Positions 1 through 64,000 of a stretch of DNA of 64,000 nucleotides are shown one piece after another (within the stretch, counting starts at the first letter, position 1; each line of letters opens with the position of its first letter). The stretch comes from a candidate division WOR-3 bacterium (lineage in GTDB: Bacteria; Hydrothermota; UBA3072). The position numbers and the translations under genes are program-made. Location of the stretch: contig JAFGHJ010000006.1 in NCBI GenBank assembly GCA_016930175.1, positions 1,160 through 65,159 on the forward strand. Reading direction: 5' to 3'. The notes beneath the pieces were generated by a model, which did no database searches, was not told the origin of the DNA, and was given only the letters and a program-made list of their open reading frames with translations.

Positions 1-56
1 ATCTTTTTATCGCTCTTCTTCGCAAGCCCCGCAAGAATCGAAATCGTATCGTACAC
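1..56 (-). CDS. 5' end of an unidentified CDS running off the window
   Basis: GTG (rc of 54-56) lies 4 nt after AGGAGG (rc of 61-66) and 30 nt downstream of the radical SAM stop. Only about 18 codons (VYDTISILAGLAKKSDKK) are visible. Confidence 0.25.
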   Translation of the reverse strand, partial: MYDTISILAGLAKKSDKK

Positions 57-86
57 AAAACCTCCTAAAACATTAAAAACACTTTT

Positions 87-1523
87 CTACTCTGAATCAA
101 TATAATGCTCATTCCAAACAGGATCGGTCAGCTCATGCATTTCTTTATCATAATCTATCAGCCCTTGATTGAATCCATTATCTTTCAAAGCAGCAGCGGC
201 ATCCTCATCTGCCGGATTTACATTATGCTTATTTATAACCTTAAGAAACCTTCCGCGATGATCTCTAATAAAACAGGGCATAATCCAATTCTTGTGTTTA
301 TCAGCCGGCTGCTTATATCCGTATTCATTCTGCCATTCCCTTATATCTTTGAAAAACCCGGAATTTATTACATCGTTTAAATTACGTCCCTCCTTAAAAG
401 CCTTATTTATATTATCTACGGTGTAAGGAACGAAAACACACGGAGTAACATTGCCGTCCCAATTAATATAAAAATAACCGCCGGGTCTGGCTCCCGCGAT
501 ACATCCGTCAGAGCCTGTAGCCGTACTCCAGAAATCAGCCACAAAAATATCTTCTTTGCGCATAAGATGCCATTCCCATTCATACAATCTGGCTCTCTGT
601 TTCGGTGTCGGCATCAAATCAAGAGTGAATTTACGTCCTATTGGCATATACTGGAAAATCCAGGCATACATTGCACCCATTTCCTTGAAGAAAAAGTCCC
701 TGAACTCATCGGAAGTAATCACATCAATATTGTTCCGGGTAGCGGTTACAGACAAACCAAAAGGAACCCCAGCCTTCTTCAGATTATTCATTGCTTTTAA
801 TATTCTTTCGAAAACGCCGGCTCCCCTTCTGTCATCGGTCTCTTTCTTCAACCCTTCGACAGATATAGCTGGAGTGATATTCCCTGATTTTGCCATTCTT
901 CCTGCCACTTCTTTACTAATTAAAGTGCCGTTTGTATACATAAGAAAATATGAATCATTATATTTTTCATAAAAATCGAGAATTGTATTACCATCTTCTT
1001 TGTACAGAAGAGGTTCCCCTCCTGAGACCACAAAGAAACTAGCCCCCCAGAGTCCTTTTGCCTGGTCTATGATTTTAGTCAGCACATCCCAGCTTAAACT
1101 CTCATTAAACTCGGCACCCGAAGCCGCATAGCAACCCTTGCAACGCAGGTTACACTTTTTTGCAGGACTTACAGTAAGAAATACTGGAGGACGTTCGGAA
1201 TACTTCTTAACATATTCCATCCTCTTGTAGAAACCTCCGAAAAAAACGTTACCCAGAAAAACCCGCAGCAAACCATCTACGGCTTCTCTTGACAAATTTC
1301 CTTTTTCTACCGCCCTCTCAATACTGCGAAAAATCGATCTTGCCATATAATACTTGTCTTCCTGAACTTTTAAAGGTCTATTATCCGGATTTTCTTTTAT
1401 CAAATCTGAATATATACGCTTTTCCATACTGCGGATCAGAAAGCCCCTTAATTTCTTTTTATTTATCGCAAAGTTTGCGGTCGATGAGATTGCCTTAAAG
1501 CTTGCCTTTTTAACTAAATCCAT
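87..1523 (-). CDS. radical SAM enzyme with a C-terminal twitch/SPASM-like Cys region and a ~120-aa N-terminal extension; substrate unknown
   Basis: CNLRCKGCY (CxxxCxxC) followed by VVSGGEPLL. Three further Cys lie in GCIAGARPGG...TPCVF...MPCF. The 478-aa ORF fills the interval. Confidence 0.85.
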   Translation of the reverse strand: MDLVKKASFKAISSTANFAINKKKLRGFLIRSMEKRIYSDLIKENPDNRPLKVQEDKYYMARSIFRSIERAVEKGNLSREAVDGLLRVFLGNVFFGGFYKRMEYVKKYSERPPVFLTVSPAKKCNLRCKGCYAASGAEFNESLSWDVLTKIIDQAKGLWGASFFVVSGGEPLLYKEDGNTILDFYEKYNDSYFLMYTNGTLISKEVAGRMAKSGNITPAISVEGLKKETDDRRGAGVFERILKAMNNLKKAGVPFGLSVTATRNNIDVITSDEFRDFFFKEMGAMYAWIFQYMPIGRKFTLDLMPTPKQRARLYEWEWHLMRKEDIFVADFWSTATGSDGCIAGARPGGYFYINWDGNVTPCVFVPYTVDNINKAFKEGRNLNDVINSGFFKDIREWQNEYGYKQPADKHKNWIMPCFIRDHRGRFLKVINKHNVNPADEDAAAALKDNGFNQGLIDYDKEMHELTDPVWNEHYIDSE

Positions 1524-1562
1524 ACATACCTCCCTCCGAAATTTTTGACGTTATAAAAAATT

Positions 1563-1829
1563 TTAAAGATCCAGCTCAAGACCAAAACTTTTAATAAATT
1601 TCTTCAATAAACTTTTGTTCACCTGATAAAAAACCCATCTTTTATACTGTCTCTTTAAAACCAACCCCGCCTCCTCGAGCCTTCTAAGATGATGAGAAAC
1701 AGTAGGTTGAGAAAGTTTTAATGCTTCAACAATTTTCGAAACATTCTTTTCTCCCTTTTTTAGAATCTTAAGTATCCTCATCCTGGTACTATCCGCTAAT
1801 AAATATAGAATATCGTTTACTTCCATCAA
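1563..1829 (-). CDS. ArsR/SmtB family transcriptional regulator
   Basis: 88-aa winged-HTH protein with LADSTRMRILKIL and LSQPTVSHHLRRLEEAGLV motifs. It lies directly upstream of the radical SAM gene on the same strand. Confidence 0.85.
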   Translation of the reverse strand: MMEVNDILYLLADSTRMRILKILKKGEKNVSKIVEALKLSQPTVSHHLRRLEEAGLVLKRQYKRWVFYQVNKSLLKKFIKSFGLELDL

Positions 1830-1886
1830 CCCTCCTATTTTAATATAAACCAGATATATAGATGACCATCTATATATCGTAGATTT

Positions 1887-1914
1887 AGTATAATAACTTT
1901 CAAGGATATGTCAA
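1887..1914 (-). promoter_or_regulatory. sigma70-type promoter for the arsR/radical-SAM operon
   Basis: The minus strand reads TTGACA-16 nt-TATACT, about 50 nt upstream of the arsR start. Confidence 0.5.
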
Positions 1915-1930
1915 GGGGAAGATTACCCTC

Positions 1931-1958
1931 TTGACAAATTTAATAAATATTGTAATCT
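1931..1958 (+). promoter_or_regulatory. sigma70-type promoter for the riboflavin operon
   Basis: TTGACA (1931-1936)-16 nt-TAATCT (1953-1958). The predicted start falls just before the FMN aptamer. Confidence 0.5.
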
Positions 1959-1966
1959 TAAAGTAT

Positions 1967-2074
1967 CTCTTCGGGGTTGGGTGTAATTCCCAACCGGCGG
2001 TGAAAGCCCGCGAGGAGTAATCCTGATTCGGTGGAATTCCGAAGCCGACGGTTAAAGTCCGGATGAGAGAAGAG
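1967..2074 (+). promoter_or_regulatory. FMN riboswitch (RFN element) aptamer
   Basis: P1 is CTCTTC...GAAGAG. Conserved RFN blocks are present: GGGGTTGGGTGTAATTCCCAACCGGCGGT, AGCCCGCGAG, GATTCGGTGGAATTCCGAAGCCGACGGT and AGTCCGGATG. It sits directly upstream of ribD. Confidence 0.9.
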
Positions 2075-2089
2075 AATATACTTAATAAA

Positions 2090-2112
2090 CCCCTAGGAGA
2101 GGGGTTTTTTTT
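2090..2112 (+). terminator. riboswitch expression-platform intrinsic terminator
   Basis: CCCCT-AGGAG-AGGGG hairpin followed by T8. The T-tract abuts the ribD ATG at 2113. Confidence 0.7.
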
Positions 2113-3177
2113 ATGAATAAGTTAGATGAATATTTTTTAAAAGAAGCATTTACCCTTGCCAGAAATGGTGAAGGAATGGTTTCTCCCAATCCTCTTGTAG
2201 GAGCCTGCGTAGTAAAAGAAGGCGTTATTGTAGGCAAAGGATACCATAAAGGCGCGGGGAATCCTCATGCAGAGGTCGAAGCAATAAGAGAAGCGGGGGA
2301 TAAAGCAAAAGGAGCTACTTTATACGTTTCACTCGAACCTTGCGCGCACTATGGAAAAACCCCTCCATGTACCGAGATTATCGAATCAAGCGGAATAGGA
2401 AGGGTCGTTGCTCCGATAAAAGATCCCAATCCTCTCGTAAACGGTAAGGGCTTTAAATATTTAAAAAGCAGAGGTGTCAGGGTCACGACCGGAATTCTTG
2501 AAGAAGAAGCAAAGAATTTGAATTCTTTTTACTTTAAATATATTACCAAGAGAATTCCTTACGTTATTTTAAAAGCGGCCATGACCCTAGACGGAAGGAT
2601 TGGCGACCCCGGAAGAGGCATTTTCAAGATAACTGGGGATCAAGCGCATAAGGAAGTTCATCATCAGCGGAGTAAAGTTGACGCGCTGTTAGTCGGTGCC
2701 GGGACAGTGCTGATAGACGATCCGAGATTAACTGTACGATTAGCAAAAAGCGTCAAACAGCCTTATAAAATAATAATAGATCCGCATTGCCGTACCTCGG
2801 TAAACGCAAGAATTTTTGAAGATGATGGCAAGGTTATTATTGCAACGTCTGATAAGGAAGCGAAAAGAAAATATCCGAATTCAACAATATGGGTTTTTAA
2901 AGAAAACGGCGGCTTGATAGATATTAAAGATATTTTGAAGAGAGCGGGCGAGGAGAAAATAACTTCAATAATGGTAGAAGGAGGCAGCGAAACTTTTACC
3001 CAGTTCATTAAAGCGGGAGAGGTAGATAAATATCTTCTTTTCTTTTCTCCTTCTTTTTTAGGCAAAGGATTTCCATTAATCGATTATCCGTTAAAGAGAG
3101 TTTTTTTGGATGCAAGCGTAAGGAAAATCGGAGAAGATATTTTGATAGAGGCTAATAATGTTTACGGGAATAATTAA
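2113..3177 (+). CDS. ribD: bifunctional diaminohydroxyphosphoribosylaminopyrimidine deaminase / 5-amino-6-(5-phosphoribosylamino)uracil reductase
   Basis: Deaminase zinc motifs HAEVEA and PCAHYGKTPPC, followed by a C-terminal reductase domain. First gene after the FMN riboswitch. Confidence 0.95.
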   Translation: MNKLDEYFLKEAFTLARNGEGMVSPNPLVGACVVKEGVIVGKGYHKGAGNPHAEVEAIREAGDKAKGATLYVSLEPCAHYGKTPPCTEIIESSGIGRVVAPIKDPNPLVNGKGFKYLKSRGVRVTTGILEEEAKNLNSFYFKYITKRIPYVILKAAMTLDGRIGDPGRGIFKITGDQAHKEVHHQRSKVDALLVGAGTVLIDDPRLTVRLAKSVKQPYKIIIDPHCRTSVNARIFEDDGKVIIATSDKEAKRKYPNSTIWVFKENGGLIDIKDILKRAGEEKITSIMVEGGSETFTQFIKAGEVDKYLLFFSPSFLGKGFPLIDYPLKRVFLDASVRKIGEDILIEANNVYGNN

Positions 3178-3739
3178 AAATGTGATCAAGATTGAGCGGT
3201 TAAAAAAAGGAACAGAGGATATCTCTATCCATATTAGACTTCCTTTCCCTGTCAATATCGGAGATAGCCTTTCTATTAACGGTGCCTGTTTGACCGTATC
3301 GCAAATTTTAGGTAATACTTCGATTTTCAATGCTTCCTCCGAGACCGTTGAAAGAAGCAGCCTTTCTCAGCTAAGGATTGGCGATCACTTAAACATTGAA
3401 CAATCACTTAATGTTAACGATTTACTGCATGGGCATCTCGTTTACGGACATATAGATGGCGTGGGGAAGGTTTTAAATATAAAAGAAAAGCCGGACTCGT
3501 CCGAATTCTCAATCGAACATCCTTCAGAGCTCTCAATGTTTATTGCCGAGAAAGGCAGTATTACCCTTGACGGAGTCTCTCTTACGGTTACTGAAGTTAA
3601 TAAAAAAAGCTTCAAAGTTGTTCTGATCAGGCATACATTGTTAAACACTAATTTCAAATATAAAAAGAGAGGAGATGTTTTGAATATAGAAGTAGATCCA
3701 ATGGCAAGATATTTGCAAAGATTAGCGGAGTTTAAATGA
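3158..3739 (+). CDS. ribE: riboflavin synthase
   Basis: N-terminus MFTGIIKNV, duplicated lumazine-binding barrel (SLTV...) and operon context. Confidence 0.9.
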
Positions 3740-4941
3740 TCAAATTTAGCCCGATAGAAGACACAATTGATGATGTAAAGAAAGGCATACCTCTGATTGT
3801 TGTGGATGACGAAGACAGAGAAAACGAAGGGGATTTTGTTGTGGCTTCGGAAAAAATTACTCCCGAGGTAATAAACTTCATGGCTAAGGAAGGGCGAGGA
3901 TTGATTTGTGTTTCGCTGCTCGAAAAAAGATTGATCGAACTCGACTTGCCTTTGATGACGACAAATATTACCGCTCGCCACGGTACTGCATTTGCTGTTT
4001 CAGTTGACGCCAAGGAAGGAACCAGTACAGGCATAAGCGCATTTGACAGGGCTGTTACCATACAGAAACTTATCGACCCCCGGACAAAACCAACCGATCT
4101 TTCAAGACCCGGTCATGTTTTTCCTATAAAGGCAAAAGAAGGCTGCACTTTAATAAGAGCCGGGCATACTGAAGCTTCTATAGATATCGCGAAAATCGCA
4201 GGCCTATATCCTTCGGCTGTCATTTGCGAGATAATGGATGAAGACGGAACAATGGCGAGATTGCCGCGTCTTCTTGAGATTGCAGAGAGATATAATCTTA
4301 AAGTTGCTACAGTGAAAAGTTTGATAGATTACAGACAAAAAAGGGAAAAACTAATCAACAGGGAAACAGAGGTTGCTTTCCCTACCCATTACGGAAAATT
4401 TACGCTTATTCCGTACACGAATGTAATAGATGATAAGGTACATATTGCTCTTGTCAAAGGAGACGTTGCCAAGAAGAAGGATGTTCTCGTTAGAGTTCAT
4501 TCGGAATGTCTTACAGGCGATACCCTTCGTTCTCTTCGTTGCGATTGCGGAGAACAACTGGTAAACGCCCTAAAAGCTATACAGAAAGAAGGCAGAGGCG
4601 TTTTCCTGTATATGAGGCAGGAAGGTAGAGGAATCGGTTTGTTAAATAAGCTTAAAGCTTATAAACTCCAGGATAAAGGATTCGATACTGTTCAGGCAAA
4701 TGAAAAGCTGGGGTTCAGGACGGACTTGCGTGATTATGGAATAGGAGCTCAGATCCTTAAAGACCTTGGACTGTCTACCATTCGTCTTCTAACCAATAAT
4801 CCGAGAAAGATTGTGGGGTTGGAAGGCCACGGTCTCAAAGTAACTGAAAGAGTTCCGATAGAAACTGAACCGACGGAAGAAAATATTGAATATCTTAAAA
4901 CAAAGAAAAATAAATTAGGTCATACACTTAAAAACGTATAA
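3736..4941 (+). CDS. ribBA: bifunctional 3,4-dihydroxy-2-butanone-4-phosphate synthase / GTP cyclohydrolase II
   Basis: DHBP synthase motif [10 protein letters not shown], and GCH-II motifs [11 protein letters not shown] and CDCG. Confidence 0.95.
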
Positions 4942-4953
4942 GAAGGAGGTCTT

Positions 4954-5418
4954 ATGGAATATAAAGGTCTAATCAAAGGGAAGGGCATTAAAATAGCAAT
5001 TGTTGTAACTCGATTTAATTCTAGGGTAACAGGGGTATTAAAAGAAGGAGCAATAGATTGTCTGACGCGCCACGAAGTTAAGAAAGAAGATATCGACATA
5101 TATTGGGTTCCCGGTTCTTTTGAGCTACCCATGCTTCTTTCCAAAATTGTTAATATTAATAAATACGATGGGTTCTTAGTCCTTGGAGCTTTAATCAGAG
5201 GCGAGACTCCTCATTTTGATCATCTTGCGACGGAAACGACAAAAGGTATAGCTAAGATCGCTCTGGAGATGAAAAAACCTGTAGGGTATGGGGTAATAAC
5301 TGCCGATACCGAAGAACAAGCTCTAAGCAGAGCCGGAATGAAGGTTGGAAATAAAGGATGGGACGCCGCTTTGACAACCCTCGAGATGATAAATCTTTAC
5401 AAAGAAATTAAAAAATGA
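4954..5418 (+). CDS. ribH: 6,7-dimethyl-8-ribityllumazine synthase
   Basis: IAIVVTRFN...VPGSFELP signature, 154 aa, GGAGG Shine-Dalgarno upstream. Confidence 0.95.
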   Translation: MEYKGLIKGKGIKIAIVVTRFNSRVTGVLKEGAIDCLTRHEVKKEDIDIYWVPGSFELPMLLSKIVNINKYDGFLVLGALIRGETPHFDHLATETTKGIAKIALEMKKPVGYGVITADTEEQALSRAGMKVGNKGWDAALTTLEMINLYKEIKK

Positions 5419-5840
5419 ACGCTAAAGGGTCCAGAAGACTAGGCAGGGTTCTTGCAATTCAAGCTTTGTATCCTGCAAGGATAAATTTAAAGTTTTCGCC
5501 GGATTTTCTCGACAAGATTATAGGTTTGAATGGCCAGGACTACAATGAAGATTCCTTATCTTTTGCAAGGACCCTATTGAATCTGGCAGAAGAGCACTTA
5601 GACGAAGCTGACAAATCAATCAAAAACGTTCTTGAAAATTGGGAGTGGGACCGACTCTGCGCTATGGATAGAGCCATTCTCGGAGTAGCCGTATTGGAAC
5701 TGCTTTACTTGCCTGACGTCCCGGCAAGAGTAGTCATCAATGAAGCTATTGAAATAGCAAAGGAGTTTTCAACTGAAAAATCGGGGATATTTGTCAACGG
5801 CATACTTGATTCAATAGCGAGAGAAAAAGGACTTTTATGA
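5415..5840 (+). CDS. nusB: transcription antitermination factor NusB
   Basis: 141 aa with DRAILGVAVLEL and NGILDSIARE motifs. The ribH-nusB linkage is conserved. Confidence 0.9.
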   Translation: MNAKGSRRLGRVLAIQALYPARINLKFSPDFLDKIIGLNGQDYNEDSLSFARTLLNLAEEHLDEADKSIKNVLENWEWDRLCAMDRAILGVAVLELLYLPDVPARVVINEAIEIAKEFSTEKSGIFVNGILDSIAREKGLL

Positions 5841-6568
5841 TATATGCGGTTATTTCCGATATACACGGAAATTTAGAAGCACTTCTTGCTACCTTAGAAA
5901 GCATTAAATCCTACAAAAAAAACATAGATAAGATTATATGTCTGGGAGATATTGTCGGCTACGGCGCAGATCCTAATGAATGCATCAGAATAACAAGAGA
6001 AGTTTCCGATGTTATTCTTGCCGGCAACCACGATTTCGCAGTTTGCGAACAAACAAGTATAGAAAATTTTAATTATTATGCAAAAGCAGCGGTATTGTGG
6101 AGCAGAGACGCCCTGAATAAAGAAGAAATTGATTTTCTTAAAGGGCTACCTCTCAAGTATCAAGAAAAGGGGACCGATTATGTTCATGCTTCCCTGCACC
6201 GACCGGAGTCCTGGAGATATCTTTCCGGGACTTTTGATACACAAATAGATTTTCAGATTATGGAACAGAAGATCCTCTTTGTTGGTCATACTCACGTCCC
6301 GGTAATTTTTGAAAACACCGAAATGGAGATAAAAAGAATAAACGGTCCTGAGTTTTCTCTAAATTCTGACAAGAAATATATCATAAATCCCGGTAGCGTG
6401 GGGCAACCGAGGGACCGGGATCCAAGAGCCTCTTTCTCTATATTTGACTTAGAGAAAAATTTTATTGAGACCATTCGCGTTGAATACGATATTAAAAAAG
6501 CACAGAGAAAAATCCTGGACGCCGGACTCCCTGAAGTCTTAGCTACTCGTTTAAGTTACGGAGGATGA
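5837..6568 (+). CDS. metallophosphoesterase family protein
   Basis: Calcineurin-like motifs SDIHGN, GDIVGYG, GNHD and GHTH. Confidence 0.85.
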   Translation: MIYAVISDIHGNLEALLATLESIKSYKKNIDKIICLGDIVGYGADPNECIRITREVSDVILAGNHDFAVCEQTSIENFNYYAKAAVLWSRDALNKEEIDFLKGLPLKYQEKGTDYVHASLHRPESWRYLSGTFDTQIDFQIMEQKILFVGHTHVPVIFENTEMEIKRINGPEFSLNSDKKYIINPGSVGQPRDRDPRASFSIFDLEKNFIETIRVEYDIKKAQRKILDAGLPEVLATRLSYGG

Positions 6569-6674
6569 TAATAACAAGTTGATCTGTGGGTCGGTTAGTC
6601 TGTTGGTCCGTCTTTTAACCCACCAACACACCCAAGTTCTAACATTCTAACTTTAGTTGTTTTCAAATAACACC

Positions 6675-6702
6675 TTGACAAAGGAAGGGTACTTTTTATC
6701 AT
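6675..6702 (+). promoter_or_regulatory. sigma70-type promoter for maf
   Basis: TTGACA (6675-6680)-16 nt-TATCAT (6697-6702). The maf ATG lies 6 nt downstream. Confidence 0.5.
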
Positions 6703-6708
6703 AATGTT

Positions 6709-7278
6709 ATGCTGATCATTTTAGCTTCTTCTTCAGAAAGAAGGAAGGAGATCCTCAAACAACTAGGAATAAAGACAGAAATTATAGTTCCGGACGTTGA
6801 GGAAACTATTTTAAAGACGCCGGTAGAAACAGTAGTTTGCAATGCCGCAAGAAAAGCCAAATGGGTTTTTGAAAATAAAAAACCAATCAAAAAATCAATT
6901 ATTATAGGTTTCGACACCCTTGTTTTCCTTGAGGGAAAGATACTCGGAAAACCTAAAGACAAAAAAGATTCCGTTAGAATGTTAAAAGATTTGTCTGGCA
7001 AGTGGCACAAAGTATATACAGGAGTCGCTGTCTTAAAAGATGAAGTTTTGTTTCAGGATTACGATGAAAGCGCGGTGAAATTTCATCAATTGACCGATTC
7101 ACAGATTTCATATTATGTTAACTCTGGGCAAAATCTCGATAAGGCCGGCTCTTATGGGATTCAAGATAAAAATATGTCTTTTATAGAAAGCATTGAAGGC
7201 AGTTTTTCCAATGTCATTGGCTTTCCTTTAGAAACGAGCAGAAATATTTTAAAGGAATCCAGCGGAATTACCATATAA
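6709..7278 (+). CDS. maf: Maf-like nucleoside triphosphate pyrophosphatase
   Basis: ILASSSERRKEIL N-terminus and AGSYGIQ motif. Confidence 0.9.
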   Translation: MLIILASSSERRKEILKQLGIKTEIIVPDVEETILKTPVETVVCNAARKAKWVFENKKPIKKSIIIGFDTLVFLEGKILGKPKDKKDSVRMLKDLSGKWHKVYTGVAVLKDEVLFQDYDESAVKFHQLTDSQISYYVNSGQNLDKAGSYGIQDKNMSFIESIEGSFSNVIGFPLETSRNILKESSGITI

Positions 7279-7288
7279 GAAGAAAACT

Positions 7289-8296
7289 ATGATTTGGGCT
7301 GAGACTATTAAATGGTGTGGCGATTACGCAAAATTAATTGATCAGAGAAAGCTGCCTCACGAGGAGGTTTACCTCGATATCAGGACAGCCGAGGATATGT
7401 ACGCAGCAATTAAAAATATGACGATAAGAGGAGCTCCTGCTATCGGAGTGGCAGCCGGCTATGGTATTGCTCTTGCGGCTTTAAATAGTAAGAATAAAAA
7501 GTCCCTTGAAGAAAAGATCGCATTGATAGAATCAACACGGCCAACCGCTCATAATCTATTCTATGCGGTAAATAGAATGAGAAAACTTGTTGAAAAAGAT
7601 ACAGTCGATGCTTCTGCTTTTGTCGCGGAAGCGATCAAAATACATGAAGAAGACAAAAGGCTTTCGGACCTTCTCGGAGAAAACGGCTCTAAATTAATAA
7701 AAGACAACTCTTTATATATGACTATCTGTAATGCCGGTGCTCTTGCAACCGGCGGAATCGGAACTGCTCTGGCTGTTTTCTACAAGGCGAAAGAAGAAGG
7801 TAAAGACATAACTGTTTTCGTTCCGGAAACGAGGCCCATTCTTCAGGGAGCAAGGCTTACTACCTGGGAACTTAAAAAGAATGGGATAAAATCTGTCCTT
7901 ATTGTCGACAGTGCTATTTCACACATACTTAAGACGGAAAATGTCAGCGGTATATTTACAGGTGCGGATAGAATCGCAAGAAATGGTGATACCGCTAATA
8001 AAATAGGGACTTATTCTCTCTCTTTATCTGCAAAAGAAAACTCGGTTCCCTTTTATGTCGTTGCTCCCAGCACAACTTTCGATCTTACCCTAAAAGGAGG
8101 AAAAGATATTCCAATAGAAGAAAGATCTAAAGAAGAGGTGACAGAATTTATGGGATTGCCAACGGCGCCAATTGACATAGCTGTAAAAAATCCCGCTTTT
8201 GACGTTACTCCGCATAAACTAATTAGTGGTATTGTTACCGAAAAAGGAATAATCTATCCTCCGTTTGAGGCAAACATGGGTGTGATTCAATGTTGA
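7289..8296 (+). CDS. mtnA: S-methyl-5-thioribose-1-phosphate isomerase (eIF-2B alpha/beta/delta-like family)
   Basis: IDQRKLP, RGAPAIGV, CNAGALAT and GADRIARNGDTANKIGTY motifs. Confidence 0.85.
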   Translation: MIWAETIKWCGDYAKLIDQRKLPHEEVYLDIRTAEDMYAAIKNMTIRGAPAIGVAAGYGIALAALNSKNKKSLEEKIALIESTRPTAHNLFYAVNRMRKLVEKDTVDASAFVAEAIKIHEEDKRLSDLLGENGSKLIKDNSLYMTICNAGALATGGIGTALAVFYKAKEEGKDITVFVPETRPILQGARLTTWELKKNGIKSVLIVDSAISHILKTENVSGIFTGADRIARNGDTANKIGTYSLSLSAKENSVPFYVVAPSTTFDLTLKGGKDIPIEERSKEEVTEFMGLPTAPIDIAVKNPAFDVTPHKLISGIVTEKGIIYPPFEANMGVIQC

Positions 8297-9315
8297 TATT
8301 CCTTCTGCTTCTTGTTGAGGAGGATATATTTAATCCAATTCTGCCCCCACCGGAAGTAGAACCCGAAGTAGAATGGTTTAAGAGAGTAGAAAAGAACTGG
8401 ATAAATGTAGCTTTAAATAGAGATGTGGATTACAATCTTGTGGAGTTTAAGTTTAAGGAATTAAATCTTGAAAGCCTTAAGAAAAGGGATTTCACGGATC
8501 ATTACACCTTGAAAGCTTCTCTTAAATCCCTGTCTTATAATCTCCAAACCAGCTATATTGAATGGGATAGGGCTCGATTCTCGAAAACAACAGGATGGAA
8601 ATGGCTCTCAGAAGATCAAAGCTATTTCCTCGGATGGTTTGAAACTTTTAGCTCAGGGGATTCAATTACTGCTGATTTAGGTGTACGTTTTTATCAGTTT
8701 TTTGAACCGGTTTTTATTGGAGGATGGGCTAACTATAAGGAAAGTATGGATTATGGAATGATTATGCAGGTTTATTACCTCAGGGGGGAATTGGGGAAGG
8801 AAAGAAAGTGTGTCGGCTTTGTGAACGATTGGGGAGAAATCAAGGTGGGTAGATTCAGGGATAGGTTCCCTACTTACTTTTTCCCAATCGAAGATTTTTT
8901 CCCGAAAGTTATAGTTTTTTATGGTACAAAGATAGACTTTTTCGACTTTAATTTTACAGGGGGAAGAAAATATCTTTATGCGACTGGGAACGATACTCTA
9001 AGTTGGGAAGAAGGTAAAGTTTATTTCGCCAATATCCATATCAATAAGGAAAAATTTGCCCTTCATTTTTTCTATCAAAATAAAGGCGTGCTTAGAGAAT
9101 ACGGAGAAATTAACTTAAATAGCTCCTTGAACATTATTGGCTCGCAGGTAAGTCTAACCGGCCACCTAACCCCAAGGAAATTTATTACAGGTGGATTTTC
9201 TTTATACTTGAGAACAAAAATCTCTCCTTTTTTCTCTATAAGGAATTTATCCTGGTCTCCTGAGGATAATTTCCTGGAACCAGTTTATTATCTGGGGATA
9301 AGATATGCTCAGTGA
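8290..9315 (+). CDS. hypothetical protein, possibly an outer-membrane beta-barrel
   Basis: The ORF fills the gap between mtnA and comEA with short overlaps. Aromatic-rich alternating pattern; no family recognised. Confidence 0.45.
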   Translation: MLIFLLLLVEEDIFNPILPPPEVEPEVEWFKRVEKNWINVALNRDVDYNLVEFKFKELNLESLKKRDFTDHYTLKASLKSLSYNLQTSYIEWDRARFSKTTGWKWLSEDQSYFLGWFETFSSGDSITADLGVRFYQFFEPVFIGGWANYKESMDYGMIMQVYYLRGELGKERKCVGFVNDWGEIKVGRFRDRFPTYFFPIEDFFPKVIVFYGTKIDFFDFNFTGGRKYLYATGNDTLSWEEGKVYFANIHINKEKFALHFFYQNKGVLREYGEINLNSSLNIIGSQVSLTGHLTPRKFITGGFSLYLRTKISPFFSIRNLSWSPEDNFLEPVYYLGIRYAQ

Positions 9316-9658
9316 TTCAGAAAGAAGAGTACTGATTTTTTTTATTGTAGTCCTTCTTGTGGGCAGCCTAGCCGGATTTTTGATTCCTGCTCCCGTAAAA
9401 ACAACCAAAAGTCTTACAACTTTTCCCGTAAGCATTAACTCTGCCTCAGCAGAAGAATTAACTCTTCTCCCCGGTGTTGGAGATGTAACGGCTGAAAGAA
9501 TATTGGAATACAGAAACAAAAACAACGGTTTCAAAAGTAAAGAAGAAATTATGAGAGTTAAAGGTATAGGTAAAGTTAAGTTCGAAAAAATGAAAGATAA
9601 AATTTGTGTCGAGAAACAAGATGAAGTTAAAAACAGAAACAACGAATTACACGAATAG
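9305..9658 (+). CDS. comEA: ComEA-like helix-hairpin-helix DNA-binding protein
   Basis: N-terminal TM helix, then INSASAEELTLLPGVGDVTAERILEYR...MRVKGIGKVKFEK (tandem HhH). Confidence 0.85.
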   Translation: MLSDSERRVLIFFIVVLLVGSLAGFLIPAPVKTTKSLTTFPVSINSASAEELTLLPGVGDVTAERILEYRNKNNGFKSKEEIMRVKGIGKVKFEKMKDKICVEKQDEVKNRNNELHE

Positions 9659-9678
9659 AACGAATAAACTAAAAAAAA

Positions 9679-9868
9679 TTACCACAGAGGACTCAGAGGA
9701 ATAATTGTGTTAGAAAAGAAAAAAAACACTGAGAACACAGAGAAAAAAACAAAATCTCTGTGGTTAGAATTTCCGGAAGGTTGATGTGTGGGCTCTGTGC
9801 TCTCTGTGAGTCAAGCCAGGGGTGGGTGGGGTTAAACAAAATAAAATCTCTGTGATCTCTGTGGTTAA
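9679..9868. repeat. convergent array of CACAGAG heptad units (plus-oriented copies followed by minus-oriented copies)
   Basis: Plus orientation: ACCACAGAGGACTCAGAGG (9681-9699) and CACTGAGAACACAGAGA (9727-9743). Minus orientation: CTCTGTGGTT (9756-9765), GCTCTGTGCTCTCTGTGAG (9792-9810) and TCTCTGTGATCTCTGTGGTTAA (9847-9868). Confidence 0.8.
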
Positions 9869-9892
9869 AACTTTTTTAAATTGGAGGTAAAT

Positions 9893-10375
9893 ATGGAGAT
9901 AAAGTTAATAGATATTGAGCGCCCAGAGAACGCAAATGTTATAATAGGACAGACGCATTTCATAAAAACCGTAGAAGATATCCATGAAGCTCTTGTTACT
10001 TCTTTGCCCATGATTAAATTCGGCGTTGCTTTCTGTGAAGCTTCAGGCGCCAGACTGATACGCCATAGCGGAACCGATACAGAACTGGAAGAACTGGCTG
10101 TTGCAAATGCAGAGAAAATTGGAGCCGGGCATTCCTTCGTTCTGATTTTGGGTAATGCTTTTCCGATAAACATTATGAAATCACTAAAAGCTGTGGATGA
10201 AGTCCTTTATCTCTTCGCCGCAACAGCTAATCCTCTCAAGGTAATTGTAGCAGAAGAAGGCGATCAGCGAGGTATTGTAGGAGTGCTCGACGGAGATAAG
10301 CCTGTCGGAGTAGAGGGGGAAAAGGATATAGCCGATAGAAAAGATTTATTGAGAAAAATAGGCTATAAGTTTTGA
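9893..10375 (+). CDS. adenosine-specific kinase family protein (PAE2307-like)
   Basis: GQTHFIKTVEDIHEAL, KFGVAFCEASG, GAGHSF, ATANP and LRKIGYK blocks, recalled from that family. ATG 9893 follows GGAGG; the TTG at 9881 in the ORF track lies within the SD region. Confidence 0.7.
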   Translation: MEIKLIDIERPENANVIIGQTHFIKTVEDIHEALVTSLPMIKFGVAFCEASGARLIRHSGTDTELEELAVANAEKIGAGHSFVLILGNAFPINIMKSLKAVDEVLYLFAATANPLKVIVAEEGDQRGIVGVLDGDKPVGVEGEKDIADRKDLLRKIGYKF

Positions 10376-10382
10376 GATAAAT

Positions 10383-10835
10383 ATGAAAAAAGAAAAAGGC
10401 GTAGATATTTTAGAATTTATAAGCAATCTCATTTATGAAAAAAAGCAGGTTGAAGACTACGGGGTTTATCTTACAATATGCAAGGTTTTTCGATTTACAG
10501 GTACGGCAGATATCGATTTCGGAGGCAGCGAATATAAGAAAAGCGAAATACAGGAAATCACCCCTGTCAAGCGGAAAGAGGAAGACAAATACGGTTGGTG
10601 GGAACTCTCCGGGGGGGTATATTTAATCGAATTCAATGAAGAAGTAAAAAAACTGCTCCCTGATGCCAATCTTGTTATATTACAGCCTTCAGAAAGAATA
10701 ACTCTAAACGGAGCTTTTCACGCCACAAAGGTTATTGAAAAAAAGGGGAAAATAAGATTAACTCTTTATGTGGGGAAAAACGGAATAAATATAAAGGAAA
10801 ACGCGAGGGTTAGCGAGCTAATCGTGCTGGATTGA
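10383..10835 (+). CDS. hypothetical protein, tentatively dUTPase/dCTP-deaminase-like beta-barrel
   Basis: 150-aa ORF immediately after the kinase-like gene. The family assignment is from weak recollection only. Confidence 0.35.
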   Translation: MKKEKGVDILEFISNLIYEKKQVEDYGVYLTICKVFRFTGTADIDFGGSEYKKSEIQEITPVKRKEEDKYGWWELSGGVYLIEFNEEVKKLLPDANLVILQPSERITLNGAFHATKVIEKKGKIRLTLYVGKNGINIKENARVSELIVLD

Positions 10836-10842
10836 GTACGAT

Positions 10843-11259
10843 ATGAAAGAAAGAGTATTGTTTATATGCACACATAATTCGGCGCGGTCACAAATGGCTG
10901 AAGGACTACTACGCAGTTTATATGGTGAGCGGTATGAAGTTTTCAGCGCGGGAACCAAACCCTCTGGAGTAAATCCGAATTCAACAGAAGTAATGAAAGA
11001 GATAGGAATTGATATATCGAATCATTATTCCAAAAACGTGAAAGATTTCATAAATGAAGATTTCGATTATGTTATAACTGTCTGCAGCGGGGCCAGGGAA
11101 ACTTGCCCCTTTTTCCCAGGAGGGAAAAAGCAAATACATAAAGATTTTGATGACCCGTCATCGTTTTCGGGGAATAAAGAAGAAGTACTTAATAAATTCA
11201 GAGAAATTAGAGATAAATTAAAAGAATGGATAGAGGAATTTTTCAATGAAAAAAAATAA
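10843..11259 (+). CDS. arsC: arsenate reductase, LMW-PTP (thioredoxin-coupled) type
   Basis: CTHNSARSQMAEG P-loop plus the CSGARETC cysteine pair. Confidence 0.85.
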   Translation: MKERVLFICTHNSARSQMAEGLLRSLYGERYEVFSAGTKPSGVNPNSTEVMKEIGIDISNHYSKNVKDFINEDFDYVITVCSGARETCPFFPGGKKQIHKDFDDPSSFSGNKEEVLNKFREIRDKLKEWIEEFFNEKK

Positions 11260-11866
11260 GGCTTTAGTAATAGTCGATGTACAGAATGATTTTTGTCCCG
11301 GGGGTTCATTGGCAGTCCCAGAAGGAGACGAAATTATACCCCTTATAAATAATTTGTCCCTAAAATTTAAAAGAGTGGTTGCCACGCAGGATTGGCACCC
11401 CAGAAATCATGTGTCCTTTGCGGTAAATCACCCGGGCAAAAAAGTTTACGATGTTATTAAATATAAGGGGATAGAACAGGTACTCTGGCCGGAACATTGT
11501 GTTTCGGGAACTTCCGGGGCTGATTTTCATACCAATCTTAATACTGAAAATTTAAATTTGATTCTAAGAAAAGGAACCAACCCTGAAATCGATTCCTATT
11601 CTGCATTCCAGGAGAATGACAAAAAAACCATAACCGGTCTTGAAGGATATTTGAAAAATCTTAACGTAAGGCAAACTTACTTCTGCGGGCTTGCGCTTGA
11701 CTACTGTGTTTTTTACTCGGCAATGGATTCAATAAAAATAGGATTCGAGACTTACGTCATAATTGACGGAACAAAGGGCATCGATTCGCCTGAAGGAAAT
11801 ATCGACAAAGTTTTAAGAGAAATGAAAGAGTGTGACATAAAAATAATTAAATCCTCGGATTTATAG
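11246..11866 (+). CDS. pncA: nicotinamidase/pyrazinamidase (isochorismatase family)
   Basis: VIVDVQNDFCPGGSLAV, ATQDWHP and GLALDYCV motifs. Confidence 0.85.
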   Translation: MKKNKALVIVDVQNDFCPGGSLAVPEGDEIIPLINNLSLKFKRVVATQDWHPRNHVSFAVNHPGKKVYDVIKYKGIEQVLWPEHCVSGTSGADFHTNLNTENLNLILRKGTNPEIDSYSAFQENDKKTITGLEGYLKNLNVRQTYFCGLALDYCVFYSAMDSIKIGFETYVIIDGTKGIDSPEGNIDKVLREMKECDIKIIKSSDL

Positions 11867-11874
11867 GAGGCAGA

Positions 11875-13074
11875 ATGTTACCAGTAGAACTTAACTCAGG
11901 CATTTTTTGGATAGGGGTGGATGACCGTACGACCGATTTATTTGAAGGCCTCTGGCCTATAAGCCGGGAAGGGGTATCATATAACTCTTACCTTATAAAA
12001 GATAAGAAGAAAGCTATTATAGACCTGACTAAATCCATCAAAGGGGATGAATTCTTTGAGAATATAAATAAGATAGCTGCTGTTAACGATATAGATTATA
12101 TTATCATAAATCATATGGAACCAGATCACTCGGGAATACTTAGAACTTTCAGAAAACTCTGTCCCGGAGCGATGATTTTAGGCTCTCAGAAAACAAAAGA
12201 AATGCTCCAGGATTTTTACGGTATAAAAGATAATGTAGAAGTTGTGAAAGACGGAGACGAAATTTCCCTGGGGGAAAAAACGCTAAAATTCTTTTATACT
12301 CCAATGGTTCACTGGCCGGAGACTATCATGACTTATGAGGTTTCCAGCAAGATCCTCTTTTCCTGTGATGCCTTTGGAAGTTTCGGCGTACTGGGAGGAA
12401 GTATTTTCGACGATGAATGCAAAAATATTGATTTTTATATAGATGAAGCCGTTCGATATTACGTTAACATCGTTGCCAAATTCAGCAAAATGGTTCTTAG
12501 AGCCATAGATAAATTAAAAAGTATAACTGTAGAAGTAATAGCCCCTTCTCATGGTAGAATATGGAGAAAAAATCCGGGCACGATAGTAGAACTATATAGA
12601 AAACTAGCGAGTCTTGCAGAGGAAGAAGCTGAACCGGGCATAACTTTAATCTACGGCTCTATGTATGGAAACACAGAAAACATGATGAACGCGGTAGCTC
12701 AAGGTATTTCTAAAACGCAAACCCCCCTTAGAATATTCGACGTTTCCAGAACTCATGTCAGTTATATCCTACCTTCCTTATGGACGCAAAGTGGTGTAAT
12801 GATTGGCACCCCGACTTACGAAGCAGGACTTTTTCCCACTATGGGAGACGTACTCCGTATGGCAACACTTAAGAGCATAACAAATAAAAAATTCGCTATG
12901 TTTGGTAGTTACGGCTGGAGCGGCGGAGCTTTAAGGGAAATCAAAGAAATAGTCGAACCTGCAAAATGGCAGCTTATTGATTCTTTTGAATTTAAAGGAG
13001 GCCCCACGGAAGAAGAACTAAAAAAAGGCGAAGAATTCGGCAGGAAATTCGGCGAACTAATTAAAAACAAATAA
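11875..13074 (+). CDS. fprA: FprA-type flavodiiron protein (metallo-beta-lactamase plus flavodoxin domains)
   Basis: NHMEPDHSG di-iron motif and a C-terminal flavodoxin-like YGSMYGNTE. Confidence 0.85.
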   Translation: MLPVELNSGIFWIGVDDRTTDLFEGLWPISREGVSYNSYLIKDKKKAIIDLTKSIKGDEFFENINKIAAVNDIDYIIINHMEPDHSGILRTFRKLCPGAMILGSQKTKEMLQDFYGIKDNVEVVKDGDEISLGEKTLKFFYTPMVHWPETIMTYEVSSKILFSCDAFGSFGVLGGSIFDDECKNIDFYIDEAVRYYVNIVAKFSKMVLRAIDKLKSITVEVIAPSHGRIWRKNPGTIVELYRKLASLAEEEAEPGITLIYGSMYGNTENMMNAVAQGISKTQTPLRIFDVSRTHVSYILPSLWTQSGVMIGTPTYEAGLFPTMGDVLRMATLKSITNKKFAMFGSYGWSGGALREIKEIVEPAKWQLIDSFEFKGGPTEEELKKGEEFGRKFGELIKNK

Positions 13075-13093
13075 CCACAGAGGTCACAGAGAA
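13073..13093 (+). repeat. CACAGAG heptad pair overlapping the fprA stop codon
   Basis: AACCACAGAGGTCACAGAGAA is near-identical to the rc of 9847-9868. A C-rich/G-poor tract follows, extending to about 13216. Confidence 0.75.
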
Positions 13094-13255
13094 ATAACAA
13101 TTTATTTAACCACTAAACACACAAAATACACTAAATTTTTATTGTTTTAAACTCCTAACCTCCCAACTTCCTACCATCCTAACTTTTTTTAACAACAAAT
13201 CACACAAATAGCACAGATCTTTTATTTTTTGTTTCTTTTACTCAACCCATGGCCG

Positions 13256-15133
13256 TTAAGTTTTTTTAAACTCTTCAGGGTTAATATAATCCCCGTATTT
13301 TTCTCTAGCGGAAAGGAGTCTTTTTCTCTGTTCTTCTAAAACATCGAAAAGCACCTGCGGCGCATCCATAACCTGTGTTCTGTAAATTTCCTCTATTCGG
13401 TCTATTTTAGCAATATTTTCTTTAACCCTTATTTTAAATTGCTCATTGTAATCTTCTTTTGCGAAATCTTTATTTAATACTTCCTTGAAGAGTTTTTTGA
13501 GATCCTCATACTTTGGTATACGTCCCGTAGGGGCATCAATTGCATCCACATCTCTATTCGCTCGGAGTTCCGCCCACTTATACCATACTTTTTTGTCTTC
13601 TCTTGAATTAAGAAAGTTTCCGTTTTTATCTTTGAGAAAGTAATTGACGGCAAATATACTGGGCTCTTTTTCAAGACCTTTTGCAAAATCAAGATTCAAA
13701 TTAATGTAATCTCTTATCGGGATAGAAAGGAAATCGAGGTTCGACATGGGGTTGAATTTTCTAACTCCTTCTTTCCCGAGCGTAGCCGCGGTGGTTTCCG
13801 ATTCTAAAGAAGCTCCATACGCGATTATTCCGTGAGCCCAGCCAAAAGCTTCTTTTATAGGCACCCATGTATCGGAATCTCTTCCTCCGTATACCATACC
13901 TCCTACTTCAACACCTTTGGGGTCGTTCAATGTCGGGTCAAGATTATCGAAATTCTTAAGATCAATCGTAAAGCGGGCATTTCGGTGTGATACCGGTATC
14001 TCGTTGCCACTCTCGTCTTTCTTTCCTTTGTACCATTCCCCGCAGTGATTTACACCTTTTTCCGGTATTTCCCCGTCTTTGCCTATCCAGTGTACTCCTC
14101 CCTCGGGCGTCATTAAAATATTAGAAAATATTATTTCTGCAGGAGAGTGAAGGGCGTCCCAGATTATCGGGTCATCCTCGGAATTTACTCCCATAATAAT
14201 TCCGAATATCCCTTTTTCGACATTCACTGCTCTGACCCTTCCGTCTTTTTTTCTCAAATATGCAATATCATCTCCAACCACAGTTTCGTTATCGAGCATC
14301 GAAGTGGAAGTTTTTCCGCATAGCGACGGGAATGCGCCTGTAAAGTAAGTAACCCTGTTATTTGGACCGTGAACTCCCATAACAAGCATATGTTCGGTTA
14401 ACCATCCTTCTTTATAGCCGCGGTTAATCGCAAGACGCATGGACAGTTTTTTAAGCCCTATTGTATTACCGCCGTACTGAGTGTTGGCACTGTATACAAT
14501 GTTTTCTTCGAGGTCTATATATACCCTGCGCCTACCCAGATTTTTGCTTGTATTTCGTTCGTCCAGTTCACCTGCAGAATGAACTATTTTAAAAAACCGG
14601 GCGTTTCTACCCTGACGCACGAATTCTTCGAAACCCTGCCTGTAAAGCAAATCTTCACTGTGAGCAACATAAGCAGAGTCGGTCATCTGCATAACAGGTT
14701 GAGAAAATTCCGAATTGGTTGGCCCGAGACAGAAAAACCGAATATATACTTCTTTCCCATTCATTATATCTTTCATAATCTCGTGTATTTCGTCAAGCGA
14801 TTCCTTTCGGGGAGCTGTGTTTATTGCCTTGTCCAGTTTTATTCCTTCGGGCAACAATATTTTTGTATTCTGCTTGTCCCTTGCCTGATCAAAATAATTA
14901 TCGAAATGGATTGTGTGATTGGGAGCTGCAAGCTGAATCTCTTCTCCGTTTTTAACAGTTACTTCTCTTATATATCTTATATCTTCTTCGTCATCAGTAC
15001 ATACGAAAACTTTTGCGGGATTACAAAGTTCGATATATTTCGCAATAAACTCATGTAATTCCGGATTATCTATCCTCTTAAGCTTTTCGTATTGTTCGCT
15101 ATCAATTTTTTCTTTTAAAATATTTGAAATCAC
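13256..15133 (-). CDS. pckG: phosphoenolpyruvate carboxykinase (GTP)
   Basis: 625 aa with FPSLCGKTS kinase-1a loop, GDDIAYL and YGGRDSDT blocks typical of GTP-PEPCK. Confidence 0.95.
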   Translation of the reverse strand: MISNILKEKIDSEQYEKLKRIDNPELHEFIAKYIELCNPAKVFVCTDDEEDIRYIREVTVKNGEEIQLAAPNHTIHFDNYFDQARDKQNTKILLPEGIKLDKAINTAPRKESLDEIHEIMKDIMNGKEVYIRFFCLGPTNSEFSQPVMQMTDSAYVAHSEDLLYRQGFEEFVRQGRNARFFKIVHSAGELDERNTSKNLGRRRVYIDLEENIVYSANTQYGGNTIGLKKLSMRLAINRGYKEGWLTEHMLVMGVHGPNNRVTYFTGAFPSLCGKTSTSMLDNETVVGDDIAYLRKKDGRVRAVNVEKGIFGIIMGVNSEDDPIIWDALHSPAEIIFSNILMTPEGGVHWIGKDGEIPEKGVNHCGEWYKGKKDESGNEIPVSHRNARFTIDLKNFDNLDPTLNDPKGVEVGGMVYGGRDSDTWVPIKEAFGWAHGIIAYGASLESETTAATLGKEGVRKFNPMSNLDFLSIPIRDYINLNLDFAKGLEKEPSIFAVNYFLKDKNGNFLNSREDKKVWYKWAELRANRDVDAIDAPTGRIPKYEDLKKLFKEVLNKDFAKEDYNEQFKIRVKENIAKIDRIEEIYRTQVMDAPQVLFDVLEEQRKRLLSAREKYGDYINPEEFKKT

Positions 15134-15237
15134 AATTATCCTCCTTTTTTAATTATACTTTTCGGGAGGCTGGAAAAACACTGAATATATATCAGGTTTT
15201 AATGAATAATTTCTCACCCTATTTTTAACCCTTGGGG

Positions 15238-15265
15238 ATGATAATGGATTTTATTAATCTGTCAA
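15238..15265 (-). promoter_or_regulatory. sigma70-type promoter for pckG
   Basis: The minus strand reads TTGACA-16 nt-TATCAT, about 100 nt upstream of the pckG ATG. Confidence 0.5.
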
Positions 15266-15278
15266 GGGGGGAATTTTA

Positions 15279-15305
15279 GATGTTAGGCTTTAGGTCTTAG
15301 GTTTT
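15279..15305 (-). repeat. 27-nt dispersed repeat, AAAACCTAAGACC-N-AAA-N-CCTAACA-N-C
   Basis: The rc of 15279-15305 matches 48604-48630 at 24 of 27 positions by manual alignment. Confidence 0.7.
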
Positions 15306-15373
15306 AGTTAAAACAACAAAAGAAGTTTCGTTATAATCTCGTGTAATCGCGTAGTTGCCATATTAATTCCCCC

Positions 15374-15401
15374 TTGCAGATGAAGTGTTTTTTAGTATAT
15401 T
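15374..15401 (+). promoter_or_regulatory. sigma70-type promoter for tRNA-Pro(GGG)
   Basis: TTGCAG-16 nt-TATATT. The predicted start lies 1-3 nt before the tRNA 5' end. Confidence 0.45.
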
Positions 15402-15409
15402 CAAGTTAA

Positions 15410-15484
15410 CGGGGCGTAGCGCAGGTTGGTAAGCGCGCCAGCTTGGGGTGCTGGAGGTCGGTGGTTCGAATCCACTCGCCCCGA
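15410..15484 (+). tRNA. tRNA-Pro (anticodon GGG)
   Basis: Cloverleaf folded by hand: acceptor CGGGGCG/CGCCCCG, D stem GCGC/GCGC, anticodon stem CCAGC/GCTGG with loop TTGGGGT, T arm GGTGG-TTCGAAT-CCACT. No CCA is encoded. Confidence 0.9.
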
Positions 15485-15522
15485 CATTAATTGTTTTATG
15501 AGGGGTTTGTTTGCTCTTTTAA

Positions 15523-16356
15523 ATGAATATTCTTTTTTTGTTTTTTAAGATTTTGGGAAGCTTTTTGCCAAAAGGTTTAGGAGACCTTATCGCCAGAGGT
15601 TGTGCTCGGCTCTCTTATACATTATTCTACAAAAGAGGTCTTCGCAACCATTCCTCGAATCTGAAAAATGTTTTTAAAGACAGGGACGGAAAAGAGCTTT
15701 TTGAAATGTCAAAAAGAGCAGGTATGAATCTTGCAGTCGGTCTTTATGAGCAGCTTTTAATGGGAAAACTCATGAATAAAAGAAATTATCATAAGTTCGT
15801 TACAGGAGAAAACTTCCATAATCTTTACGATGCATATAAGGAAGGCAAGGGCGTTATATTACTGACGGGTCATTTAGGCAATTACGAATGGGGTGCTTCA
15901 TATATAGGTTATCTGGGATTTAAAATTTCGGTTATTTCGGTAGAATACAGGACGAGCTGTATAAGAGATATTTATGAAGACAATAGGAGAAGAGCCGGGA
16001 TAGGGGTCTTTTATGTCAGGAAAAGTTTTTCCGGACCGGTTAGATTTCTAAAGGATGGCGGGCTTCTTGCGATTGCCGGAGACAGAAATTTTGAAGGAGC
16101 CGTCTCGACCGTTAAAATGTTTGGAAAAGACGTAGAAATTCCAAAAGGCGGTTTCTTTCTGGCTTCGAAGTTAGGGGTACCTCTGGTTGTGGGTTTCGGT
16201 CCGAGAGAAAAAGACGGGCGTTATCATGTATATTTGGAGAAACCATTCAAGGTCAAAGAGGGAGAGATTGATGAGGCAATAAAAAGATATGTAGAACTAC
16301 TGGAGAAATATATTAAAAAATATCCTGACCAATGGCTTTTATTTGACAAATTATGA
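15523..16356 (+). CDS. lysophospholipid/lipid A late acyltransferase family protein (LpxL/HtrB-like)
   Basis: 277 aa with an N-terminal hydrophobic segment and LLTGHLGNYEW (HX4D-type region). Family assigned from overall resemblance. Confidence 0.7.
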   Translation: MNILFLFFKILGSFLPKGLGDLIARGCARLSYTLFYKRGLRNHSSNLKNVFKDRDGKELFEMSKRAGMNLAVGLYEQLLMGKLMNKRNYHKFVTGENFHNLYDAYKEGKGVILLTGHLGNYEWGASYIGYLGFKISVISVEYRTSCIRDIYEDNRRRAGIGVFYVRKSFSGPVRFLKDGGLLAIAGDRNFEGAVSTVKMFGKDVEIPKGGFFLASKLGVPLVVGFGPREKDGRYHVYLEKPFKVKEGEIDEAIKRYVELLEKYIKKYPDQWLLFDKL

Positions 16357-17030
16357 AAGATAAGATTTTAATAATTATACCCGCATTCAACGAAGAGAGG
16401 AGTTTAGGAAAACTGCTTAAAAGTATATCCTCGATTGTTCCTCTTAAAGATGTTTTGGTGGTGGATGATGGCTCACAGGATAAAACCGCAATTATCGCAA
16501 AGAGAGCGGGAAGCAGAATACTGAGTCAAAAAACCAATCAGGGCAAAGGTTTAGCTCTTAGAGCAGGCTTTGATTTTGCACTTAACAGCGGATACGATGC
16601 AGTTATAACCATGGATGCAGATGGGCAACACGACCCATGTGAAATACCAAAGTTTCTCGCTTACTACGAAGAATATAAAACTGCTTTAATTATAGGAACA
16701 AGAAAGCATGATTTATCGGAGATGCCTTTCCCACGTTTTATGGCGAATACAACCAGCTCATTAGTAGCTTCTATCCTGACAGGTGTCAGAGTACATGACA
16801 GTCAATCTGGTTACCGCTTTATAAGGAAAAATTTAATTGAAAAAATTAATTTAAAGGACAGACGTTTTCAGATGGAAACCGAAATAATCGTTAAAGCTGC
16901 AAGGGCAGGTTTTTCTATAGGTGAGGTGCCGATTAAAACTATATATTTTAAAAGGTTTAAGAGTCATATAAATCCTTTAGTTGATACAGTAAGATTTATA
17001 AAACTTTCCCTTCAAATGTTATGGCGTTAA
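16353..17030 (+). CDS. family 2 glycosyltransferase (polyprenyl-phosphate sugar transferase-like)
   Basis: IIIPAFNEE, VVDDGSQDKT and MDADGQH motifs. ATGA overlap with the upstream gene. Confidence 0.85.
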   Translation: MKDKILIIIPAFNEERSLGKLLKSISSIVPLKDVLVVDDGSQDKTAIIAKRAGSRILSQKTNQGKGLALRAGFDFALNSGYDAVITMDADGQHDPCEIPKFLAYYEEYKTALIIGTRKHDLSEMPFPRFMANTTSSLVASILTGVRVHDSQSGYRFIRKNLIEKINLKDRRFQMETEIIVKAARAGFSIGEVPIKTIYFKRFKSHINPLVDTVRFIKLSLQMLWR

Positions 17031-17764
17031 TACTTATTTCCAACGATGACGGAATAGACGCCTTAGGATTAAAAGTTCTTCGGGAAACAGTTGAAGATTT
17101 ATGTCATGTAATAGTTTTTGCGCCCGACGGCAACAGAAGCGGTTCAAGTCATTCCCTTTCAATACACAAAAGCATAAAAGTAAAAAAAATCGACGATGAC
17201 ACCTATACTACCGACGGAACCCCCACAGATTGTATACTCTACAGCGTACGCGGTATCTTGAAAAGCAAACCTGATATTATCCTTGGAGGTATCAATCAGG
17301 GGGCTAATCTTGGAAGCGATATTTCTTATTCCGGTACAGTTGCCGTTGCCCTGGAAGGAACTCTTCTGGGCATACCCTCCGTTGCCTTTTCTCAGGTCGA
17401 TTTTTATAATTCATTTAATCCGGAGTTTGCTAAGAAAGTGGTAAACTGGATAACAAGACAGGTTTTAAAGGAGAAATTACCCGAAGGAGTTTTTTTGAAT
17501 GTTAATTTACCTGCTGTACCTAACGGCAAAATTAAAATAACATGCCTTGGGAACAGAGTCTACCGGGATGAGATTGTAAAAGTTAAGGAAGAAAAAGGAG
17601 AATTGACATACTCTTTGGACGGGGAAAGTCCAACCTGGGTTTCAAGCCCTAACTCTGATTTTGACGCCGTACATGAAGGTTCTGTATCAATTACACCTAT
17701 ACACATGGAGTATACTGATTTCGACATGATTGAAAAACTACGCTGTTGGGAGGAAGTTTATTAG
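17021..17764 (+). CDS. surE: 5'/3'-nucleotidase SurE
   Basis: ILISNDDGIDA, NRSGSSHS and GINQGANLG motifs. Confidence 0.95.
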   Translation: MALILISNDDGIDALGLKVLRETVEDLCHVIVFAPDGNRSGSSHSLSIHKSIKVKKIDDDTYTTDGTPTDCILYSVRGILKSKPDIILGGINQGANLGSDISYSGTVAVALEGTLLGIPSVAFSQVDFYNSFNPEFAKKVVNWITRQVLKEKLPEGVFLNVNLPAVPNGKIKITCLGNRVYRDEIVKVKEEKGELTYSLDGESPTWVSSPNSDFDAVHEGSVSITPIHMEYTDFDMIEKLRCWEEVY

Positions 17765-17786
17765 CTACGAGTATCAGCGCAAAAAG

Positions 17787-18407
17787 ATGGTTGAAGATCA
17801 AATAAAAAGAAGAGGCATTATTGATAAAAGAGTTCTTGCTGCAATGGAAGAAATACCCAGGCATGAATTCGTTGAAGAGGGTCTGAAAGGAGTCGCCTAT
17901 CAGGATGGCCCGCTCCCGATTGGTATGGATCAGACAATATCTCAGCCTTATATTGTCGCTTTGATGTCGGAGCTTCTAGATGTATCCGAAGAAGACAAAG
18001 TGCTTGAAGTTGGTACAGGCAGCGGTTACCAGGCTGCTGTAATTTCACGCTTTGCGATGAGTGTCGTTACAGTAGAAAGAATTCCGGAACTTTATAAAAA
18101 AGCAAAAAAGACCTTGCGAAAATTGGGTTACAATAATATAACTGTAGTGTTGGCGGATGGGAGTATCGGCTACAGGGAATATGCTCCATACAACAGGATA
18201 ATTGTTACAGCTGCTTCTCCTTTTGTGCCAGACGAGCTGATTGAGCAATTAACTGACCCTGGTAAAATAGTTATTCCTGTTGGTGGTATGTTTACTCAGC
18301 AGCTGGTCGTTTTGAAAAAAGAAGCTGGCAAAGTAATCAAAACTGATAGTATCGGAGTAAGATTTGTACCCTTAAAGGGTAGAAAAGGATGGGAAAACGG
18401 GGCGTAG
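17787..18407 (+). CDS. pcm: protein-L-isoaspartate O-methyltransferase
   Basis: TISQPYIVA, VLEVGTGSGYQAA and VRFVPL motifs, with conserved surE-pcm linkage. ATG 17787 (MVEDQ...) is preferred over the TTG at 17730 in the ORF track. Confidence 0.9.
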   Translation: MVEDQIKRRGIIDKRVLAAMEEIPRHEFVEEGLKGVAYQDGPLPIGMDQTISQPYIVALMSELLDVSEEDKVLEVGTGSGYQAAVISRFAMSVVTVERIPELYKKAKKTLRKLGYNNITVVLADGSIGYREYAPYNRIIVTAASPFVPDELIEQLTDPGKIVIPVGGMFTQQLVVLKKEAGKVIKTDSIGVRFVPLKGRKGWENGA

Positions 18408-18472
18408 CGCAGCCCGGTTAGCGCGCCTGCTTCGGGAGCAGGAGGTCGGTGGTTCAAATCCACTCGCCCCGA
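18398..18472 (+). tRNA. tRNA-Pro (anticodon CGG)
   Basis: Same acceptor and T arms as the tRNA at 15410. Anticodon stem CCTGC/GCAGG with loop TTCGGGA. Its first 10 nt overlap the pcm 3' end. Confidence 0.9.
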
Positions 18473-18476
18473 TTTT

Positions 18477-18636
18477 TAACCACAGATCACACAAGATTAA
18501 CACAAGATTATGCCATATATAAATCTAAAAAACAATTTAAACACAGAGAACACAGAGGAGAAAGAACAAATAGAGAAATAAGGAAAATTTTTGTTGTTAG
18601 AAAAATCTGAGTAAATCTGTGAAATCTTGTGGTTAT
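18477..18636. repeat. ~160-bp element of CACAGAT/CACAAGATT/CACAGAG units with inverted ends
   Basis: Left end TAACCACAGATCACACAAGATTAACACAAGATTA. Centre ACACAGAGAACACAGAGGAG (18541-18560). The right end reads ATAACCACAAGATTTCACAGATTTACTCAGATT on the opposite strand. Confidence 0.7.
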
Positions 18637-18657
18637 GAAAAGTTAAGTTAAAAAATT

Positions 18658-20142
18658 ATGAAACTGAAGAAAGTTGGTGGATTTAGCATAGGAACATTAT
18701 TATCAAGAATAACCGGTATGGGAAGGGAAGTGGCTTTCGCGTACCTGTTCGGTTCTTCTGCGCTTATGGACGCTTTCAGGGTTGCTTTCAATATACCCAA
18801 TCTACTCAGAGATTTTTTTGGTGAAGGCGGCATGAATGCGGCTTTTGTACCGGTTTTTTCGGAATATTACTCAAAAGAAGGAGAAAAAAATGCCAGCGAA
18901 TATTTATCTTCTTTCCTTTTACCTCTGACCACAATTCTTCTTATTTTGGTTTCCTTGGGGATTATATTCTCTCCTTTCTTAATTTCTTTTCTGGCGAAAG
19001 GCTTTAGCAGTAACCCTCTCCAATATCAGACTGCCGTCAAACTTACCCGAATAATGTTTCCCTTTCTTATACTTATTTCTCTTGCTTCTGTGGTTATGGG
19101 TGTTCTGACATGTTTTGACCGTTTCTTCATAACAGGCATTTACACGGTTTTCTTTAATATATCTGTCATTTTATTTTCTTTTTTGCTATATAAAAACTTT
19201 GGTATTTTTGGTGCCGCTACTGGTATTCTAGCCGGCGGCGTGATTCAACTTTTATTTTTGCTTTTATTTCTTCCTCAAACGGGAATCAGACTAAAAAAAC
19301 CCCGGCTGGGGCATCCCGGTGTAAAACAATCATTTCTTCTCCTAATCCCTGTTTTTCTTGCGTATGCAGCAACGAAAATAAATGTGGCTGTTACCCTTTT
19401 TCTCGCTTCACTGCTTCCTGCGGGGAATATATCACACCTGAGTTATGCTTACAGAATAATGCAGTTACCTCTCGGTATGTTCGGTGTAGCTGTTGCAGTG
19501 GTTTCACTCCCTGAACTTTCAAGAAAAGCAGCCTCGAAGCTTGACCAATATCCTTACATATTAGCATCGCTCCGAGCCGTTTTTCTTCTTTCTGTTCCTT
19601 CAGTCTTTTTTCTGTCTTCGGTTCGCCTGCCTGTCGTACGAATTATTTATGAGCACGGGGCTTTCCTCACGCAGGATTCGACTAAAACCTCTGCCATTCT
19701 TCTTTTTTATCTTCTTGGAATTCCTTTTATAGCAGGAACTAAAGTTATAGGAAATGTGTATTTTTCAAGAAAAGACACAAAAACTCCCATGAAGATAAGC
19801 TACGTTTCTATGATAATAAATGTTATTCTGGCAGTAATTTTTTTAAATATATTAGGAGCCAGAGGCTTGGCTCTCGCAGTTTCCGTATCAGGTATAATTC
19901 AGTTTGCCTTACTAATCATACCGCACCGTAAAGTCTTGAAAGATTTAAGCTTATTCTTCCTTTATTTAATTCTCATCTCTTTTGTCGCTATAATTCCTGT
20001 GATTTATATACAGAAAGTAAGCGGATATATCTTATCTTTTATTTGCGGAGGCTTGATTTTTGTCTTGATTTTTACCTGTTTGGGGTATATATTAAAAATT
20101 GAAGAAATATGCAAATTGCTGAAGAAATTAAAAAATCGGTAG
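18658..20142 (+). CDS. murJ: lipid II flippase MurJ
   Basis: N-terminus SRITGMGREVAFAYLFGSSALMDAFRVAFNIPNLLRDFFGEG, about 14 TM helices, 494 aa. Confidence 0.9.
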   Translation: MKLKKVGGFSIGTLLSRITGMGREVAFAYLFGSSALMDAFRVAFNIPNLLRDFFGEGGMNAAFVPVFSEYYSKEGEKNASEYLSSFLLPLTTILLILVSLGIIFSPFLISFLAKGFSSNPLQYQTAVKLTRIMFPFLILISLASVVMGVLTCFDRFFITGIYTVFFNISVILFSFLLYKNFGIFGAATGILAGGVIQLLFLLLFLPQTGIRLKKPRLGHPGVKQSFLLLIPVFLAYAATKINVAVTLFLASLLPAGNISHLSYAYRIMQLPLGMFGVAVAVVSLPELSRKAASKLDQYPYILASLRAVFLLSVPSVFFLSSVRLPVVRIIYEHGAFLTQDSTKTSAILLFYLLGIPFIAGTKVIGNVYFSRKDTKTPMKISYVSMIINVILAVIFLNILGARGLALAVSVSGIIQFALLIIPHRKVLKDLSLFFLYLILISFVAIIPVIYIQKVSGYILSFICGGLIFVLIFTCLGYILKIEEICKLLKKLKNR

Positions 20143-20681
20143 AAGCTTTATTGTTCGCTTCATCCGAACCAATAAGCTCCAGAAAAATCGCTGATGCGCT
20201 GGGTTGCCATGCTGGTATTGTTGAGAAAGCACTTGCCCTACTGGAAAAAGAATATGCGGAAACCGATAGAGCATTTGTTATCAAGAAAGTGAATAAAGGA
20301 TATAGCCTTTTTACTAAGCCCGAATTTTCTGAAATCATAAAACGCCTTACGGGAAAAAGAGAATTATATTTATCCAGAGCTGCGCTGACAACACTCGCGA
20401 TTATCGCTTACAGGCAGCCTGTAACACGCAGAGATATAGAAATGATAAGAGGAGTCGATAGCTCCGGGGTTATTCATACACTACAGGATGCTGGTTTGAT
20501 AAAAGTCGTCGGCAAAGAAGATATTTTCGGGCATCCGTTCATATATGGTACTACAGGTAAATTTTTAGAAACCTTTCACTTGGAATCTCTTGAAGATCTT
20601 CCACGAATAGAAAATGAGGATTCAGCGTTTTTTGGCGAGAGCGGGGCTGGCTTCCAGAAGGGAAGCGAAAGCTCTGATTGA
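20109..20681 (+). CDS. scpB: segregation and condensation protein B
   Basis: VEALLFASSEPIS, LAIIAYRQPVTRRDIEMIRGV and GHPFIYGTT motifs. Confidence 0.9.
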   Translation: MQIAEEIKKSVEALLFASSEPISSRKIADALGCHAGIVEKALALLEKEYAETDRAFVIKKVNKGYSLFTKPEFSEIIKRLTGKRELYLSRAALTTLAIIAYRQPVTRRDIEMIRGVDSSGVIHTLQDAGLIKVVGKEDIFGHPFIYGTTGKFLETFHLESLEDLPRIENEDSAFFGESGAGFQKGSESSD

Positions 20682-21321
20682 AAAAGGATTGGTAAAGGTT
20701 AACGGGAAAGTAGTATCCGAACCCTTTTTTCAGGTTAATCCTGAGAACGATTTAATAGAATTTAAGGACAGAAGGATTAAAATCCCAGAAGAATGGACTT
20801 ATATAATTTTAAACAAACCAAGAGAAGTTATTACCACGGTCAGAGACGAATTAGGCAGGGAAACAGTAATGGATTTTATTCCCTGTAAGAAGAAAGGACT
20901 GGTCCCTGTAGGCAGATTAGATGAAGAATCCGAAGGACTCATTTTAATCACGAATGACGGAGACCTCGCACATGGATTAACTCATCCTTCTTTTGAAATT
21001 GAGAAAGAGTATGAAGTTACCTTACCCAGATCTCCGGGAAAAGAATTAAAAAAAATGGAAGAAGGGATACGGATAGGCAATGAACATCTAAAGGCAAGCA
21101 GAGTGGTTACAAAAAAAGGAAACAAGGTGATTGTAACTCTGAAGGAAGGGAAAAACAGAGAAATAAGAAGAATGCTCGGTATGTTGGGATACAGGGCAGA
21201 GCGGCTCAAGAGGGTAAGAATCGGAAATCTAAGACTCTCCGGTCTTAAAACCGGTGAATGGAGGGAGCTAACCGAGAAAGAAGTTTCGAAATTGAAAGGT
21301 ATTATTTGTGGAAAAGATTGA
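20614..21321 (+). CDS. rluB: RsuA/RluB-family pseudouridine synthase with N-terminal S4 domain
   Basis: MRIQRFLARAGLASRREA S4 start, GRLDEESEGLILITNDG catalytic Asp motif and GKNREIRRM. It overlaps the scpB 3' end by 68 nt. Confidence 0.85.
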   Translation: MRIQRFLARAGLASRREAKALIEKGLVKVNGKVVSEPFFQVNPENDLIEFKDRRIKIPEEWTYIILNKPREVITTVRDELGRETVMDFIPCKKKGLVPVGRLDEESEGLILITNDGDLAHGLTHPSFEIEKEYEVTLPRSPGKELKKMEEGIRIGNEHLKASRVVTKKGNKVIVTLKEGKNREIRRMLGMLGYRAERLKRVRIGNLRLSGLKTGEWRELTEKEVSKLKGIICGKD

Positions 21322-23899
21322 GTCTTTTGTAGCCGTTGATTTAGAAACGACAGGCCTGGATCCCCAGCTCGAAACAATAATTGAAGTCGGTCTCATTTGC
21401 TTTAAAAACGGAAAAATTAAGGATAAATTCACAAAGACAGTTAATCCGCTCAAAACGGTTTCCGATAACGTCTTAATACTTACCGGAATAAAACAAGAAG
21501 AACTCTTTTCCAGCCCTACTTTAGATAAAATTATCCCGGAAATTAAAGATTTTATCGAAGACAAACCTTTAGTTGGACACAATATTGCATTTGACATTAG
21601 TTTCTTAGAGAAAAGTTTCCCTGTTAAGAATTTAACTTATGATACGTTTAACTTAAGCAGAATATATTTGCCTTTTGTCACAAGCCATAGTCTTTCAAGC
21701 GTTGTGGAATATTTTAAAATTCCCTATGAGAATGCTCACAGGGCAAGCTACGATGCGGAAATGGCAGGCAGAATATTTTTACAGATGTTTGATTTAATGG
21801 CGAATTTGGATCCGGAAATTCTAAAGAACCAATTAGATATAATGGATGGAAAGAGTAATGAATTCGAGGTTATAAAAAAAGCGCTGGAGATTTCTTTAAG
21901 AAAAGGATTAAACAGGAACCCTTATCCCTTCGATATTCCGGTTAATTTCCGGGAGAATAGAGGAAATGGGATTTGCAAAAATTACTCCTCAATAAAAGAT
22001 TATTTCAACAATGAATCTCTGGAGGAAAGAAACTCACAAATTATGATGGCAGAATTAGTTCAATCGACCCTGCTTAATGGGGATTTTCTTCTTGTTGAGT
22101 CATCTGCGGGTACCGGAAAGTCCTTAGCTTACCTTATTCCCGGTATTTTGATGTGCAAAGAAGAGAAAAATCCTATCTATATCTCGAGTTATACAAAAAA
22201 CCTGCAGCAACAGCTTTTTAATAATGACATTCCTTTTGCTGAAGAAATAACAGGCTGCGGGGTAAACACAGTGCTTGAGAAAGGTCGTTCTAATTATCTT
22301 TGCCTTCAGAAAACAAAAGACTTACCCAAAAACCTCGAACCTGTTTCTCTATGTTCTTTACTTTTATGGGTCTTCCTTACAAGGACAGGAGATCTTTCGG
22401 AAATATCCTATGTTTTCAGAGAAATAAATAAAGGTCTGGTATCCATGGACGAATCCTGCAAAAAGGAAGCATGTCCCTATTATAGGGATTGCTTTTTCTA
22501 TAATATGAAGAAAAGATTAAAAGATGCCGACCTTATTCTTGTAAACCATGCTCTTTTTTTTACCGGAAAACCAAGTGCCAGTAATGTCATTTTTGATGAA
22601 GCGCACGAGTTAGAAAAAGCTGCCACTTCGGGATTCTCCATAAGTATAAGTTTCGGGGAAATTCAGTCTGTTCTTAATAACATATCAAGAGGATTAAAGA
22701 AAAGAAAAATCCTCGAGGAAATCAAAAATTTAATCGATAAGGCTAAAGAATCCTTTGAAAAAATCGCAGATAAAGTTCTTTCAGCGAACAATTATCAAGA
22801 AGGGCTATATAGAGGGGAGGATATATCTTCTTTACGTTTTCTCGAGGAAGGCCTGGAAAAAATACTCTCTCTTCTTTCTTCTGTTGAGTTAAAAGACCAG
22901 ACCGAAAAAGAAAAATTGAAAGAAATTATTACGAAAATGAGAGTTATAATAGAACAAGAAGAGAACGACAGGGTTTTTTATTACAATATACCCCATCGTC
23001 AGCGGCTATCTTCGATTGAACTCATAGCGGCACCCCTTGACCTGGCGCCTTATCTTGAAGAATTTCTCTATCCCAATCTCGATTCTTTTGTTATGACTTC
23101 GGCAACTCTCACAGTGGGAGAATCTTTTGATTTCATTAAGAATATTTTAGGATTAAACAGTTTTGGTGAAAGACTAAAGGAAATTTCTCTTCCTGAGACA
23201 TATAAATTAAGAGAACAGGCTTTAACCATCATTCCTGCTTACATCTCTGATCCAGGGGAGGAGAATTTTATTGAACAAGTTAGTCAATTCATAAGAGACG
23301 TTATTCTTCCACAAGAGAGAGGTACCCTGGTATTATTTATGTCTTATAAGCATATGAAAGGGGTATACCAGCAGGTCTCAAGCGATTTTGAGGCACTTGG
23401 CAGAGAACTTTTAATACAGGGTTTTGGTAAATCAAGGAAGAAATTGCTGACTCTATTTAAAGAAAATCCTGCTTCTGTTCTTTTCGGAACAGGCTCATTC
23501 TGGCAGGGAATTGATGTTCCCGGTAAATCGCTTGAGATTGTTGTAATAGAAAAATTACCCTTCCCCAACCCCTCTGAGCCTTTAGTCGGGGCAAAATCAG
23601 CTTATTTTGAGAAAAAAGGTCTTGGCGGTTTTTCTTATTACATACTTCCTCTCTCCGTTTTAAGATTTAAGCAGGGATTTGGAAGATTAATTCGTTCCAC
23701 AAGAGACACGGGGGCAGTTGTCATTCTTGATTCTCGCGTACTTAATAAATCCTATGGTTCTGTGTTTTTGGAATCTTTGCCAACGGAAATTTCCGTGGTC
23801 AGGACAAGTTTAGAAGCCCAAAACGCACTTAATTCATGGTTCGAAGAGGGTAAAATATATAGTGTTTTTACGGAAGATGCAGGATGGGACCCCTTTTAA
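21308..23899 (+). CDS. dinG: DnaQ-like 3'-5' exonuclease fused to a DinG/XPD-family helicase
   Basis: Exonuclease motifs VAVDLETTGL, GHNIAFD and HRASYDAE. Helicase motifs SSAGTGKS (Walker A) and DEAHEL. The Cys cluster is C...CKKEACPYYRDC. GTG start. Confidence 0.85.
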   Translation: MEKIESFVAVDLETTGLDPQLETIIEVGLICFKNGKIKDKFTKTVNPLKTVSDNVLILTGIKQEELFSSPTLDKIIPEIKDFIEDKPLVGHNIAFDISFLEKSFPVKNLTYDTFNLSRIYLPFVTSHSLSSVVEYFKIPYENAHRASYDAEMAGRIFLQMFDLMANLDPEILKNQLDIMDGKSNEFEVIKKALEISLRKGLNRNPYPFDIPVNFRENRGNGICKNYSSIKDYFNNESLEERNSQIMMAELVQSTLLNGDFLLVESSAGTGKSLAYLIPGILMCKEEKNPIYISSYTKNLQQQLFNNDIPFAEEITGCGVNTVLEKGRSNYLCLQKTKDLPKNLEPVSLCSLLLWVFLTRTGDLSEISYVFREINKGLVSMDESCKKEACPYYRDCFFYNMKKRLKDADLILVNHALFFTGKPSASNVIFDEAHELEKAATSGFSISISFGEIQSVLNNISRGLKKRKILEEIKNLIDKAKESFEKIADKVLSANNYQEGLYRGEDISSLRFLEEGLEKILSLLSSVELKDQTEKEKLKEIITKMRVIIEQEENDRVFYYNIPHRQRLSSIELIAAPLDLAPYLEEFLYPNLDSFVMTSATLTVGESFDFIKNILGLNSFGERLKEISLPETYKLREQALTIIPAYISDPGEENFIEQVSQFIRDVILPQERGTLVLFMSYKHMKGVYQQVSSDFEALGRELLIQGFGKSRKKLLTLFKENPASVLFGTGSFWQGIDVPGKSLEIVVIEKLPFPNPSEPLVGAKSAYFEKKGLGGFSYYILPLSVLRFKQGFGRLIRSTRDTGAVVILDSRVLNKSYGSVFLESLPTEISVVRTSLEAQNALNSWFEEGKIYSVFTEDAGWDPF

Positions 23900-25002
23900 A
23901 AAAACCTGTTAAGGATATTCTTTTTGTCACGGTGGGGTATACTATCGGGGGCGCCGAAATTATGATCTCGAGAATTGCCCCCATATTGAAGATGCGTGGT
24001 TATAACGTTCGTGTCGTTGTTTTTAAAGGTTGGGGCCCTGTCTCTGAAAAACTAAAGCGCAGCGGAATCGAATGTATAGCTCTACATGGTAAAGGAAGAT
24101 TTGATTTGCGAATTCTATGGCGATATTTCTTTTACTTAATGGAAAACCCTCCTGATTTAATAATTGCATTTCTTTATCGTGCTTATATTCCAACTCGCAT
24201 TTTTGGATTTCTTCTCGGAATACAAAATATTTCCTCTGTCAGAGGAGTCCGAAAAAGTATGAGCTTAACGAACAAGTTTTTAGACAAAATAACTGTTCCT
24301 TTGAGTCATGTTATATACTCGTGTTCAGGAGCTGTCACAGATTTTCTCGTGAGAGACCTTGGTATTAAAAGAAACAACATCGTTACTATTCCGAATGGTA
24401 TTGAGGTTAAATCTTTTTCCGTTAAATTGGATAAAAACAGAATTTTAAAGGATTTAGGCGTAATTAAGGGTACTAAAGTAGTGGGAACCGTTAGCAGGTT
24501 ATATGAACCAACTAAAGGAATAAAAATCCTGCTTGAAGCTTTCAACATAATTCAAGGCAAAGCAGATTCTCTTTTACTCATTGTAGGCGGAGGTAAAGAT
24601 AAAAAAGAGCTCAAACAAATGGCTGAAAAACTTAAATTAAAAGCCTTATTTTTGGGAGAGCGTAACGACGTTGCGGAAATTCTTTCGATAATGGATGTGT
24701 TTGTTCTCCCCTCTCTTTCTGAAGGTTTTTCTGTCGTTATTTTGGAAGCTATGGCATGTGGCATCCCAGTTGTAGCCACAAATGTGGGAAGCAATAGAGA
24801 AGTTGTATTAAACGGAAAAACAGGCTTTGTTGTAGAACCGGGTAATCCTTATGAATTAGCAGATAAGATTAAAAAACTCCTCGAAGATAAGAAAATGAGA
24901 AAACTTTTTGGGAAAGCAGGCTTTAAGAGAGTTAAGGAATATTTCTCATTAGATAAAACCGTGGCCAGCATCGAGAATCTTTGGAAAGGAGCTTTACAGT
25001 GA
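23884..25002 (+). CDS. family 4 (GT-B) glycosyltransferase
   Basis: C-terminal FVLPSLSEGFSVVILEAMACGIPVVATNVG (EX7E region). Confidence 0.85.
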   Translation: MGPLLKKPVKDILFVTVGYTIGGAEIMISRIAPILKMRGYNVRVVVFKGWGPVSEKLKRSGIECIALHGKGRFDLRILWRYFFYLMENPPDLIIAFLYRAYIPTRIFGFLLGIQNISSVRGVRKSMSLTNKFLDKITVPLSHVIYSCSGAVTDFLVRDLGIKRNNIVTIPNGIEVKSFSVKLDKNRILKDLGVIKGTKVVGTVSRLYEPTKGIKILLEAFNIIQGKADSLLLIVGGGKDKKELKQMAEKLKLKALFLGERNDVAEILSIMDVFVLPSLSEGFSVVILEAMACGIPVVATNVGSNREVVLNGKTGFVVEPGNPYELADKIKKLLEDKKMRKLFGKAGFKRVKEYFSLDKTVASIENLWKGALQ

Positions 25003-25967
25003 AAAGAGAAAACATACTTGTTACCGGCGGCGCCGGATTCATCGGTTCACACCTCGTTGAAAGATTGATTGAAAAAGGATATTTTGTTATATGTCTTGAT
25101 AATTTTAATAACTATTATGATCCCGATTTGAAAGAAAAAAATATTTCAGGTATTATTGAAAATCCGAATTTCAAACTAATTCGCGGAGACATATTAGACG
25201 TTTTTCTTCTCGATGATATTTTTTCCGGAACGCAAAACCCAACACCCGGCAAAATTGTCCATCTTGCCGCCATGGCAGGAGTCCGTCCTTCTATTGCCAA
25301 CCCGGGTATTTATGTGGATGTCGATGTTAAAGGCACTGTTAACTTGCTGGAAATGGCGAAAAAATACAATGTGGAACAGTTTATATTTGCTTCTTCTTCG
25401 TCTGTTTACGGATTAAACAAAAAAACGCCTTTCTCGGAAGATGACCCTGTAGAACTCCAGATTTCCCCTTATGCGACAGCTAAAAGAGCTGCAGAAATAT
25501 TTTGCAAAACATATAATAATCTATATAGAATACCTGTCACTATTTTAAGACTTTTTTCGGTATACGGCGAAAGACAACGTCCCGATATGGCAATAAGAAA
25601 ATTTACAAAACTTATATTGGAAGACCAGCCGATAAAGATGTTCGGGGATGGCGAGTCAGAACGAGATTATACTTATATAAGCGACTGTATTGATTGTATC
25701 TTATCTGCCATAATTAAACCATTGGATTTTGAAATAATTAATGTAGGAAGCGGGAGAACCATAAGATTAAAAAAACTTATTGCGGTTTTAGAAGAAGTTA
25801 TGAGAAAAAAAGCCCGGATACAACAACTCGATGTGCATCCGGGGGAAGTACCAACTACCCATGCTGATACAAGCAAGGCGAAAAAACTCTTAAATTATAA
25901 ACCAAAAATCACTATTGAAGAGGGAATCAGAAAATTCTTTGAATGGCATAAAAAGACCCTGACTTAA
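24999..25967 (+). CDS. NAD-dependent nucleotide-sugar epimerase/dehydratase (SDR family)
   Basis: VTGGAGFIGSH Rossmann motif and YATAK catalytic motif. GTG 24999 follows GGAAAGGAG and overlaps the upstream stop as GTGA. The TTG at 24981 in the ORF track is less likely. Confidence 0.85.
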   Translation: MKRENILVTGGAGFIGSHLVERLIEKGYFVICLDNFNNYYDPDLKEKNISGIIENPNFKLIRGDILDVFLLDDIFSGTQNPTPGKIVHLAAMAGVRPSIANPGIYVDVDVKGTVNLLEMAKKYNVEQFIFASSSSVYGLNKKTPFSEDDPVELQISPYATAKRAAEIFCKTYNNLYRIPVTILRLFSVYGERQRPDMAIRKFTKLILEDQPIKMFGDGESERDYTYISDCIDCILSAIIKPLDFEIINVGSGRTIRLKKLIAVLEEVMRKKARIQQLDVHPGEVPTTHADTSKAKKLLNYKPKITIEEGIRKFFEWHKKTLT

Positions 25968-26037
25968 CTTTGAAACAAAAAGAAGAAACTATGGACTCGA
26001 TAGAAATATTAAATTTGAAATTGCAAAGGAGGAATGT

Positions 26038-27189
26038 GTGAAAGTCCCTTTGTTAGATTTGAACCGCCTTTATAATTCTATAAAAGAAGAAATCAACAAG
26101 GCAATTGAAAAAGTCTTAATTTCTCAGCATTTTATTCTCGGAGAAGAAGTGAAGCAATTAGAGGAAAAAATCGCCGCATATTGCGGCACCCGCTACGCGG
26201 TCGCTTGCGCTTCCGGAACTGATGCGCTTTTGCTGAGTTTGAGAAGTTTAGGAGTAAAAAGAGGAGATTTTGTAATAACAACACCTTTTTCTTTTTTCGC
26301 TACAGCGGGAGCCATTCATAATGTAGGTGCAATTCCAATCTTTGTTGATATTAAACCGGATACATATAATATCGACCCGAAACAAATAAAGGACTTATTA
26401 GATAAAAAATCATTCCATACAAAAAGGCTGAATGTAGAAATATCGAGAATAAAAGCAATAATACCCGTGCATTTATACGGACAGATGGCTGACATGGATC
26501 CTATAAATAACATAGCAAAAGAGTATAATTTAGATGTTATCGAAGACGCCTGTCAGGCTATAGGAGCTGAATATAAAAGTAAAAAAGCAGGCTCTATAGG
26601 CTCAACGGGCTGTTTCTCTTTTTTCCCCACAAAGAACTTGGGAGGCTACGGAGACGGAGGAATAATAACAACCAACAGGGAAGAACTTTCACTTGAACTA
26701 AAAAAACTAAGAGTTCATGGTTCCGAAAGAGATTATCATCATTTATCTGTGGGATACAACAGTAGATTGGATACAATACAGGCGGCTGTTCTTTTAGCGG
26801 AGTTCCCTCACCTTGATGATTGGAATAAGAAGAGGCAAGAAAACGCAAAGATTTATTCTGATTTGTTAAAAGACATCGAGGAAATAGACTGCCCGCATGT
26901 TGCAGGTGAACATAAGCACATTTTTCATCAATACACTATTCGTGTGAAGAATAATAAAAGAGATAAGCTTATGGGTTTTTTAACGCAAAAAGGCATTGGA
27001 AATAAGATATATTATCCCTCACCTCTACATTTACAGGAATGCTTTAACTATCTTAGTTATAAGCAAAGGGATTTCCCTGTCTCAGAAAAAGCTGCTGAAG
27101 AAGTCCTCTCTTTACCTATCTTTCCTGAGTTAACCGATGAAGAAATCGAATATGTTTGCGATTCCACAAAATCTTTCTTAGTAGATTAG
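26038..27189 (+). CDS. DegT/DnrJ/EryC1/StrS family sugar aminotransferase
   Basis: FILGEEVKQLEE, SGTDALLL, FSFFPTKNLG (PLP lysine) and YNSRLD motifs. GTG start follows AAGGAGG. Confidence 0.9.
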   Translation: MKVPLLDLNRLYNSIKEEINKAIEKVLISQHFILGEEVKQLEEKIAAYCGTRYAVACASGTDALLLSLRSLGVKRGDFVITTPFSFFATAGAIHNVGAIPIFVDIKPDTYNIDPKQIKDLLDKKSFHTKRLNVEISRIKAIIPVHLYGQMADMDPINNIAKEYNLDVIEDACQAIGAEYKSKKAGSIGSTGCFSFFPTKNLGGYGDGGIITTNREELSLELKKLRVHGSERDYHHLSVGYNSRLDTIQAAVLLAEFPHLDDWNKKRQENAKIYSDLLKDIEEIDCPHVAGEHKHIFHQYTIRVKNNKRDKLMGFLTQKGIGNKIYYPSPLHLQECFNYLSYKQRDFPVSEKAAEEVLSLPIFPELTDEEIEYVCDSTKSFLVD

Positions 27190-27324
27190 GTTAGGAATAC
27201 TTAAATATTACAATTTATGTATTAATGGCTATATTCTACAAATTATATTTAATCGTAAAAACCTCAAAGCATTTTACGCTTGTTTTTTTGTTCGTTCATT
27301 ATAATTTTATAATTGAAAAATAAT

Positions 27325-28272
27325 ATGAAATATCTTATTACGGGTGCGGCAGGTTTTATAGGTTCCAATATAACTCGAAGATTGTTGAAAGATAATTGTA
27401 AGGTGAGGGGTTTTGATAATTTCTCGACCGGTAGACGAGAAAATCTGGAGGATTTAAAGGGAAAAGATAACTTTAAACTTATAGAAGGGGATTTGAGGAA
27501 TCCTGCCGAAATAAGAGAAGCAGTCAAAAATATAGATATTATCTTACATGAAGCTGCCGTCCCTTCGGTACAACGCTCGTTAGAGAATCCTGTTTTGATT
27601 AACGAATCAAATATTAACGGTACTTTAAATTTATTGATAGCTGCAAGGGAAGCAGGTGTGAAAAAAGTGGTATATGCAAGTTCCTCTTCGATTTATGGTC
27701 TTAACAAAAAGTTACCCAAAATAGAAGCTATGCCTGCTGAACCTATTTCTCCTTATGCCCTTTCCAAATATACCGGCGAAAGATATTGCCAGATTTTTTA
27801 CGAAATATACAATTTACCTACAATATGCTTAAGGTACTTTAATGTTTTTGGTCCTTATCAAAACCCGGATTCAGAATATTCGGCAGCAATCCCTATATTC
27901 ATAAATCGAATACTAAAGGATAAGCAGCCAGTGATTTTCGGAGACGGTGAGCAATCTCGAGATTTCACTTATGTCGAAAATGTCGTGGAAGCTAACATCC
28001 TCGCCGCCAATTCTAAAGTAATGGGAGAAATTATAAACATCGCCTCTGGAGAAAGGATAACTATTAACGAGGTAGTGCACATATTGAATAAATTTTTAAA
28101 CAAAAAAACCGAACCAGTCTATAAAGAATCCAGGGTCGGCGAAGTTAAACATTCTTTAGCTGATATTAGTAAGGCAAGAGAGAAAATCGGATATTTCCCC
28201 AAGTTTAAGTTCATTGAGGGGTTGAGAAAGACTGTTGAATGGTATCAGACACGGGAAAAACAAATTTCTTGA
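27325..28272 (+). CDS. NAD-dependent nucleotide-sugar epimerase/dehydratase (SDR family)
   Basis: ITGAAGFIGSN and YALSK motifs. ATG 27325 (MKYLITGAAG) is preferred over the TTG at 27313. Confidence 0.85.
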   Translation: MKYLITGAAGFIGSNITRRLLKDNCKVRGFDNFSTGRRENLEDLKGKDNFKLIEGDLRNPAEIREAVKNIDIILHEAAVPSVQRSLENPVLINESNINGTLNLLIAAREAGVKKVVYASSSSIYGLNKKLPKIEAMPAEPISPYALSKYTGERYCQIFYEIYNLPTICLRYFNVFGPYQNPDSEYSAAIPIFINRILKDKQPVIFGDGEQSRDFTYVENVVEANILAANSKVMGEIINIASGERITINEVVHILNKFLNKKTEPVYKESRVGEVKHSLADISKAREKIGYFPKFKFIEGLRKTVEWYQTREKQIS

Positions 28273-28399
28273 TGGGTAAATTTACTTTCAAGATAAAACT
28301 ATATTACATCTCACCTATTACCCTTCAAAAATCACCGAAAGCTCGGTAAAAATTAAATGATAAGAATAGTAAAGTCTAGCAAGAAAAGAGTATAGATAA

Positions 28400-29626
28400 T
28401 TGAGCCTTATTAAATATACGCGATATAAAATAGTTTACTTTACTCCTCAATGGTTGAAGCGTTTAATTTATAATGTATGGAGATTATACTGGAAATTAAA
28501 AACAAAAGTATTACCGGATAAATATCACGTTGACCCCTATGCTGACGATGGCATCATACTTGTTAACCCTGAGAATATAATTTTTGCAATGAAGAAAGAA
28601 TTCGATGTTTTTAAATTCAAAGGAAGAGTTGTAAGCGGCAACTGGGACAAAGAAGTTATGGAATTTGAAAAGCTTGATTTTTTTACATCTTATAAGAAAA
28701 AATTTGAAGAAAAACTACAATGGGAAAATACCGAATATTATCAGAGAGTAGCAGAACAAATAAAAAATGGAAACTTCAAGTGGTCCTGTAAAAATGTGGA
28801 AGAATTCAATAAAAAGTGTGCAGAATGGGATAGACTGTTTGAGAAAATAAAAAAAGAAGGATATAAAAGGGGCTGGCATGAAGATGAAGTTTCAGTCAAC
28901 ATCGGTAGAAACGGTGAACTGATTTTCAATAATGGCAGACACAGGCTTACCTTTGCAAAATTACTAAAAACAGAGGAAATACCGGTAAAAGTAACATCTC
29001 GACATAAAGAGTGGGTAGCCTTCAAAAAAGAAATCCTTGAATATTCACTTAATAATAAAAATAGAGTCTACGAAAAATTAACTCACCCGGATCTCGCAAA
29101 CATCCCATCTGTACATAACGGCAGCAGATATGATATAATAAATGAACACTTAACGGTTGCAAAAGTTAAATTACTGGATATTGGCTGTCACTGGGGTTAT
29201 TTTTGTCATAAATTCGAAGAAGCAGGTTTTGAATGTTACTGTGTTGAAAAAAGCCAGTTAAATTTATATTTTTTGAAGAAATTAAAGGAGGCTGAAAACA
29301 GAAAATTCAAGATAATACCTCATTCAGTATTTGATATACAAAGTGATACTATCAGAGAGTGCGATGTTATTCTGGCCTTATCTGTATTTCACCATTTCAT
29401 AAAAAAAGAAAGCACATACAGAAAATTAATAAAATTTCTACAAATCCTAAAGGGGAAAGAAATGTTTTTTGAGCCACATAATCCAAGGGAACCTCAGATG
29501 AAAAAAGCTTATAGAAACTTTGTGGATGAAGATTTCGTGGCATTTATAATTGAAAATTCATCTTTTAACAATTTTAAAATCATAGGGTATTCAGAAGTGG
29601 GCAGACCAATTTATAAGATATATTAA
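28400..29626 (+). CDS. two-domain protein: central ParB/Srx-like region plus C-terminal class I SAM methyltransferase
   Basis: VSVNIGRNGELIFNNGRHRLTFAKLLKTEEIPVKV resembles the ParB/sulfiredoxin-fold core. LLDIGCHWGYF...VILALSVFHH resembles methyltransferase motifs I and post-II. The TTG start is uncertain. Confidence 0.55.
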   Translation: MSLIKYTRYKIVYFTPQWLKRLIYNVWRLYWKLKTKVLPDKYHVDPYADDGIILVNPENIIFAMKKEFDVFKFKGRVVSGNWDKEVMEFEKLDFFTSYKKKFEEKLQWENTEYYQRVAEQIKNGNFKWSCKNVEEFNKKCAEWDRLFEKIKKEGYKRGWHEDEVSVNIGRNGELIFNNGRHRLTFAKLLKTEEIPVKVTSRHKEWVAFKKEILEYSLNNKNRVYEKLTHPDLANIPSVHNGSRYDIINEHLTVAKVKLLDIGCHWGYFCHKFEEAGFECYCVEKSQLNLYFLKKLKEAENRKFKIIPHSVFDIQSDTIRECDVILALSVFHHFIKKESTYRKLIKFLQILKGKEMFFEPHNPREPQMKKAYRNFVDEDFVAFIIENSSFNNFKIIGYSEVGRPIYKIY

Positions 29627-29638
29627 TCTAAATTAGAA

Positions 29639-30799
29639 ATGCATAAAAAAAAGAGAATTTGTGTAATATCATTTAGTGACTTGAGAAAAGACCCCAGAGT
29701 ACGAAGACAAATTTTTGCTTTAAAAGATACATATGAGGTGACATCTTTAGGATTAAAAAAAAGCGGCATAAAAGGAATTGATGAGCTTATCATCCCGGAT
29801 CCTCGAACGTTTCTCAAGAAATTGAATAGTCGACTAACTTTTCTTTTAGCCAGATTGCTTATTTTTTTGTATAGAAATTACATAAAGAAAAAATACCCGA
29901 TAAAAGCTATACTTGACCTTACAAAAGAACGACGTTTTGATCTCATAGTGGCGAATGGCTTAGATTCTCTGGTAATTGCGCATTCAATTGCAGATAAAGA
30001 CGGAGCGAAAATATTATTCGACGCACACGAATATGAACCAAGAAGGATTGAAGATCACTGGTTCCACAAATTGTTTGTAAACCCATATAAAGATTTTCTA
30101 TGTAAGAGATATCTTCCTTTTATAGATGCAATGACAACATCTTCTTTCGGCTTCGCCAGGGAATATCACAAACAGTATGGCATTGAATCTGAAATAGTAA
30201 AGAATGTCCCAAGATACAAAAAATTTAGTTTGGGAGAAGTAACTTCAAATAATATAAAACTAATTCACCACGGATATGCACATCCAAGCAGAAAATTAGA
30301 ACAAATGCTCAAGCTTATGCCCTTACTTGAAAAAAGATTTAATTTAACCTTAATGTTGGTGGGAGAAAACAAGTATCTTAAACATCTAATGCGATTAAGC
30401 GCAAATTTGTGCCCGGAAAGAATAGTTTTTAAAAAACCGGTTTCCTTCGACAAAATAGTACCAACAATCGCAAAGCATGATGTTGGTTTGCTAATAATCG
30501 AACCGACTTCATTAAAGCTAAAATACGCTTTGCCTAATAAACTTTTCGAGTCTATAATGGCTGGCTTATGTGTCATCTCCGGGCCTTCTCCCGAGATGGT
30601 AAAAGTAATAAAGGAATATAATTGTGGTTTTGTCGCGGATTCCTTTAATATCAAAAATATCGCACAGATGATAAATTCTTTAACTGTAGAAGACATTAAA
30701 GAAAAGAAAAAAGCTTCTCTGGAAGCAGCTAAATTTTTAAACGCCGAGAATGAAATGGAAAAATTTTACAAAATAATTAGAAATTTGATAGGAGATTAA
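29639..30799 (+). CDS. putative GT-B fold glycosyltransferase
   Basis: 386-aa ORF in the glycan operon with PNKLFESIMAGLCVISG near the C-terminus. No firm family call. Confidence 0.5.
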   Translation: MHKKKRICVISFSDLRKDPRVRRQIFALKDTYEVTSLGLKKSGIKGIDELIIPDPRTFLKKLNSRLTFLLARLLIFLYRNYIKKKYPIKAILDLTKERRFDLIVANGLDSLVIAHSIADKDGAKILFDAHEYEPRRIEDHWFHKLFVNPYKDFLCKRYLPFIDAMTTSSFGFAREYHKQYGIESEIVKNVPRYKKFSLGEVTSNNIKLIHHGYAHPSRKLEQMLKLMPLLEKRFNLTLMLVGENKYLKHLMRLSANLCPERIVFKKPVSFDKIVPTIAKHDVGLLIIEPTSLKLKYALPNKLFESIMAGLCVISGPSPEMVKVIKEYNCGFVADSFNIKNIAQMINSLTVEDIKEKKKASLEAAKFLNAENEMEKFYKIIRNLIGD

Positions 30800-30800
30800 T

Positions 30801-31991
30801 GTGCAACAAAAACGAATTTTGATGTTAGGTCCTGTAGATTTTTCAATAGACGACGCTCCTAAAGTTCATTTTTCAAATTTAGCTAAAGAGTTCTCTAAAC
30901 TTGGCCTCGAAGTACTATGTGTGGTTTATGCTCCAAAAAAGTACACTATAAGTACGGTTGCAGATAAACCTAAAGTTGTTTTTGCGCCTAATCCACTCAG
31001 AGGAAACTTATTTCTTCGTACTCTTAAATATATATTTTTTATACCTGTATTACTATGGAATTTTTTAAAATTCGGCCCTTTTATAGTCTACTTCAGATTT
31101 TCTCCCCCTGCTTTTCTCTATTTACTATTTTTGAATTTAATAAAAATATTCTTCAACTTTAAAATAATTCTTGAATTTAACTCCTGGGTTCCCGAAGAAA
31201 GAGCAATAGAAGGCGAAGGGAAATTAAAGGTTAAATTTATTGATTTTCTGCAGTTAAAGAGCATTGCTCTGGTAGACCATGTGCGTGTAGTAACTCCCGG
31301 GATCAAAGATAAGATGAATTCCCTCGGAGTAGATTGTTGTAAGGTTGCCGTAATTGGAAACGGGACGGACATAAAACATTTTAAACCTATTAATAAAAAA
31401 GAAGCGAAAGAGAAAATTGGTCTTGAACCTGATTTTTTATACGTTGGATTTATAGGTAATTTTGCAGTCTGGCAGGGACTTAACTATCTGCTTCAAGCGA
31501 TACCGGAAGTTTTAAAATCGCATAAAGATGTTAAGTTCCTTCTCGTAGGAGATGGACCTGAAATGGCAAAGATTAGAAAAGCGGTTTTAGAATTAGAGAA
31601 AGAAAAAATCATACTCACAGGTAAAGTACCCTACCAGGAAACCAACTTATATATTAACGCATTTGATATCGGTGTTGCGCCTTTTATAAGAAAAAGAAAT
31701 GAAAGTATAGGTTTATCTCCTTTGAAAATACGTGATTACGCTGCCTGCGGGGTTCCTATCATTACTACCAGAATAAGAGGCTTAGAAATGGTAGAAGAGA
31801 AAAATATTGGGGTGCTAGTTCCGCCAAATGATTCCAGCGCCCTGTCGAACGCAATAATAAAACTAATCGAGAATCCGGATTTGAGGATTAGAATGGGTAG
31901 AAGAGGAAGAAAGGTCGCAAAAAAAGAGTTTTCATGGGAGAATGTCGCCAGGAAAATTCTGTATAAGATTGAAAAAGCCTCCCGCGCTTAA
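30801..31991 (+). CDS. family 4 glycosyltransferase
   Basis: GNFAVWQG and SPLKIRDYAACGVPIITT motifs and GT-B C-terminal domain layout. GTG start follows AGGAG. Confidence 0.75.
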   Translation: MQQKRILMLGPVDFSIDDAPKVHFSNLAKEFSKLGLEVLCVVYAPKKYTISTVADKPKVVFAPNPLRGNLFLRTLKYIFFIPVLLWNFLKFGPFIVYFRFSPPAFLYLLFLNLIKIFFNFKIILEFNSWVPEERAIEGEGKLKVKFIDFLQLKSIALVDHVRVVTPGIKDKMNSLGVDCCKVAVIGNGTDIKHFKPINKKEAKEKIGLEPDFLYVGFIGNFAVWQGLNYLLQAIPEVLKSHKDVKFLLVGDGPEMAKIRKAVLELEKEKIILTGKVPYQETNLYINAFDIGVAPFIRKRNESIGLSPLKIRDYAACGVPIITTRIRGLEMVEEKNIGVLVPPNDSSALSNAIIKLIENPDLRIRMGRRGRKVAKKEFSWENVARKILYKIEKASRA

Positions 31992-32098
31992 TATAAACCA
32001 CGAAATCAACAAAACACACTAAACTCCACCATTCCTTTTAAATTTGCGTTAAAAAAACACACGAAATAATGTTATCCAGTCAAAAAACGTTTAAAATC

Positions 32099-32126
32099 TT
32101 GACATATATTGTATTGAGCGTAACTT
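32099..32126 (+). promoter_or_regulatory. sigma70-type promoter for the wzm/wzt transcription unit
   Basis: TTGACA (32099-32104)-16 nt-TAACTT (32121-32126). The wzm ATG is 12 nt downstream with no SD. Confidence 0.4.
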
Positions 32127-32138
32127 AATAATGTTATT

Positions 32139-32981
32139 ATGAATAAAATAGTCACTTATGAACCGGATAATTCAATAAAAAAGGGATATATTTCTTTATG
32201 GAAGGAAATCATCTGGGAGCTGAAACATAATAAGTGGCTTACTCTACAGTTATTTAAACGAGATTTTTCCTCTATTTACAAACAATCTTTGATGGGTGTT
32301 TTTTGGGCTTTTATAGTCCCCTTAATAAGCGTGGGAACATTCATAATACTTAATCGCTCAGGTATCTTCGAATTTGGAGAAATAGAGGTGCCCTATCCTA
32401 TTTATGCGATATTGGGTATGGCTTTCTGGCAAGTGTTCTCGACAGGCTTAATAACCACATCGATTTCCCTGGTTAAAGCCGGCTCAATGCTGGTAAAAAT
32501 AAATTTTTCTAAAAAATCTCTTGTAATTGCATCCGCGGCCCAATCGTTAATACCGTTTATAGTACAGATGATATTAGTAGGGGTTTTATTTGTGGTTTAT
32601 CAGGTCTCCCCAAGCATAAAAATTCTGTTTTTCCCGTTCTTTATGATACCTATAATTTTCTTAACTCTCGGTTTAGGTTTCATTCTATCTCTCTCTAACA
32701 GTGTGGTTAGAGATATCAGTAGTGCCCTATCCGTTTTTATGACTTTTTTCATGTTCTTAACGCCTGTATTATACGCGAAACCTAAAATAGGTGCCCTTGC
32801 TCCCCTTACGAAATTCAATCCCATTTATTATCTGATCTCCATACCTAGGGAACTAATATTAAAGGGCACAATTAGCGAATGGAAGGGTTATTTGTTATCC
32901 GTTGGTTTTTCTTTCATTGTTTTTGGTGTGGGGCTGGTACTTTTTCATCTCACGGAAACCCGAATAACGGAGAGAATATAA
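32139..32981 (+). CDS. wzm: ABC-2 type polysaccharide export permease
   Basis: 280 aa with about 6 TM helices and an N-terminal LFKRDFSSIYKQSLMGVFW motif typical of Wzm/TagG/KpsM permeases. Confidence 0.85.
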   Translation: MNKIVTYEPDNSIKKGYISLWKEIIWELKHNKWLTLQLFKRDFSSIYKQSLMGVFWAFIVPLISVGTFIILNRSGIFEFGEIEVPYPIYAILGMAFWQVFSTGLITTSISLVKAGSMLVKINFSKKSLVIASAAQSLIPFIVQMILVGVLFVVYQVSPSIKILFFPFFMIPIIFLTLGLGFILSLSNSVVRDISSALSVFMTFFMFLTPVLYAKPKIGALAPLTKFNPIYYLISIPRELILKGTISEWKGYLLSVGFSFIVFGVGLVLFHLTETRITERI

Positions 32982-32991
32982 ATATGAAGAA

Positions 32992-33021
32992 GTTGAAAAG
33001 TTGAAGGGTCAAAGAGTTGAA
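32992..33021 (+). repeat. three GTTGAA motifs upstream of the four-helix-bundle gene
   Basis: GTTGAA at 32992, 33000 and 33016. The first two are 8 nt apart. The motif is the reverse complement of the TTCAAC core of the array at 33411-33444. Confidence 0.8.
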
Positions 33022-33043
33022 GAAAATAAAAAATCAAGAATAT

Positions 33044-33406
33044 ATGTTCCCCTTTGAGAAATTAGAAACCTGGCAGCTTGCAAAAGATTTAGCTATAAGT
33101 ATTTATAACATAAGTAAAAATTTCCCAATAGAAGAACAATATGGCTTGGTAAATCAGATAAAACGCGGAGTGATCTCAGTGGCTTCGAATTTGGCTGAAG
33201 GAAGTTCTCGTATTAGCAAAAAAGAACAAGCCCACTTTTCACAAATTTCATATAGCTCTTTAATGGAAGTGATGTGTCAATTAAATATTGCTCTGGAGCT
33301 AGGCTTTATCGAAGAAGAAGAATTTCAAAATTTACGCGAGAAGATAAGAACAGTATCAATCAAGATAAATGCTTTAAGGCGTTCACAGAGAGAAAGAATG
33401 AAATGA
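33044..33406 (+). CDS. four-helix-bundle protein (23S rRNA intervening-sequence protein / Avd-like family)
   Basis: MFPFEKLETWQLAKDL...QIKRGVISVASNLAEGSSR...SYSSLMEV resembles this family's hallmarks. ATG 33044 is preferred over the TTG at 33017. Its stop overlaps the wzt ATG as ATGA. Confidence 0.75.
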   Translation: MFPFEKLETWQLAKDLAISIYNISKNFPIEEQYGLVNQIKRGVISVASNLAEGSSRISKKEQAHFSQISYSSLMEVMCQLNIALELGFIEEEEFQNLREKIRTVSIKINALRRSQRERMK

Positions 33407-34698
33407 AAAACAATTCAACAATTCAACAATTCAACAATTCAACATCAAGTGAAATAGCAATTAAAGTTGAGAACGTTTCAAAAAAATACTGCAAATCTTT
33501 AAGAGGGTCTATGCTTTATGGCATGAAAGACATCGCCAGGAATTCTTTAGGCTTGAGTTCTAACTCTCATATTTTACGAAAAGACGAATTCTGGGCGGTA
33601 GACGATGTTTCTTTCGAAGTCAAAAAAGGAGAAACTTTAGGTATTATAGGAGCCAACGGAGCCGGCAAGACTACGATTCTAAAAATGTTGAATGGTATAT
33701 TTTGGCCGGATAAAGGTAAAATAACAATTAAAGGTAGAGTTGGCGCTTTGATTGCAGTTGGCGCGGGATTTCATCCGATGTTAACGGGAAGGGAGAATAT
33801 TTATCTAAATGGCGCAATACTGGGCATGAGTAGAAAAGAAGTCAATAAAAAATTTGGTGCAATAGTCGAATTTGCTGATATTGGGGATTTTTTAGACACC
33901 CCAGTAAAATTTTATTCCAGTGGTATGTTCGTCAGACTAGGCTTTTCCATTGCAGTACACTGTGAGCTAGATATATTATTGGTGGATGAGGTGCTGGCGG
34001 TGGGGGACCTTTCGTTTCAAAACAAAAGCCTTCGAAGATTAGCTGAGCTCCGAGAGAAAGCAAATGCTGTAGTCTTTGTCAGTCATAATTTGGAACACGT
34101 GAGAAATCTGTGCGACAGAGTTATGGTTTTGGATAAAGCTAAGATAGTATTCTCAGGAGATACTAATGAAGCTTTATCAGAGTACCACGAAAGGACACGT
34201 GAAAAGAAATTAATTGTTATTAAAAATAGAAAAGCTTTTCATTCAGCTTTACATCAATCTTCAGGGGACATAATTTTCGGTGACACAGGCATTTCAGACG
34301 AATCTGGTAACAGAACTGAGAAGATTAGACTTGGAGAAACACTTACAACTTTCTTTGAATTTGAAACAACAAAAAAACTTGAGGAACTCTTTTTTACAAT
34401 TGGGATTAGGGATGAAAGGAACTACAATTGTATAGTACATATAAGCGATTACGCCGATAAAATCAAATTTAGAAATATCTCGAAAGGTAAATACAGGTTA
34501 ATTGTGAAATTCATAACACCAAATTTGGTTCCCGGGTTGTACTTCCCTGTAATCGCTATAAGAAATGGAGTGACCAATGAAACCTATGAGAGAATATTTG
34601 ACTTAAAACCGTTTATCATTGAAGGTAATATACTCCCAAGAGGGATAGTATATACCGAAAGCGAATGGAAGTTATGCCCAATTTCAGAAAGAGATTAA
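33403..34698 (+). CDS. wzt: polysaccharide ABC exporter ATP-binding protein with a ~180-aa C-terminal extension
   Basis: Walker A GANGAGKTT, signature YSSGM, Walker B ILLVDE, then a beta-rich C-terminal domain. ATG 33403 is preferred because the conserved IAIKVENVSKKY block starts 17 codons later. The start at 33274 in the ORF track would overlap the upstream gene. Confidence 0.9.
   Translation: MKNNSTIQQFNNSTSSEIAIKVENVSKKYCKSLRGSMLYGMKDIARNSLGLSSNSHILRKDEFWAVDDVSFEVKKGETLGIIGANGAGKTTILKMLNGIFWPDKGKITIKGRVGALIAVGAGFHPMLTGRENIYLNGAILGMSRKEVNKKFGAIVEFADIGDFLDTPVKFYSSGMFVRLGFSIAVHCELDILLVDEVLAVGDLSFQNKSLRRLAELREKANAVVFVSHNLEHVRNLCDRVMVLDKAKIVFSGDTNEALSEYHERTREKKLIVIKNRKAFHSALHQSSGDIIFGDTGISDESGNRTEKIRLGETLTTFFEFETTKKLEELFFTIGIRDERNYNCIVHISDYADKIKFRNISKGKYRLIVKFITPNLVPGLYFPVIAIRNGVTNETYERIFDLKPFIIEGNILPRGIVYTESEWKLCPISERD
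33411..33444 (+). repeat. perfect tandem octanucleotide repeat, (CAATTCAA)x4 plus CA
   Basis: Units at 33411, 33419, 33427 and 33435, lying in codons 3-14 of wzt. Confidence 0.95.
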
Positions 34699-34704
34699 AA
34701 AACT

Positions 34705-35448
34705 GTGAGATTAATAAGATTAATTAGAAAAAGAAAGAGGGAATCTGATAAAACTCCAAAAGAAGAGCTAATAATTGATGAGCAATTAATCCAGGATTTG
34801 ATTGATTTCACAGGATTGAACAGGGATTACATAACGAAACATCTGAATAGAGTGGAAAATTGTACTTATGTTTATGAATATAAGGTGAGAAACCCGAAAA
34901 ATGATTCAGAATTGGATTGGTTTTACGTTACTAGTGAGAAGTATCTTTTCGCAAATATTGTTCACAAGCCCTGGGAACTGATAGATATGGTCCGCGGAGA
35001 GAAAATTCTTGACTACGGAGGTGGCGCTGGCACAGATACTTTCTATCTTACAGATAAGGGATATAATGTTCATTATTTTGATATTTCGATAACTCAAAGA
35101 GAATTTGTAAAATTTAGGAAGAATAAATACAAATTGGATAATTTGACCATTATCGAACCTTTTTTCAATTCAAAATTCGACCCGATAAACTGCATCACTG
35201 AAACTTATGATGGGATACTTGTTAGGAGCCTTCTTGAACATATTCCATATTACCCAAAATTAGTTGAACGTCTGATTTCAAAATTAAACGAGCATGGTAT
35301 TATATATGAAGCCTCGAAGTTTAGCAAATCAGAAAAAGACCCTATGCATATCTCTGAAAAAGAATCTTTGGAAGAAATTCTTAAAAGTCATAGAATGAAA
35401 TTAATATATCAGAAAGGTATTCATAGATGTTGGGAAAAACTAACTTAA
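34705..35448 (+). CDS. class I SAM-dependent methyltransferase
   Basis: ILDYGGGAGTDTFYL (motif I), YFDIS and ILVRSLLEHI. GTG start. Confidence 0.75.
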   Translation: MRLIRLIRKRKRESDKTPKEELIIDEQLIQDLIDFTGLNRDYITKHLNRVENCTYVYEYKVRNPKNDSELDWFYVTSEKYLFANIVHKPWELIDMVRGEKILDYGGGAGTDTFYLTDKGYNVHYFDISITQREFVKFRKNKYKLDNLTIIEPFFNSKFDPINCITETYDGILVRSLLEHIPYYPKLVERLISKLNEHGIIYEASKFSKSEKDPMHISEKESLEEILKSHRMKLIYQKGIHRCWEKLT

Positions 35449-37016
35449 AGGGACGTTTAAAATTTGTCTTTTTATGGCATTGGCAAAAGAGACTGACCAG
35501 AGAAAAAAATGCAGTATTTGCAGTTCCGGATTCACTGATAAATGCTATAGGAAAACTTTCTTCGGAGTATTCTGTAAAAATCGTCGCTTTATCAAAAAAA
35601 AGAAATTATAATGTATATTCACCAGAACAAAATATAGATTACGTTTTTAGGGTATCACTGAAGAGGATAATTACCGCAACTACCCAAATCGACCCCGATT
35701 TTCTATTAATAAGTCACCATCCATATCCATATGAAGAATTACAAAAAAACCTAGATTCCCTAAGAGCGAAAAAATTTATATATTATAGTGCACCCATAAA
35801 GGAACTTAATGAATACCACAGAAAAATGGACTGCCATATCGTGCATCATGAATATCAAAAAGAAATCCTGAAAAAGAAAGGATTTAATCCTGAAAAGATA
35901 TTTATCGTTCCTAAAACTGCAGACATGAAAACATTCAAGCCATTGGCGGTCGGGAAAGAGTGGGATTGTATTTATCCCATGAGAGGAACTATCGGTTACT
36001 GGAAACGACCGGAACTTGCAATTAAGGCATGTAAAATCAACAATATGTCGATTATAATGCCTGGAGCCAAGATACCCTCAGAATACCATTGGGTAACAAC
36101 ACTGAATGAATGGAAAACTCCAGAGGAATTATCGGTCCTCTATAATCAATCGAAATGTTTAGTTATAACATCAAATGAATCAGAGATGGGGCCTAGGGTC
36201 ATTCCTGAGGCAGCTGCGTGTAATATTCCTATTGTATGTTGCAGTGATAGCCCGGCATGTGTTTCCCATGTCAAGAAAATTGGCGGGTTCATCGCAGAAC
36301 CAGATCCGGAAGACATTGCCGAGAAAATAAAACTTGCTATACAAGAAAAAGTCAATACCCGGCAGAGACTCATAGAACTGGGCTTCGACTATGACCTTAT
36401 TTACAGAGCATTATCCGGTATAATAAAAAACCTTGTAGAAACTATAGTAGGATCGAAAAAAAATCTGAGACAACATTGGGAGGAGAAATACAAAACGAAT
36501 CTCGAAAAATGGAAAAAGGATTGGAGACTAATTCTATATGAATGGGTACTTGAAGACATAATGGATGATAAATGTTCAATTATTGACATCGGTTCCGGTC
36601 CGGGATATGGGTTAGAAAGAATCAAAAAAATTCGACCTAACGTAGAGGTATGTGGAGTAGATTTCTCCACAGAAGCAGCGAAAAAATCTGTAGTCCCGTT
36701 TGTTCAAAAAGACATCATAAAAGACAGCTTATCTTCACTAAGCGCAGATTATGTACTATGCATAGAGACTTTGGAACATTTTAAGAATCCATATTACGTA
36801 TTGGATAAAATCATACCGATTGCAAAGAAGAAGGTTATATTAACCGTTCCTTATAAAGAGAATATTTCTAATCATACAGAACATGCGTCGGTATTCAGCA
36901 AAAAATCATTCAGAGAATATAATATCGAAAATATTAAGATTGAAAGGAGAAGTAAAGGAAAAATAATGAAAGTGGTTATAAATGCCTCTAAAAAAGGTAC
37001 CACTAAATATTATTAA
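35427..37016 (+). CDS. fusion of a GT-B glycosyltransferase-like domain and a class I SAM methyltransferase
   Basis: N-terminal part SNESEMGPRVIPEAAACNIPIVC (EX7E-like). C-terminal part IIDIGSGPGYGL...VLCIETLEHF. Confidence 0.7.
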   Translation: MLGKTNLKGRLKFVFLWHWQKRLTREKNAVFAVPDSLINAIGKLSSEYSVKIVALSKKRNYNVYSPEQNIDYVFRVSLKRIITATTQIDPDFLLISHHPYPYEELQKNLDSLRAKKFIYYSAPIKELNEYHRKMDCHIVHHEYQKEILKKKGFNPEKIFIVPKTADMKTFKPLAVGKEWDCIYPMRGTIGYWKRPELAIKACKINNMSIIMPGAKIPSEYHWVTTLNEWKTPEELSVLYNQSKCLVITSNESEMGPRVIPEAAACNIPIVCCSDSPACVSHVKKIGGFIAEPDPEDIAEKIKLAIQEKVNTRQRLIELGFDYDLIYRALSGIIKNLVETIVGSKKNLRQHWEEKYKTNLEKWKKDWRLILYEWVLEDIMDDKCSIIDIGSGPGYGLERIKKIRPNVEVCGVDFSTEAAKKSVVPFVQKDIIKDSLSSLSADYVLCIETLEHFKNPYYVLDKIIPIAKKKVILTVPYKENISNHTEHASVFSKKSFREYNIENIKIERRSKGKIMKVVINASKKGTTKYY

Positions 37017-37043
37017 ATTTAAGTATATACAGAAGGTTTTTTT

Positions 37044-38126
37044 ATGATAAGAATATTGCATCTCTATGGAAATAAAGTCAATCTGGGAGATTGGGGTTCA
37101 GCTCTTGGGATAAAACAACTATTAAAATCGGTTACCACCGAGAAGATAGAGTACATGGATTGGCATATATCCTACGAGGGCAATAAAATAAAAGAAAATT
37201 TAGTATCAAAAATCAATAAAGAATACGATGCTGTGATAATCGGTGGCGGAGGGTTATTCAAGAAAAGAACTAAATCTTTCGCAAATAATTGGCCATTAGG
37301 GATTCTGATTAACATTTCAAGGAAAAATATGGAACGTATAAAAGTCCCGATTTTTATTTTCTCTGTAGGGCTCAATCAGGATCTTGGGGAAAAAAGAAGA
37401 TTATTCCAGAAGAATTATAATGGGATTTATTTTGATAAGAAGCAAATCGACAATATCAGATTTCTAACGGATGTATCTACTTTGTTTTCTGTAAGAGATG
37501 TTGATACAAGATGCTTTCTGGAAGAAATCGGATGCTCAAAAACAATCCATCTTACACCATGCCCATCAATGTTCTTATGTCGAAACAAAAAGAATGAGCC
37601 GAAAGACAAACATATTAAGCCGTTGGTAGGAATTAACTTACGGGGCAACGCCCCTATCTCGGTAAGAAACAAAATCATAAAGATAGTACCTATGCTACAA
37701 AATAGGGAATTTGATATCATTTTTTTATCACATAATACTCAAAAAGGTGAAAGAGCAAAGGGCTTAGAGGATTCGTTAGGGATAAAAAAGATTATCTCGG
37801 GCACTCCAATGCAATTAATGGATAACTATAGAAAACTGGCTTTCACTATAGGAATGAGATGCCATTCGAATATCTTTTCTTTCGGCGCAATCAAACCTTT
37901 TATATCTCTTTCTTACAACATTAAAAACAATTTCTTTGCAAAGATGGTGGGTATGGAAGATTATTTGCTGCCTACTAATAAAGAATGGATTGTCAATGAA
38001 TTAATGGATGTTTTTTTAGAGATGGTAGAACGTGAAATTGAGATAAAAAATAAGTTTAAAATACTAAAAGATAAATTCTATAGTATGAATAGGGAATTCG
38101 CACAAAAAATCATTCAATTCATATGA
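37044..38126 (+). CDS. polysaccharide pyruvyl transferase family protein
   Basis: N-terminal GNKVNLGDWGSALG and IIGGGGLF glycine run, with GMRCHSNIF later. The pattern is recalled from CsaB/WcaK-type enzymes. Confidence 0.6.
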   Translation: MIRILHLYGNKVNLGDWGSALGIKQLLKSVTTEKIEYMDWHISYEGNKIKENLVSKINKEYDAVIIGGGGLFKKRTKSFANNWPLGILINISRKNMERIKVPIFIFSVGLNQDLGEKRRLFQKNYNGIYFDKKQIDNIRFLTDVSTLFSVRDVDTRCFLEEIGCSKTIHLTPCPSMFLCRNKKNEPKDKHIKPLVGINLRGNAPISVRNKIIKIVPMLQNREFDIIFLSHNTQKGERAKGLEDSLGIKKIISGTPMQLMDNYRKLAFTIGMRCHSNIFSFGAIKPFISLSYNIKNNFFAKMVGMEDYLLPTNKEWIVNELMDVFLEMVEREIEIKNKFKILKDKFYSMNREFAQKIIQFI

Positions 38127-38142
38127 TAGATAAGAGTATCGA

Positions 38143-39219
38143 ATGAAAAATATGCTTAGATTTTTACGGAACGAAAAACTATCTAAGAGATTGAGCAGAA
38201 TATACTATGTCGTGGAAAACGCAAATTGGTCTGTTAGATGGGACGGAATATATATAACCACAAATATCGAAAATTTGTTTGGCGTTAAATCAAGAATAGT
38301 AACGGATTTCACTGGCATAAGAAATCAAATTCTTCATTATGGTTCAAGAGGTCTATATGTTCCGCACAAATGGAAAAAATTTGATAAATCTAATAAAGTT
38401 ATTTTTACATGGTTCCATGGAAATAAGGGAGATCCTAATCCACAAAATCTTGCCATGATAGAGGATCTTCCCAATGCAGCAAATATTTGTGAGTTCATTC
38501 ACACTACTAATAATAAAACCAGAGAAAGGTTAATTGAATGGGGAATACCAAGAGAGAAGATTATAGTAATACCTCTGGGCGTTGATTTAAACCTATTTAA
38601 ACCCGTGAATCAAAACATAAAAGAAAAAATACGAAAGGAAATAGGAATACCTGAAGGAAGTTTGTGTATCGGTTCTTTTCAAAAGGACGGCGTTGGATGG
38701 GGAGCAGGCGATGAGCCAAAACTGGTAAAAGGCCCGGGTGTTTTTTGTGATGCAGTAATTGAGCTGGCAAAAATGTACCCTCTTTATGTTTTATTAATAG
38801 GCCCGGCACGTGGCTATGTCAAAAAAAGGCTGGCAGAAGCAAAGATTCCTTTTTATCATAAATATATAAAAACATTCACGGATATTCCAAAATACTATCA
38901 TGCCCTGGATATCTACCTTGTCACGTCCAGAGATGAGGGGGGGCCAAAAGCCATTTTGGAAAGTATGGCGTCCGGTATTCCGATAGTGACGACAGATGTA
39001 GGGATGGCCAGAGATGTAGTTAATCACGGGAAAAATGGATTCATTGCTGAAATTGAAAACGTAGATGAGATTGTTAAATTTACATCAAAGGTATTAAATG
39101 ACCAGGAAAAACCCTCCGGCATAATTTCAAATGCTTTGGAAACAGTTAAAATTTATAGTTGGAAGAACATTGCAAGATTATATCACGAAAAGATGTACTC
39201 AAAACTACTGAGTAAGTAA
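38143..39219 (+). CDS. family 4 glycosyltransferase
   Basis: VTSRDEGGPKAILESMASGIPIVTTDVG (EX7E) motif. Confidence 0.8.
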   Translation: MKNMLRFLRNEKLSKRLSRIYYVVENANWSVRWDGIYITTNIENLFGVKSRIVTDFTGIRNQILHYGSRGLYVPHKWKKFDKSNKVIFTWFHGNKGDPNPQNLAMIEDLPNAANICEFIHTTNNKTRERLIEWGIPREKIIVIPLGVDLNLFKPVNQNIKEKIRKEIGIPEGSLCIGSFQKDGVGWGAGDEPKLVKGPGVFCDAVIELAKMYPLYVLLIGPARGYVKKRLAEAKIPFYHKYIKTFTDIPKYYHALDIYLVTSRDEGGPKAILESMASGIPIVTTDVGMARDVVNHGKNGFIAEIENVDEIVKFTSKVLNDQEKPSGIISNALETVKIYSWKNIARLYHEKMYSKLLSK

Positions 39220-39356
39220 AAACATATGAGAAAAGAACATGAAAGGTGATATGTGTCGGCTAAGGGACATCAGAGAAGGAGTATATTCATTCATTCGGAA
39301 AATGAATTCAAGAAAGGATTTCTCTTATTTCAAATATTCCTATAGGGATTAATTAA

Positions 39357-40154
39357 TTGCGAAGATATTACGACAAAACATATAAACGTCTGGTTCTTAT
39401 TGATAAAAAAGCATCACCTGCTTTTTGGGATGCTCATTGGAGTGTAGATGATTTCAAGCCGAAAGTAATAGGTTGCAAAAACAATAAATTTATTTTAAAT
39501 AATACGCATAATTTTCTGAGAAAGGGGAAAATTATTGAAGGAGGCTGTGGGATGGGAGGAGTTGTATACTGTTTACATTACAACGGGTATAATGCTTTTG
39601 GTGTCGATTCCGCAGAAGAAACCGTGAAGAAAATAAACGAATATTTCCCTGAATTAAATGTTTTCTACGGAGACGTCCGAAATCTAATGTTCAAAGATAA
39701 TTTTTTTGACGGGTACTGGTCTCTCGGTGTAATAGAACATTTTTTTGAAGGTTACGATTCTATTATTAAGGAGGTGTATCGCGTTTTAAAAAAAGGTGGC
39801 TTTCTTTTCGTAACTTATCCTTATATGTCTCCCTTGCGAAAACTAAAGGCAAAGTTAAAATTTTATAGAAATTTTGAAAAAAATATTAAAATTAATGACT
39901 TCTATCAATTTGTACTTGACCCATCCTACGCAAAAAAGGATTTCGAAAAATATGGGTTTAAATTAATGTATTTTAAGCCATTCGGGGGCTTAAAAGGATT
40001 TAAAGACGAAATCGGTCTTATAAAACCAATGTTCCAAAAGCTATATGATTATAAAGGGAAAAACAGATATGTTAAAAAATTTAAAAGACAACTTATACGA
40101 GTACTGAATAAATTTTCGTCGCATATGATTCTAATGATATTCAGAAAGATTTGA
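39357..40154 (+). CDS. class I SAM-dependent methyltransferase
   Basis: IIEGGCGMGG (motif I), FGVDSAE and WSLGVIEHF. TTG start with weak SD. Confidence 0.7.
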   Translation: MRRYYDKTYKRLVLIDKKASPAFWDAHWSVDDFKPKVIGCKNNKFILNNTHNFLRKGKIIEGGCGMGGVVYCLHYNGYNAFGVDSAEETVKKINEYFPELNVFYGDVRNLMFKDNFFDGYWSLGVIEHFFEGYDSIIKEVYRVLKKGGFLFVTYPYMSPLRKLKAKLKFYRNFEKNIKINDFYQFVLDPSYAKKDFEKYGFKLMYFKPFGGLKGFKDEIGLIKPMFQKLYDYKGKNRYVKKFKRQLIRVLNKFSSHMILMIFRKI

Positions 40155-40157
40155 AAA

Positions 40158-41300
40158 ATGAAAAAGAACAACAAAGATAATACGAGCTTAACCTTATTTT
40201 TTACAAAAAAGACAAGTCTGGGAACCTGGGCGCAGGTGGGAAACCTCGACAGAGAAATCGAAATCTATAAAAGATTATCCGATCATTTAAAGAAAGTTAA
40301 CTTTGTTACCTATGGGAATAAACAAGATAGAATATATTCTGACAAAATTGGAGCTATAAAGCTTTTATCAATAAGATGGCACAAAACACAACTACTCACT
40401 ATTCTTCATTTATTAGTAAAACACTATCCTGAAATTAAAGATACAGATATATTGAAAACCAACCAGATCAGTGGTTCTGAAATTCCTATCTGGATTAAAA
40501 AACATTTTGGAAAAAAGCTGATTGTGAGATGCGGTTATTTGCATAGTTATTGTACAAAAAAAAGAACAAAAGACAAGAAAAAAATCAAAGAAGCAGTCCA
40601 GTTAGAACAAAAAGCATTTTCTAACGCAGATTTAGGAATTGTTACAGCCAAATGGCAAAAAGATATTGTTGTTAAGGATTACAACATAAATCCGAAAAAA
40701 ATAAAAATTATCCCAAATTACGTCGTAACCGACATTTTTAAACCGTATCCGGATTTCGAAAAGGAATTTGATTTAATCTATATAGGTCGTTCTAAAGAAA
40801 ACAAAAATCTGGGAAACCTCTTTAGCGCCCTTAATTTATTAAAAAGAAATGATAAAAAACTATCTTTACTTTTAATAGGTGATAGCTATAGAGATAAAAA
40901 GTTAAGAGAAACTGCTCTTCAGTATAATCTCAATGTTACCTTTAGAGACAATGTTCCAAATCTTAAATTACCTTTGTTTCTTAACAAATCCAGAGTCTTC
41001 ATTCTTCCTTCCCTCTATGAAGGTCATCCAAAATCGCTCATTGAAGCTATGGGTTGCGGATTGCCTTGTATTGGGTGTAATGTTACTGGAGTCAATGAAG
41101 TTATTGATCACATGGAAACCGGATATTTGTGCAATACTGATCATGAGAGCATTGCGGAAGCTATTGATGCTGTGCTGGGTGATAGAACTCTTTGCCGGTA
41201 TATTGGAGAAAATGCCAGGAGTTTTGTCTTGAACAATTATTCTTTGGATAAGATCTTTAAAATGGAAATGGAAGCTATAAGAGAAGTTATTAAAAAATGA
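40158..41300 (+). CDS. family 4 glycosyltransferase
   Basis: FILPSLYEGHPKSLIEAMGCGLPCIGCNVTG (EX7E) motif. Confidence 0.85.
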   Translation: MKKNNKDNTSLTLFFTKKTSLGTWAQVGNLDREIEIYKRLSDHLKKVNFVTYGNKQDRIYSDKIGAIKLLSIRWHKTQLLTILHLLVKHYPEIKDTDILKTNQISGSEIPIWIKKHFGKKLIVRCGYLHSYCTKKRTKDKKKIKEAVQLEQKAFSNADLGIVTAKWQKDIVVKDYNINPKKIKIIPNYVVTDIFKPYPDFEKEFDLIYIGRSKENKNLGNLFSALNLLKRNDKKLSLLLIGDSYRDKKLRETALQYNLNVTFRDNVPNLKLPLFLNKSRVFILPSLYEGHPKSLIEAMGCGLPCIGCNVTGVNEVIDHMETGYLCNTDHESIAEAIDAVLGDRTLCRYIGENARSFVLNNYSLDKIFKMEMEAIREVIKK

Positions 41301-42055
41301 AATCCCGTATATTGAATTTGTTTCTAAGTTTATTTGCTAAGTTTTTGAGGCGTATGACACCTTCTAAAAGTGCCGGAATTCTTATTCATCTGTTTCGAAA
41401 AATAATTTACGAAATTGACCCCAAAGAGGCTTTAAATTTTCTTTTCGAATTTGAAAATAAGCTTTATTCGTTAGAAGGAAAAACCTCGGTAAAATACGGC
41501 GGAGGGCTTCATACAAAACACAAACATATCAAATATCATGACTTTTTTGTAAAAAATATTAAGCCTGATGAAAAAGTTCTTGATATCGGGAGTGGCAATG
41601 GATTTCTTTGCTACGATATAGTTACAAAAGTTAAAGGAGCAAAAGTTACCGGTATTGAACTTAATGAAAAAAATGTTGAGTTTGCAAGAAAACATTACTC
41701 ACATGATAATATCAGGTTTATTAAAGGAGATGCTTTAAAAGAACTTCCAAAAGATAAATTTGATGTGATAACACTATCCAATATTCTTGAACATATTGAA
41801 AAAAGAGTAAAATTTTTAAAGGTTTTACAGCAAAGATTCAAGCCTAAGCGCTTTATTATTCGGGTCCCGGATTTTGAAAGAGATTGGAGGGTCCCGTTAA
41901 AAAAAGAATTGGGGCTGGATTATAGATTAGATAGAACACATTTCATTGAGTATACTCAGGCAAATTTCGCCGAAGAGCTGAATCGTGCAGGTCTTGAGGC
42001 TACTATTTTAGAGTATAGATGGGGTGAGATATGGTGTGTAGCAAAGCATAATTGA
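41297..42055 (+). CDS. class I SAM-dependent methyltransferase
   Basis: VLDIGSGNGF (motif I), GIELNE and ITLSNILEHI. ATGA overlap with the upstream gene. Confidence 0.8.
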   Translation: MKSRILNLFLSLFAKFLRRMTPSKSAGILIHLFRKIIYEIDPKEALNFLFEFENKLYSLEGKTSVKYGGGLHTKHKHIKYHDFFVKNIKPDEKVLDIGSGNGFLCYDIVTKVKGAKVTGIELNEKNVEFARKHYSHDNIRFIKGDALKELPKDKFDVITLSNILEHIEKRVKFLKVLQQRFKPKRFIIRVPDFERDWRVPLKKELGLDYRLDRTHFIEYTQANFAEELNRAGLEATILEYRWGEIWCVAKHN

Positions 42056-42071
42056 AGAAAGGGTAAATTTG

Positions 42072-43013
42072 ATGGGATTATTGTATAAAAAAACAAAACG
42101 GATTATTCCTAATTACAAAAAATATCTTCCCGGGAAATTTGTTACGCTCAAGAAAATACATCCCTACAAGACAATTTTACTATCAGGATCCGGGCGGAGC
42201 GGTACCACTTGGTTAGCTAATATTATAACTGCTTCCCATGGTTTCGGGTATGTCTTTGAACCGTTCGATCATCGCAAGGTAAAAGAAGCGAAGCATCTCC
42301 CTTTGCGTACCTATATGCGACCGGAGGAAAATTATCCTGAAAGAGCAGAATTTGTAAAAAGAGTACTCAGCGGAAAAATCCATAATTCCTGGACAGATAG
42401 GTATAATAAGAATTTTTTTGTATGGAAATATTTGGTCAAATCGATCCGTGCCAATCTGATGCTTGCTTGGATAGACCGCAATTTTCATTGTCCTATTATA
42501 TATATGGTTCGCCATCCCTGTGCTGTTGTTTTATCAAAGATTAAATCGAATTGGGATACACATTTAGAAATCTTTTTAGAACAAAATGAACTTATGCGGG
42601 ATTATTTAAATGGATTTAAAAAAATAATAATAGCCGCAAAAAATCCTCTTCAGAAACATACGGTAATGTGGTGCATCGAGAATTTAATCCCTCTTGATCA
42701 ATTTAAACGGTATAATTGGATAATTTGCACTTACGAGGGATTATGCAATAATAAAGAAAAAGAAGTGGATAGAATTTTTGCCCGCTTAGGTTTGAAGAGA
42801 ACCAAACAGGTTAATAGTGCGATAAATAACTTCTATCAAACTCGAAAGGATAGTGCAGTTAGAGTTGGGAAAAATCCTGTTTGCGATTGGAAAAATCAAT
42901 TGTCGAAAAAAGATGTAGCTGATATTTTGGGCATTGTTGATGATTTTGGAATTAAACTTTATGGCGAAAACCCGATGCCGCGGACGGAGCATCTTCAGAA
43001 ATTTGAGATATAA
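42072..43013 (+). CDS. sulfotransferase family protein
   Basis: LSGSGRSGTTWL matches the PAPS 5'-phosphosulfate-binding loop. VRHPCAVVLS matches the 3'-phosphate-binding R-x7-S motif. Confidence 0.75.
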   Translation: MGLLYKKTKRIIPNYKKYLPGKFVTLKKIHPYKTILLSGSGRSGTTWLANIITASHGFGYVFEPFDHRKVKEAKHLPLRTYMRPEENYPERAEFVKRVLSGKIHNSWTDRYNKNFFVWKYLVKSIRANLMLAWIDRNFHCPIIYMVRHPCAVVLSKIKSNWDTHLEIFLEQNELMRDYLNGFKKIIIAAKNPLQKHTVMWCIENLIPLDQFKRYNWIICTYEGLCNNKEKEVDRIFARLGLKRTKQVNSAINNFYQTRKDSAVRVGKNPVCDWKNQLSKKDVADILGIVDDFGIKLYGENPMPRTEHLQKFEI

Positions 43014-44038
43014 TGCCTAATACAAAAGTTACAGTTTTGATGTCGGTCTACAACGGAGAAAAATATCTCCGTGAGGCAGTTGACAGTATTTTGAATCAGA
43101 CTTATAAAGATTTTGAATTTATAATAATAAATGACGGTTCAACAGACAAAACTCTAAAAATATTAAACAGTTATAATGATCCAAGAATAAAGATTATAAG
43201 CAATAAAAAAAACATCGGATTAACTCGCTCTTTAAATAAGGGCTTAAGTATTGCAAAAGGAGAGTATATAGCACGCCAGGATGCGAATGATATTTCTATG
43301 CCGGAAAGATTGGAAAAACAGGTAGATTTCTTAAAGAGAAACAAAGCTGTAGGGCTTATTGGAACTTACAGTTGTATAATCAACGAAAAAGGTAGAATAT
43401 TATATAAAAGAAAATCCCCTCTCGGGAACGAAGACATATCGAAAAAACTAATTCGTGGAAATGTTTTTGCGCATGGGTCGGTAATGTTCAGAAAATTTCT
43501 GCTTGAGAAAGTTGGCGCGTATCGAGAAGAGTTCAAAACAAGTCAGGACTATGATTTATGGCTTCGCTTTATCGAAATCACAAAAGCTTTTCGTACATCC
43601 GAATTTCTTTATAAATGGCGCCTGCTTCCGGATTCTATATCGGCCACAAAAAGAATGCAGCAAGAAAAATATGCTTCGCTAGCGCTTGATCTTGCGAAAG
43701 AAAGAAAAGACCATGGAAAAGATACTCTACAAAAAGCCAGGGAAACAGGAGAAGAAATAGATTTAAACTTATTATTTAAAGAAAAAAGAATTGCAAAAGA
43801 TCAATGTATTATTAATTCATACGATTTCTGGGCAAAAAGTCTAATTAAAACAAATAATTTTGAGGAGTTTCGCATCTTCTTTTTTCTACTTTTAAAAAAG
43901 AACCCTTTCCGGTTAAAAACCTGGTTTTTGTTAATTTTAGTATTGTTTAAACCTTTTAAAATCACAGGTATTTTCCTCTTTCGGATTACAAAAAAAATAG
44001 TTAAAACTTTTTTAAAGCTTAAGGGGAACAGCAGATAG
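43013..44038 (+). CDS. family 2 glycosyltransferase
   Basis: VTVLMSVYNGEKYL, IIINDGSTD and ARQDANDIS (DXD) motifs, with a C-terminal hydrophobic tail. Confidence 0.9.
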   Translation: MPNTKVTVLMSVYNGEKYLREAVDSILNQTYKDFEFIIINDGSTDKTLKILNSYNDPRIKIISNKKNIGLTRSLNKGLSIAKGEYIARQDANDISMPERLEKQVDFLKRNKAVGLIGTYSCIINEKGRILYKRKSPLGNEDISKKLIRGNVFAHGSVMFRKFLLEKVGAYREEFKTSQDYDLWLRFIEITKAFRTSEFLYKWRLLPDSISATKRMQQEKYASLALDLAKERKDHGKDTLQKARETGEEIDLNLLFKEKRIAKDQCIINSYDFWAKSLIKTNNFEEFRIFFFLLLKKNPFRLKTWFLLILVLFKPFKITGIFLFRITKKIVKTFLKLKGNSR

Positions 44039-44057
44039 AAAACCATTGATAAAAGTA

Positions 44058-44084
44058 CACGATTTCCCCAAATCGTGCTTTTTT
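44058..44084 (+). terminator. intrinsic terminator
   Basis: CACGATTT-CCCC-AAATCGTG perfect 8-bp stem followed by CTTTTTT, 20 nt after the GT2 stop. Confidence 0.7.
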
Positions 44085-44218
44085 AAAAGACCTGCTTTTT
44101 CTCAAAAAAAATCACATCAAAGGCATGGGGAATTCTCAACCAATTGTTAAAGGCAATGCGGTTCTTTTTAAAATTCTTAATGTTTAAAGTTCAGGTAAAT
44201 ACGGAATACTTAATATAC

Positions 44219-44246
44219 TTGACTGTCAGCAAATAAAGGATAAATT
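44219..44246 (+). promoter_or_regulatory. sigma70-type promoter for the distal GT2 gene
   Basis: TTGACT-16 nt-TAAATT. The ATG at 44262 is 15 nt downstream with no SD. Confidence 0.4.
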
Positions 44247-44261
44247 AGTATCTACTGTTAA

Positions 44262-45233
44262 ATGAAGATAAAAATTTCGGTAGTTTTAGCCACATATAAT
44301 AGAGCTAGATTACTAAAGGATTGTCTATCAAGCCTGGTAAATCAAAGCGCAAGTAATAGTCTTTATGAAATCATAGTCGTCGATAACAATTCTAAGGATA
44401 ACACAAAACACGTCATCAATAGTTTTATCAACAGATTTCCGGAGCTCAACATAAATTACATCAAAGAAAAGAGACAGGGGCTCAGTAACGCAAGGAATAC
44501 TGGTTGTAAAAATGCAAGCGGTAAATATCTGGCTTATATAGATGATGATGCCAAAGCTCCCAAAAACTGGATAATTAATATAATAAAAACAACAGATAAA
44601 ATCAAACCAGATATTTTAGGAGGCCCTATATATCCTTATTATTCATGCAAAAAGCCTGCCTGGTTTAAAGATGAATACGAAATACGTAGTCACGGCGAAA
44701 CTGCAAGATTTTTACGAGGCAAAGAACGCTTATCCGGTTCCAACTTCATCATCAAAAAAAATCTTTTAAAAAAATTAGGGATGTTTAATCCAAACCTTGG
44801 TATGACCGGGAATAAATTGCGCTATGGAGAAGAAACAAAATTAATGGTAGATGCGCGTAATATAATTACAAATATCAAGATATATTACAACCCCGAATTA
44901 AAAATAAAACACATGGTTAAAAAGGAAAATTTCCTTTTGTTATATAAGATGAAAAGCAAATTTATAGCAGGGATGCAAAAGATTGATGTTTATGGGAAAC
45001 AAGATTTACCAAAATTCAGGTTTTTGCTTAATATAAATATTGCATTTTTGAAAATTATCTTCCTGCTTATTTTTGGATGTTTTTTTAGAAACAGGGACAA
45101 GTATTATTATTTTGGAAATTTCGTTTATGAAAGGATTTTACCTCAAATTTCCGAACTTGCTAAAAATTTGAGGGGATTTCTAAGAGCAAATAATAGTTTT
45201 TTTAAATACCGTCATGAGGAAAAACTAATTTAA
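44262..45233 (+). CDS. family 2 glycosyltransferase
   Basis: ISVVLATYNR, VVDNNSKDNT and YIDDDA (DXD) motifs. Confidence 0.9.
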   Translation: MKIKISVVLATYNRARLLKDCLSSLVNQSASNSLYEIIVVDNNSKDNTKHVINSFINRFPELNINYIKEKRQGLSNARNTGCKNASGKYLAYIDDDAKAPKNWIINIIKTTDKIKPDILGGPIYPYYSCKKPAWFKDEYEIRSHGETARFLRGKERLSGSNFIIKKNLLKKLGMFNPNLGMTGNKLRYGEETKLMVDARNIITNIKIYYNPELKIKHMVKKENFLLLYKMKSKFIAGMQKIDVYGKQDLPKFRFLLNINIAFLKIIFLLIFGCFFRNRDKYYYFGNFVYERILPQISELAKNLRGFLRANNSFFKYRHEEKLI

Positions 45234-45349
45234 ATCTTTGAGAAAATAAATCAAATGAAAATTGGAACGAAACCAAGCAAAATGTTTTCTCTAGATATCA
45301 CGGCGGAAAAAGCAGCTAGAACTTTGATTTCTTTGTATAAATTGCTTAC

Positions 45350-45378
45350 TTGACACCCTCTTTAGCTTTTTGTATATT
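45350..45378 (+). promoter_or_regulatory. sigma70-type promoter for the oxidoreductase/acetyltransferase/ligase unit
   Basis: TTGACA (45350-45355)-17 nt-TATATT (45373-45378), with TG immediately upstream of the -10. Confidence 0.5.
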
Positions 45379-45396
45379 GGATAAATTGGAGGTTTA

Positions 45397-46374
45397 ATGG
45401 AGTTAAGCATAATCGGCGCGGGAAACTGGGGAATAAACCTGGTTAGAAATTTTAGTAAAATCTTAGGCTTGAATAGCGTCTCCGTTTGCGATTTAGATGA
45501 GAATAGACTCACTTTAGTAAAATCCGAGTATGCGGGCATAAAAACTTATAGGAAACCCGGCGAAATTATCGACATCAGCCAAATCAAGGCAGTTGTCATC
45601 TCTACTCCTGCCGAAACACATTATGAAATTGCGAAAAAGGCTCTACTCGCAGGTAAACACGTTTTTGTGGAAAAACCTTTATCTCTTGAAATAAAAGAAG
45701 CTGAAGAATTAATAGAAATCGCAGAAAAGAATAAATTAACCTTAATGGTAGATCACCTTCTTGTTTATCATCCCGTTGTTTGCGAAATTAAAAAACTAAT
45801 AGACAATGGAGAACTTGGAAGCATATATTATTTCTACAGTCAGAGGCTTAATCTAGGAGTAATACGTTCTAAGGAAAATGTTCTCTGGAGTCTCGGGCCT
45901 CATGATATTTCGGTTTTTTTGTATTTATTAAACGATTCCCCTGTTAGAATCGAAGCCTCTGGCGGAATATATGTCCAGGAAACTCAAAAAATCGAAGACG
46001 CTGTTTTTCTTCACTTAAATTTCTCTTCAGGCGTAGATGCTCACGCCCACTTAAGCTGGCTAGATCCTCATAAAGTCAGAAGATTGACTGTTGTAGGCGA
46101 TAAGAAAATGATCGTTTTCGACGATATGGAGCCGAGAAACAAATTGGCGATTTTTGACAAAGGTGTTGAATGGACAGAAAAAGGTGGAATCAGCGTTCGT
46201 TATGGTGATATTTGTTTGCCGAGTATTCGATTGTATGAACCTTTAAAGGCAGCCTGTGAACATTTCATCCATTGTATAGAGCAAGGAAAAAGACCAAAAA
46301 GCGATGGTAATAGTGGACTTGAAGTACTAAAGGTTCTGAAGAAGGCGCAAGAATCTCTGGAGAAAAACAAATAG
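45397..46374 (+). CDS. Gfo/Idh/MocA family oxidoreductase (WbpB-like sugar-nucleotide dehydrogenase candidate)
   Basis: IIGAGNWG Rossmann start, HVFVEKPL motif, GGAGG SD, and an adjacent hexapeptide acetyltransferase. Confidence 0.8.
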   Translation: MELSIIGAGNWGINLVRNFSKILGLNSVSVCDLDENRLTLVKSEYAGIKTYRKPGEIIDISQIKAVVISTPAETHYEIAKKALLAGKHVFVEKPLSLEIKEAEELIEIAEKNKLTLMVDHLLVYHPVVCEIKKLIDNGELGSIYYFYSQRLNLGVIRSKENVLWSLGPHDISVFLYLLNDSPVRIEASGGIYVQETQKIEDAVFLHLNFSSGVDAHAHLSWLDPHKVRRLTVVGDKKMIVFDDMEPRNKLAIFDKGVEWTEKGGISVRYGDICLPSIRLYEPLKAACEHFIHCIEQGKRPKSDGNSGLEVLKVLKKAQESLEKNK

Positions 46375-46950
46375 ATGGAATATTCTATACATGAATCATC
46401 ATTTGTAGATAAAAATGTTCGAATCGGAAAAGGAACAAAAATCTGGCATTTCTCCCATATATTATCCAACGTAAGCATTGGCAAAAACTGCATCATCGGT
46501 CAAAATGTGTGTGTAGGTCCAAATGTCAAAATCGGAAACAATGTAAAAATTCAGAATAATGTTTCAGTATATGAGGGAGTAACTTTGGAGGATGATGTTT
46601 TTTGTGGTCCCTCTATGGTTTTTACCAATGTTAATATTCCAAGATCGGCTCACCCCAAGAAAAAAAGCGAATATAAAAAAACACTTGTTCAGAAAGGTAC
46701 TACGATAGGGGCAAATTCTACTATAGTTTGTGGCATCACTCTGGGGAAGCACTGTCTCGTCGGAGCGGGTTCTGTTGTCACCCGAGATGTGCCTGGCCAC
46801 GCAATGGTCTATGGGGTACCAGCAAAAATCCAGGGGTGGGTGTGCGAATGCGGCAACAAAATTGTCTTTAATGAAAAGAAAACCACCTGCAATAAATGCG
46901 GTAAAACTTATAAAAAAATCAACAAACAAACAATTGAATTTATCGGTTAA
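46375..46950 (+). CDS. left-handed beta-helix (hexapeptide) N-acetyltransferase, WbpD/WlbB-like, with C-terminal CxC...CxxC
   Basis: Hexapeptide repeats throughout (IGKGTKI, IGKNCII, VGPNVKI, IGNNVKI). The tail is CECGNKIVFNEKKTTCNKCG. Confidence 0.8.
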   Translation: MEYSIHESSFVDKNVRIGKGTKIWHFSHILSNVSIGKNCIIGQNVCVGPNVKIGNNVKIQNNVSVYEGVTLEDDVFCGPSMVFTNVNIPRSAHPKKKSEYKKTLVQKGTTIGANSTIVCGITLGKHCLVGAGSVVTRDVPGHAMVYGVPAKIQGWVCECGNKIVFNEKKTTCNKCGKTYKKINKQTIEFIG

Positions 46951-46963
46951 ACAATAAAAACAC

Positions 46964-48592
46964 ATGGTTTTCTCTTTTTCCGAAAAACCAAAAATAAAGA
47001 GAAAAGATTGGATTAAAATTATCGTTTGTTCAATACCAATATTTTGTATCGGTCTTTACAAAGGCGGCGCAGCACATTTGGCTGTCTATCTTATGGGGCT
47101 TTATGCGATTATTCTTTTATCGGTTTTTTTATTTATAAATCAAGAAAGTCGTATTAAAAAAAACAGATTTCTCCTTCCTTTAGCTATTTTTACAGGCGCA
47201 TCACTCACTGTAACCTTATTATCTCCTGCTCTTTTATCCTCTATGGAAGGATTTTTAGAGTATTTTGCTTATCTGATTTTTTTTACTGCTTTACTTTTAA
47301 TTAAACCGGACAAAAAAGTACTTTTGTTAAGTGTTTTTATTTTTTGCCTGTCCGAACTTGTTGTATGTTTTTTTCAGCTCGGCTCCGGGAGGGTCAGCGG
47401 TACTTACGAATATGCAAATTTCTTCGTATTCCCCCTCATTTTTGGCTTTCTGTATAGTTTTAAGCTGGGAAACAAAACAATAAGATACTCCTTAATGATA
47501 TTGTTTTTTGTGTTCTCGGTTCTAACAGGCTCCAGAATCGTACTCGTTCTAATTCTCGTTTTGCCTTTTTTTCTTTTTGAGCGTAAAATTTTTGCGCTTA
47601 TTGCTCCAATTCTGATTGGGCTTGTCCTTCTTGTTCCTAACCCCATCAAGAAAAGAGTAATCGGAAAAGTCGAGGTATATTCTCTTCAGCGTCCGAATCT
47701 CTGGAAACAGGCAATAAGAACGGGACTGGACAGGCCTTTATCCGGCTGGGGATTAAGGAGTTATAAAAAGGCTTCACTTCGGTACAATTTCCCGGTTGAA
47801 GGAAAATATTTAAGGAAGGCAAGAATCGCACATAACGAATTTCTGCAATTTTTTGCCGAAGGCGGGATAATTTTATCCTTAGCCTATCTGTATTTATTCT
47901 TTGTGTTTTTTATGAATTTTAAAAAAATCGGCAAATTCGAGAGAATTCTAATAACGGTCATTTTTATCCATTCTCTTTTCGATAACGTTTTATACCTTCC
48001 CGCGAATTTTCTTATCTTTATAGTTATCCTTTTCTCGGCAGATGACTCGACGGGAGAATATAAAGTAAACTTTTCATTACCGTTTAAAGTTATATTCATT
48101 CTAATCTCTTTTATTTACCTGATACCATTGTCGGCTTATGTTTTAGAAAAAAAGGGAGAAATTGAATTTAACAGTCAAAAATACGGAAAAGCCATTTATT
48201 ATCTTTCTCTGGCAGAATCTTTATGGCCGCTGCCGAGTTACTCCACTTCTCTTGCCACCGTAAACGAGCAGCTGTTCCACGAAACCGGATTGCTTGGGTA
48301 TCTGTCTTTTGCTTTCTACCTTCACTCAAGAGCTATGGAAAGCAATCCGATTGATTGGGAATTACCCTTTAAAAAATATGAGTTCTTTAAACGGTATAAA
48401 CAAAATATCTATAATAAGGATGCTGCAGAAACTGCCGAATCTTTTCTTTTAGAGGCAATTGAATTAAACCCTAAAAACAGAATTTTATATGAAACATTAA
48501 TGAGAGATTATAAAGAAAGGGGCATGGAAGAAAAAGCAAAAGAAGTCGAACATAAAACCGATAGTATTTTTCCCCTCCAATTAACAAATTAG
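46964..48592 (+). CDS. O-antigen ligase family (Wzy_C) membrane protein with a C-terminal TPR-like region
   Basis: About 10 or more TM helices, a periplasmic-loop motif RIAHNEFLQFFAEGG, and a soluble helical tail (EAIELNPKNRILYETLMRDY). Confidence 0.8.
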   Translation: MVFSFSEKPKIKRKDWIKIIVCSIPIFCIGLYKGGAAHLAVYLMGLYAIILLSVFLFINQESRIKKNRFLLPLAIFTGASLTVTLLSPALLSSMEGFLEYFAYLIFFTALLLIKPDKKVLLLSVFIFCLSELVVCFFQLGSGRVSGTYEYANFFVFPLIFGFLYSFKLGNKTIRYSLMILFFVFSVLTGSRIVLVLILVLPFFLFERKIFALIAPILIGLVLLVPNPIKKRVIGKVEVYSLQRPNLWKQAIRTGLDRPLSGWGLRSYKKASLRYNFPVEGKYLRKARIAHNEFLQFFAEGGIILSLAYLYLFFVFFMNFKKIGKFERILITVIFIHSLFDNVLYLPANFLIFIVILFSADDSTGEYKVNFSLPFKVIFILISFIYLIPLSAYVLEKKGEIEFNSQKYGKAIYYLSLAESLWPLPSYSTSLATVNEQLFHETGLLGYLSFAFYLHSRAMESNPIDWELPFKKYEFFKRYKQNIYNKDAAETAESFLLEAIELNPKNRILYETLMRDYKERGMEEKAKEVEHKTDSIFPLQLTN

Positions 48593-48603
48593 AACTAACA
48601 ATT

Positions 48604-48630
48604 AAAACCTAAGACCGAAAACCTAACACC
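48604..48630 (+). repeat. 27-nt dispersed repeat, second copy
   Basis: AAAACCTAAGACCGAAAACCTAACACC matches the rc of 15279-15305. Confidence 0.7.
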
Positions 48631-48634
48631 TAAT

Positions 48635-49606
48635 CTAGTAAATGTTTGATAAAAGTCTATGTAATTTGTATCTTTCGAAATCTATTTCTTTATGCCCGGT
48701 AACCGACTGTTCGAGGTCCATTGTTGTGATCTCTTCACCATGGAGTCCAACCATTACCGGTCTCGTGGGGGAAGTCTTTATTAATTCGTAAGCGTGGCTC
48801 GCGAACTCGACCGCCAGCATCCTGCTTCTTCTTGTCGGTGCTCCTCCTCTTTGTATATAACCGAGAGACGATTTTCTGGTTGAGCATTTGGTTTTTTCTT
48901 CTATTAAAGAAGGAATTTTCTCTTTCCCCTCAACACCTTCTGCCATAACTATTATCGCATCATTTTGGCCTTTTCCCTTTTCTCTTTTAAGCCCTTCGAC
49001 TATTTCTGAAATAGGTAATTCTACTTCAGGAATTAGTATTGCATCTGCCCCAGAGACTATACCTACCTCAAGTGCAAGAAAACCTCTTTTCTTTCCCATT
49101 ACCTCGACAACAAAAATTCTTTCGAAAGATATAGCCGTATCTTTTATTTTGTTAATTGCCTCAAGAGCAGTGTTGCAGGCTGTATCGAATCCTATTGTTT
49201 CATCCGTCCCATAGATGTCGTTATCTATCGAAGCGGGAATACCCACAACAGGCACTCCTGAATGTTTATTAAGAGACATTGCCCCTTTAAAAGAACCGTC
49301 TCCACCGATAACAATCAGTCCTTCTATTTTCTCTTTTAGAAGATTTTTTGCCGCTTCTTTTACAACTTTTTCTTCTTTAAATGAAGGCATTCTTGCCGAA
49401 TGTAGTATGGTACCGCTTACACCCATGATTGTATCGGAACGGGTCCTGGAAAAATCGAAATAATCTTCTTTTATCAGACCGCTGTATCCGTCATTAATAC
49501 CAATTAGTTGTCCTGTTTCGTTTCTGCAAAGCCTTAAGACTGTTCCAATTGCCGTGTTCATCCCCGGCGCATCCCCTCCGGGCGTTACAATTCCTATTTT
49601 TTTCAT
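48635..49606 (-). CDS. pfkA: ATP-dependent 6-phosphofructokinase
   Basis: IGIVTPGGDAPGMN, IGGDGS, GIPASIDND and LGYIQRGG motifs. Confidence 0.95.
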   Translation of the reverse strand: MKKIGIVTPGGDAPGMNTAIGTVLRLCRNETGQLIGINDGYSGLIKEDYFDFSRTRSDTIMGVSGTILHSARMPSFKEEKVVKEAAKNLLKEKIEGLIVIGGDGSFKGAMSLNKHSGVPVVGIPASIDNDIYGTDETIGFDTACNTALEAINKIKDTAISFERIFVVEVMGKKRGFLALEVGIVSGADAILIPEVELPISEIVEGLKREKGKGQNDAIIVMAEGVEGKEKIPSLIEEKTKCSTRKSSLGYIQRGGAPTRRSRMLAVEFASHAYELIKTSPTRPVMVGLHGEEITTMDLEQSVTGHKEIDFERYKLHRLLSNIY

Positions 49607-49612
49607 ATATTT

Positions 49613-49640
49613 ATGGTAGCGGAAAATAAGCTAATGTCAA
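49613..49640 (-). promoter_or_regulatory. sigma70-type promoter for pfkA
   Basis: The minus strand reads TTGACA-16 nt-TACCAT-AAATAT-ATG. No SD is present. Confidence 0.5.
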
Positions 49641-49740
49641 GAGTGTTTGTTAAGAAGTGTTTGGTCTCCAGATTTAACTTTTTAGTTGGTTGGGGTGGAG
49701 TTAAAAAACAAAATAAATTAGAAGGTTGAGAGTGGAGTGA

Positions 49741-49768
49741 CTCCGTGTCCTCTGTGTCTCTGTGTGAG
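49741..49768 (-). repeat. CACAGAG heptad triplet in minus orientation
   Basis: The rc reads CTCACACAGAGACACAGAGGACACGGAG. It lies between the divergent pfkA and glyA promoters. Confidence 0.75.
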
Positions 49769-49799
49769 ATTAATTTTTGGTAAGGAGGGGTTTTTAGAC

Positions 49800-49827
49800 T
49801 TGACAAGGAAAATTATCAAAATATAAT
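49800..49827 (+). promoter_or_regulatory. sigma70-type promoter for glyA
   Basis: TTGACA (49800-49805)-16 nt-TATAAT (49822-49827). Confidence 0.6.
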
Positions 49828-49868
49828 AGTGGCAGAACCTGAAATTTTAAAAAGAGGGGTATTAAAAC

Positions 49869-51131
49869 ATGGATAAACTATATAAAACGGACCCTGAAGT
49901 CTACAAAGCCATAATTGGGGAAGCTACCAGGGAACACGATAATCTCGAGCTTATAGCTTCCGAGAATTTTGTGTCGATTGCTGTGCTCGAGGCTATGGGT
50001 TCGGTAATGACAAACAAATACGCGGAAGGCTATCCAGGCAAGAGATACTACGGCGGATGCAAATGGATGGATGTGGTAGAGAATCTTGCTATCGAAAGAG
50101 CTAAGAAACTATTCGGCGCAGAACACGTAAATGTCCAACCTCTCTCCGGAGTACCGGCTAACATGGCAATATACTCGGCTCTACTCGACCCAGGTGATTT
50201 ATTTTTCGGACTTTCTCTTTCACATGGCGGACACCTCTCTCACGGTTATAAAGTGAGCTTCACCGGCACTTTTTGGGAAACCATTCAGTACACCGTAGAC
50301 CCTAAAACGGAGCAGATAAATTATGATGAACTGCTAAAACTGGCGAGAGAGAAAAAGCCTAAGCTGATTATGACCGGTGCGTCTGCCTATCCAAGGACAC
50401 TTCACTGGGACAAATTCAAAGAAATTTGTGACGAGGTGGGAGCATACCTCGTGGCTGATATTGCCCATATCGCAGGACTTATTGCCGCCGGAGAGCATCC
50501 CTCGCCAATACCTTACGCGGAGGCAGTATCGACCACCACGCATAAAACGCTCAGAGGTCCGAGAAGCGCAATAATCCTCTGCAAGGAGAAATGGGCAAAA
50601 GCTATAGATAAAGCCATTTTCCCGGGTCTGCAGGGTGGGCCTCATATGCATACGATTGCCGCAAAAGCCGTTGCGTTCAAGGAAGCTCTCTCTCCTGAAT
50701 TCAAAAAATACCAGCATCAGATAAAATTAAACGCTAAAGCATTCGAGCAAGAGTTTAAGAGATTAGGATGGAGGCTTGTTGCCGATGGTACTGATACTCA
50801 TTTAATACTCGTAGATGTAAAAAGCAAGGGCATCACAGGCAAACAGGCTGAGGAAGCTCTGGATAAGGCAAAAATAACCGTAAATAAAAATACGATTCCG
50901 TTTGATAAAGAAAAACCATTTATAGCAAGCGGCATAAGAATAGGGACCCCTGCCTTAACCTCCAGGGGAATAAAAGAAGAAGAAATAAAGAAAATAGCTC
51001 AGTTGATTGATAAGGTTCTTACAAACATCGACGATGAAAAAGTAACAGAAAAAGTAAAAGTGGAAGTTAAAGAAATAGCAGAAGAATTTCCTTTATACCC
51101 ACAAATCAGACAAGGAAGAAAGGAGGACTGA
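49869..51131 (+). CDS. glyA: serine hydroxymethyltransferase
   Basis: [20 protein letters not shown] and [11 protein letters not shown] (PLP lysine) motifs. Confidence 0.97.
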
Positions 51132-52198
51132 TGTACAGAAAATTATTTATTCCCGGCCCGACAGAAGTCAGGGAAGATGTTAGAAAAGCAATGGATTTCC
51201 CGATGTTTGGACACAGGATGCCAGAAACTTCGAAGTTAATGGAAGAAACGGTGGCGAAACTCCAGAAGATTCTTTTCACGAATAATTTTATGATTATAGG
51301 AACTTGTTCTGGAACCGGTTTGATGGAAGCGGCAGTCAGAAATTGTGTAAAAAAGGCAGCTCTTCATTCAATATGCGGAGCTTTCGGCAAAAGATGGGCT
51401 GGAATATCGAAAAGCTGTAAAAAAGACTACGAAGTTCTGGAATACGAATGGGGTAAAGGCATTTCTCCTGAAGATATAGAAAAAAAACTAAAAACAGGTA
51501 AATTCGATACAGTGTTTATAACCCATAATGAAACCTCAACCGGTGTGTTGAATCCGCTGAAAGAAGTAGCAGAGGTAGTAAGCAAATATCCGGATGTGGT
51601 TTTATGCGTTGACGCCGTGTCTTCTATGGCAGGTACCGAGATAAGAGTCGATGATTGGGGGATTGATTATATCCTTACTTCTTCACAGAAATGTTTTGCT
51701 CTTCCTCCGGGACTGTCAATCGCTTCCGTAAACGAAAAAGCAATGCAGCGCTCCGCCGAGGTGGACGATAAAGGATACTATTTTGACTTTCTTGAGTACA
51801 AGAAATACTGGGATAAGGCAAAGCAGCCGTCTATAACAGCTGCCCTTAATTTGATTGCCGCTCTTAACTACCAGCTGGACAAGATAGTAAACCAGGAAGG
51901 TATAGAAAACCGCTTTAAAAGACACGCCGAGATGGCCTCGATAGTTCAAAACTGGGCAAGAGAAAACTTTTCGCTTTTCGCAGATGAAAACAATCTTTCG
52001 CCCACAGTAACATGCATAAATAACACCAAAGGAATTTCAATTAAAGGTCTTAACGAGGAGCTATCCAAGAGTGGCGCATACATTTCTAACGGATACGGGG
52101 ACTTAAAAGAGAAAACATTTAGAATTGCGCATATGGGTGATTTGACTGTCGAGGAAATCAATTGGCTTTTAGGCGAAATTGAAGACATAATCGGTTAG
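51131..52198 (+). CDS. class V aminotransferase (serine-pyruvate / alanine-glyoxylate aminotransferase family)
   Basis: FIPGPTEV start, THNETSTG and SSQKCFALPPG (PLP lysine) motifs. Confidence 0.8.
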   Translation: MYRKLFIPGPTEVREDVRKAMDFPMFGHRMPETSKLMEETVAKLQKILFTNNFMIIGTCSGTGLMEAAVRNCVKKAALHSICGAFGKRWAGISKSCKKDYEVLEYEWGKGISPEDIEKKLKTGKFDTVFITHNETSTGVLNPLKEVAEVVSKYPDVVLCVDAVSSMAGTEIRVDDWGIDYILTSSQKCFALPPGLSIASVNEKAMQRSAEVDDKGYYFDFLEYKKYWDKAKQPSITAALNLIAALNYQLDKIVNQEGIENRFKRHAEMASIVQNWARENFSLFADENNLSPTVTCINNTKGISIKGLNEELSKSGAYISNGYGDLKEKTFRIAHMGDLTVEEINWLLGEIEDIIG

Positions 52199-52219
52199 GG
52201 GGAATTGCAAGATGGAAAA

Positions 52220-52243
52220 GGGCCGTGTAACCGGCCCTTTTTT
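52220..52243 (+). terminator. intrinsic terminator
   Basis: GGGCCG-TGTAAC-CGGCCC stem-loop followed by T6, 22 nt after the stop. Confidence 0.8.
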
Positions 52244-52290
52244 ATTCCGCTCAAAAATTTTGAAAACAGTAAAAGTTTTAATTTGGACTC

Positions 52291-52319
52291 TTGACTTTCA
52301 AATCTAATTTTTGTAACAT
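52291..52319 (+). promoter_or_regulatory. sigma70-type promoter for the MCP gene
   Basis: TTGACT-17 nt-TAACAT. Confidence 0.45.
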
Positions 52320-52336
52320 TATTGTTAGGAGGTTTA

Positions 52337-53986
52337 ATGATAAAATTTAATTCATTAAAAGTTCAGATTTCCGTGCTTTTAATTGCTATAATTTTAACGT
52401 TAAACATACTGACTTTAATATTAGCCCATAATATTGTAAAATCAGAGTTCAACACTATTCTAAAAAGCAGAGGTGAAAACATACTTAGTTCAATTAATGC
52501 CACTTTAGAATTCAGTTTGAATTCTAAAAATCCTTCTTTTCTTGAGTCCTCACTCTCGGAGCTTTCGGAAAGAAAAGATCTTTTGTATTTAAAAGTATAC
52601 GATTTATCCGGGAATGTATTCACCGAAATAGGAAAAATCCAAATAACCGATACGCTGTCGGAAGAAATTATGGCTAAAATAAAAGAAGGAGAAACAATTG
52701 CACCAGTTAAGGAAATAGAAGACCAGAGACTCCTTGATTGTTATTTTCCCGTTTACGGAGGAATGAGAGCAGACAAAGTAATCGGAGTTTTCAGAACAGG
52801 AATATCTCTTCAGGAATCTTTTTCGGTTACAAAGAGACTTTCCTCAGCTTTGCTTAAAATTCTTCTTGTCATTACCATAATTTCTCTCCTCGGAACTTTA
52901 GAACTATTGAATTATTTTTTCCGTCCTTTAAACAAATTGAGAGAGAATTTAAAAAACATAGCCGAAGGAAGAGCAGATATTCATGTCAGAATATCCGAAA
53001 AGTTTCTTACCGCAGAAAGCAAAGAACTGGCTGCTTCCTTCAATCAATTCGTGGATAAATTAGAGAAGGATAAGGATGCAATTCGTCAGGTTACCGAAAG
53101 GATTTCCGCTCAGGCCGAAGAACTCTCTGCTTCTGCCGAGGAGATGACTGCTTCCGCGGAAGAGGTTTCTTCTACTATGGAGCAAATTGCGCATGCTTCG
53201 GAGAAACAGGCACAGGAATCACAGATTGCATCCGGTATGTCCCAAAAAGCTCTAACGGTAGTCCGCCAATCTTTAGATTCAGCACAGGAAACCCTAAGTT
53301 CTTCCGAGAATATCTCTGAACTTTCAGGAAAAGGGAAAAAATCTTCAGAAGCAGTTAGGGTTGCCATGGATAACGTAACAAACACCATTCATGAATTGGA
53401 AAAAGTAATTCAGGGTATAGCGCGGTATTCGGAAGAAATACTGGGAATAACAGAAAAGGTGCGAGAAATAAGCAAAAGAACGAACATCCTTGCACTTAAC
53501 GCTACCATAGAAGCGACAAAAGCAGGAGAAACAGGAAGAGGTTTTGCTGTGGTAGCAGAGGAAATAAGAAAACTGGCAAATCAATCTTCCGAAGCTACCA
53601 GAGTAATTTCTGAGATAACAAATGAGATTTCCGGAGTGATAAATTTGGTAACACAAAAAACACAGGAAACCGTGGAAGAAGTAAATAAAGGCAAAGAAAC
53701 CTCTCTAAAATCAGCTGATTTCTTGAAAGACATTGCCGCCGAGATAAATCATATAACAAAAAGGATTAGACAGATTGCCGAAATCAACAAAAGAGGAGAA
53801 GAGGAAGTCAATACAATTACGGAAGCGCTTGAAAATATTGCAGCAATAGCAGAAGAAAACGCCGCGTCTTCCGAAGAATTATCCGCAGCGATAGAAGAGT
53901 TGTCGGCTTCAGTCGAAGAACTCTCTACAACCTCGCAGGAAACTGCTGACATTGCCGAAAATCTACATAAAATTACAAGCGGTTAA
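52337..53986 (+). CDS. methyl-accepting chemotaxis protein
   Basis: N-terminal TM helix, periplasmic domain, second TM helix and HAMP. The conserved signalling hairpin is [34 protein letters not shown] 52337 follows AGGAGG. Confidence 0.9.
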
Positions 53987-53998
53987 CATAAACAGCCA

Positions 53999-55192
53999 AT
54001 GGGATTGATTTACACATTAGCAGGAAGCCTATTTGTTTATTCTCTAATTGTTTTACTGACCAAGAAACAGAGAGAAGAAGTCAAAAGTATAGCTTATTAT
54101 TCTGCCTTGCCTCTTTGTTTAATTCTATTTGGTCTTATATTTTACAAAATAGGATTTCTTACGGAAGAATATTTTAAAAAGGTAGCTTTCTTTTCTCTTT
54201 ATACATTTGTTTTTCTTTTTTTTCTGTCTCTTTTAATGAATTTCCGGCGAAACAAAACCAATCTAAAGCTTATTACGACACTTGGCATTTTTGTAATAGC
54301 AGTTGCGATTCTTCATAAGTCAGGTTATATGAATACTGTAATATTTTTCCTTTCTACTCCCAGAATTAATATCGGGGATAAGAAGATAAGTTTAAACGGA
54401 TTTATCGTAGCATTATTGATTTTCTACTTATCCTTCAGACTGTCTAAAGGATTAGAAAGATCCGCAAAATCACGCCTTGAAAAAGTACCTTTTCTCGACA
54501 TAACGAGAACTAATACCATCTCAATGTTGGTTCGTTACACGATAATAATAATAGGAGTCTTTGTAGCTTTTGCAATAGTAAACATAGACTTTACTTCCCT
54601 TAAAGTATTAATTGGAGCTCTCGGTGTGGGTATCGGGTTTGGCCTTAGAGAAATAGTGAACAACCTTATAAGCGGATTTATCTTGCTTTCTGACAAGACT
54701 ATAGTTCATAACGATCTAATCGAAGTTAATGGTCTTCTGGGAAGGGTGGAGGAGGTTGGAATCAGGACAACTACAATAAAGACATTTAACAATGTTGAAG
54801 TAATCGTTCCAAATACTAACCTCGTTAACAACCAATTGGTCAACTATACCCATTCTGATCCTGTAATTAGATTAGACATTCCTATTGGTGTATCTTATTC
54901 TTCTGACCCTTTTAAAGTTAAAGAGGCTTTGATTGAGAATTTATCGAAACTTGAAAATATATTGAAGAAACCAGAAGTTATTGTATACTTTACTAACTTT
55001 GGAGAAAGCTCTCTAAATTTTCAGGTTTCCGTTTGGACAGACAATGCATTGAAAAAGATAGAAATTGAAAGTGAAATACGTTACGCGATATGGAAAACAT
55101 TAAAAGAAAACAATATAGAAATTCCTTTCCCGCAGTTAGACGTACATGTTAAAGAAGGAGAAAAGAAAGAAGTAAAAAAGCAGACCGAATAA
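53999..55192 (+). CDS. MscS-family mechanosensitive channel
   Basis: Multiple TM helices, then GVGIGFGLREIVNNLISGFILL (pore-lining TM3) and a beta-domain. Confidence 0.85.
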   Translation: MGLIYTLAGSLFVYSLIVLLTKKQREEVKSIAYYSALPLCLILFGLIFYKIGFLTEEYFKKVAFFSLYTFVFLFFLSLLMNFRRNKTNLKLITTLGIFVIAVAILHKSGYMNTVIFFLSTPRINIGDKKISLNGFIVALLIFYLSFRLSKGLERSAKSRLEKVPFLDITRTNTISMLVRYTIIIIGVFVAFAIVNIDFTSLKVLIGALGVGIGFGLREIVNNLISGFILLSDKTIVHNDLIEVNGLLGRVEEVGIRTTTIKTFNNVEVIVPNTNLVNNQLVNYTHSDPVIRLDIPIGVSYSSDPFKVKEALIENLSKLENILKKPEVIVYFTNFGESSLNFQVSVWTDNALKKIEIESEIRYAIWKTLKENNIEIPFPQLDVHVKEGEKKEVKKQTE

Positions 55193-55209
55193 ATCTTTCA
55201 AGAAAAGTT

Positions 55210-55779
55210 TTACCCCTTTTTTAGTTTATCCCAAATCCATCTGGCATTACTTTTTAAGCTCTCTAAATCTCCGTCGTTTTCTATTATAAAATCCGAGTAT
55301 TTAATAAATTTTTCACTATTCTCTTGAGAATTAAGCCTGCCCATTATGATTTCTTTGTTTAATCCTTTTTCTATTAACCTCTTTTTCTTGTCTTCCAGTG
55401 TAGAGATTAAAAGGATTATATAATCGAACCAGTTTTCGATTCTCCATTCAAATATTAAAGCCCCATCTACTACCACTTTTTTTTTTGACGACTCAATATT
55501 TTCCTTCAGTTTCTTAAGAAGTTCAGGATGAACTATTTCATTAAATGTTTTAAGTTTATCCTTGCCGCCAAAAACAATAGCTCCGAGTTTTTCTCTATTT
55601 ACTTCTCCGTTTTCTATTACTTCCTTGAAATTATCCGCTATTTGACTAATTATATGCGGCTCCTTTAAAACTTCCCATCCAAGCTCATCGCAGGATATAA
55701 GATGCGCTCCTCTTTCTTTAAAAAGCTCACAAATTACGGTTTTGCCTGTACCTGTATTACCTGTTACTCCGATAACCAT
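55210..55779 (-). CDS. coaE: dephospho-CoA kinase
   Basis: VIGVTGNTGTGKT P-loop, 189 aa. Confidence 0.85.
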   Translation of the reverse strand: MVIGVTGNTGTGKTVICELFKERGAHLISCDELGWEVLKEPHIISQIADNFKEVIENGEVNREKLGAIVFGGKDKLKTFNEIVHPELLKKLKENIESSKKKVVVDGALIFEWRIENWFDYIILLISTLEDKKKRLIEKGLNKEIIMGRLNSQENSEKFIKYSDFIIENDGDLESLKSNARWIWDKLKKG

Positions 55780-55856
55780 ATTCTATTCCTCCCCAAAGAA
55801 AATGACAACTTAGAAGTTTTGAGCCGATTAAAGACTCAGCAGTTCAAGGGCTTCTC

Positions 55857-58655
55857 TTAAAACGGTAGACCTAAGTGAAGGTCGTAATGAAAGTCCGGTA
55901 AGATTGTGTTCAAATCGGTCCTTCTCGAGATATCAAAGTTTAAGATCGTTATTCCAAGGTTGAGCCTGAACTCCACACCAAACGACATAATCGGGTCGGC
56001 AAGCTTTATCCAATTATTTTCAGTAGTGAAGAATTGCAGTTCCCTGTAATCATCAGTTGCTACTCCTATATCCGTGAAGAGGGCTCCTTCGATACCCCCC
56101 AGCGATATCGGAGGAAATCCAAGATCCAATCTTTTGATCAAAGGTAATCTTAATTCCATGCTTAATAGCCCGGCGGTCCTCCCGATTTGAGTATTATAAT
56201 CGTATCCTCTAACCGAACGCCCTCCCCCTATCCCAACAGTTCCGAAATCCCTGCTATCTCTACCCCAACTGTGCATTATCAAAAAACGTAAGGCAAAGCT
56301 ATAGTCACCGCTTAAATAAAAGTACTTTCTAAGATCGGTCGAGACAGTACTAATATCCCAAAGATTCTCACCAGCAAGCAGAGGTCTACTGTAAGAAATT
56401 CTGCCTCTGAACCCTTTTATAGGATTCATATAACCCCAAACTGCATTATCTTGAATAAAATCCATATGACCTAACAAACCAAACTCCGGCAGATCCGTAC
56501 TGGTTGGCGTATACCAACCGGGAAGTCCTTCGACAGGAACCAATAAATCTCCGGAAAGATAGTAAGAACTTAAACCCATTTCAATTCTTTTGAACCTATC
56601 AAGAGGAAATATAACATCCGTGTTTACGTTCCAAATATCTCCGGCCAGGTAACCTTCGCTTACCGAAAAAACCCCCTTTTGTCTTACCAAAGATGTAGCA
56701 AGGTCGACTCTGCGCTTCAGATATAAATACATAATGTAGAAACTACTCTCGGCAAGATCTGTATTATTGAATAAGGCGTAAATCTGATGATTCCCAAGCA
56801 TATCACTCATACCTAATGCCAAATATCCAAAAACCCCGTAATCTGAATAATAGCCAAGAGTTCCTGTAAAGTAGTCAACACCGAAATGCAAAGGAGCTCT
56901 GCTATCTTTTTTCATTTTATCTTCTTCTACAAGCATTACCGAAATTTCTTCTTCTTTGTCTAATTCTCTTGGAGGATTCGGTTCTTTTTCTTCTAAGTCT
57001 TCCACTGCATCAATAAAATATATATCCCAGCCGAGATCCGTATATATAGAGACAACTACATGACCGGAATTAGAGATAGAGAAATCATCCACCGACCCGA
57101 TAAGATCCGTCAGCTGTCTCACAACCGACGAATCGGATTTATATATATAAAGATTTTTACCTCCGTCCCTGTAAGAGATAAAGTACACATCAGAATTATA
57201 GACTTTCGGAGCTATAATCTGCTCCCCGAAGGAGAGATACTTTATTATATTTCCCTTTAAATCGGACAGGTATAACATACTTGTGTTGTAATCCCATTTT
57301 TCCGTCTCCGGTCTATCACTGACAAAAAGCAAAGAATCTCCTTTCCAGGCTGGATAATTATCTGAATATCTGTCATGTGTTACATTTAAAAGGGTTTCGC
57401 TTTGAAGGTCGTATACGTAAATATCGGAAGCTCCATTCTTCAAACCAACAAATGCAATTTTCTTGCCATCGGGAGAGAATTCGGGCCATCTTATTAGATC
57501 TAATTGTAAATCGATTTTTTTCAATATCTTTCTCTCTCTTATGCCTAAAATATAAAGCACGTCTTTATTCTTTACCATGGCAGGGAAAACAATTCTTTCC
57601 CCATCGGGAGAAAAGCTGGTGTGCCCATCCATCAGATGTAAAGATTCAAACATGGCAGAGCGCCCTCCTTTGACCAGTAAGCCTAAATCTTCTTTAGTTA
57701 GAGAAGAAACAAGCCTTATTTGAACTTCACCCACTTCATCTGTAAAATATACTATTTTATCACCCGAAGGAGACACAGCGGGAGCATAGTTATAAAGATT
57801 CTCAAAACCACTATGTGTTACAATAGGCCTTGCGATTTCACTTATATATTGTTTACCTTCAATAATTGGCCAATACTGTTTCTTTAGCTCTTTAGTCCAT
57901 TCGGAGTTCAAGCGATTAAGATCTATACCCAAAACGCTAACAATAGCTCCTTCAAAAGAATTGGTGATTTTAAGTTTACTCATTATTTCCCCTATCTTTT
58001 CCTCGCCATATTTTTCTCTTATGTAATATAAAACAGATTGGCCTTCTTTGTATATAGGATATCCACCAATCCTATTCAACTGAGGTATAGTAAAGAGCTT
58101 ATTATTTAAAACAGCGTCCCTAATATATGTTTCGGCACTCTGATCCCATCCCGACGACTCCAACTCTGCCATACCTTCAATAAACCAGAGTGGAATACTG
58201 GAAGTTATTGCCCTTTTAATGGCGTTTACTCCTGTACCGTAAAGAATGCGGTATTGGAAAATGTGAACTAATTCATGATTGAGAACATGCCTGAAGTCAG
58301 AATAAGACCCGGTAAAGGGAATAACGATACGATTCTTGAAAAGCTCTGCGAAACCTCCTACGCCCTCAGGTATTCTATCAAGAATTACGTTGGTTCCCTG
58401 AAAGTCCGGATGAGACTTGTACAGAATTACAGGGATTTCATCCTCGTTTTTTCTCTCGTTATAATTAAATCTTTTTTTCAACCTGTTATAACTCTCTTCT
58501 AAAACATCTGCCGCAAAAGGGACCAAGACCTTCTCACTCTTATAGTAATATATATGAAAATGCTCTGTTTCATGCATCATCCATTCATGTGAGGTATACT
58601 GAATCTTGTTTTGCTCAAAGAGATATTGAGATGTTAGTAAAAGCAATAAAATCAT
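55857..58655 (-). CDS. large outer-membrane protein: HExxH peptidase-like N-domain, PD40/TolB-like beta-propeller repeats and C-terminal Omp85-like beta-barrel
   Basis: LNHELVHIF (HExxH). Repeated SPDG/SPSGDKIVF-type blades. The aromatic-rich alternating C-terminal ~330 aa ends in ...LHLGLPF (terminal Phe). Confidence 0.6.
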   Translation of the reverse strand: MILLLLLTSQYLFEQNKIQYTSHEWMMHETEHFHIYYYKSEKVLVPFAADVLEESYNRLKKRFNYNERKNEDEIPVILYKSHPDFQGTNVILDRIPEGVGGFAELFKNRIVIPFTGSYSDFRHVLNHELVHIFQYRILYGTGVNAIKRAITSSIPLWFIEGMAELESSGWDQSAETYIRDAVLNNKLFTIPQLNRIGGYPIYKEGQSVLYYIREKYGEEKIGEIMSKLKITNSFEGAIVSVLGIDLNRLNSEWTKELKKQYWPIIEGKQYISEIARPIVTHSGFENLYNYAPAVSPSGDKIVYFTDEVGEVQIRLVSSLTKEDLGLLVKGGRSAMFESLHLMDGHTSFSPDGERIVFPAMVKNKDVLYILGIRERKILKKIDLQLDLIRWPEFSPDGKKIAFVGLKNGASDIYVYDLQSETLLNVTHDRYSDNYPAWKGDSLLFVSDRPETEKWDYNTSMLYLSDLKGNIIKYLSFGEQIIAPKVYNSDVYFISYRDGGKNLYIYKSDSSVVRQLTDLIGSVDDFSISNSGHVVVSIYTDLGWDIYFIDAVEDLEEKEPNPPRELDKEEEISVMLVEEDKMKKDSRAPLHFGVDYFTGTLGYYSDYGVFGYLALGMSDMLGNHQIYALFNNTDLAESSFYIMYLYLKRRVDLATSLVRQKGVFSVSEGYLAGDIWNVNTDVIFPLDRFKRIEMGLSSYYLSGDLLVPVEGLPGWYTPTSTDLPEFGLLGHMDFIQDNAVWGYMNPIKGFRGRISYSRPLLAGENLWDISTVSTDLRKYFYLSGDYSFALRFLIMHSWGRDSRDFGTVGIGGGRSVRGYDYNTQIGRTAGLLSMELRLPLIKRLDLGFPPISLGGIEGALFTDIGVATDDYRELQFFTTENNWIKLADPIMSFGVEFRLNLGITILNFDISRRTDLNTILPDFHYDLHLGLPF

Positions 58656-59101
58656 ATTAATCCTCCTATTATGAATCCAATTAAAAGCCCGCCAGCAAAA
58701 GTCCAGGCAAGCAACTTCGTATCCATTATTTCTTTCTTATAACCCATTTTGATTGCTATAAAAGATAAAAGATTACCAATACCATTAACAAGAAAAAGCA
58801 AAGGAAGAGCCAGAAATCTTACAATAATACTTCCGACAACAGGTATCCCTCCCAAAAGAGCAACCAGACTTGACCAGCCTTGAGATACAATACCGAAAAG
58901 AAAAACTCCTATACCAATTATCCGTTTGTCCCACCTTAAGTAAACTCCTAAGGATATTATAATTCCCCCTATCAAGAATAACACTAATACTTGCAGAAGT
59001 CTTTTTCTTTTAGGCTCCGCTTCCTCAAGAGAAATATCGTCCTTTAATTTTTCTATATCCCTATTATTTGTTTTCTCTTTTCCCATGCTCATCACCTGCA
59101 C
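58652..59101 (-). CDS. small integral membrane protein, function unknown
   Basis: 149 aa with about 4 TM helices after a charged N-terminus. ATGA overlap with the downstream outer-membrane protein gene. Confidence 0.55.
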   Translation of the reverse strand: MQVMSMGKEKTNNRDIEKLKDDISLEEAEPKRKRLLQVLVLFLIGGIIISLGVYLRWDKRIIGIGVFLFGIVSQGWSSLVALLGGIPVVGSIIVRFLALPLLFLVNGIGNLLSFIAIKMGYKKEIMDTKLLAWTFAGGLLIGFIIGGLI

Positions 59102-59183
59102 TTTATAAAGTCTATGCCTAATGTATTAGACCCTTATAATATGTGGGTGGTTCCATTTTTCTTTAATTTTGAGTATGTTTTTA

Positions 59184-60722
59184 CTACTTCGTCAACCATA
59201 GTTTACGGTCAAGAGTTCTATACTGGATTGCTTCTGCTATATGTTGAGATTGTATATCCTTTTCATCTTCCAGATCGGAAATAGTTCTTGCCATTTTTAA
59301 AATTCTGTCTACAGCTCTCGCGGAAAAGCCGAATTTATCCATCGCTGAGTTAAGCAGAGTTCTGCTTTTTTCGTCGATCGCGCAATATTTTCTTATCTTT
59401 TTAGAATCAAGATGCGCATTAAAATATAAATTTTCTTTTTTGTATCTTTTTTCTTGTATTTTCCGGCACTTTTCTATTCTCTTCCTGATAGATTTTGAGC
59501 TTTCTCCTTCTTTCATATCCATAATCTCATTATATTTAACTCTACCAACAGTAACATGCATGTCTATTCTGTCAAGCAGAGGCCCTGAAATCTTTGAGCG
59601 GTACCGGTCTATCTTTGAAGGGGTACAATTGCATTCTCTATAGGCATCTCCAAAATATCCGCAAGGGCAGGGATTCATAGCACCTATAAGCATAAAGCGA
59701 GCAGGATAAGCTATTGTACTTTTGGCTCTGGAAATAGTTACAAAACCATCTTCAAGTGGCTGACGAAGCACTTCGAGAACATTTCTGTTAAACTCTGGTA
59801 ATTCATCTAAGAATAAAACTCCATTGTGAGCCAAACTAACTTCTCCCGGCTGAGGATAAGTACCTCCTCCTATGAGTCCCGCATAAGAAATCGTGTGATG
59901 AGGCGACCGGAAAGGTCTTTTTGCTACTAGTGAGACTTTTGGAGGCAAAGCTCCAACTACGGAATGAATCTTGGTCGTTTCAATAGCTTCTTCAATATTC
60001 ATTAAAGGCAAAATTGTCGGTATTCTTTTCGCAAGCATTGTTTTACCGGAACCGGGAGGACCTATCATCAAGACATTGTGGCCGCCGGCAACAGCAACTT
60101 CAAGAGCTCTTTTTGCCGTATCCTGACCTTTAACATCCGAGAAATCAAGGTCAAACTCCGAAGTTTCTCTGAAAATCTCGTCGATATCCATTAAAAAAGG
60201 TTCTTTTCTGCCATCCCCGAGGGTATCAATACATTCATTTATATTGTTCACCGGATATATTGCTGCCCCTTTTACAACTCCTGCTTCTTCAGCATTCAAA
60301 AAAGGCACAACCATTCGTTCTATTTTGTTTTCCTTGGCCAGAATGGAAGCGGATAAAACGCCTCTTACCTTTCTGATTCTTCCGTCGAGAGCAAGTTCAC
60401 CAACAATCAACGCATTTTTTAACTTACCAGGATCAATTTGACCTGAAGCGGATAAAATACCGAGTGCAATTGGAAGGTCAAGAGAGGTTCCTTCCTTTTT
60501 TATATCTGCAGGAGCAAGATTAACAGTAATCTTTTTTAGCGGAAATTCGAAATCCACACTCTTTATTGCAGATTCGACTCTTTCTCTTGACTCTTTTACA
60601 GCTGTTTCCGGCAATCCGACAATTAAAAAGGAAGGTAGACCTCTTGAAAGGCTTACTTCGACTTCAACGATCTTTGCTTCAATTCCTTGAAGAGCGCAGG
60701 AAAAAACTCTGGAGAGCTCCAA
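59184..60722 (-). CDS. YifB/ComM family Mg-chelatase-like AAA+ ATPase
   Basis: Lon-protease-like N-domain, GPPGSGKTM Walker A, VLFLDELPEF Walker B and C-terminal ARAVDRILKMARTISDLE. Confidence 0.9.
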   Translation of the reverse strand: MELSRVFSCALQGIEAKIVEVEVSLSRGLPSFLIVGLPETAVKESRERVESAIKSVDFEFPLKKITVNLAPADIKKEGTSLDLPIALGILSASGQIDPGKLKNALIVGELALDGRIRKVRGVLSASILAKENKIERMVVPFLNAEEAGVVKGAAIYPVNNINECIDTLGDGRKEPFLMDIDEIFRETSEFDLDFSDVKGQDTAKRALEVAVAGGHNVLMIGPPGSGKTMLAKRIPTILPLMNIEEAIETTKIHSVVGALPPKVSLVAKRPFRSPHHTISYAGLIGGGTYPQPGEVSLAHNGVLFLDELPEFNRNVLEVLRQPLEDGFVTISRAKSTIAYPARFMLIGAMNPCPCGYFGDAYRECNCTPSKIDRYRSKISGPLLDRIDMHVTVGRVKYNEIMDMKEGESSKSIRKRIEKCRKIQEKRYKKENLYFNAHLDSKKIRKYCAIDEKSRTLLNSAMDKFGFSARAVDRILKMARTISDLEDEKDIQSQHIAEAIQYRTLDRKLWLTK

Positions 60723-60739
60723 TATATCTTTCTAAACTC

Positions 60740-60949
60740 TTAACTCTTTTGTTGCTTTTGGCTTACACCGATACCCGTACCATAACTGAGCTCTCCGTTG
60801 TCTATTCGAATGTGAAAATGACAATCCGGATTTGTGCATACCCATGCTTTGTAGGGTATTGATGCACCACCCTGCCCATAATCCGATAAGGGGATAAGCA
60901 CGCCAAAATTACATTTTTGACATTTGGGATATTCCATTGGTAAATCCAC
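60740..60949 (-). CDS. small zinc-ribbon protein, function unknown
   Basis: CQKC...CTNPDC (CxxC...CxxxxC). GTG start 5 nt after GGGAGGAGG. It lies 18 nt upstream of yifB on the same strand. Confidence 0.5.
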   Translation of the reverse strand: MDLPMEYPKCQKCNFGVLIPLSDYGQGGASIPYKAWVCTNPDCHFHIRIDNGELSYGTGIGVSQKQQKS

Positions 60950-61050
60950 TTCCTCCTCCCTTTATAAGTTTTAGACTATAAATATTCACTTATTACAACA
61001 ATCAACTTTATCTGTGTTCTACGCCTCGACTAACCATCTTCTTTAAATAA

Positions 61051-61078
61051 AGTATAATTTCATTCCCACATATGTCAA
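61051..61078 (-). promoter_or_regulatory. sigma70-type promoter for the zinc-ribbon/yifB unit
   Basis: The minus strand reads TTGACA-16 nt-TATACT. Confidence 0.55.
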
Positions 61079-61174
61079 GAGGCAAACCCCAACCCCTATT
61101 TTGACCGCAGATTGCACATAGCCATCCCCCTTTTTTTCTTTTTCCCAACAAAATCATTGTTCCAGAATCCACTC

Positions 61175-61202
61175 TTGACTTATTTAGAGGTTTTAGTATA
61201 CT
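61175..61202 (+). promoter_or_regulatory. sigma70-type promoter for the aldolase-fold gene
   Basis: TTGACT-16 nt-TATACT. Confidence 0.55.
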
Positions 61203-61238
61203 CTCAAAAGAATTTTTTTATATAAAAGGAGTTTTTTT

Positions 61239-62195
61239 ATGTATAGACCGGAAATAACAGTTGTTGATTGTACTATAAGAGACGGGGGACTGATGAATAA
61301 TTCAATGTTCCCGTTTGAAACTGTCAGGGCTGTCTACAAAGCCGTATGTGAAGCGGGTGTAGACATTGTTGAGCTCGGTTATAGAAACAGTAAAGAAATG
61401 TTTTCTACGGATGAATACGGACCCTGGAGATTCTGCGACGACGAAGACCTTAAGAAAATTGTAGATGGTGTCGAAAGCGAAACTAAACTTTCAGTGATGA
61501 TGGACGCGCATAAGAGCACGGTCGATGACATATTGCCTAAAGAAGGAAGCCCTGTTGATATCATCAGGGTTGCTACTTACGTAAAAGATATTGATAAAGC
61601 AATAAAAACTGCTAATGCCGCGACTGATAACGGTTACGACGCAACCATAAATGTTATGGCAATTTCCCATGCGGTAGATTGGGAATTGGACGAAGCACTT
61701 GCTCAGATACAGGAAGAAACAAAAGTGTTTGCTGTATATATAGTGGATAGTTTTGGCGCTCTGTATAGTGAAGACATTGATTTCTATTATGATAAGTATA
61801 AGAAGTACATCAAAAACAGAGAAATAGGCGTGCACTGTCATAATCATCAACAGCTTGCATTTGCCAACACAATCCAGGGTATAATAAGAGGAGCAAACTA
61901 CGTGGATGGTACTCTCTATGGAATTGGAAGAGCCGCGGGTAACTGTCCTCTGGAACTTTTAATGTCTTTTCTCAAGAATCCCAAATTCGATATAAGGCCG
62001 ATCATAGATGTTATAGGAAAACATATTATGCCCTTGCAGCAAGAAATCACATGGGGATATAATATCCCTTATATGGTAGCCGGCATATTGAATTTACATC
62101 CCAGCGAGGCAATGGAGTTTCTTAAACTTGATAAGGATGATCCGTCAAAGACAGATTACAGAGCGTTCTACGAAAAGTGCCTCGATTTGGTTTAA
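61239..62195 (+). CDS. HMGL-like / DRE-TIM aldolase-fold protein (pyruvate carboxyltransferase domain)
   Basis: VVDCTIRDGG N-terminal motif and HCHNH metal-binding motif. Confidence 0.7.
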   Translation: MYRPEITVVDCTIRDGGLMNNSMFPFETVRAVYKAVCEAGVDIVELGYRNSKEMFSTDEYGPWRFCDDEDLKKIVDGVESETKLSVMMDAHKSTVDDILPKEGSPVDIIRVATYVKDIDKAIKTANAATDNGYDATINVMAISHAVDWELDEALAQIQEETKVFAVYIVDSFGALYSEDIDFYYDKYKKYIKNREIGVHCHNHQQLAFANTIQGIIRGANYVDGTLYGIGRAAGNCPLELLMSFLKNPKFDIRPIIDVIGKHIMPLQQEITWGYNIPYMVAGILNLHPSEAMEFLKLDKDDPSKTDYRAFYEKCLDLV

Positions 62196-62343
62196 AAAAG
62201 AAAAGCTTAATGATTGTTCCCTCCGAATTTTCCGTCATTTTTATTTTTAAATTATACTGTAAATATAATATTTGTCGAGAGGCATTTTAAATCGCCACAA
62301 AGGCTGAAAGCGTATCCGTGCCCATCGCAGCTGGTCAGGGGGT

Positions 62344-62369
62344 GGGGAGGAATTCTTAATTCTCTCCCC
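62344..62369. terminator. possible hairpin terminator between convergent genes
   Basis: GGGGAGGAATT-CTT-AATTC(T)CTCCCC hairpin. It has only a weak U-tract on the plus strand and none on the minus strand. Confidence 0.35.
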
Positions 62370-62380
62370 TATGTTCTTTG

Positions 62381-63319
62381 TTACAATTTTCTAATCTTTA
62401 TGCTTCCGTTTGTGGTGCTTGCGTTTATTTCTGGGCCGCCTTGTCCCATTATACCTTTGATGTATTTGTTTTTATGTTGCGAAATAACCTCTAGGGAGAT
62501 ATCGTCTAAATCGATTCCGCCATTAGTTGTACTTAGTTCAAGAACGCTATTAAGAGAACCCGGTATGCCAATTGTTATCGAACCGTTTGTAGTGCTAATT
62601 TCTGATCCTCCTTCTTCTATTCCCTTAAATTCAGCCTCTATACCGCCATTGGTAGTTCTTAACTCTTTTATCCCTTCGCCTTTAACTCTTATTCTCCCGT
62701 TTGTTGTTGTGGCTGTAATCAAACCCTTCGCATTTTCAATCTCTACTTTTCCATTTGTGGTTCGCGCTTCTATATTGCCTTCTACGTTTTCGATTTTAAT
62801 TTCTCCATTCGTTGTTGTTATTTTGGAAGGTCCTTTTGTACCTGTAAGTGTTATCTCGCCGTTAGTACTTGTGGCTTCTGTAACAACAAGGTAATTGGGT
62901 ACCTTTATTTCATAGTTAACTGCCCCGGATCCGCTGAAGCCAGAGGTTATTGCTTGTTTAATAAGATCCCAAGAACTAAACTTTTCTTCCTCAGAAGACT
63001 TTTCTTTGGATTCGTCTGCCGGGAATTTAGTTTCGATAACAATATTCTCATCCACAGAAATATCAATATCGATCTTATCAAGTTCCTCCTCGCTCTTATT
63101 AGTACCTACTACAGCAAAAATTTCTACCTGGTCTTTATCCCATTTTTCTATATCAATTTTTCCGTTACGAGTGGATACGCTCAAATCCATTCCCTTCTTC
63201 ACTTCGAGAGTTTTCCTAAATTCTCGTTGATATTTATAAGAACCTCTTGCGCTTAAGGGAGTAATTGCGAAAAGAACAAATAAAACTGCAAGTAATTGAC
63301 TCCTTAACCTTTTTTTCAT
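62381..63319 (-). CDS. secreted DUF4097-like beta-strand repeat protein
   Basis: Signal peptide MKKRLRSQLLAVLFVLFAITPLSA, then at least 9 repeats of the TTNG(x)I motif. Confidence 0.75.
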   Translation of the reverse strand: MKKRLRSQLLAVLFVLFAITPLSARGSYKYQREFRKTLEVKKGMDLSVSTRNGKIDIEKWDKDQVEIFAVVGTNKSEEELDKIDIDISVDENIVIETKFPADESKEKSSEEEKFSSWDLIKQAITSGFSGSGAVNYEIKVPNYLVVTEATSTNGEITLTGTKGPSKITTTNGEIKIENVEGNIEARTTNGKVEIENAKGLITATTTNGRIRVKGEGIKELRTTNGGIEAEFKGIEEGGSEISTTNGSITIGIPGSLNSVLELSTTNGGIDLDDISLEVISQHKNKYIKGIMGQGGPEINASTTNGSIKIRKL

Positions 63320-63334
63320 TTTTCCTCCTTTTAC

Positions 63335-64000
63335 TTATTTTATGGTTAATCTCCCTGTTAATCTTTTAATTTTATACACGGACAAATACCAGTCGAACCG
63401 AGCCTGGGTCATAGAATACTCTGCTTCAAGCAGGTCTTCTTCCGCTTCTAAAAATTCTATAACTGAGGCTTCCCCGAGGGTGTATCTCTCGTTGGCAGCA
63501 TCGTGGCTTTCGCGGGCAAACTCAAGAGTTGCGCCGGCAAGGTCAAGTTTTTCCTCTGTTTCCTTGTAGCTTAAATATTCGTCTTCTACCGCAACGGTAA
63601 GTTCTCTCTCCCTATCTTGCAAATTTATATCTGCCAAATCCTTTTTCAGTCTGTTGATTGTGTATTTATTAAATCTCGAAAAACCGGTAAATATGGGGAC
63701 GGTTATAGATAATCCGATCGAGTAATCATAATTATCCCTTAAAACAGAGGATCTTGGGAATTCTTCTCCTGTATGCTGGAAATCCGTGAAGAACGAAACA
63801 GAAAAGAGATCCTCAGTTGTACCGCCCAATATATCGTATTTTGCGGCATTATATTCCGCCTTATATTTGTTGTATAGAGGGTCGGTTTCCATCGCCATAT
63901 ATCGAATCGAATCTCTTGATGGAATTTCAAATTCGACTTGCGGTTCTTCGAGCTCCAGCGAATCTCTTGCCGTTAAGCCTAAAATATTGTTTAGCATTAA
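63335..64000 (-). CDS. TolC-family outer-membrane efflux protein, C-terminal part (5' end off-window)
   Basis: Coiled-coil repeat pattern ...AEYSMTQARFDWYLSVYKIKRLTG at the C-terminus. The frame remains open to the window edge. Confidence 0.65.
   Translation of the reverse strand, partial: LMLNNILGLTARDSLELEEPQVEFEIPSRDSIRYMAMETDPLYNKYKAEYNAAKYDILGGTTEDLFSVSFFTDFQHTGEEFPRSSVLRDNYDYSIGLSITVPIFTGFSRFNKYTINRLKKDLADINLQDRERELTVAVEDEYLSYKETEEKLDLAGATLEFARESHDAANERYTLGEASVIEFLEAEEDLLEAEYSMTQARFDWYLSVYKIKRLTGRLTIK

Follow-up and report, generated by a model that had tools for sequence, protein, structure and literature searches.

A WbdD-like methyltransferase joined to a divergent ParB/sulfiredoxin-fold domain in a candidate family of glycan-modifying proteins

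A gene in a glycan locus of a candidate division WOR-3 bacterium encodes a protein of 408 residues with two domains. It lies within a 64,000-nucleotide stretch of contig JAFGHJ010000006.1, all of which was analysed and is called the window below. By profile and model comparison, the C-terminal half is a class I S-adenosylmethionine (SAM) methyltransferase homologous to that of WbdD, with the residues for phosphate methylation retained; several comparisons support a divergent ParB/sulfiredoxin (Srx)-type core for the N-terminal half. From these sequence and model data we hold it about evenly balanced whether the protein is a cytoplasmic, probably membrane-associated bifunctional glycan modifier, in which a ParB/Srx-fold kinase would act first and WbdD-type methylation of the phosphate would follow.

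WbdD, which caps chains with methyl phosphate, is the textbook example of termination and export recognition for ABC-transporter-dependent O antigens. The sequence-only reading of this gene had proposed a WbdD-like chain terminator assembled from parts unrelated to those of WbdD. Here we describe which elements of that proposal stand and how the wider family bears on them.

Gene and domain architecture

The gene is present as a single copy in its own genome, and full-length 408-aa homologues found by homologue search and alignment share the N-terminus of the window protein. Both strings quoted in the sequence-only reading occur in this frame, VSVNIGRNGELIFNNGRHRLTFAKLLKTEEIPVKV at residues 164–198 and LLDIGCHWGYF at residues 258–268. 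The gene and its parts are as follows.

28400..29626, + strand: whole gene for the two-domain protein (408 aa; TTG start; stop codon included; open reading frame listing)
28400..28534, + strand: residues 1–45, basic, aromatic-rich N-terminal helices (AF2 helices 3–14 and 17–37; pLDDT 58–74)
28535..29065, + strand: residues 46–222, predicted divergent ParB/Srx-fold domain with a helical insert of ~65 residues (AF2 pLDDT 90.8; fold and profile matches)
28643..28648, + strand: W82–D83, a pair in the N-terminal strands, invariant in two family alignments
28934..28948, + strand: G179-R180-H181-R182-L183, equivalent of the G-x-x-R phosphate-binding motif (box II / P-motif), aligned to ParB GHRRF and SbnI DGVHR
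29066..29623, + strand: residues 223–408, WbdD-like class I SAM methyltransferase domain (Pfam, PDB profile, VIA, hhalign)
29069..29071, + strand: Y224, counterpart of WbdD Y16 (profile alignments; invariant in 34 sequences)
29390..29395, + strand: H331–H332, counterpart of WbdD H132–H133 (H331 invariant, H332 at least 90% conserved)
29603..29605, + strand: R402, counterpart of WbdD R203, RPIY vs RPMY (hhalign; invariant in 32 of 32 sequences)

The composition of residues 1–45 suggests a possible association with the membrane, and W82 and D83 may, respectively, bind the acceptor and serve as catalytic base. A Pfam scan of the protein returned no kinase family, and NCBIfam and Pfam scans together returned generic methyltransferase families only. 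The protein ends with the methyltransferase at residue 408; its AF2 model has no coiled-coil ruler and nothing past the methyltransferase, the longest modelled helices being 21 residues.

The N-terminal domain has a divergent ParB/Srx-type core

Three independent lines of evidence, each weak alone, agree in supporting a ParB/Srx-type core for residues 46–222.

First, a Foldseek search with the model of this domain gave a best E value of 6.2e-3, with probabilities of 0.95–0.99 and zero matches at E ≤ 0.001; of the best 30 rows, 28 were named sulfiredoxin, ParB, KorB, Noc, SbnI or PadC.

Second, VIA-align against 48,161 chains ranked sulfiredoxin first (Z 5.8, 85 residues aligned), with Srx, KorB, PadC, SbnI and SerK next at Z 4.2–4.6 (SerK, Z 4.2), all of these values being weak by the tool's own standard.

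Third, hhalign of 254 family N-domains against those of 14 chromosomal ParB proteins gave a probability of 85% (E 6e-6) and paired GRHRL (residues 179–183) with the ParB box II sequence GHRRF.

As part of this third line, three SbnI chains were the best natural PDB matches to a profile of the N-domain (E 0.046–0.15), with G179-R-H181-R182 aligned to G-V-H-R; in the fold searches SbnI showed 28–31% identity over 58–78 aligned residues.

In absolute terms the support for the fold is weak (E 6e-3, Z 5.8), and Pfam is silent: the ParB families gave no match to the window protein at E ≤ 10 and matched 0 of 34 family members, and a six-frame PF02195 search of the genome recovered the chromosomal ParB only. 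The resemblance to ParB and Srx that had been read from the letters is nonetheless borne out by Foldseek, VIA-align and the hhalign and profile comparisons, and a structure and profile check that included SerK did find similarity, albeit weak.

Other matches to this region were rejected. The top PDB profile match was to 8fjg (E 0.0049), a helical protein designed de novo; it covers nothing beyond the helical insert and was put down to composition. An IFT-A chain ranked second by VIA-align likewise covers only the insert. PP_kinase_N (E 0.015, below the cut-off; 4 of 34 members) also falls on the insert and was treated as a chance match. An ESM Atlas search with the domain gave a best score of 0.83 to unnamed clusters, within the range of shuffled proteins.

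The motif is conserved far beyond chance expectation in the family sequences: H181, R182 and G172 are invariant and G179 is at least 90% conserved in both family alignments, with R or A at position 180. The sequence-only reading had allowed that the fold might be present without its nucleotide-binding residues, and the G-x-x-R motif is intact. The residue before the motif counts against a kinase, being N178 here and N or D in the family where SbnI has D.

Sulfiredoxin, SerK from Thermococcus and SbnI from Staphylococcus all move a phosphoryl group from a nucleotide, and the window domain resembles them in its core fold and its aligned G-x-H-R. It differs from them in its helical insert and in lacking their C-terminal domains, that of SerK and SbnI being replaced by the methyltransferase; they act on serine or on the sulfinic acid of a protein, whereas the substrate predicted here is a glycan. 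From the CTPase clamps ParB, KorB and Noc, with which it shares box II, the window protein differs in having neither a helix-turn-helix (HTH) nor a dimerisation domain.

The methyltransferase is homologous to that of WbdD

A class I methyltransferase had been recognized in the C-terminal half from its motifs, and Pfam agrees, with Methyltransf_12 (E 1.8e-7) and Methyltransf_11 (E 8.8e-6) over residues ~245–348 and Methyltransf_23 among the weak matches. By profile and by fold, its closest solved relative is WbdD (Escherichia coli O9a / Klebsiella pneumoniae O3; PDB 4azs, 4azw and 4uw0). Searched against the PDB, the family profile finds WbdD first (E 0.0046), and its 4 best distinct sequences are all WbdD; WbdD is also the first Foldseek match of the methyltransferase (E 3.1e-10). 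It also heads the VIA comparison (Z 17.9, rmsd 2.7 Å, 187 residues aligned, 20% identity; model residues 207–408 on WbdD 4–209), with a lead of less than 1 Z over SgvM (17.1), which counts against specificity for WbdD.

Alignment of 34 family methyltransferase domains to residues 1–230 of E. coli HS WbdD by hhalign (probability 96.4%, E 1.3e-9, 170 columns) indicates homology over the whole length of the domain and gives conserved counterparts to six WbdD residues: Y16/Y224, R36/R243, D82/E283, H132–H133/H331–H332 and R203/R402, where Y224, H331, H332 and R402 are invariant or at least 90% conserved. The R203/R402 pairing rests on this hhalign comparison; a profile of the C-terminal 89 residues returned no WbdD chain from the PDB, only chance matches. 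The WbdD study reports that Y16F, H132A, H133A and R203A each abolish methylation and leave phosphorylation intact (PMC3482155). It describes R203 as absent from the O8 enzyme and other sugar methyltransferases, and the hydroxyl-methylating O8 enzyme as having no equivalent of R203, H132 or H133; as a point against specificity, it also mentions His-His or Tyr-Tyr pairs in NodS and RebM (PMC3482155).

The proposal that the protein does the work of WbdD with unrelated parts therefore divides: the candidate kinase is of a different fold, but the methyltransferase is homologous, by the hhalign and VIA scores above. WbdD carries a eukaryotic protein-kinase-like domain after its methyltransferase, whereas the ParB/Srx-fold domain of the window protein precedes it, and the window protein (408 versus 708 aa) lacks the coiled-coil ruler of WbdD and its C-terminus, which has a membrane helix and recruits the polymerase. 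The two are alike in pairing two activities, those of the window protein being predicted, and in sharing a locus with Wzm and with a Wzt that bears a binding domain at its C-terminus.

The window locus encodes a Wzm/Wzt exporter

The gene is flanked by the following.

23884..28272, + strand: upstream genes for a GT4 glycosyltransferase, a 4,6-dehydratase/epimerase, a DegT aminotransferase and an epimerase (Pfam)
29639..31991, + strand: two GT1/GT4 glycosyltransferase genes between the target gene and wzm (Pfam)
32139..32981, + strand: Wzm-type ABC-2 permease (Pfam ABC2_membrane, E 1.3e-10)
33274..34698, + strand: Wzt ATPase with a C-terminal carbohydrate-binding domain (Pfam ABC_tran; Wzt_C, E 6.5e-11)
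34705..37016, + strand: a methyltransferase directly 3′ of wzt and a GT1-methyltransferase fusion, both competing candidates for the enzyme that forms a cap (Pfam)

The Wzt_C match confirms the C-terminal extension that had been noticed on the neighbouring Wzt. Over 256 aa this protein has 38% identity with the Wzt of E. coli O9. Judging by the lengths of its homologues, translation probably begins at M44 (33403), for a product of 431 aa.

A chain-terminating role is plausible at this locus. Because the glycan is exported through Wzm/Wzt with a Wzt_C domain, methyl phosphate may be its cap; we nevertheless regard as doubtful the specific claim that methyl phosphate terminates the chain here and is read by Wzt. 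Four further genes with methyltransferase domains lie in the locus and count against it, one of them immediately after wzt, the position that wbdD takes in E. coli; the window gene is not immediately 3′ of wzt. For the two methyltransferases at 34705..37016, 0 of 25 and 0 of 8 PDB matches at E ≤ 1 were WbdD chains, the matches being N-methyltransferases and others.

The family is large and found with glycan genes of several kinds

The family is unnamed and counts 397 representative clusters (E ≤ 1e-30), its members ranging from WOR-3 and CPR bacteria to haloarchaea and including proteins of the cultured Catenovulum agarivorans YM01 (L035) and Saliphagus sp. (L039); a literature search, which covered few subscription journals, found no earlier description of it. 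Of 14 loci scanned, 13 are glycan clusters. The sequence-only reading had named a mainly non-glycan setting, such as fusion to DNA methylases, as evidence against itself, along with missing fold similarity and lost nucleotide-binding residues; none of these was found.

Wzm/Wzt neighbours occur in 6 of 68 loci, every one with a member at least 57% identical to the window protein, so the suggested co-occurrence with extended Wzt proteins does not reach beyond close relatives. Family members mostly lie outside ABC-transporter loci, which separates them from WbdD. Loci L006 and L008, whose members are 60–61% identical to the window protein, both carry Wzy_C, with a Wzx flippase in L006 and Wzy_C only in L008; several distant loci carry Wzx, and many distant relatives sit beside Wzx/Wzy-type genes. 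The WbdD-like terminator, plausible in the window, is thus not a family property, and family members look, from these sequences, as if they served more generally to decorate glycans, whatever the route of export.

The N-terminal domain is autonomous, standing without a methyltransferase (N-only) in 8 of 68 loci, L061, L064 and L067 among them. Among 120 matches listed, 17 are shorter than 300 aa, of which ~14 are apparently complete and 3 look partial or truncated. N-only proteins keep all motifs and neighbour Wzx, Wzy and glycosyltransferase genes, and one relative joins a GT4 to the N-domain without a methyltransferase. Among 10 proteins scanned, 5 of the 6 of at least 749 aa are fused to glycosyltransferase domains.

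Such fusions (P0125, P0127 and the Cloacimonadota giants) recall ORF6 of K. pneumoniae O7, which its report describes as a terminator with a methyltransferase and an AmiN-like kinase fused to GT2 modules (PMC11231755). By that description ORF6 differs from the window protein in its kinase, likened to the amicoumacin kinase AmiN, and in its CgnL-like methyltransferase, coiled coil and carbohydrate-binding module; methyl-phosphate caps are thus already made by a methyltransferase together with either of two different kinase types (PMC11231755).

Proposed function and alternatives

In the proposed two-step reaction, the N-terminal domain would bind a nucleoside triphosphate through G-x-H-R and neighbouring conserved arginine and histidine residues, and would transfer the terminal phosphate to a sugar hydroxyl on a lipid-linked glycan, by analogy with sulfiredoxin, SerK and SbnI. 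The methyltransferase would then, by homology with WbdD, use SAM to methylate the sugar phosphate and leave a methyl-phosphate substituent. In the window locus this group could form a cap at the non-reducing end, halting polymerisation and being recognised by Wzt.

The alternative that survives best, which we think possible but on balance unlikely, is that the methyltransferase acts directly on a nucleophile of the glycan, either a sugar hydroxyl, as for the O8 WbdD and WsaE, or a carboxylate of a uronic acid or pyruvate ketal, and that the ParB/Srx-like domain is a nucleotide-sensing, oligomerising or acceptor-binding module instead of a kinase. Many ParB-fold proteins are switches or binders, which counts against a kinase; in a survey of the fold, characterised members are mostly NTP-dependent switches, and 17 of 28 purified members tested bound no NTP (PMC12704722). 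As a precedent for the two-step reading, the survey also includes a fusion of a ParB-fold domain with a SAM methyltransferase that binds ATP (PMC12704722). Four invariant tryptophans in the N-domain (W82, W108, W128 and W205) would suit sugar binding, the arginine and two histidines could grip a carboxylate as well as a phosphate, and pyruvyl transferase genes are present in the window locus and in loci L051 and L060. The methyltransferase itself bears on this alternative in both directions: the paired histidines also appear in NodS or RebM, and against direct methylation all four WbdD phosphate-substrate residues are kept, including the R203 reported missing in the O8 enzyme (PMC3482155). Further points against it are the invariant G-x-H-R phosphate motif, which a mere adaptor would not need, and the nearest natural sequence relative of the N-domain, the kinase SbnI.

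Loci in which the N-domain is missing or degenerate also speak to both readings. In locus L051 the fused protein's own N-domain lacks the H-R motif and an intact N-only gene lies just upstream, and in Sorangium (L056) the N-domain lacks the motif and an APH-family kinase gene is divergently adjacent; loss of the motif is in these cases accompanied by a possible replacement, which argues against direct methylation. A CotH kinase gene lies ~4 kb away in L060. In the other direction, a kinase neighbour was seen in just 2 of 6 loci with a methyltransferase-only or degenerate protein, and none was seen at the remaining 4 (L052, L054, L062 and L066). Among 14 loci with intact fusions, no APH- or CotH-type kinase gene was seen.

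It is improbable that the substrate is a soluble nucleotide-sugar precursor, with the ParB/Srx domain gripping the nucleotide (for example CDP, CMP or dTDP) while the methyltransferase modifies the amino-deoxy sugar that the dehydratase and aminotransferase encoded next to it would supply. The position of the gene 3′ of a 4,6-dehydratase, DegT and epimerase block would fit, as would the recurrence of this block as the left flank in L003, L006 and L008, where the export genes differ, and the DegT genes near L025 and L051; ParB proper, moreover, binds cytidine nucleotides. Against this, the locus scan found such precursor genes absent from many family loci (L018, L022, L023, L031, L034 and L035), N-only forms have no methyltransferase to serve, and the nearest relative of the methyltransferase works on polymer-bound phosphate. 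The fusions to multi-glycosyltransferase proteins and to a GT4 also point towards a growing lipid-linked glycan as the substrate.

Least probable by far is that the enzyme methylates nucleic acids and uses a ParB-type domain to bind DNA or an NTP, in the manner of phage and plasmid ParB–methylase fusions. ParB-fold fusions to N6_N4 and Methyltransf_23 are enriched in phages according to the survey (PMC12704722), and Methyltransf_23 is among the window protein's weak Pfam matches. But Pfam finds neither an HTH nor any DNA methylase domain such as N6_N4 (PF01555), the structure most similar to the methyltransferase is that of an enzyme acting on glycans, the loci are glycan clusters in 13 of 14 cases, the known fusions are to glycosyltransferases and no mobile-element genes adjoin the target gene within the window.

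Implications of a ParB/Srx-fold glycan kinase

Returning to the kinase–methyltransferase reading, we propose tentatively, at a little under even confidence, that the N-terminal domain founds a new class of carbohydrate kinases on the ParB/Srx fold, widespread among bacteria and archaea and working by itself or joined either to a WbdD-type phosphate methyltransferase or to glycosyltransferases. To our knowledge only two kinase–methyltransferase pairs are known, and a pair with a ParB/Srx-fold kinase would be the third; in that case the pair would have exchanged its kinase for one of an unrelated fold at least three times (protein-kinase-like, AmiN/APH-like and ParB/Srx), and sugars would join protein sulfinic acid and free serine among the substrates of the fold. 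The family goes undetected by the Pfam ParB models, so fold surveys built on them could have overlooked it. If the proposal is right, it would assign a function to a family of 397 clusters, give annotators a marker for phosphate-decorated glycans, and mean that decoration of surface glycans with phosphate or methyl phosphate, described until now for a few O antigens of enterobacteria, is common across uncultured phyla.

A two-domain family with a patchy distribution

The target gene is as follows:
28400–29626, + strand: open reading frame with TTG start, 408 aa

Both strings quoted in the sequence-only reading are present in its translation. On sequence comparison, the target belongs to a genuine two-domain family and a chance motif is excluded, because the homologues are near full-length and invariant columns lie in both halves: a word-indexed protein search returned 430 homologues at E ≤ 0.001, almost all with full-length coverage; 397 were found at E ≤ 1e-30 when 1.84 billion representatives were searched exhaustively; and an alignment of 34 members, with identity down to 41%, has 29 invariant columns across both halves. 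The family is undescribed in the literature searched, which covered few subscription journals.

The gene is single-copy in its own genome. Across a phylum sample of 121 genomes it was found in 11, every one from the host's own family, and within the genus it is carried by 7 of 13 other genomes (8 of 14 with the window's own), a patchiness typical of variable surface-glycan genes. One orthologue from the same genus (G011:C7:55131–56348) has one in-frame TGA, here read through, which could reflect a pseudogene, a sequencing error or recoding.

A ParB/sulfiredoxin-type core in the N-terminal domain

Pfam places only class I methyltransferase families on the target (residues ~245–348; best matches Methyltransf_12, E 1.8e-7, and Methyltransf_11, E 8.8e-6), as had been proposed for its C-terminal half, and NCBIfam gives nothing beyond sub-threshold methyltransferase matches. 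ParB-type Pfam families are missing from the target even at E ≤ 10, Pfam ParB models matched none of 34 family members, and a six-frame PF02195 scan of the genome did not find the N-terminal domain. Pfam ParB models miss this domain because it is so divergent; from several lines of evidence we conclude that the assignment to the ParB/sulfiredoxin fold, made originally from a G-x-HR core, is right.

First, residues 46–222 modelled alone (pLDDT 90.8, pTM 0.85) gave no Foldseek match at E ≤ 0.001, and 28 of the 30 matches listed were sulfiredoxin, ParB, KorB, Noc, SbnI or PadC (best E 6.2e-3, probabilities 0.95–0.99), the remaining two being 'hypothetical' entries. Second, VIA-align, run independently of Foldseek against 48,161 representative chains, placed plant sulfiredoxin first (Z 5.8, low by the tool's own warning; 85 residues aligned), then human sulfiredoxin, KorB, PadC, SbnI, Atu1540, the free serine kinase SerK and two ParBs at Z 4.0–4.6, also low; other matches of similar Z span the helical insert alone (model residues ~46–113). 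Third, 254 family N-domains compared by hhalign with 14 chromosomal ParB N-domains, drawn from relatives of the window's genome, gave a probability of 85% (E 6e-6, 54 columns); the alignment sets helix-strand-strand-GRHRL-helix-IPV against the box II region of ParB, GHRRF. Fourth, three SbnI chains (E 0.046–0.15) were the best natural matches of six in total when the N-domain profile was searched against PDB sequences, with dG-r-H-R-L of the domain over D-G-V-H-R of SbnI. In family alignments H181 and R182 are invariant, and R170, G172, G179, R201, H202, W82-D83, W108, W128, C130 and W205 invariant or nearly so. The nucleotide-phosphate motif is thus intact.

The methyltransferase is homologous to that of WbdD

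A WbdD-type methyltransferase makes up the C-terminal half, so that the earlier view of the target as built from parts unrelated to WbdD fails for this domain. Four WbdD entries were the best matches of the family profile among all PDB sequences (E 0.0046–0.0063); as a caveat, the final 89 residues, made into a profile of their own, matched no WbdD chain there. With an AlphaFold2 model of the full-length target (pLDDT 88.1, pTM 0.82), Foldseek ranked WbdD first (E 3.1e-10), as did VIA-align (4azs, Z 17.9, rmsd 2.7 Å, 187 residues at 20% identity, model 207–408 over WbdD 4–209), where the lead in Z over the next unrelated methyltransferase, SgvM (Z 17.1), is within the tool's tie margin. As a sequence reference we took the 708-aa gene after wzt in the E. 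coli HS O9 locus, annotated merely as a class I SAM-dependent methyltransferase and identified as wbdD by position and length. Its residues 1–230 align with the family methyltransferase by hhalign at 96.4% probability (E 1.3e-9, 170 columns), extending to the final residue of both domains.

Residues paired by hhalign, with conservation in the family alignment (n = 34 unless stated)
WbdD Y16: target Y224, invariant
WbdD H22: target H229, invariant
WbdD R36: target R243, at least 90% conserved
WbdD D82: target E283, invariant
WbdD H132-H133: target H331-H332, H331 invariant and H332 at least 90% conserved
WbdD R203 (RPMY): target R402 (RPIY), invariant in 32 of 32 diverse sequences

The WbdD structure paper (PMC3482155) reports that R36 and D82 of WbdD bind SAM and that Y16F, H132A, H133A and R203A abolish methylation and leave phosphorylation intact. 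As a caveat, it also notes paired histidines in NodS or RebM.

The N-terminal domain is an autonomous module

Scanning a single genome for each species, we found 68 loci, in WOR-3/Stahlbacteria, Chloroflexota, Omnitrophota, Cloacimonadota, CPR, Planctomycetota, Desulfobacterota, Proteobacteria, Bathyarchaeota, Thermoplasmatota and haloarchaea. The fused form alone occurs in 53, the N-domain alone in 8 and the methyltransferase alone in 4, with 3 mixed or split. N-only proteins (240–275 aa) retain all motifs (WD, WGC, VNIGRxG, NxG[RA]HRL, IPV, RH), and in both bacteria and archaea their genes adjoin those for Wzx, Wzy, GT1 and GT2. Among the best 120 N-domain profile matches, 17 are proteins under 300 aa, roughly 14 of them apparently complete, and the protein database holds one GT4 + N-domain protein without the methyltransferase. 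The N-domain is an autonomous module whose motif seems to matter for function.

Direct methylation, with a non-catalytic N-terminal domain, is possible though doubtful. Beside the motif retention of N-only proteins stand loci in which the motif or the domain is lost. One is a tandem pair in a Muiribacterium genome (L051):
8652–10999: intact N-only gene directly before the fused gene, overlapping stop/start

The N-domain of the fused gene here reads NSGVFLL against NNGRHRL, with neither the H-R nor the WGC motif, which hints that the pair may work as a heteromer. In Sorangium (L056, 8688–10750) the family member retains a WbdD-like methyltransferase with an N-domain remnant that lacks the motif. 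Divergently adjacent lies a gene of the APH phosphotransferase family (E 4.6e-18); this looks like one kinase type replaced by another. A CotH kinase gene lies ~4 kb from methyltransferase-only locus L060. Around L062, L066, L052 and L054 no kinase gene was seen, so that two of six methyltransferase-only or degenerate loci have one nearby; nor was any seen within 5 kb in 14 intact-fusion loci. The counts are low, and as controls the loci lack phylogenetic independence. No further N-domain copy at E ≤ 1e-10 is present in the genomes of L056, L060, L062 and L066.

The family resides in glycan clusters

Pfam annotation of 124 proteins within 5 kb identified 13 of 14 annotated loci as glycan clusters (exception L026), in keeping with the glycan role first proposed for the architecture; a nucleic-acid methylase is very hard to credit. 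An enzyme acting on a nucleotide-sugar precursor is improbable.

The proposed co-occurrence with extended Wzt does not hold as a family rule: phmmer searches with the window's Wzm and Wzt found Wzm in 6 of 68 loci and close Wzt in 5, all at least 57% identical to the target. Among the 14 annotated loci, Wzm/Wzt with Wzt_C occurs solely in L003, Wzx-type flippases (Polysacc_synt) in L006, L018, L022, L023, L025 and L032, and Wzy_C in L006, L008, L018 and L031. L006 and L008 (60–61% identical to the target) share the window's left flank of helicase, GT4, dehydratase and DegT, and past the target have Wzy_C (plus a Wzx flippase in L006) in place of Wzm/Wzt. The helicase, directly upstream of the glycan locus at 21308–23899, is an 863-aa DinG-like protein to which a DEDDh exonuclease domain is fused at the N-terminus, and its junction with the locus is common to L003, L006 and L008.

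Glycosyltransferase fusions are also found: among ten proteins scanned (467–2503 aa), five of six with at least 749 aa carry GT2 or GT4/GT1, one with an additional TagF-like domain. Cloacimonadota versions are open frames of 2,500–3,850 aa starting with the target-type module:
L015, L024, L027, L029, L030, from ~10000 in each: long frames

Their representative P0127 has the module followed by GT2, GT4 and TagF-like glycerophosphotransferase domains. In the cultured gammaproteobacterium Catenovulum agarivorans (L035, 2917–6504 and neighbours), a Maf flagellin glycosyltransferase adjoins the family member, with GT8 and a PseB/CapD-like dehydratase, and the acceptor may be a flagellin glycan instead of a polysaccharide.

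Proposed reaction and role in the window

The window's glycan locus (23884–46374) is long and heavily decorated, with at least eight glycosyltransferase genes and these further genes:
33274–34698: Wzt, GTG start, 474 aa as listed
34705–35448: methyltransferase-domain gene
35427–37016: methyltransferase-domain gene fused to a GT1 half
37044–38126: pyruvyl transferase
39357–40154: methyltransferase-domain gene
41297–42055: methyltransferase-domain gene
42069–43013: sulfotransferase

PDB searches with two of the four other methyltransferase-domain genes showed no WbdD similarity for either. In its ATPase domain the window's Wzt shares 38% identity with O9 Wzt; BLASTP does not align the binding domains. 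Relatives measure 411–434 aa and E. coli O9 Wzt 431 aa, a length that a start at M44 (33403), probably the true one, would reproduce exactly. Upstream, 15523–18407 holds a lipid A acyltransferase-family gene, GT2, then SurE and PCMT; for this uncultured lineage, the acyltransferase gene is in keeping with a diderm envelope whose outer membrane is built on lipid A.

In the window, the product could be a cap read by the Wzt_C domain. This capping role is a tentative, minority reading because the target model has no coiled-coil ruler, a different methyltransferase takes the wbdD-like position after wzt, and near relatives lie in Wzx/Wzy-type loci.

For the family, two-step phosphorylation and methylation is the most economical reading. 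The N-domain, a predicted NTP-dependent phosphotransferase, would place phosphate on a sugar hydroxyl of a lipid-linked glycan, and the WbdD-type domain would methylate the newly added phosphate. Sulfiredoxin, SerK and SbnI do the same chemistry on other acceptors. There are two precedents: in Klebsiella O7 a methyltransferase with an AmiN-like kinase, different from that of WbdD, makes the same cap (PMC11231755), and a ParB-fold + SAM-methyltransferase fusion, which may or may not be of this family, binds ATP (PMC12704722). We file the target as a putative kinase–methyltransferase glycan modifier with a replaced kinase fold.

Follow-up and report, generated by a model that had tools for sequence, protein, structure and literature searches.

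A probable mobile intercistronic cassette, built like the ORF-bearing intervening sequences of 23S rRNA, in a wzm-wzt exporter operon

The intervening sequences (IVSs) of 23S rRNA and the S23p ORFs associated with them have been a curiosity for thirty years, as to both their origin and their function. ORF-bearing 23S IVSs occur in Coxiella burnetii, Leptospira, Xanthomonas and Brucella, where they occupy helix 9, 25 or 45. In Bacteroidota, cyanobacteria and many other phyla, few uncharacterised genes are as common as the four-helix-bundle genes and the GxxExxY genes, two very large families. In the window (the whole stretch of 64,000 nucleotides that was analysed), one such four-helix-bundle gene lies between wzm and wzt, the genes of an O-antigen-type ABC exporter, and raises the question of what a gene of this family is doing there and what the inverted arrays of short repeats on either side of it represent. 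The original prediction, made from the letters alone, had placed the gene in the four-helix-bundle family that includes the 23S-IVS proteins and Avd, and had likened the layout to an rRNA IVS; the family, the placement, the arrays and the likeness to an IVS have stood, and an Avd identity has not. With moderate confidence, we read the segment as a mobile intercistronic cassette, built like the ORF-bearing 23S IVSs and lodged in the exporter operon.

The cassette is about 475 bp long and fills the junction between the wzm stop codon (TAA, 32979-32981) and the wzt start, with its parts collected in Table 1. All positions given earlier for the hexamers, the wzm stop, the ORF and the wzt start agree with the sequence, as does the location of the gene between wzm and wzt with an ATGA overlap of stop and start, in which the ORF ends at the TGA of 33404-33406. 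Beyond wzm and wzt, which flank it directly, come genes for methyltransferases and glycosyltransferases. A promoter and terminator scan found no promoter-like or terminator-like site within the cassette, from which its co-transcription with wzm-wzt may be inferred, and a reading of the A-rich leader found no clear Shine-Dalgarno sequence. Rfam returned no rRNA or other family on 32500-33900, apart from a sub-threshold plant miRNA match, which we take as chance. By tblastn, the 64-kb window holds no further four-helix-bundle or GxxExxY gene. The surroundings of the cassette yielded no recombinase, transposase or target-site duplication, and no RAYT was found with it. A reading as an integron cassette was discarded, since an integrase and a lone attC-like palindrome on the 3' side are both missing and arms stand on both sides of the ORF.

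Table 1. Features of the cassette and its two host genes, in window positions
Feature	Positions	Strand	Description
wzm (ABC-2 permease), upstream host gene	32139..32981	+	PF01061 ABC2_membrane, E 1.3e-10
Whole cassette	32982..33456	+	Segment swapped or transferred as one unit
wzt-start relic	32985..33005	+	ATG 3 nt past the wzm stop, 6-codon ORF MKKLKS*
5' arm	32989..33021	+	Period-8 array, GTTGAA cores at 32992, 33000 and 33016; C-poor
A-rich leader	33022..33043	+	Between 5' arm and cassette ORF, read from the sequence
Four-helix-bundle (S23p / 23S-IVS-protein family) gene	33044..33406	+	120 aa; matches PF05635, TIGR02436 and PDB 2GSC
wzt (ABC ATPase + Wzt C-terminal domain), downstream host gene	33403..34698	+	PF00005, E 8.8e-20; PF14524 Wzt_C, E 5.5e-11
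Present wzt start codon	33403..33405	+	Supplied by the cassette; overlaps the cassette ORF stop (ATGA)
3' arm	33409..33446	+	Perfect (AACAATTC)x4.5 array, TTCAAC cores at 33414, 33422, 33430 and 33438

The assignment of the protein to the four-helix-bundle family was upheld by profile search. Its translation matches PF05635 over profile positions 1-105 of 106 (E 1.2e-32, 112.7 bits vs a cut-off of 33.8), TIGR02436 (E 1.3e-29, 102.6 bits vs a cut-off of 24) and, over residues 3-118, PDB 2GSC (E 3.1e-20). The latter is XCC0516, described as a homopentameric toroid in work cited in PMC4990558 and the one member whose oligomeric state is known. The conserved RxxxSxxxNxxE motif described for the family (PMC3936711) is present as RGVISVASNLAE. 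Against the relatives numbered L004 and L007, the cassette ORF has a dN/dS of 0.09-0.12, and the protein is maintained by purifying selection. PF05635 also catches Avd-like proteins (PMC10053308), and the Avd of DGRs shares the four-helix-bundle superfamily with the cassette protein. However, the protein reaches only 20.6 bits on the Avd equivalog NF033474, against a cut-off of 80, and its neighbours are the exporter genes, with no reverse transcriptase and no template/variable repeats adjacent, which rules out Avd and a DGR. PADLOC gave no match for the four-helix-bundle protein and, on the GxxExxY proteins, only a faint Cas4-like PD-(D/E)XK similarity; a defence-system reading gains no support from it.

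The 3' array is the top-scoring tandem repeat of the entire 64-kb window (match at 33409-33444, period 8, 4.5 copies, 100% matches, score 72), and it is devoid of G and leaves all three frames open. Upstream, the array has an imperfect period of 8 over 32985-33024, with a degenerate unit, GGGTCAAA, at about 33006-33013, and the two arms form an inverted pair (I1) of 33 nt, 73% complementary. The hexamers themselves are not enriched across the window, where GTTGAA has 22 copies vs 23.6 expected by composition and TTCAAC has 20 vs 19.4; the signal is their clustering and inverted arrangement, not their window-wide number. When 32982-33043 is folded against 33400-33460, the arm duplex has a predicted energy of -23.1 kcal/mol, vs -9.9 +/- 2.5 kcal/mol for dinucleotide shuffles (z = -5.2, none of 500 as good), and three 6-bp GUUGAA/UUCAAC helices are present in both the MFE and the centroid folds of 32970-33460. 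The folding free energy of the whole 491-nt region, in which the 360-nt ORF interior dominates, is ordinary (z = -0.06). The stem is weak, with about 22 bp in 6-bp blocks broken by 2x2 purine loops.

Comparison among relatives shows that the arms are conserved. The GTTGAA cores of the 5' arm are kept in L002-L008, with one 8-nt unit fewer in L002 and four in-phase units in L004, two of which read GTTGAG and would form G.U pairs with the 3' arm. Across five distinct alleles, no core column of the 3' arm varies (0 of 24), vs 3 of 8 spacer columns (Fisher p = 0.011), and the coding arm has exactly four units in all five, with the reservation that consensus assemblies would hide minor variants of unit number. 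The cores are invariant and the spacers variable among alleles whose cassette ORFs have a dS of about 1, and the invariance of the cores extends to synonymous sites. The inverted arrays of the original prediction are real, pair beyond chance and persist in diverged relatives, and neither a mismatch to the protein family nor a loss of the flanking motifs or of a stable helix was encountered.

The 3' arm is read as wzt codons 4-14 (NSTIQQFNNST), and a comparison of the N-termini of 120 homologues shows that the cassette encodes a 14-aa extension of Wzt. The closest Wzt without the window cassette, which is 99% identical (L010), begins MNEDIAIKV, and the window sequence offers no alternative in-frame ATG, GTG or TTG upstream of the conserved IAIKVENVSKKY. 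The ATGA arrangement recurs in L002-L009 but is rare in the wider family (4/84), so that this form of coupling is peculiar to the cassettes between wzm and wzt. Because the 3' arm is part of the wzt coding sequence, a cut within it would separate wzt from its start codon, and productive processing of the rRNA style is therefore not the whole story.

Comparison of the wzm-wzt junctions in relatives found loci with and without the cassette, which fixes the exact ends of the element; in L002-L009 and L093-L101, the 280-aa Wzm orthologue shows 80-83% identity. The empty junctions (L094, L098-L100) read TAA-T-ATG-GAA-AAC-GAT-TTT-GCA. In the filled ones, the old ATG is kept as the 6-codon relic and a new wzt ATG is gained; the relic ATG stands where the empty sites have their wzt ATG, and its short ORF ends within the second GTTGAA unit. 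The relic sequence ATGAAGAAGTTGAA is unchanged in every window-type allele, and the relic ORF may itself be translated. The slot can be empty, or hold the window cassette, another four-helix-bundle cassette, or a GxxExxY gene, which is unrelated to the four-helix-bundle gene and has inverted arrays of its own. The GxxExxY (TIGR04256) gene fills the slot in L010 and L102, within flanks 99% identical to those of the window, and one strain bearing such a gene has wzm and wzt 99-100% identical to the window's. Between the window and L010, the match is complete up to 32981 and resumes in full at 33457, with unrelated sequence between these points. The converse holds for L002, in which the cassette is 98.9% identical (dS 0.029) whereas wzm and wzt are 78-79% identical (wzm dS 1.46); identity is 96-100% from about 32976 to 33461 and falls off at both cassette edges to about 78%. 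A nearly identical cassette inside such diverged flanks implies movement as a unit. The cassette is a discrete, horizontally exchanged unit, and the slot one that accepts alternative cassettes. Five lineages or more (window type, L013/L105, L093 and L106 among them) have a four-helix-bundle gene stably positioned between wzm and wzt.

The architecture is not confined to this exporter. We surveyed 82 homologous genes in 79 genomes against 430 control ORFs, with a score of at least 24 as the threshold for complementary flanks. Flanks reached it in 77% of the family genes vs 2.3% of the controls (p = 1.7e-28), and tandem arrays, mainly of period 7-8, flank 55% of the family genes vs 9% of the controls. 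The 5' arms contain 5% C and the 3' arms 6% G, and a C-poor 5' arm with a G-poor 3' arm is present in 67 of 69 cassettes. The start codon follows the end of the 5' arm at a median of 28 nt, both neighbouring genes lie on the cassette strand in 61 of 73 cases, and the gaps are about 65 nt. Of the 69 cassettes, 14, spread over different phyla, share the GTTGAA/TTCAAC cores, and 15-19 have cores of GTTTA type. Near-perfect arms of 27-30 bp are present in L050 and L092. Host junctions elsewhere include atpA/atpG, serC/serA, rmlB/rmlA, POR alpha/beta and efflux pumps; carriers of the serC/serA or efflux arrangement (L072, L031 and L074 types) occur among Bacteroidales or Flavobacteriaceae. No rRNA was found by Rfam at the 19 related loci checked, and those cassettes are therefore not classical IVSs. 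Thus an array, an ORF and an inverted array form a general architecture of the four-helix-bundle gene family across many bacterial phyla. Over 73 cassettes, the arm mismatches comprise 85 G.U and 111 A.C (p = 0.07, in the opposite direction), and in having no G.U excess they do not demonstrate RNA-level selection for pairing; selection on a helix of the sense-strand RNA would predict otherwise, which speaks against a purely RNA-based reading. A literature search, which did not extend to the original Leptospira IVS papers, found no account of such cassettes in mRNA operons, while one paper noted 23S_rRNA_IVP genes between cas genes (PMC3936711).

The likeness of the layout to an rRNA IVS holds part by part when compared with the S23p-bearing 23S IVS of Coxiella, which is 428-444 nt long, with a purine-rich start, complementary ends and excision by RNase III (PMC4990558). 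The window cassette is of similar size (about 475 bp), and both enclose a sense-strand S23p (PF05635) ORF between complementary ends, with a weak Shine-Dalgarno sequence. In Coxiella, two to four tandem heptamers, variable in number among strains, precede the ORF (PMC4990558); the window cassette likewise has a purine-rich start and, ahead of the ORF, tandem repeats of a short unit whose number differs (3-4 units in the window type, one fewer in L002). Sporadic distribution and horizontal transfer are also shared. However, the window cassette sits at a junction of a protein-coding operon and not in 23S rRNA, and its stem of 6-bp blocks with 2x2 loops is weaker than the near-perfect 28-bp stem of Coxiella (PMC4990558). 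Its 3' arm is translated within the downstream host gene, to which the cassette supplies the start codon. RNase III excision, the property that defines an IVS, would here disable wzt instead of sparing host function. An RNase III-cut stem between wzm and wzt is suggested only by analogy.

From these observations, a working model of the cassette can be conceived. Without a promoter or terminator of its own, it would be transcribed as part of the operon mRNA. Each arm is a tandem array of 8-nt units that uses three of the four letters, with almost no C in the 5' arm and no G in the 3' arm, so that neither could fold strongly upon itself and good pairing would be possible only with the other. Once the 3' arm has been transcribed, the arms may zip into a helix of about 30 nt, with the four-helix-bundle ORF looped out and the wzm stop brought beside the body of wzt. 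The ORF would be translated within the loop from the A-rich leader, and ribosomes ending at the cassette UGA would restart at the overlapping AUG and continue through the 3' arm into wzt, which would make Wzt synthesis dependent on the cassette. On untranslated transcripts, the helix could form and become a candidate substrate of RNase III, as in the rRNA IVSs. The arms may also delimit the unit that is exchanged between genomes. The cassette protein presumably serves the element, through nucleic-acid binding or mobility, and not O-antigen export. Against the model count the weakness of the helix, the ordinary folding energy of the region as a whole, the position of the 3' arm in the wzt frame and the lack of a G.U excess among arm mismatches.

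Other readings have to be weighed against this model. One, which we consider unlikely, is that the arms act in DNA, as terminal inverted arrays that provide several short sites for binding, or that form a hairpin or cruciform when the DNA is single-stranded. The cassette would then be inserted, excised or copied by a trans-acting recombinase or nuclease or, in the GxxExxY cassettes, by their own PD-(D/E)XK protein, and any RNA helix would be a by-product. It accords with a cassette that travels as a precisely bounded unit, with a mismatch spectrum that shows no wobble preference and resembles the neutral decay of a once-perfect inverted repeat, and with the shared architecture of an unrelated cassette that encodes a nuclease-fold protein. 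The cores, both GTTGAA/TTCAAC and GTTTA-type, are moreover conserved as sequences and not merely as pairs, even within the wzt reading frame. Yet no recombinase, transposase or target-site duplication was seen next to the cassette, 7-8 nt is a short period for protein sites repeated along duplex DNA, and the rRNA-borne relatives are processed as RNA. The strand asymmetry of the arms and the co-orientation of the host genes also point to a function of one strand, most simply in the transcript. At the other extreme, the view that the repeats are functionless, a product of chance or of slippage in AT-rich DNA beside an ordinary small gene, is hardly credible. The window is indeed AT-rich (37% G+C) with many weak tandem repeats, and the hexamers are at their expected number, but chance does not account for a pairing that no shuffle attained, for cores invariant at synonymous sites in diverged alleles, or for the same architecture around 77% of homologous genes vs 2% of controls.

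Two further readings assign the cassette a role in export. The protein could be dedicated to the Wzm/Wzt exporter, as its accessory or regulator, with the arrays as its binding sites or as a translational control of the Wzm:Wzt ratio, an improbable proposal despite the purifying selection on the gene, its stable placement in several lineages and the overlap of its stop with the wzt start. Close relatives export with an empty junction, an unrelated GxxExxY gene can take the slot even where wzm and wzt are nearly identical to the window's, and homologous cassettes sit in unrelated operons, among them atpA/atpG, serC/serA, rmlB/rmlA and efflux pumps. The family, too, was first known from within rRNA genes (PMC4990558). 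The slots that are empty or otherwise filled, together with the unrelated operons that host homologues, led to the rejection of the dedicated accessory. It is still less probable that the 8-nt tract in the first wzt codons is a contingency repeat, whose gain or loss of units would shift the frame of wzt and toggle O-antigen export by phase variation. A perfect repeat of 4.5 copies whose unit length is not divisible by three, located where the coding sequence of a surface-polysaccharide gene begins, does recall a contingency locus, and a one-unit indel is seen in the non-coding 5' arm of L002. The tract, however, is fixed at four units in all five alleles despite the ORF dS of about 1 (although low-frequency switching could be masked in consensus assemblies), and four units are short for a slippage-prone tract. 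It is, furthermore, one half of an inverted pair that mirrors the upstream array, and the same inverted design surrounds homologues in which neither arm is coding.

The model of a mobile, IVS-like cassette can be extended, with considerable reserve, to a wider and rather doubtful proposal. The four-helix-bundle and GxxExxY genes would be carried as cargo by a single class of intercistronic elements, so far unrecognised, that propagate themselves and are defined by three-letter inverted arrays of period 7 or 8, of which the rRNA IVSs were the first members to be noticed, and the encoded protein would act on the arrays to move the cassette. One possibility is retro-homing into stop/start junctions, in which a trans-acting reverse transcriptase is brought to the looped-out RNA by the Avd-like four-helix-bundle protein; the PD-(D/E)XK protein may do the equivalent job as a nuclease.

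The locus and its relatives form a clean set of junctions with, without and with an alternative to the cassette, and reveal its unit-wise exchange. The same architecture, with tandem 7-8-nt units, a C-free 5' arm and a G-free 3' arm, surrounds most family members, inside housekeeping operons. A vague annotation thereby becomes a testable model of a mobile, operon-riding cassette, and assays of RNase III cleavage, of binding and of mobility gain concrete substrates. Two points concern annotation: a repeat arm, once translated, can appear as an N-terminal extension of the downstream gene, and small four-helix-bundle or GxxExxY genes in cas, polysaccharide and other operons need not share the function of the operon.

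Other repeats are known between the genes of operons. REP/BIME elements and MITEs are multi-copy, imperfect inverted repeats that sometimes affect mRNA stability, and they are non-coding, family-specific palindromes, whereas the window cassette has tandem three-letter arrays around a conserved protein gene. The STRR (short tandemly repeated repetitive) hairpins of filamentous cyanobacteria, built of tandem units about 7 bp long, lie between genes that are transcribed together, hupS/hupL for example, and have been proposed to act in transcript stability or translational coupling (PMC2670836). The window cassette resembles them in its 8-nt units, its inverted arrays and its site at an operon junction; unlike the STRRs, which have no ORF between their arms and are described from one phylum, it carries an ORF, and its host is not a cyanobacterium. 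The STRRs may be linked to the four-helix-bundle and GxxExxY cassettes. Elsewhere in the window, ORF-less CACAGAG/CTCTGTG hairpins also resemble STRR hairpins.

The arrangement at the wzm-wzt junction is real, and it is best filed as an intervening sequence (IVS)-type cassette within an mRNA operon. The original prediction placed a gene of the Avd/IVS family between wzm and wzt, bracketed by inverted GTTGAA/TTCAAC arrays, and all of its coordinates were verified by re-reading the sequence. Its family assignment holds for the four-helix-bundle proteins, with matches to PF05635 (E 1.2e-32), TIGR02436 'four helix bundle protein' (E 1.3e-29) and XCC0516 (PDB 2GSC, solved and homopentameric; E 3e-20). 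Strict Avd identity was rejected, the score being 20.6 bits against a cut-off of 80, with no reverse transcriptase nearby. Relative to orthologues 80-83% identical, dN/dS is 0.09-0.12, and the protein is thus maintained by selection.

Features of the cassette, of alternative occupants of its slot and of related hairpins (window positions unless a locus is named)
Feature	Position	Strand	Basis or remark
wzm	stop TAA 32979-32981	+	PF01061
Four-helix-bundle ORF, 120 aa	33044-33406	+	ORF reading
wzt	ATG at 33403	+	PF00005 + PF14524
GTTGAA copies	starts 32992, 33000, 33016	+	upstream array
TTCAAC copies	starts 33414, 33422, 33430, 33438	+	downstream array
GxxExxY cassettes in wzm-wzt slot	L010:145-685; L102; L011:569-1035; L101:3841-4320; L096/L097
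ORF-less hairpins	9681-9865; ~18478-18633 (just past tRNA-Pro 18398-18472); 13075-13095; 49737-49765

The downstream array (33409-33444; period 8, 4.5 perfect copies, score 72) is the top tandem repeat of the 64-kb window. There is no window-wide excess of GTTGAA (22 against 23.6 expected) or TTCAAC (20 against 19.4), and the peculiarity of these motifs is their clustering and mirror arrangement. Folded against each other, the flanks reach -23.1 kcal/mol, compared with -9.9 +/- 2.5 for dinucleotide shuffles, none of 500 being equally good. Three 6-bp helices appear in both the MFE and centroid structures of 32970-33460, and the free energy of this whole 491-nt stretch is ordinary (z = -0.06). 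The TGA of the cassette ORF overlaps the wzt ATG. The working start codon is supplied by the cassette, and the 3' arm is translated as wzt codons 4-14 (NSTIQQFNNST); wzt has no in-frame alternative start ahead of the conserved IAIKVENVSKKY. Another ATG at 32985, 3 nt after the wzm stop, occupies the position of the wzt ATG in empty sites. This relic opens a six-codon ORF (MKKLKS*, 32985-33005) ending in the second repeat unit; it is kept in all window-type alleles, with an 8-nt deletion in the related locus L002 shifting its stop to TAA.

Among relatives (numbered L loci) gathered with the cassette protein, Wzt and Wzm as queries, the junction exists in four states. The empty state reads TAA-T-ATG-GAA-AAC-GAT-TTT-GCA... 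(L094, L098, L099, L100), and the window itself, L001-L009 and L095 hold the window-type cassette. Different four-helix-bundle cassettes carry either many GTTGAA/GTTGAG units upstream and TTCAAC/CTCAAC downstream (L013, L105) or ATGAGT-type units upstream and ACTCAT-type downstream (L093, L106). In the fourth state (L010/L102, L011/L012, L101 and L096/L097) the slot holds an unrelated gene, TIGR04256 'GxxExxY' / PF13366 PDDEXK_3 (E 5e-46), with inverted arrays of its own (CGCAAAG/CTTTGCG or CACAGAT/ATCTGTG units). This ORF is lengthened at its N terminus, starting from the old wzt ATG, and the 5' arm lies within the added stretch; the 3' arm precedes a new wzt ATG. The match in L096 and L097 is split in two (residues 1-67 and 85-138), and this ORF may therefore be a decaying copy.

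The 3' arm is translated in the other four-helix-bundle cassettes too and lengthens the N terminus of Wzt by as many as 55 residues, with abundant N, S, T and Q; the closest Wzt without a window-type cassette begins MNEDIAIKV. Seven Wzt homologues (P0127, P0128, P0132, P0148, P0156, P0168, P0170) also begin with an extra 26-55 residues in which N, S, T, Q and P abound; these stretches are translated TTCAAC- or ACTCAT-type repeat arms. In gene calls, such extensions are an annotation signature of these cassettes. In L013, two unlike arrays (1574-1765) stand in series upstream of one four-helix-bundle gene, the inner of GTTGAA units and the outer of (A/G)ATGAGT(A/G) units as in the L093 and L106 arms. 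The outer array has no downstream partner and may be the residual 5' arm of an earlier cassette.

The cassette is a discrete, horizontally exchanged element at a stop/start junction. L010 and L102, whose wzm and wzt are 99-100% identical to those of the window, set its limits at 32982-33456, since identity runs through 32981, is lost over 32982-33456 and resumes from 33457. The cassette ORFs of the window and L002 share 98.9% identity (dS 0.029), compared with 78-79% for wzm and wzt (wzm dS 1.46). Scanned in 50-nt steps of sequence, identity stays at 96-100% between ~33000 and 33449, with edges at ~32976 and ~33461 (point mismatches) and 66-88% outside. L004 and L007 show the same steep drop at the right edge, and a recombination breakpoint within the cassette ORF. 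Taken together, these identity edges and the L010 case show that a precisely bounded unit is exchanged among diverged copies of the junction. The Wzt of the window (33454-34698) is only 53-54% identical to those of L004 (5426-6646) and L007 (5411-6628), against 80-83% for Wzm and the cassette protein. The wzt gene, with its glycan-binding C-terminal domain, was replaced or diverged on a course separate from that of wzm and the cassette, the behaviour expected of genes that determine serotype.

The inverted tandem arrays that form the cassette ends are constrained in sequence. Across five distinct window-type alleles (ORF dS ~1), the 3' arm is invariant in all 24 core columns, and variation is seen in three of the eight spacer columns (Fisher p = 0.011), one of which carries a non-synonymous change. 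Among the invariant core positions, eight fall at third-codon sites. The 5' cores are conserved as well. The 5' arm of L002 is short by exactly one 8-nt unit, and that of L004 has four in-phase units, two altered to GTTGAG, which can still pair with UUCAAC via G.U.

This design is family-wide. A protein profile run against one genome per GTDB species gave 79 loci with 82 genes (35-64% identity), mostly from Bacteroidota, and also from Verrucomicrobia, Acidobacteria, Desulfuromonadales, Clostridia, Planctomycetes and Melainabacteria. When the 110 nt preceding the start are compared with the 110 nt following the stop, local complementarity scores at least 24 in 77% of family genes and in 2.3% of the 430 control ORFs drawn from these loci (Mann-Whitney p = 1.7e-28). 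Under a strict test, tandem arrays adjoin 55% of family genes, compared with 9% for the control ORFs (odds ratio 12, p = 1.7e-19). The period is mostly 7 or 8, the most frequent 5' cores are GTTTAG, GTTTAA, GTTTAT, GTTGAA (14 of 69 cassettes) and GTTGAT, and the median arm is 35 nt, the 5' arm ending ~28 nt ahead of the start codon and the 3' arm starting ~2 nt past the stop. Arms are written in three letters (5.3% C in 5' arms, 6.0% G in 3' arms), with a G+T-rich 5' arm in 67/69 cassettes. The two flanking genes are co-oriented in 61 of 73 cases, with gaps of ~65 nt. They are ordinary operon partners: atpA-atpG, serC-serA (twice), rmlB-rmlA, MacB-MacB, two 2-oxoacid:ferredoxin oxidoreductase subunits, and OEP-MFP-RND with two cassettes. 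No rRNA was present in the 19 survey loci checked. The window cassette is an unusually informative example of the architecture seen around the majority of genes in a very large, uncharacterised family. Pairs of four-helix-bundle cassettes lying within 8 kb were seen in L037, L063, L042, L026 and L074; the pair in L074 (2364-2723, 3995-4357) occupies consecutive junctions of a single efflux operon (OEP, MFP, RND). In L014 (3900-4460), GGTTGAT/GGTGGAT units on both sides of the gene are direct, and their high duplex score comes from pairs of the G.U type. The locus may depart from the inverted design, or the units may form the 5' arm of an adjacent element.

The IVS of Coxiella burnetii, in helix 45 of 23S rRNA, is 428-444 nt long, starts with AGAAGA and two to four tandem GACAGAT heptamers (the count strain-dependent), and contains an S23p ORF whose ribosome-binding site is poor. 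Its terminal inverted repeats close it off in a 28-bp stem, in which the sites of in vitro excision by RNase III have been mapped (PMC4990558). The IVS analogy of the original prediction is apt; the window cassette matches every part save the rRNA host and demonstrated cleavage. Promoter and terminator matches were absent inside the cassette on scanning, so it would be transcribed along with the operon. The three-letter arms would be unable to fold on themselves and would pair solely with each other, looping out the ORF, which would be translated from its A-rich leader. After terminating at UGA, ribosomes would re-initiate at the AUG that overlaps it and continue through the 3' arm into wzt. 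In transcripts that are not being translated, the helix may form and be a candidate for an RNase III cut.

Under a simple RNase III model, the arm helix may be cut in the transcript. However, the helix of the window cassette is weak, a cut within the 3' arm would separate wzt from its start codon, and G.U mismatches (85) are not above A.C (111) in 73 cassettes. For these reasons the main rival gives the arms a role in mobility, acting as DNA or single-stranded DNA. Against it, the strand asymmetry and the shared orientation of cassettes and host genes argue for the importance of one particular strand. A dedicated exporter accessory is poorly supported in view of the empty and alternative junction states, as is a phase-variation tract in the comparison of the five alleles; so is chance, given the shuffles and the survey controls.

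Four-helix-bundle genes between cas genes were noted before and interpreted as functional partners (PMC3936711). Our literature search, which covered work other than the original Leptospira IVS papers, found no account of these genes as bounded tandem-arm cassettes in mRNA operons. In cyanobacteria, STRR form 7-bp tandem-repeat hairpins between co-transcribed genes (PMC2670836). These are resembled by ORF-less intergenic hairpins in the window, with tandem CACAGAG/CTCTGTG units and ACCACAGAG...CTCTGTGGT ends, which also resemble the GxxExxY cassette arms of L010 and L011. Segment 9670-9875 folds at -55 kcal/mol (z = -3.7), and 18466-18640 at z = -2.3.
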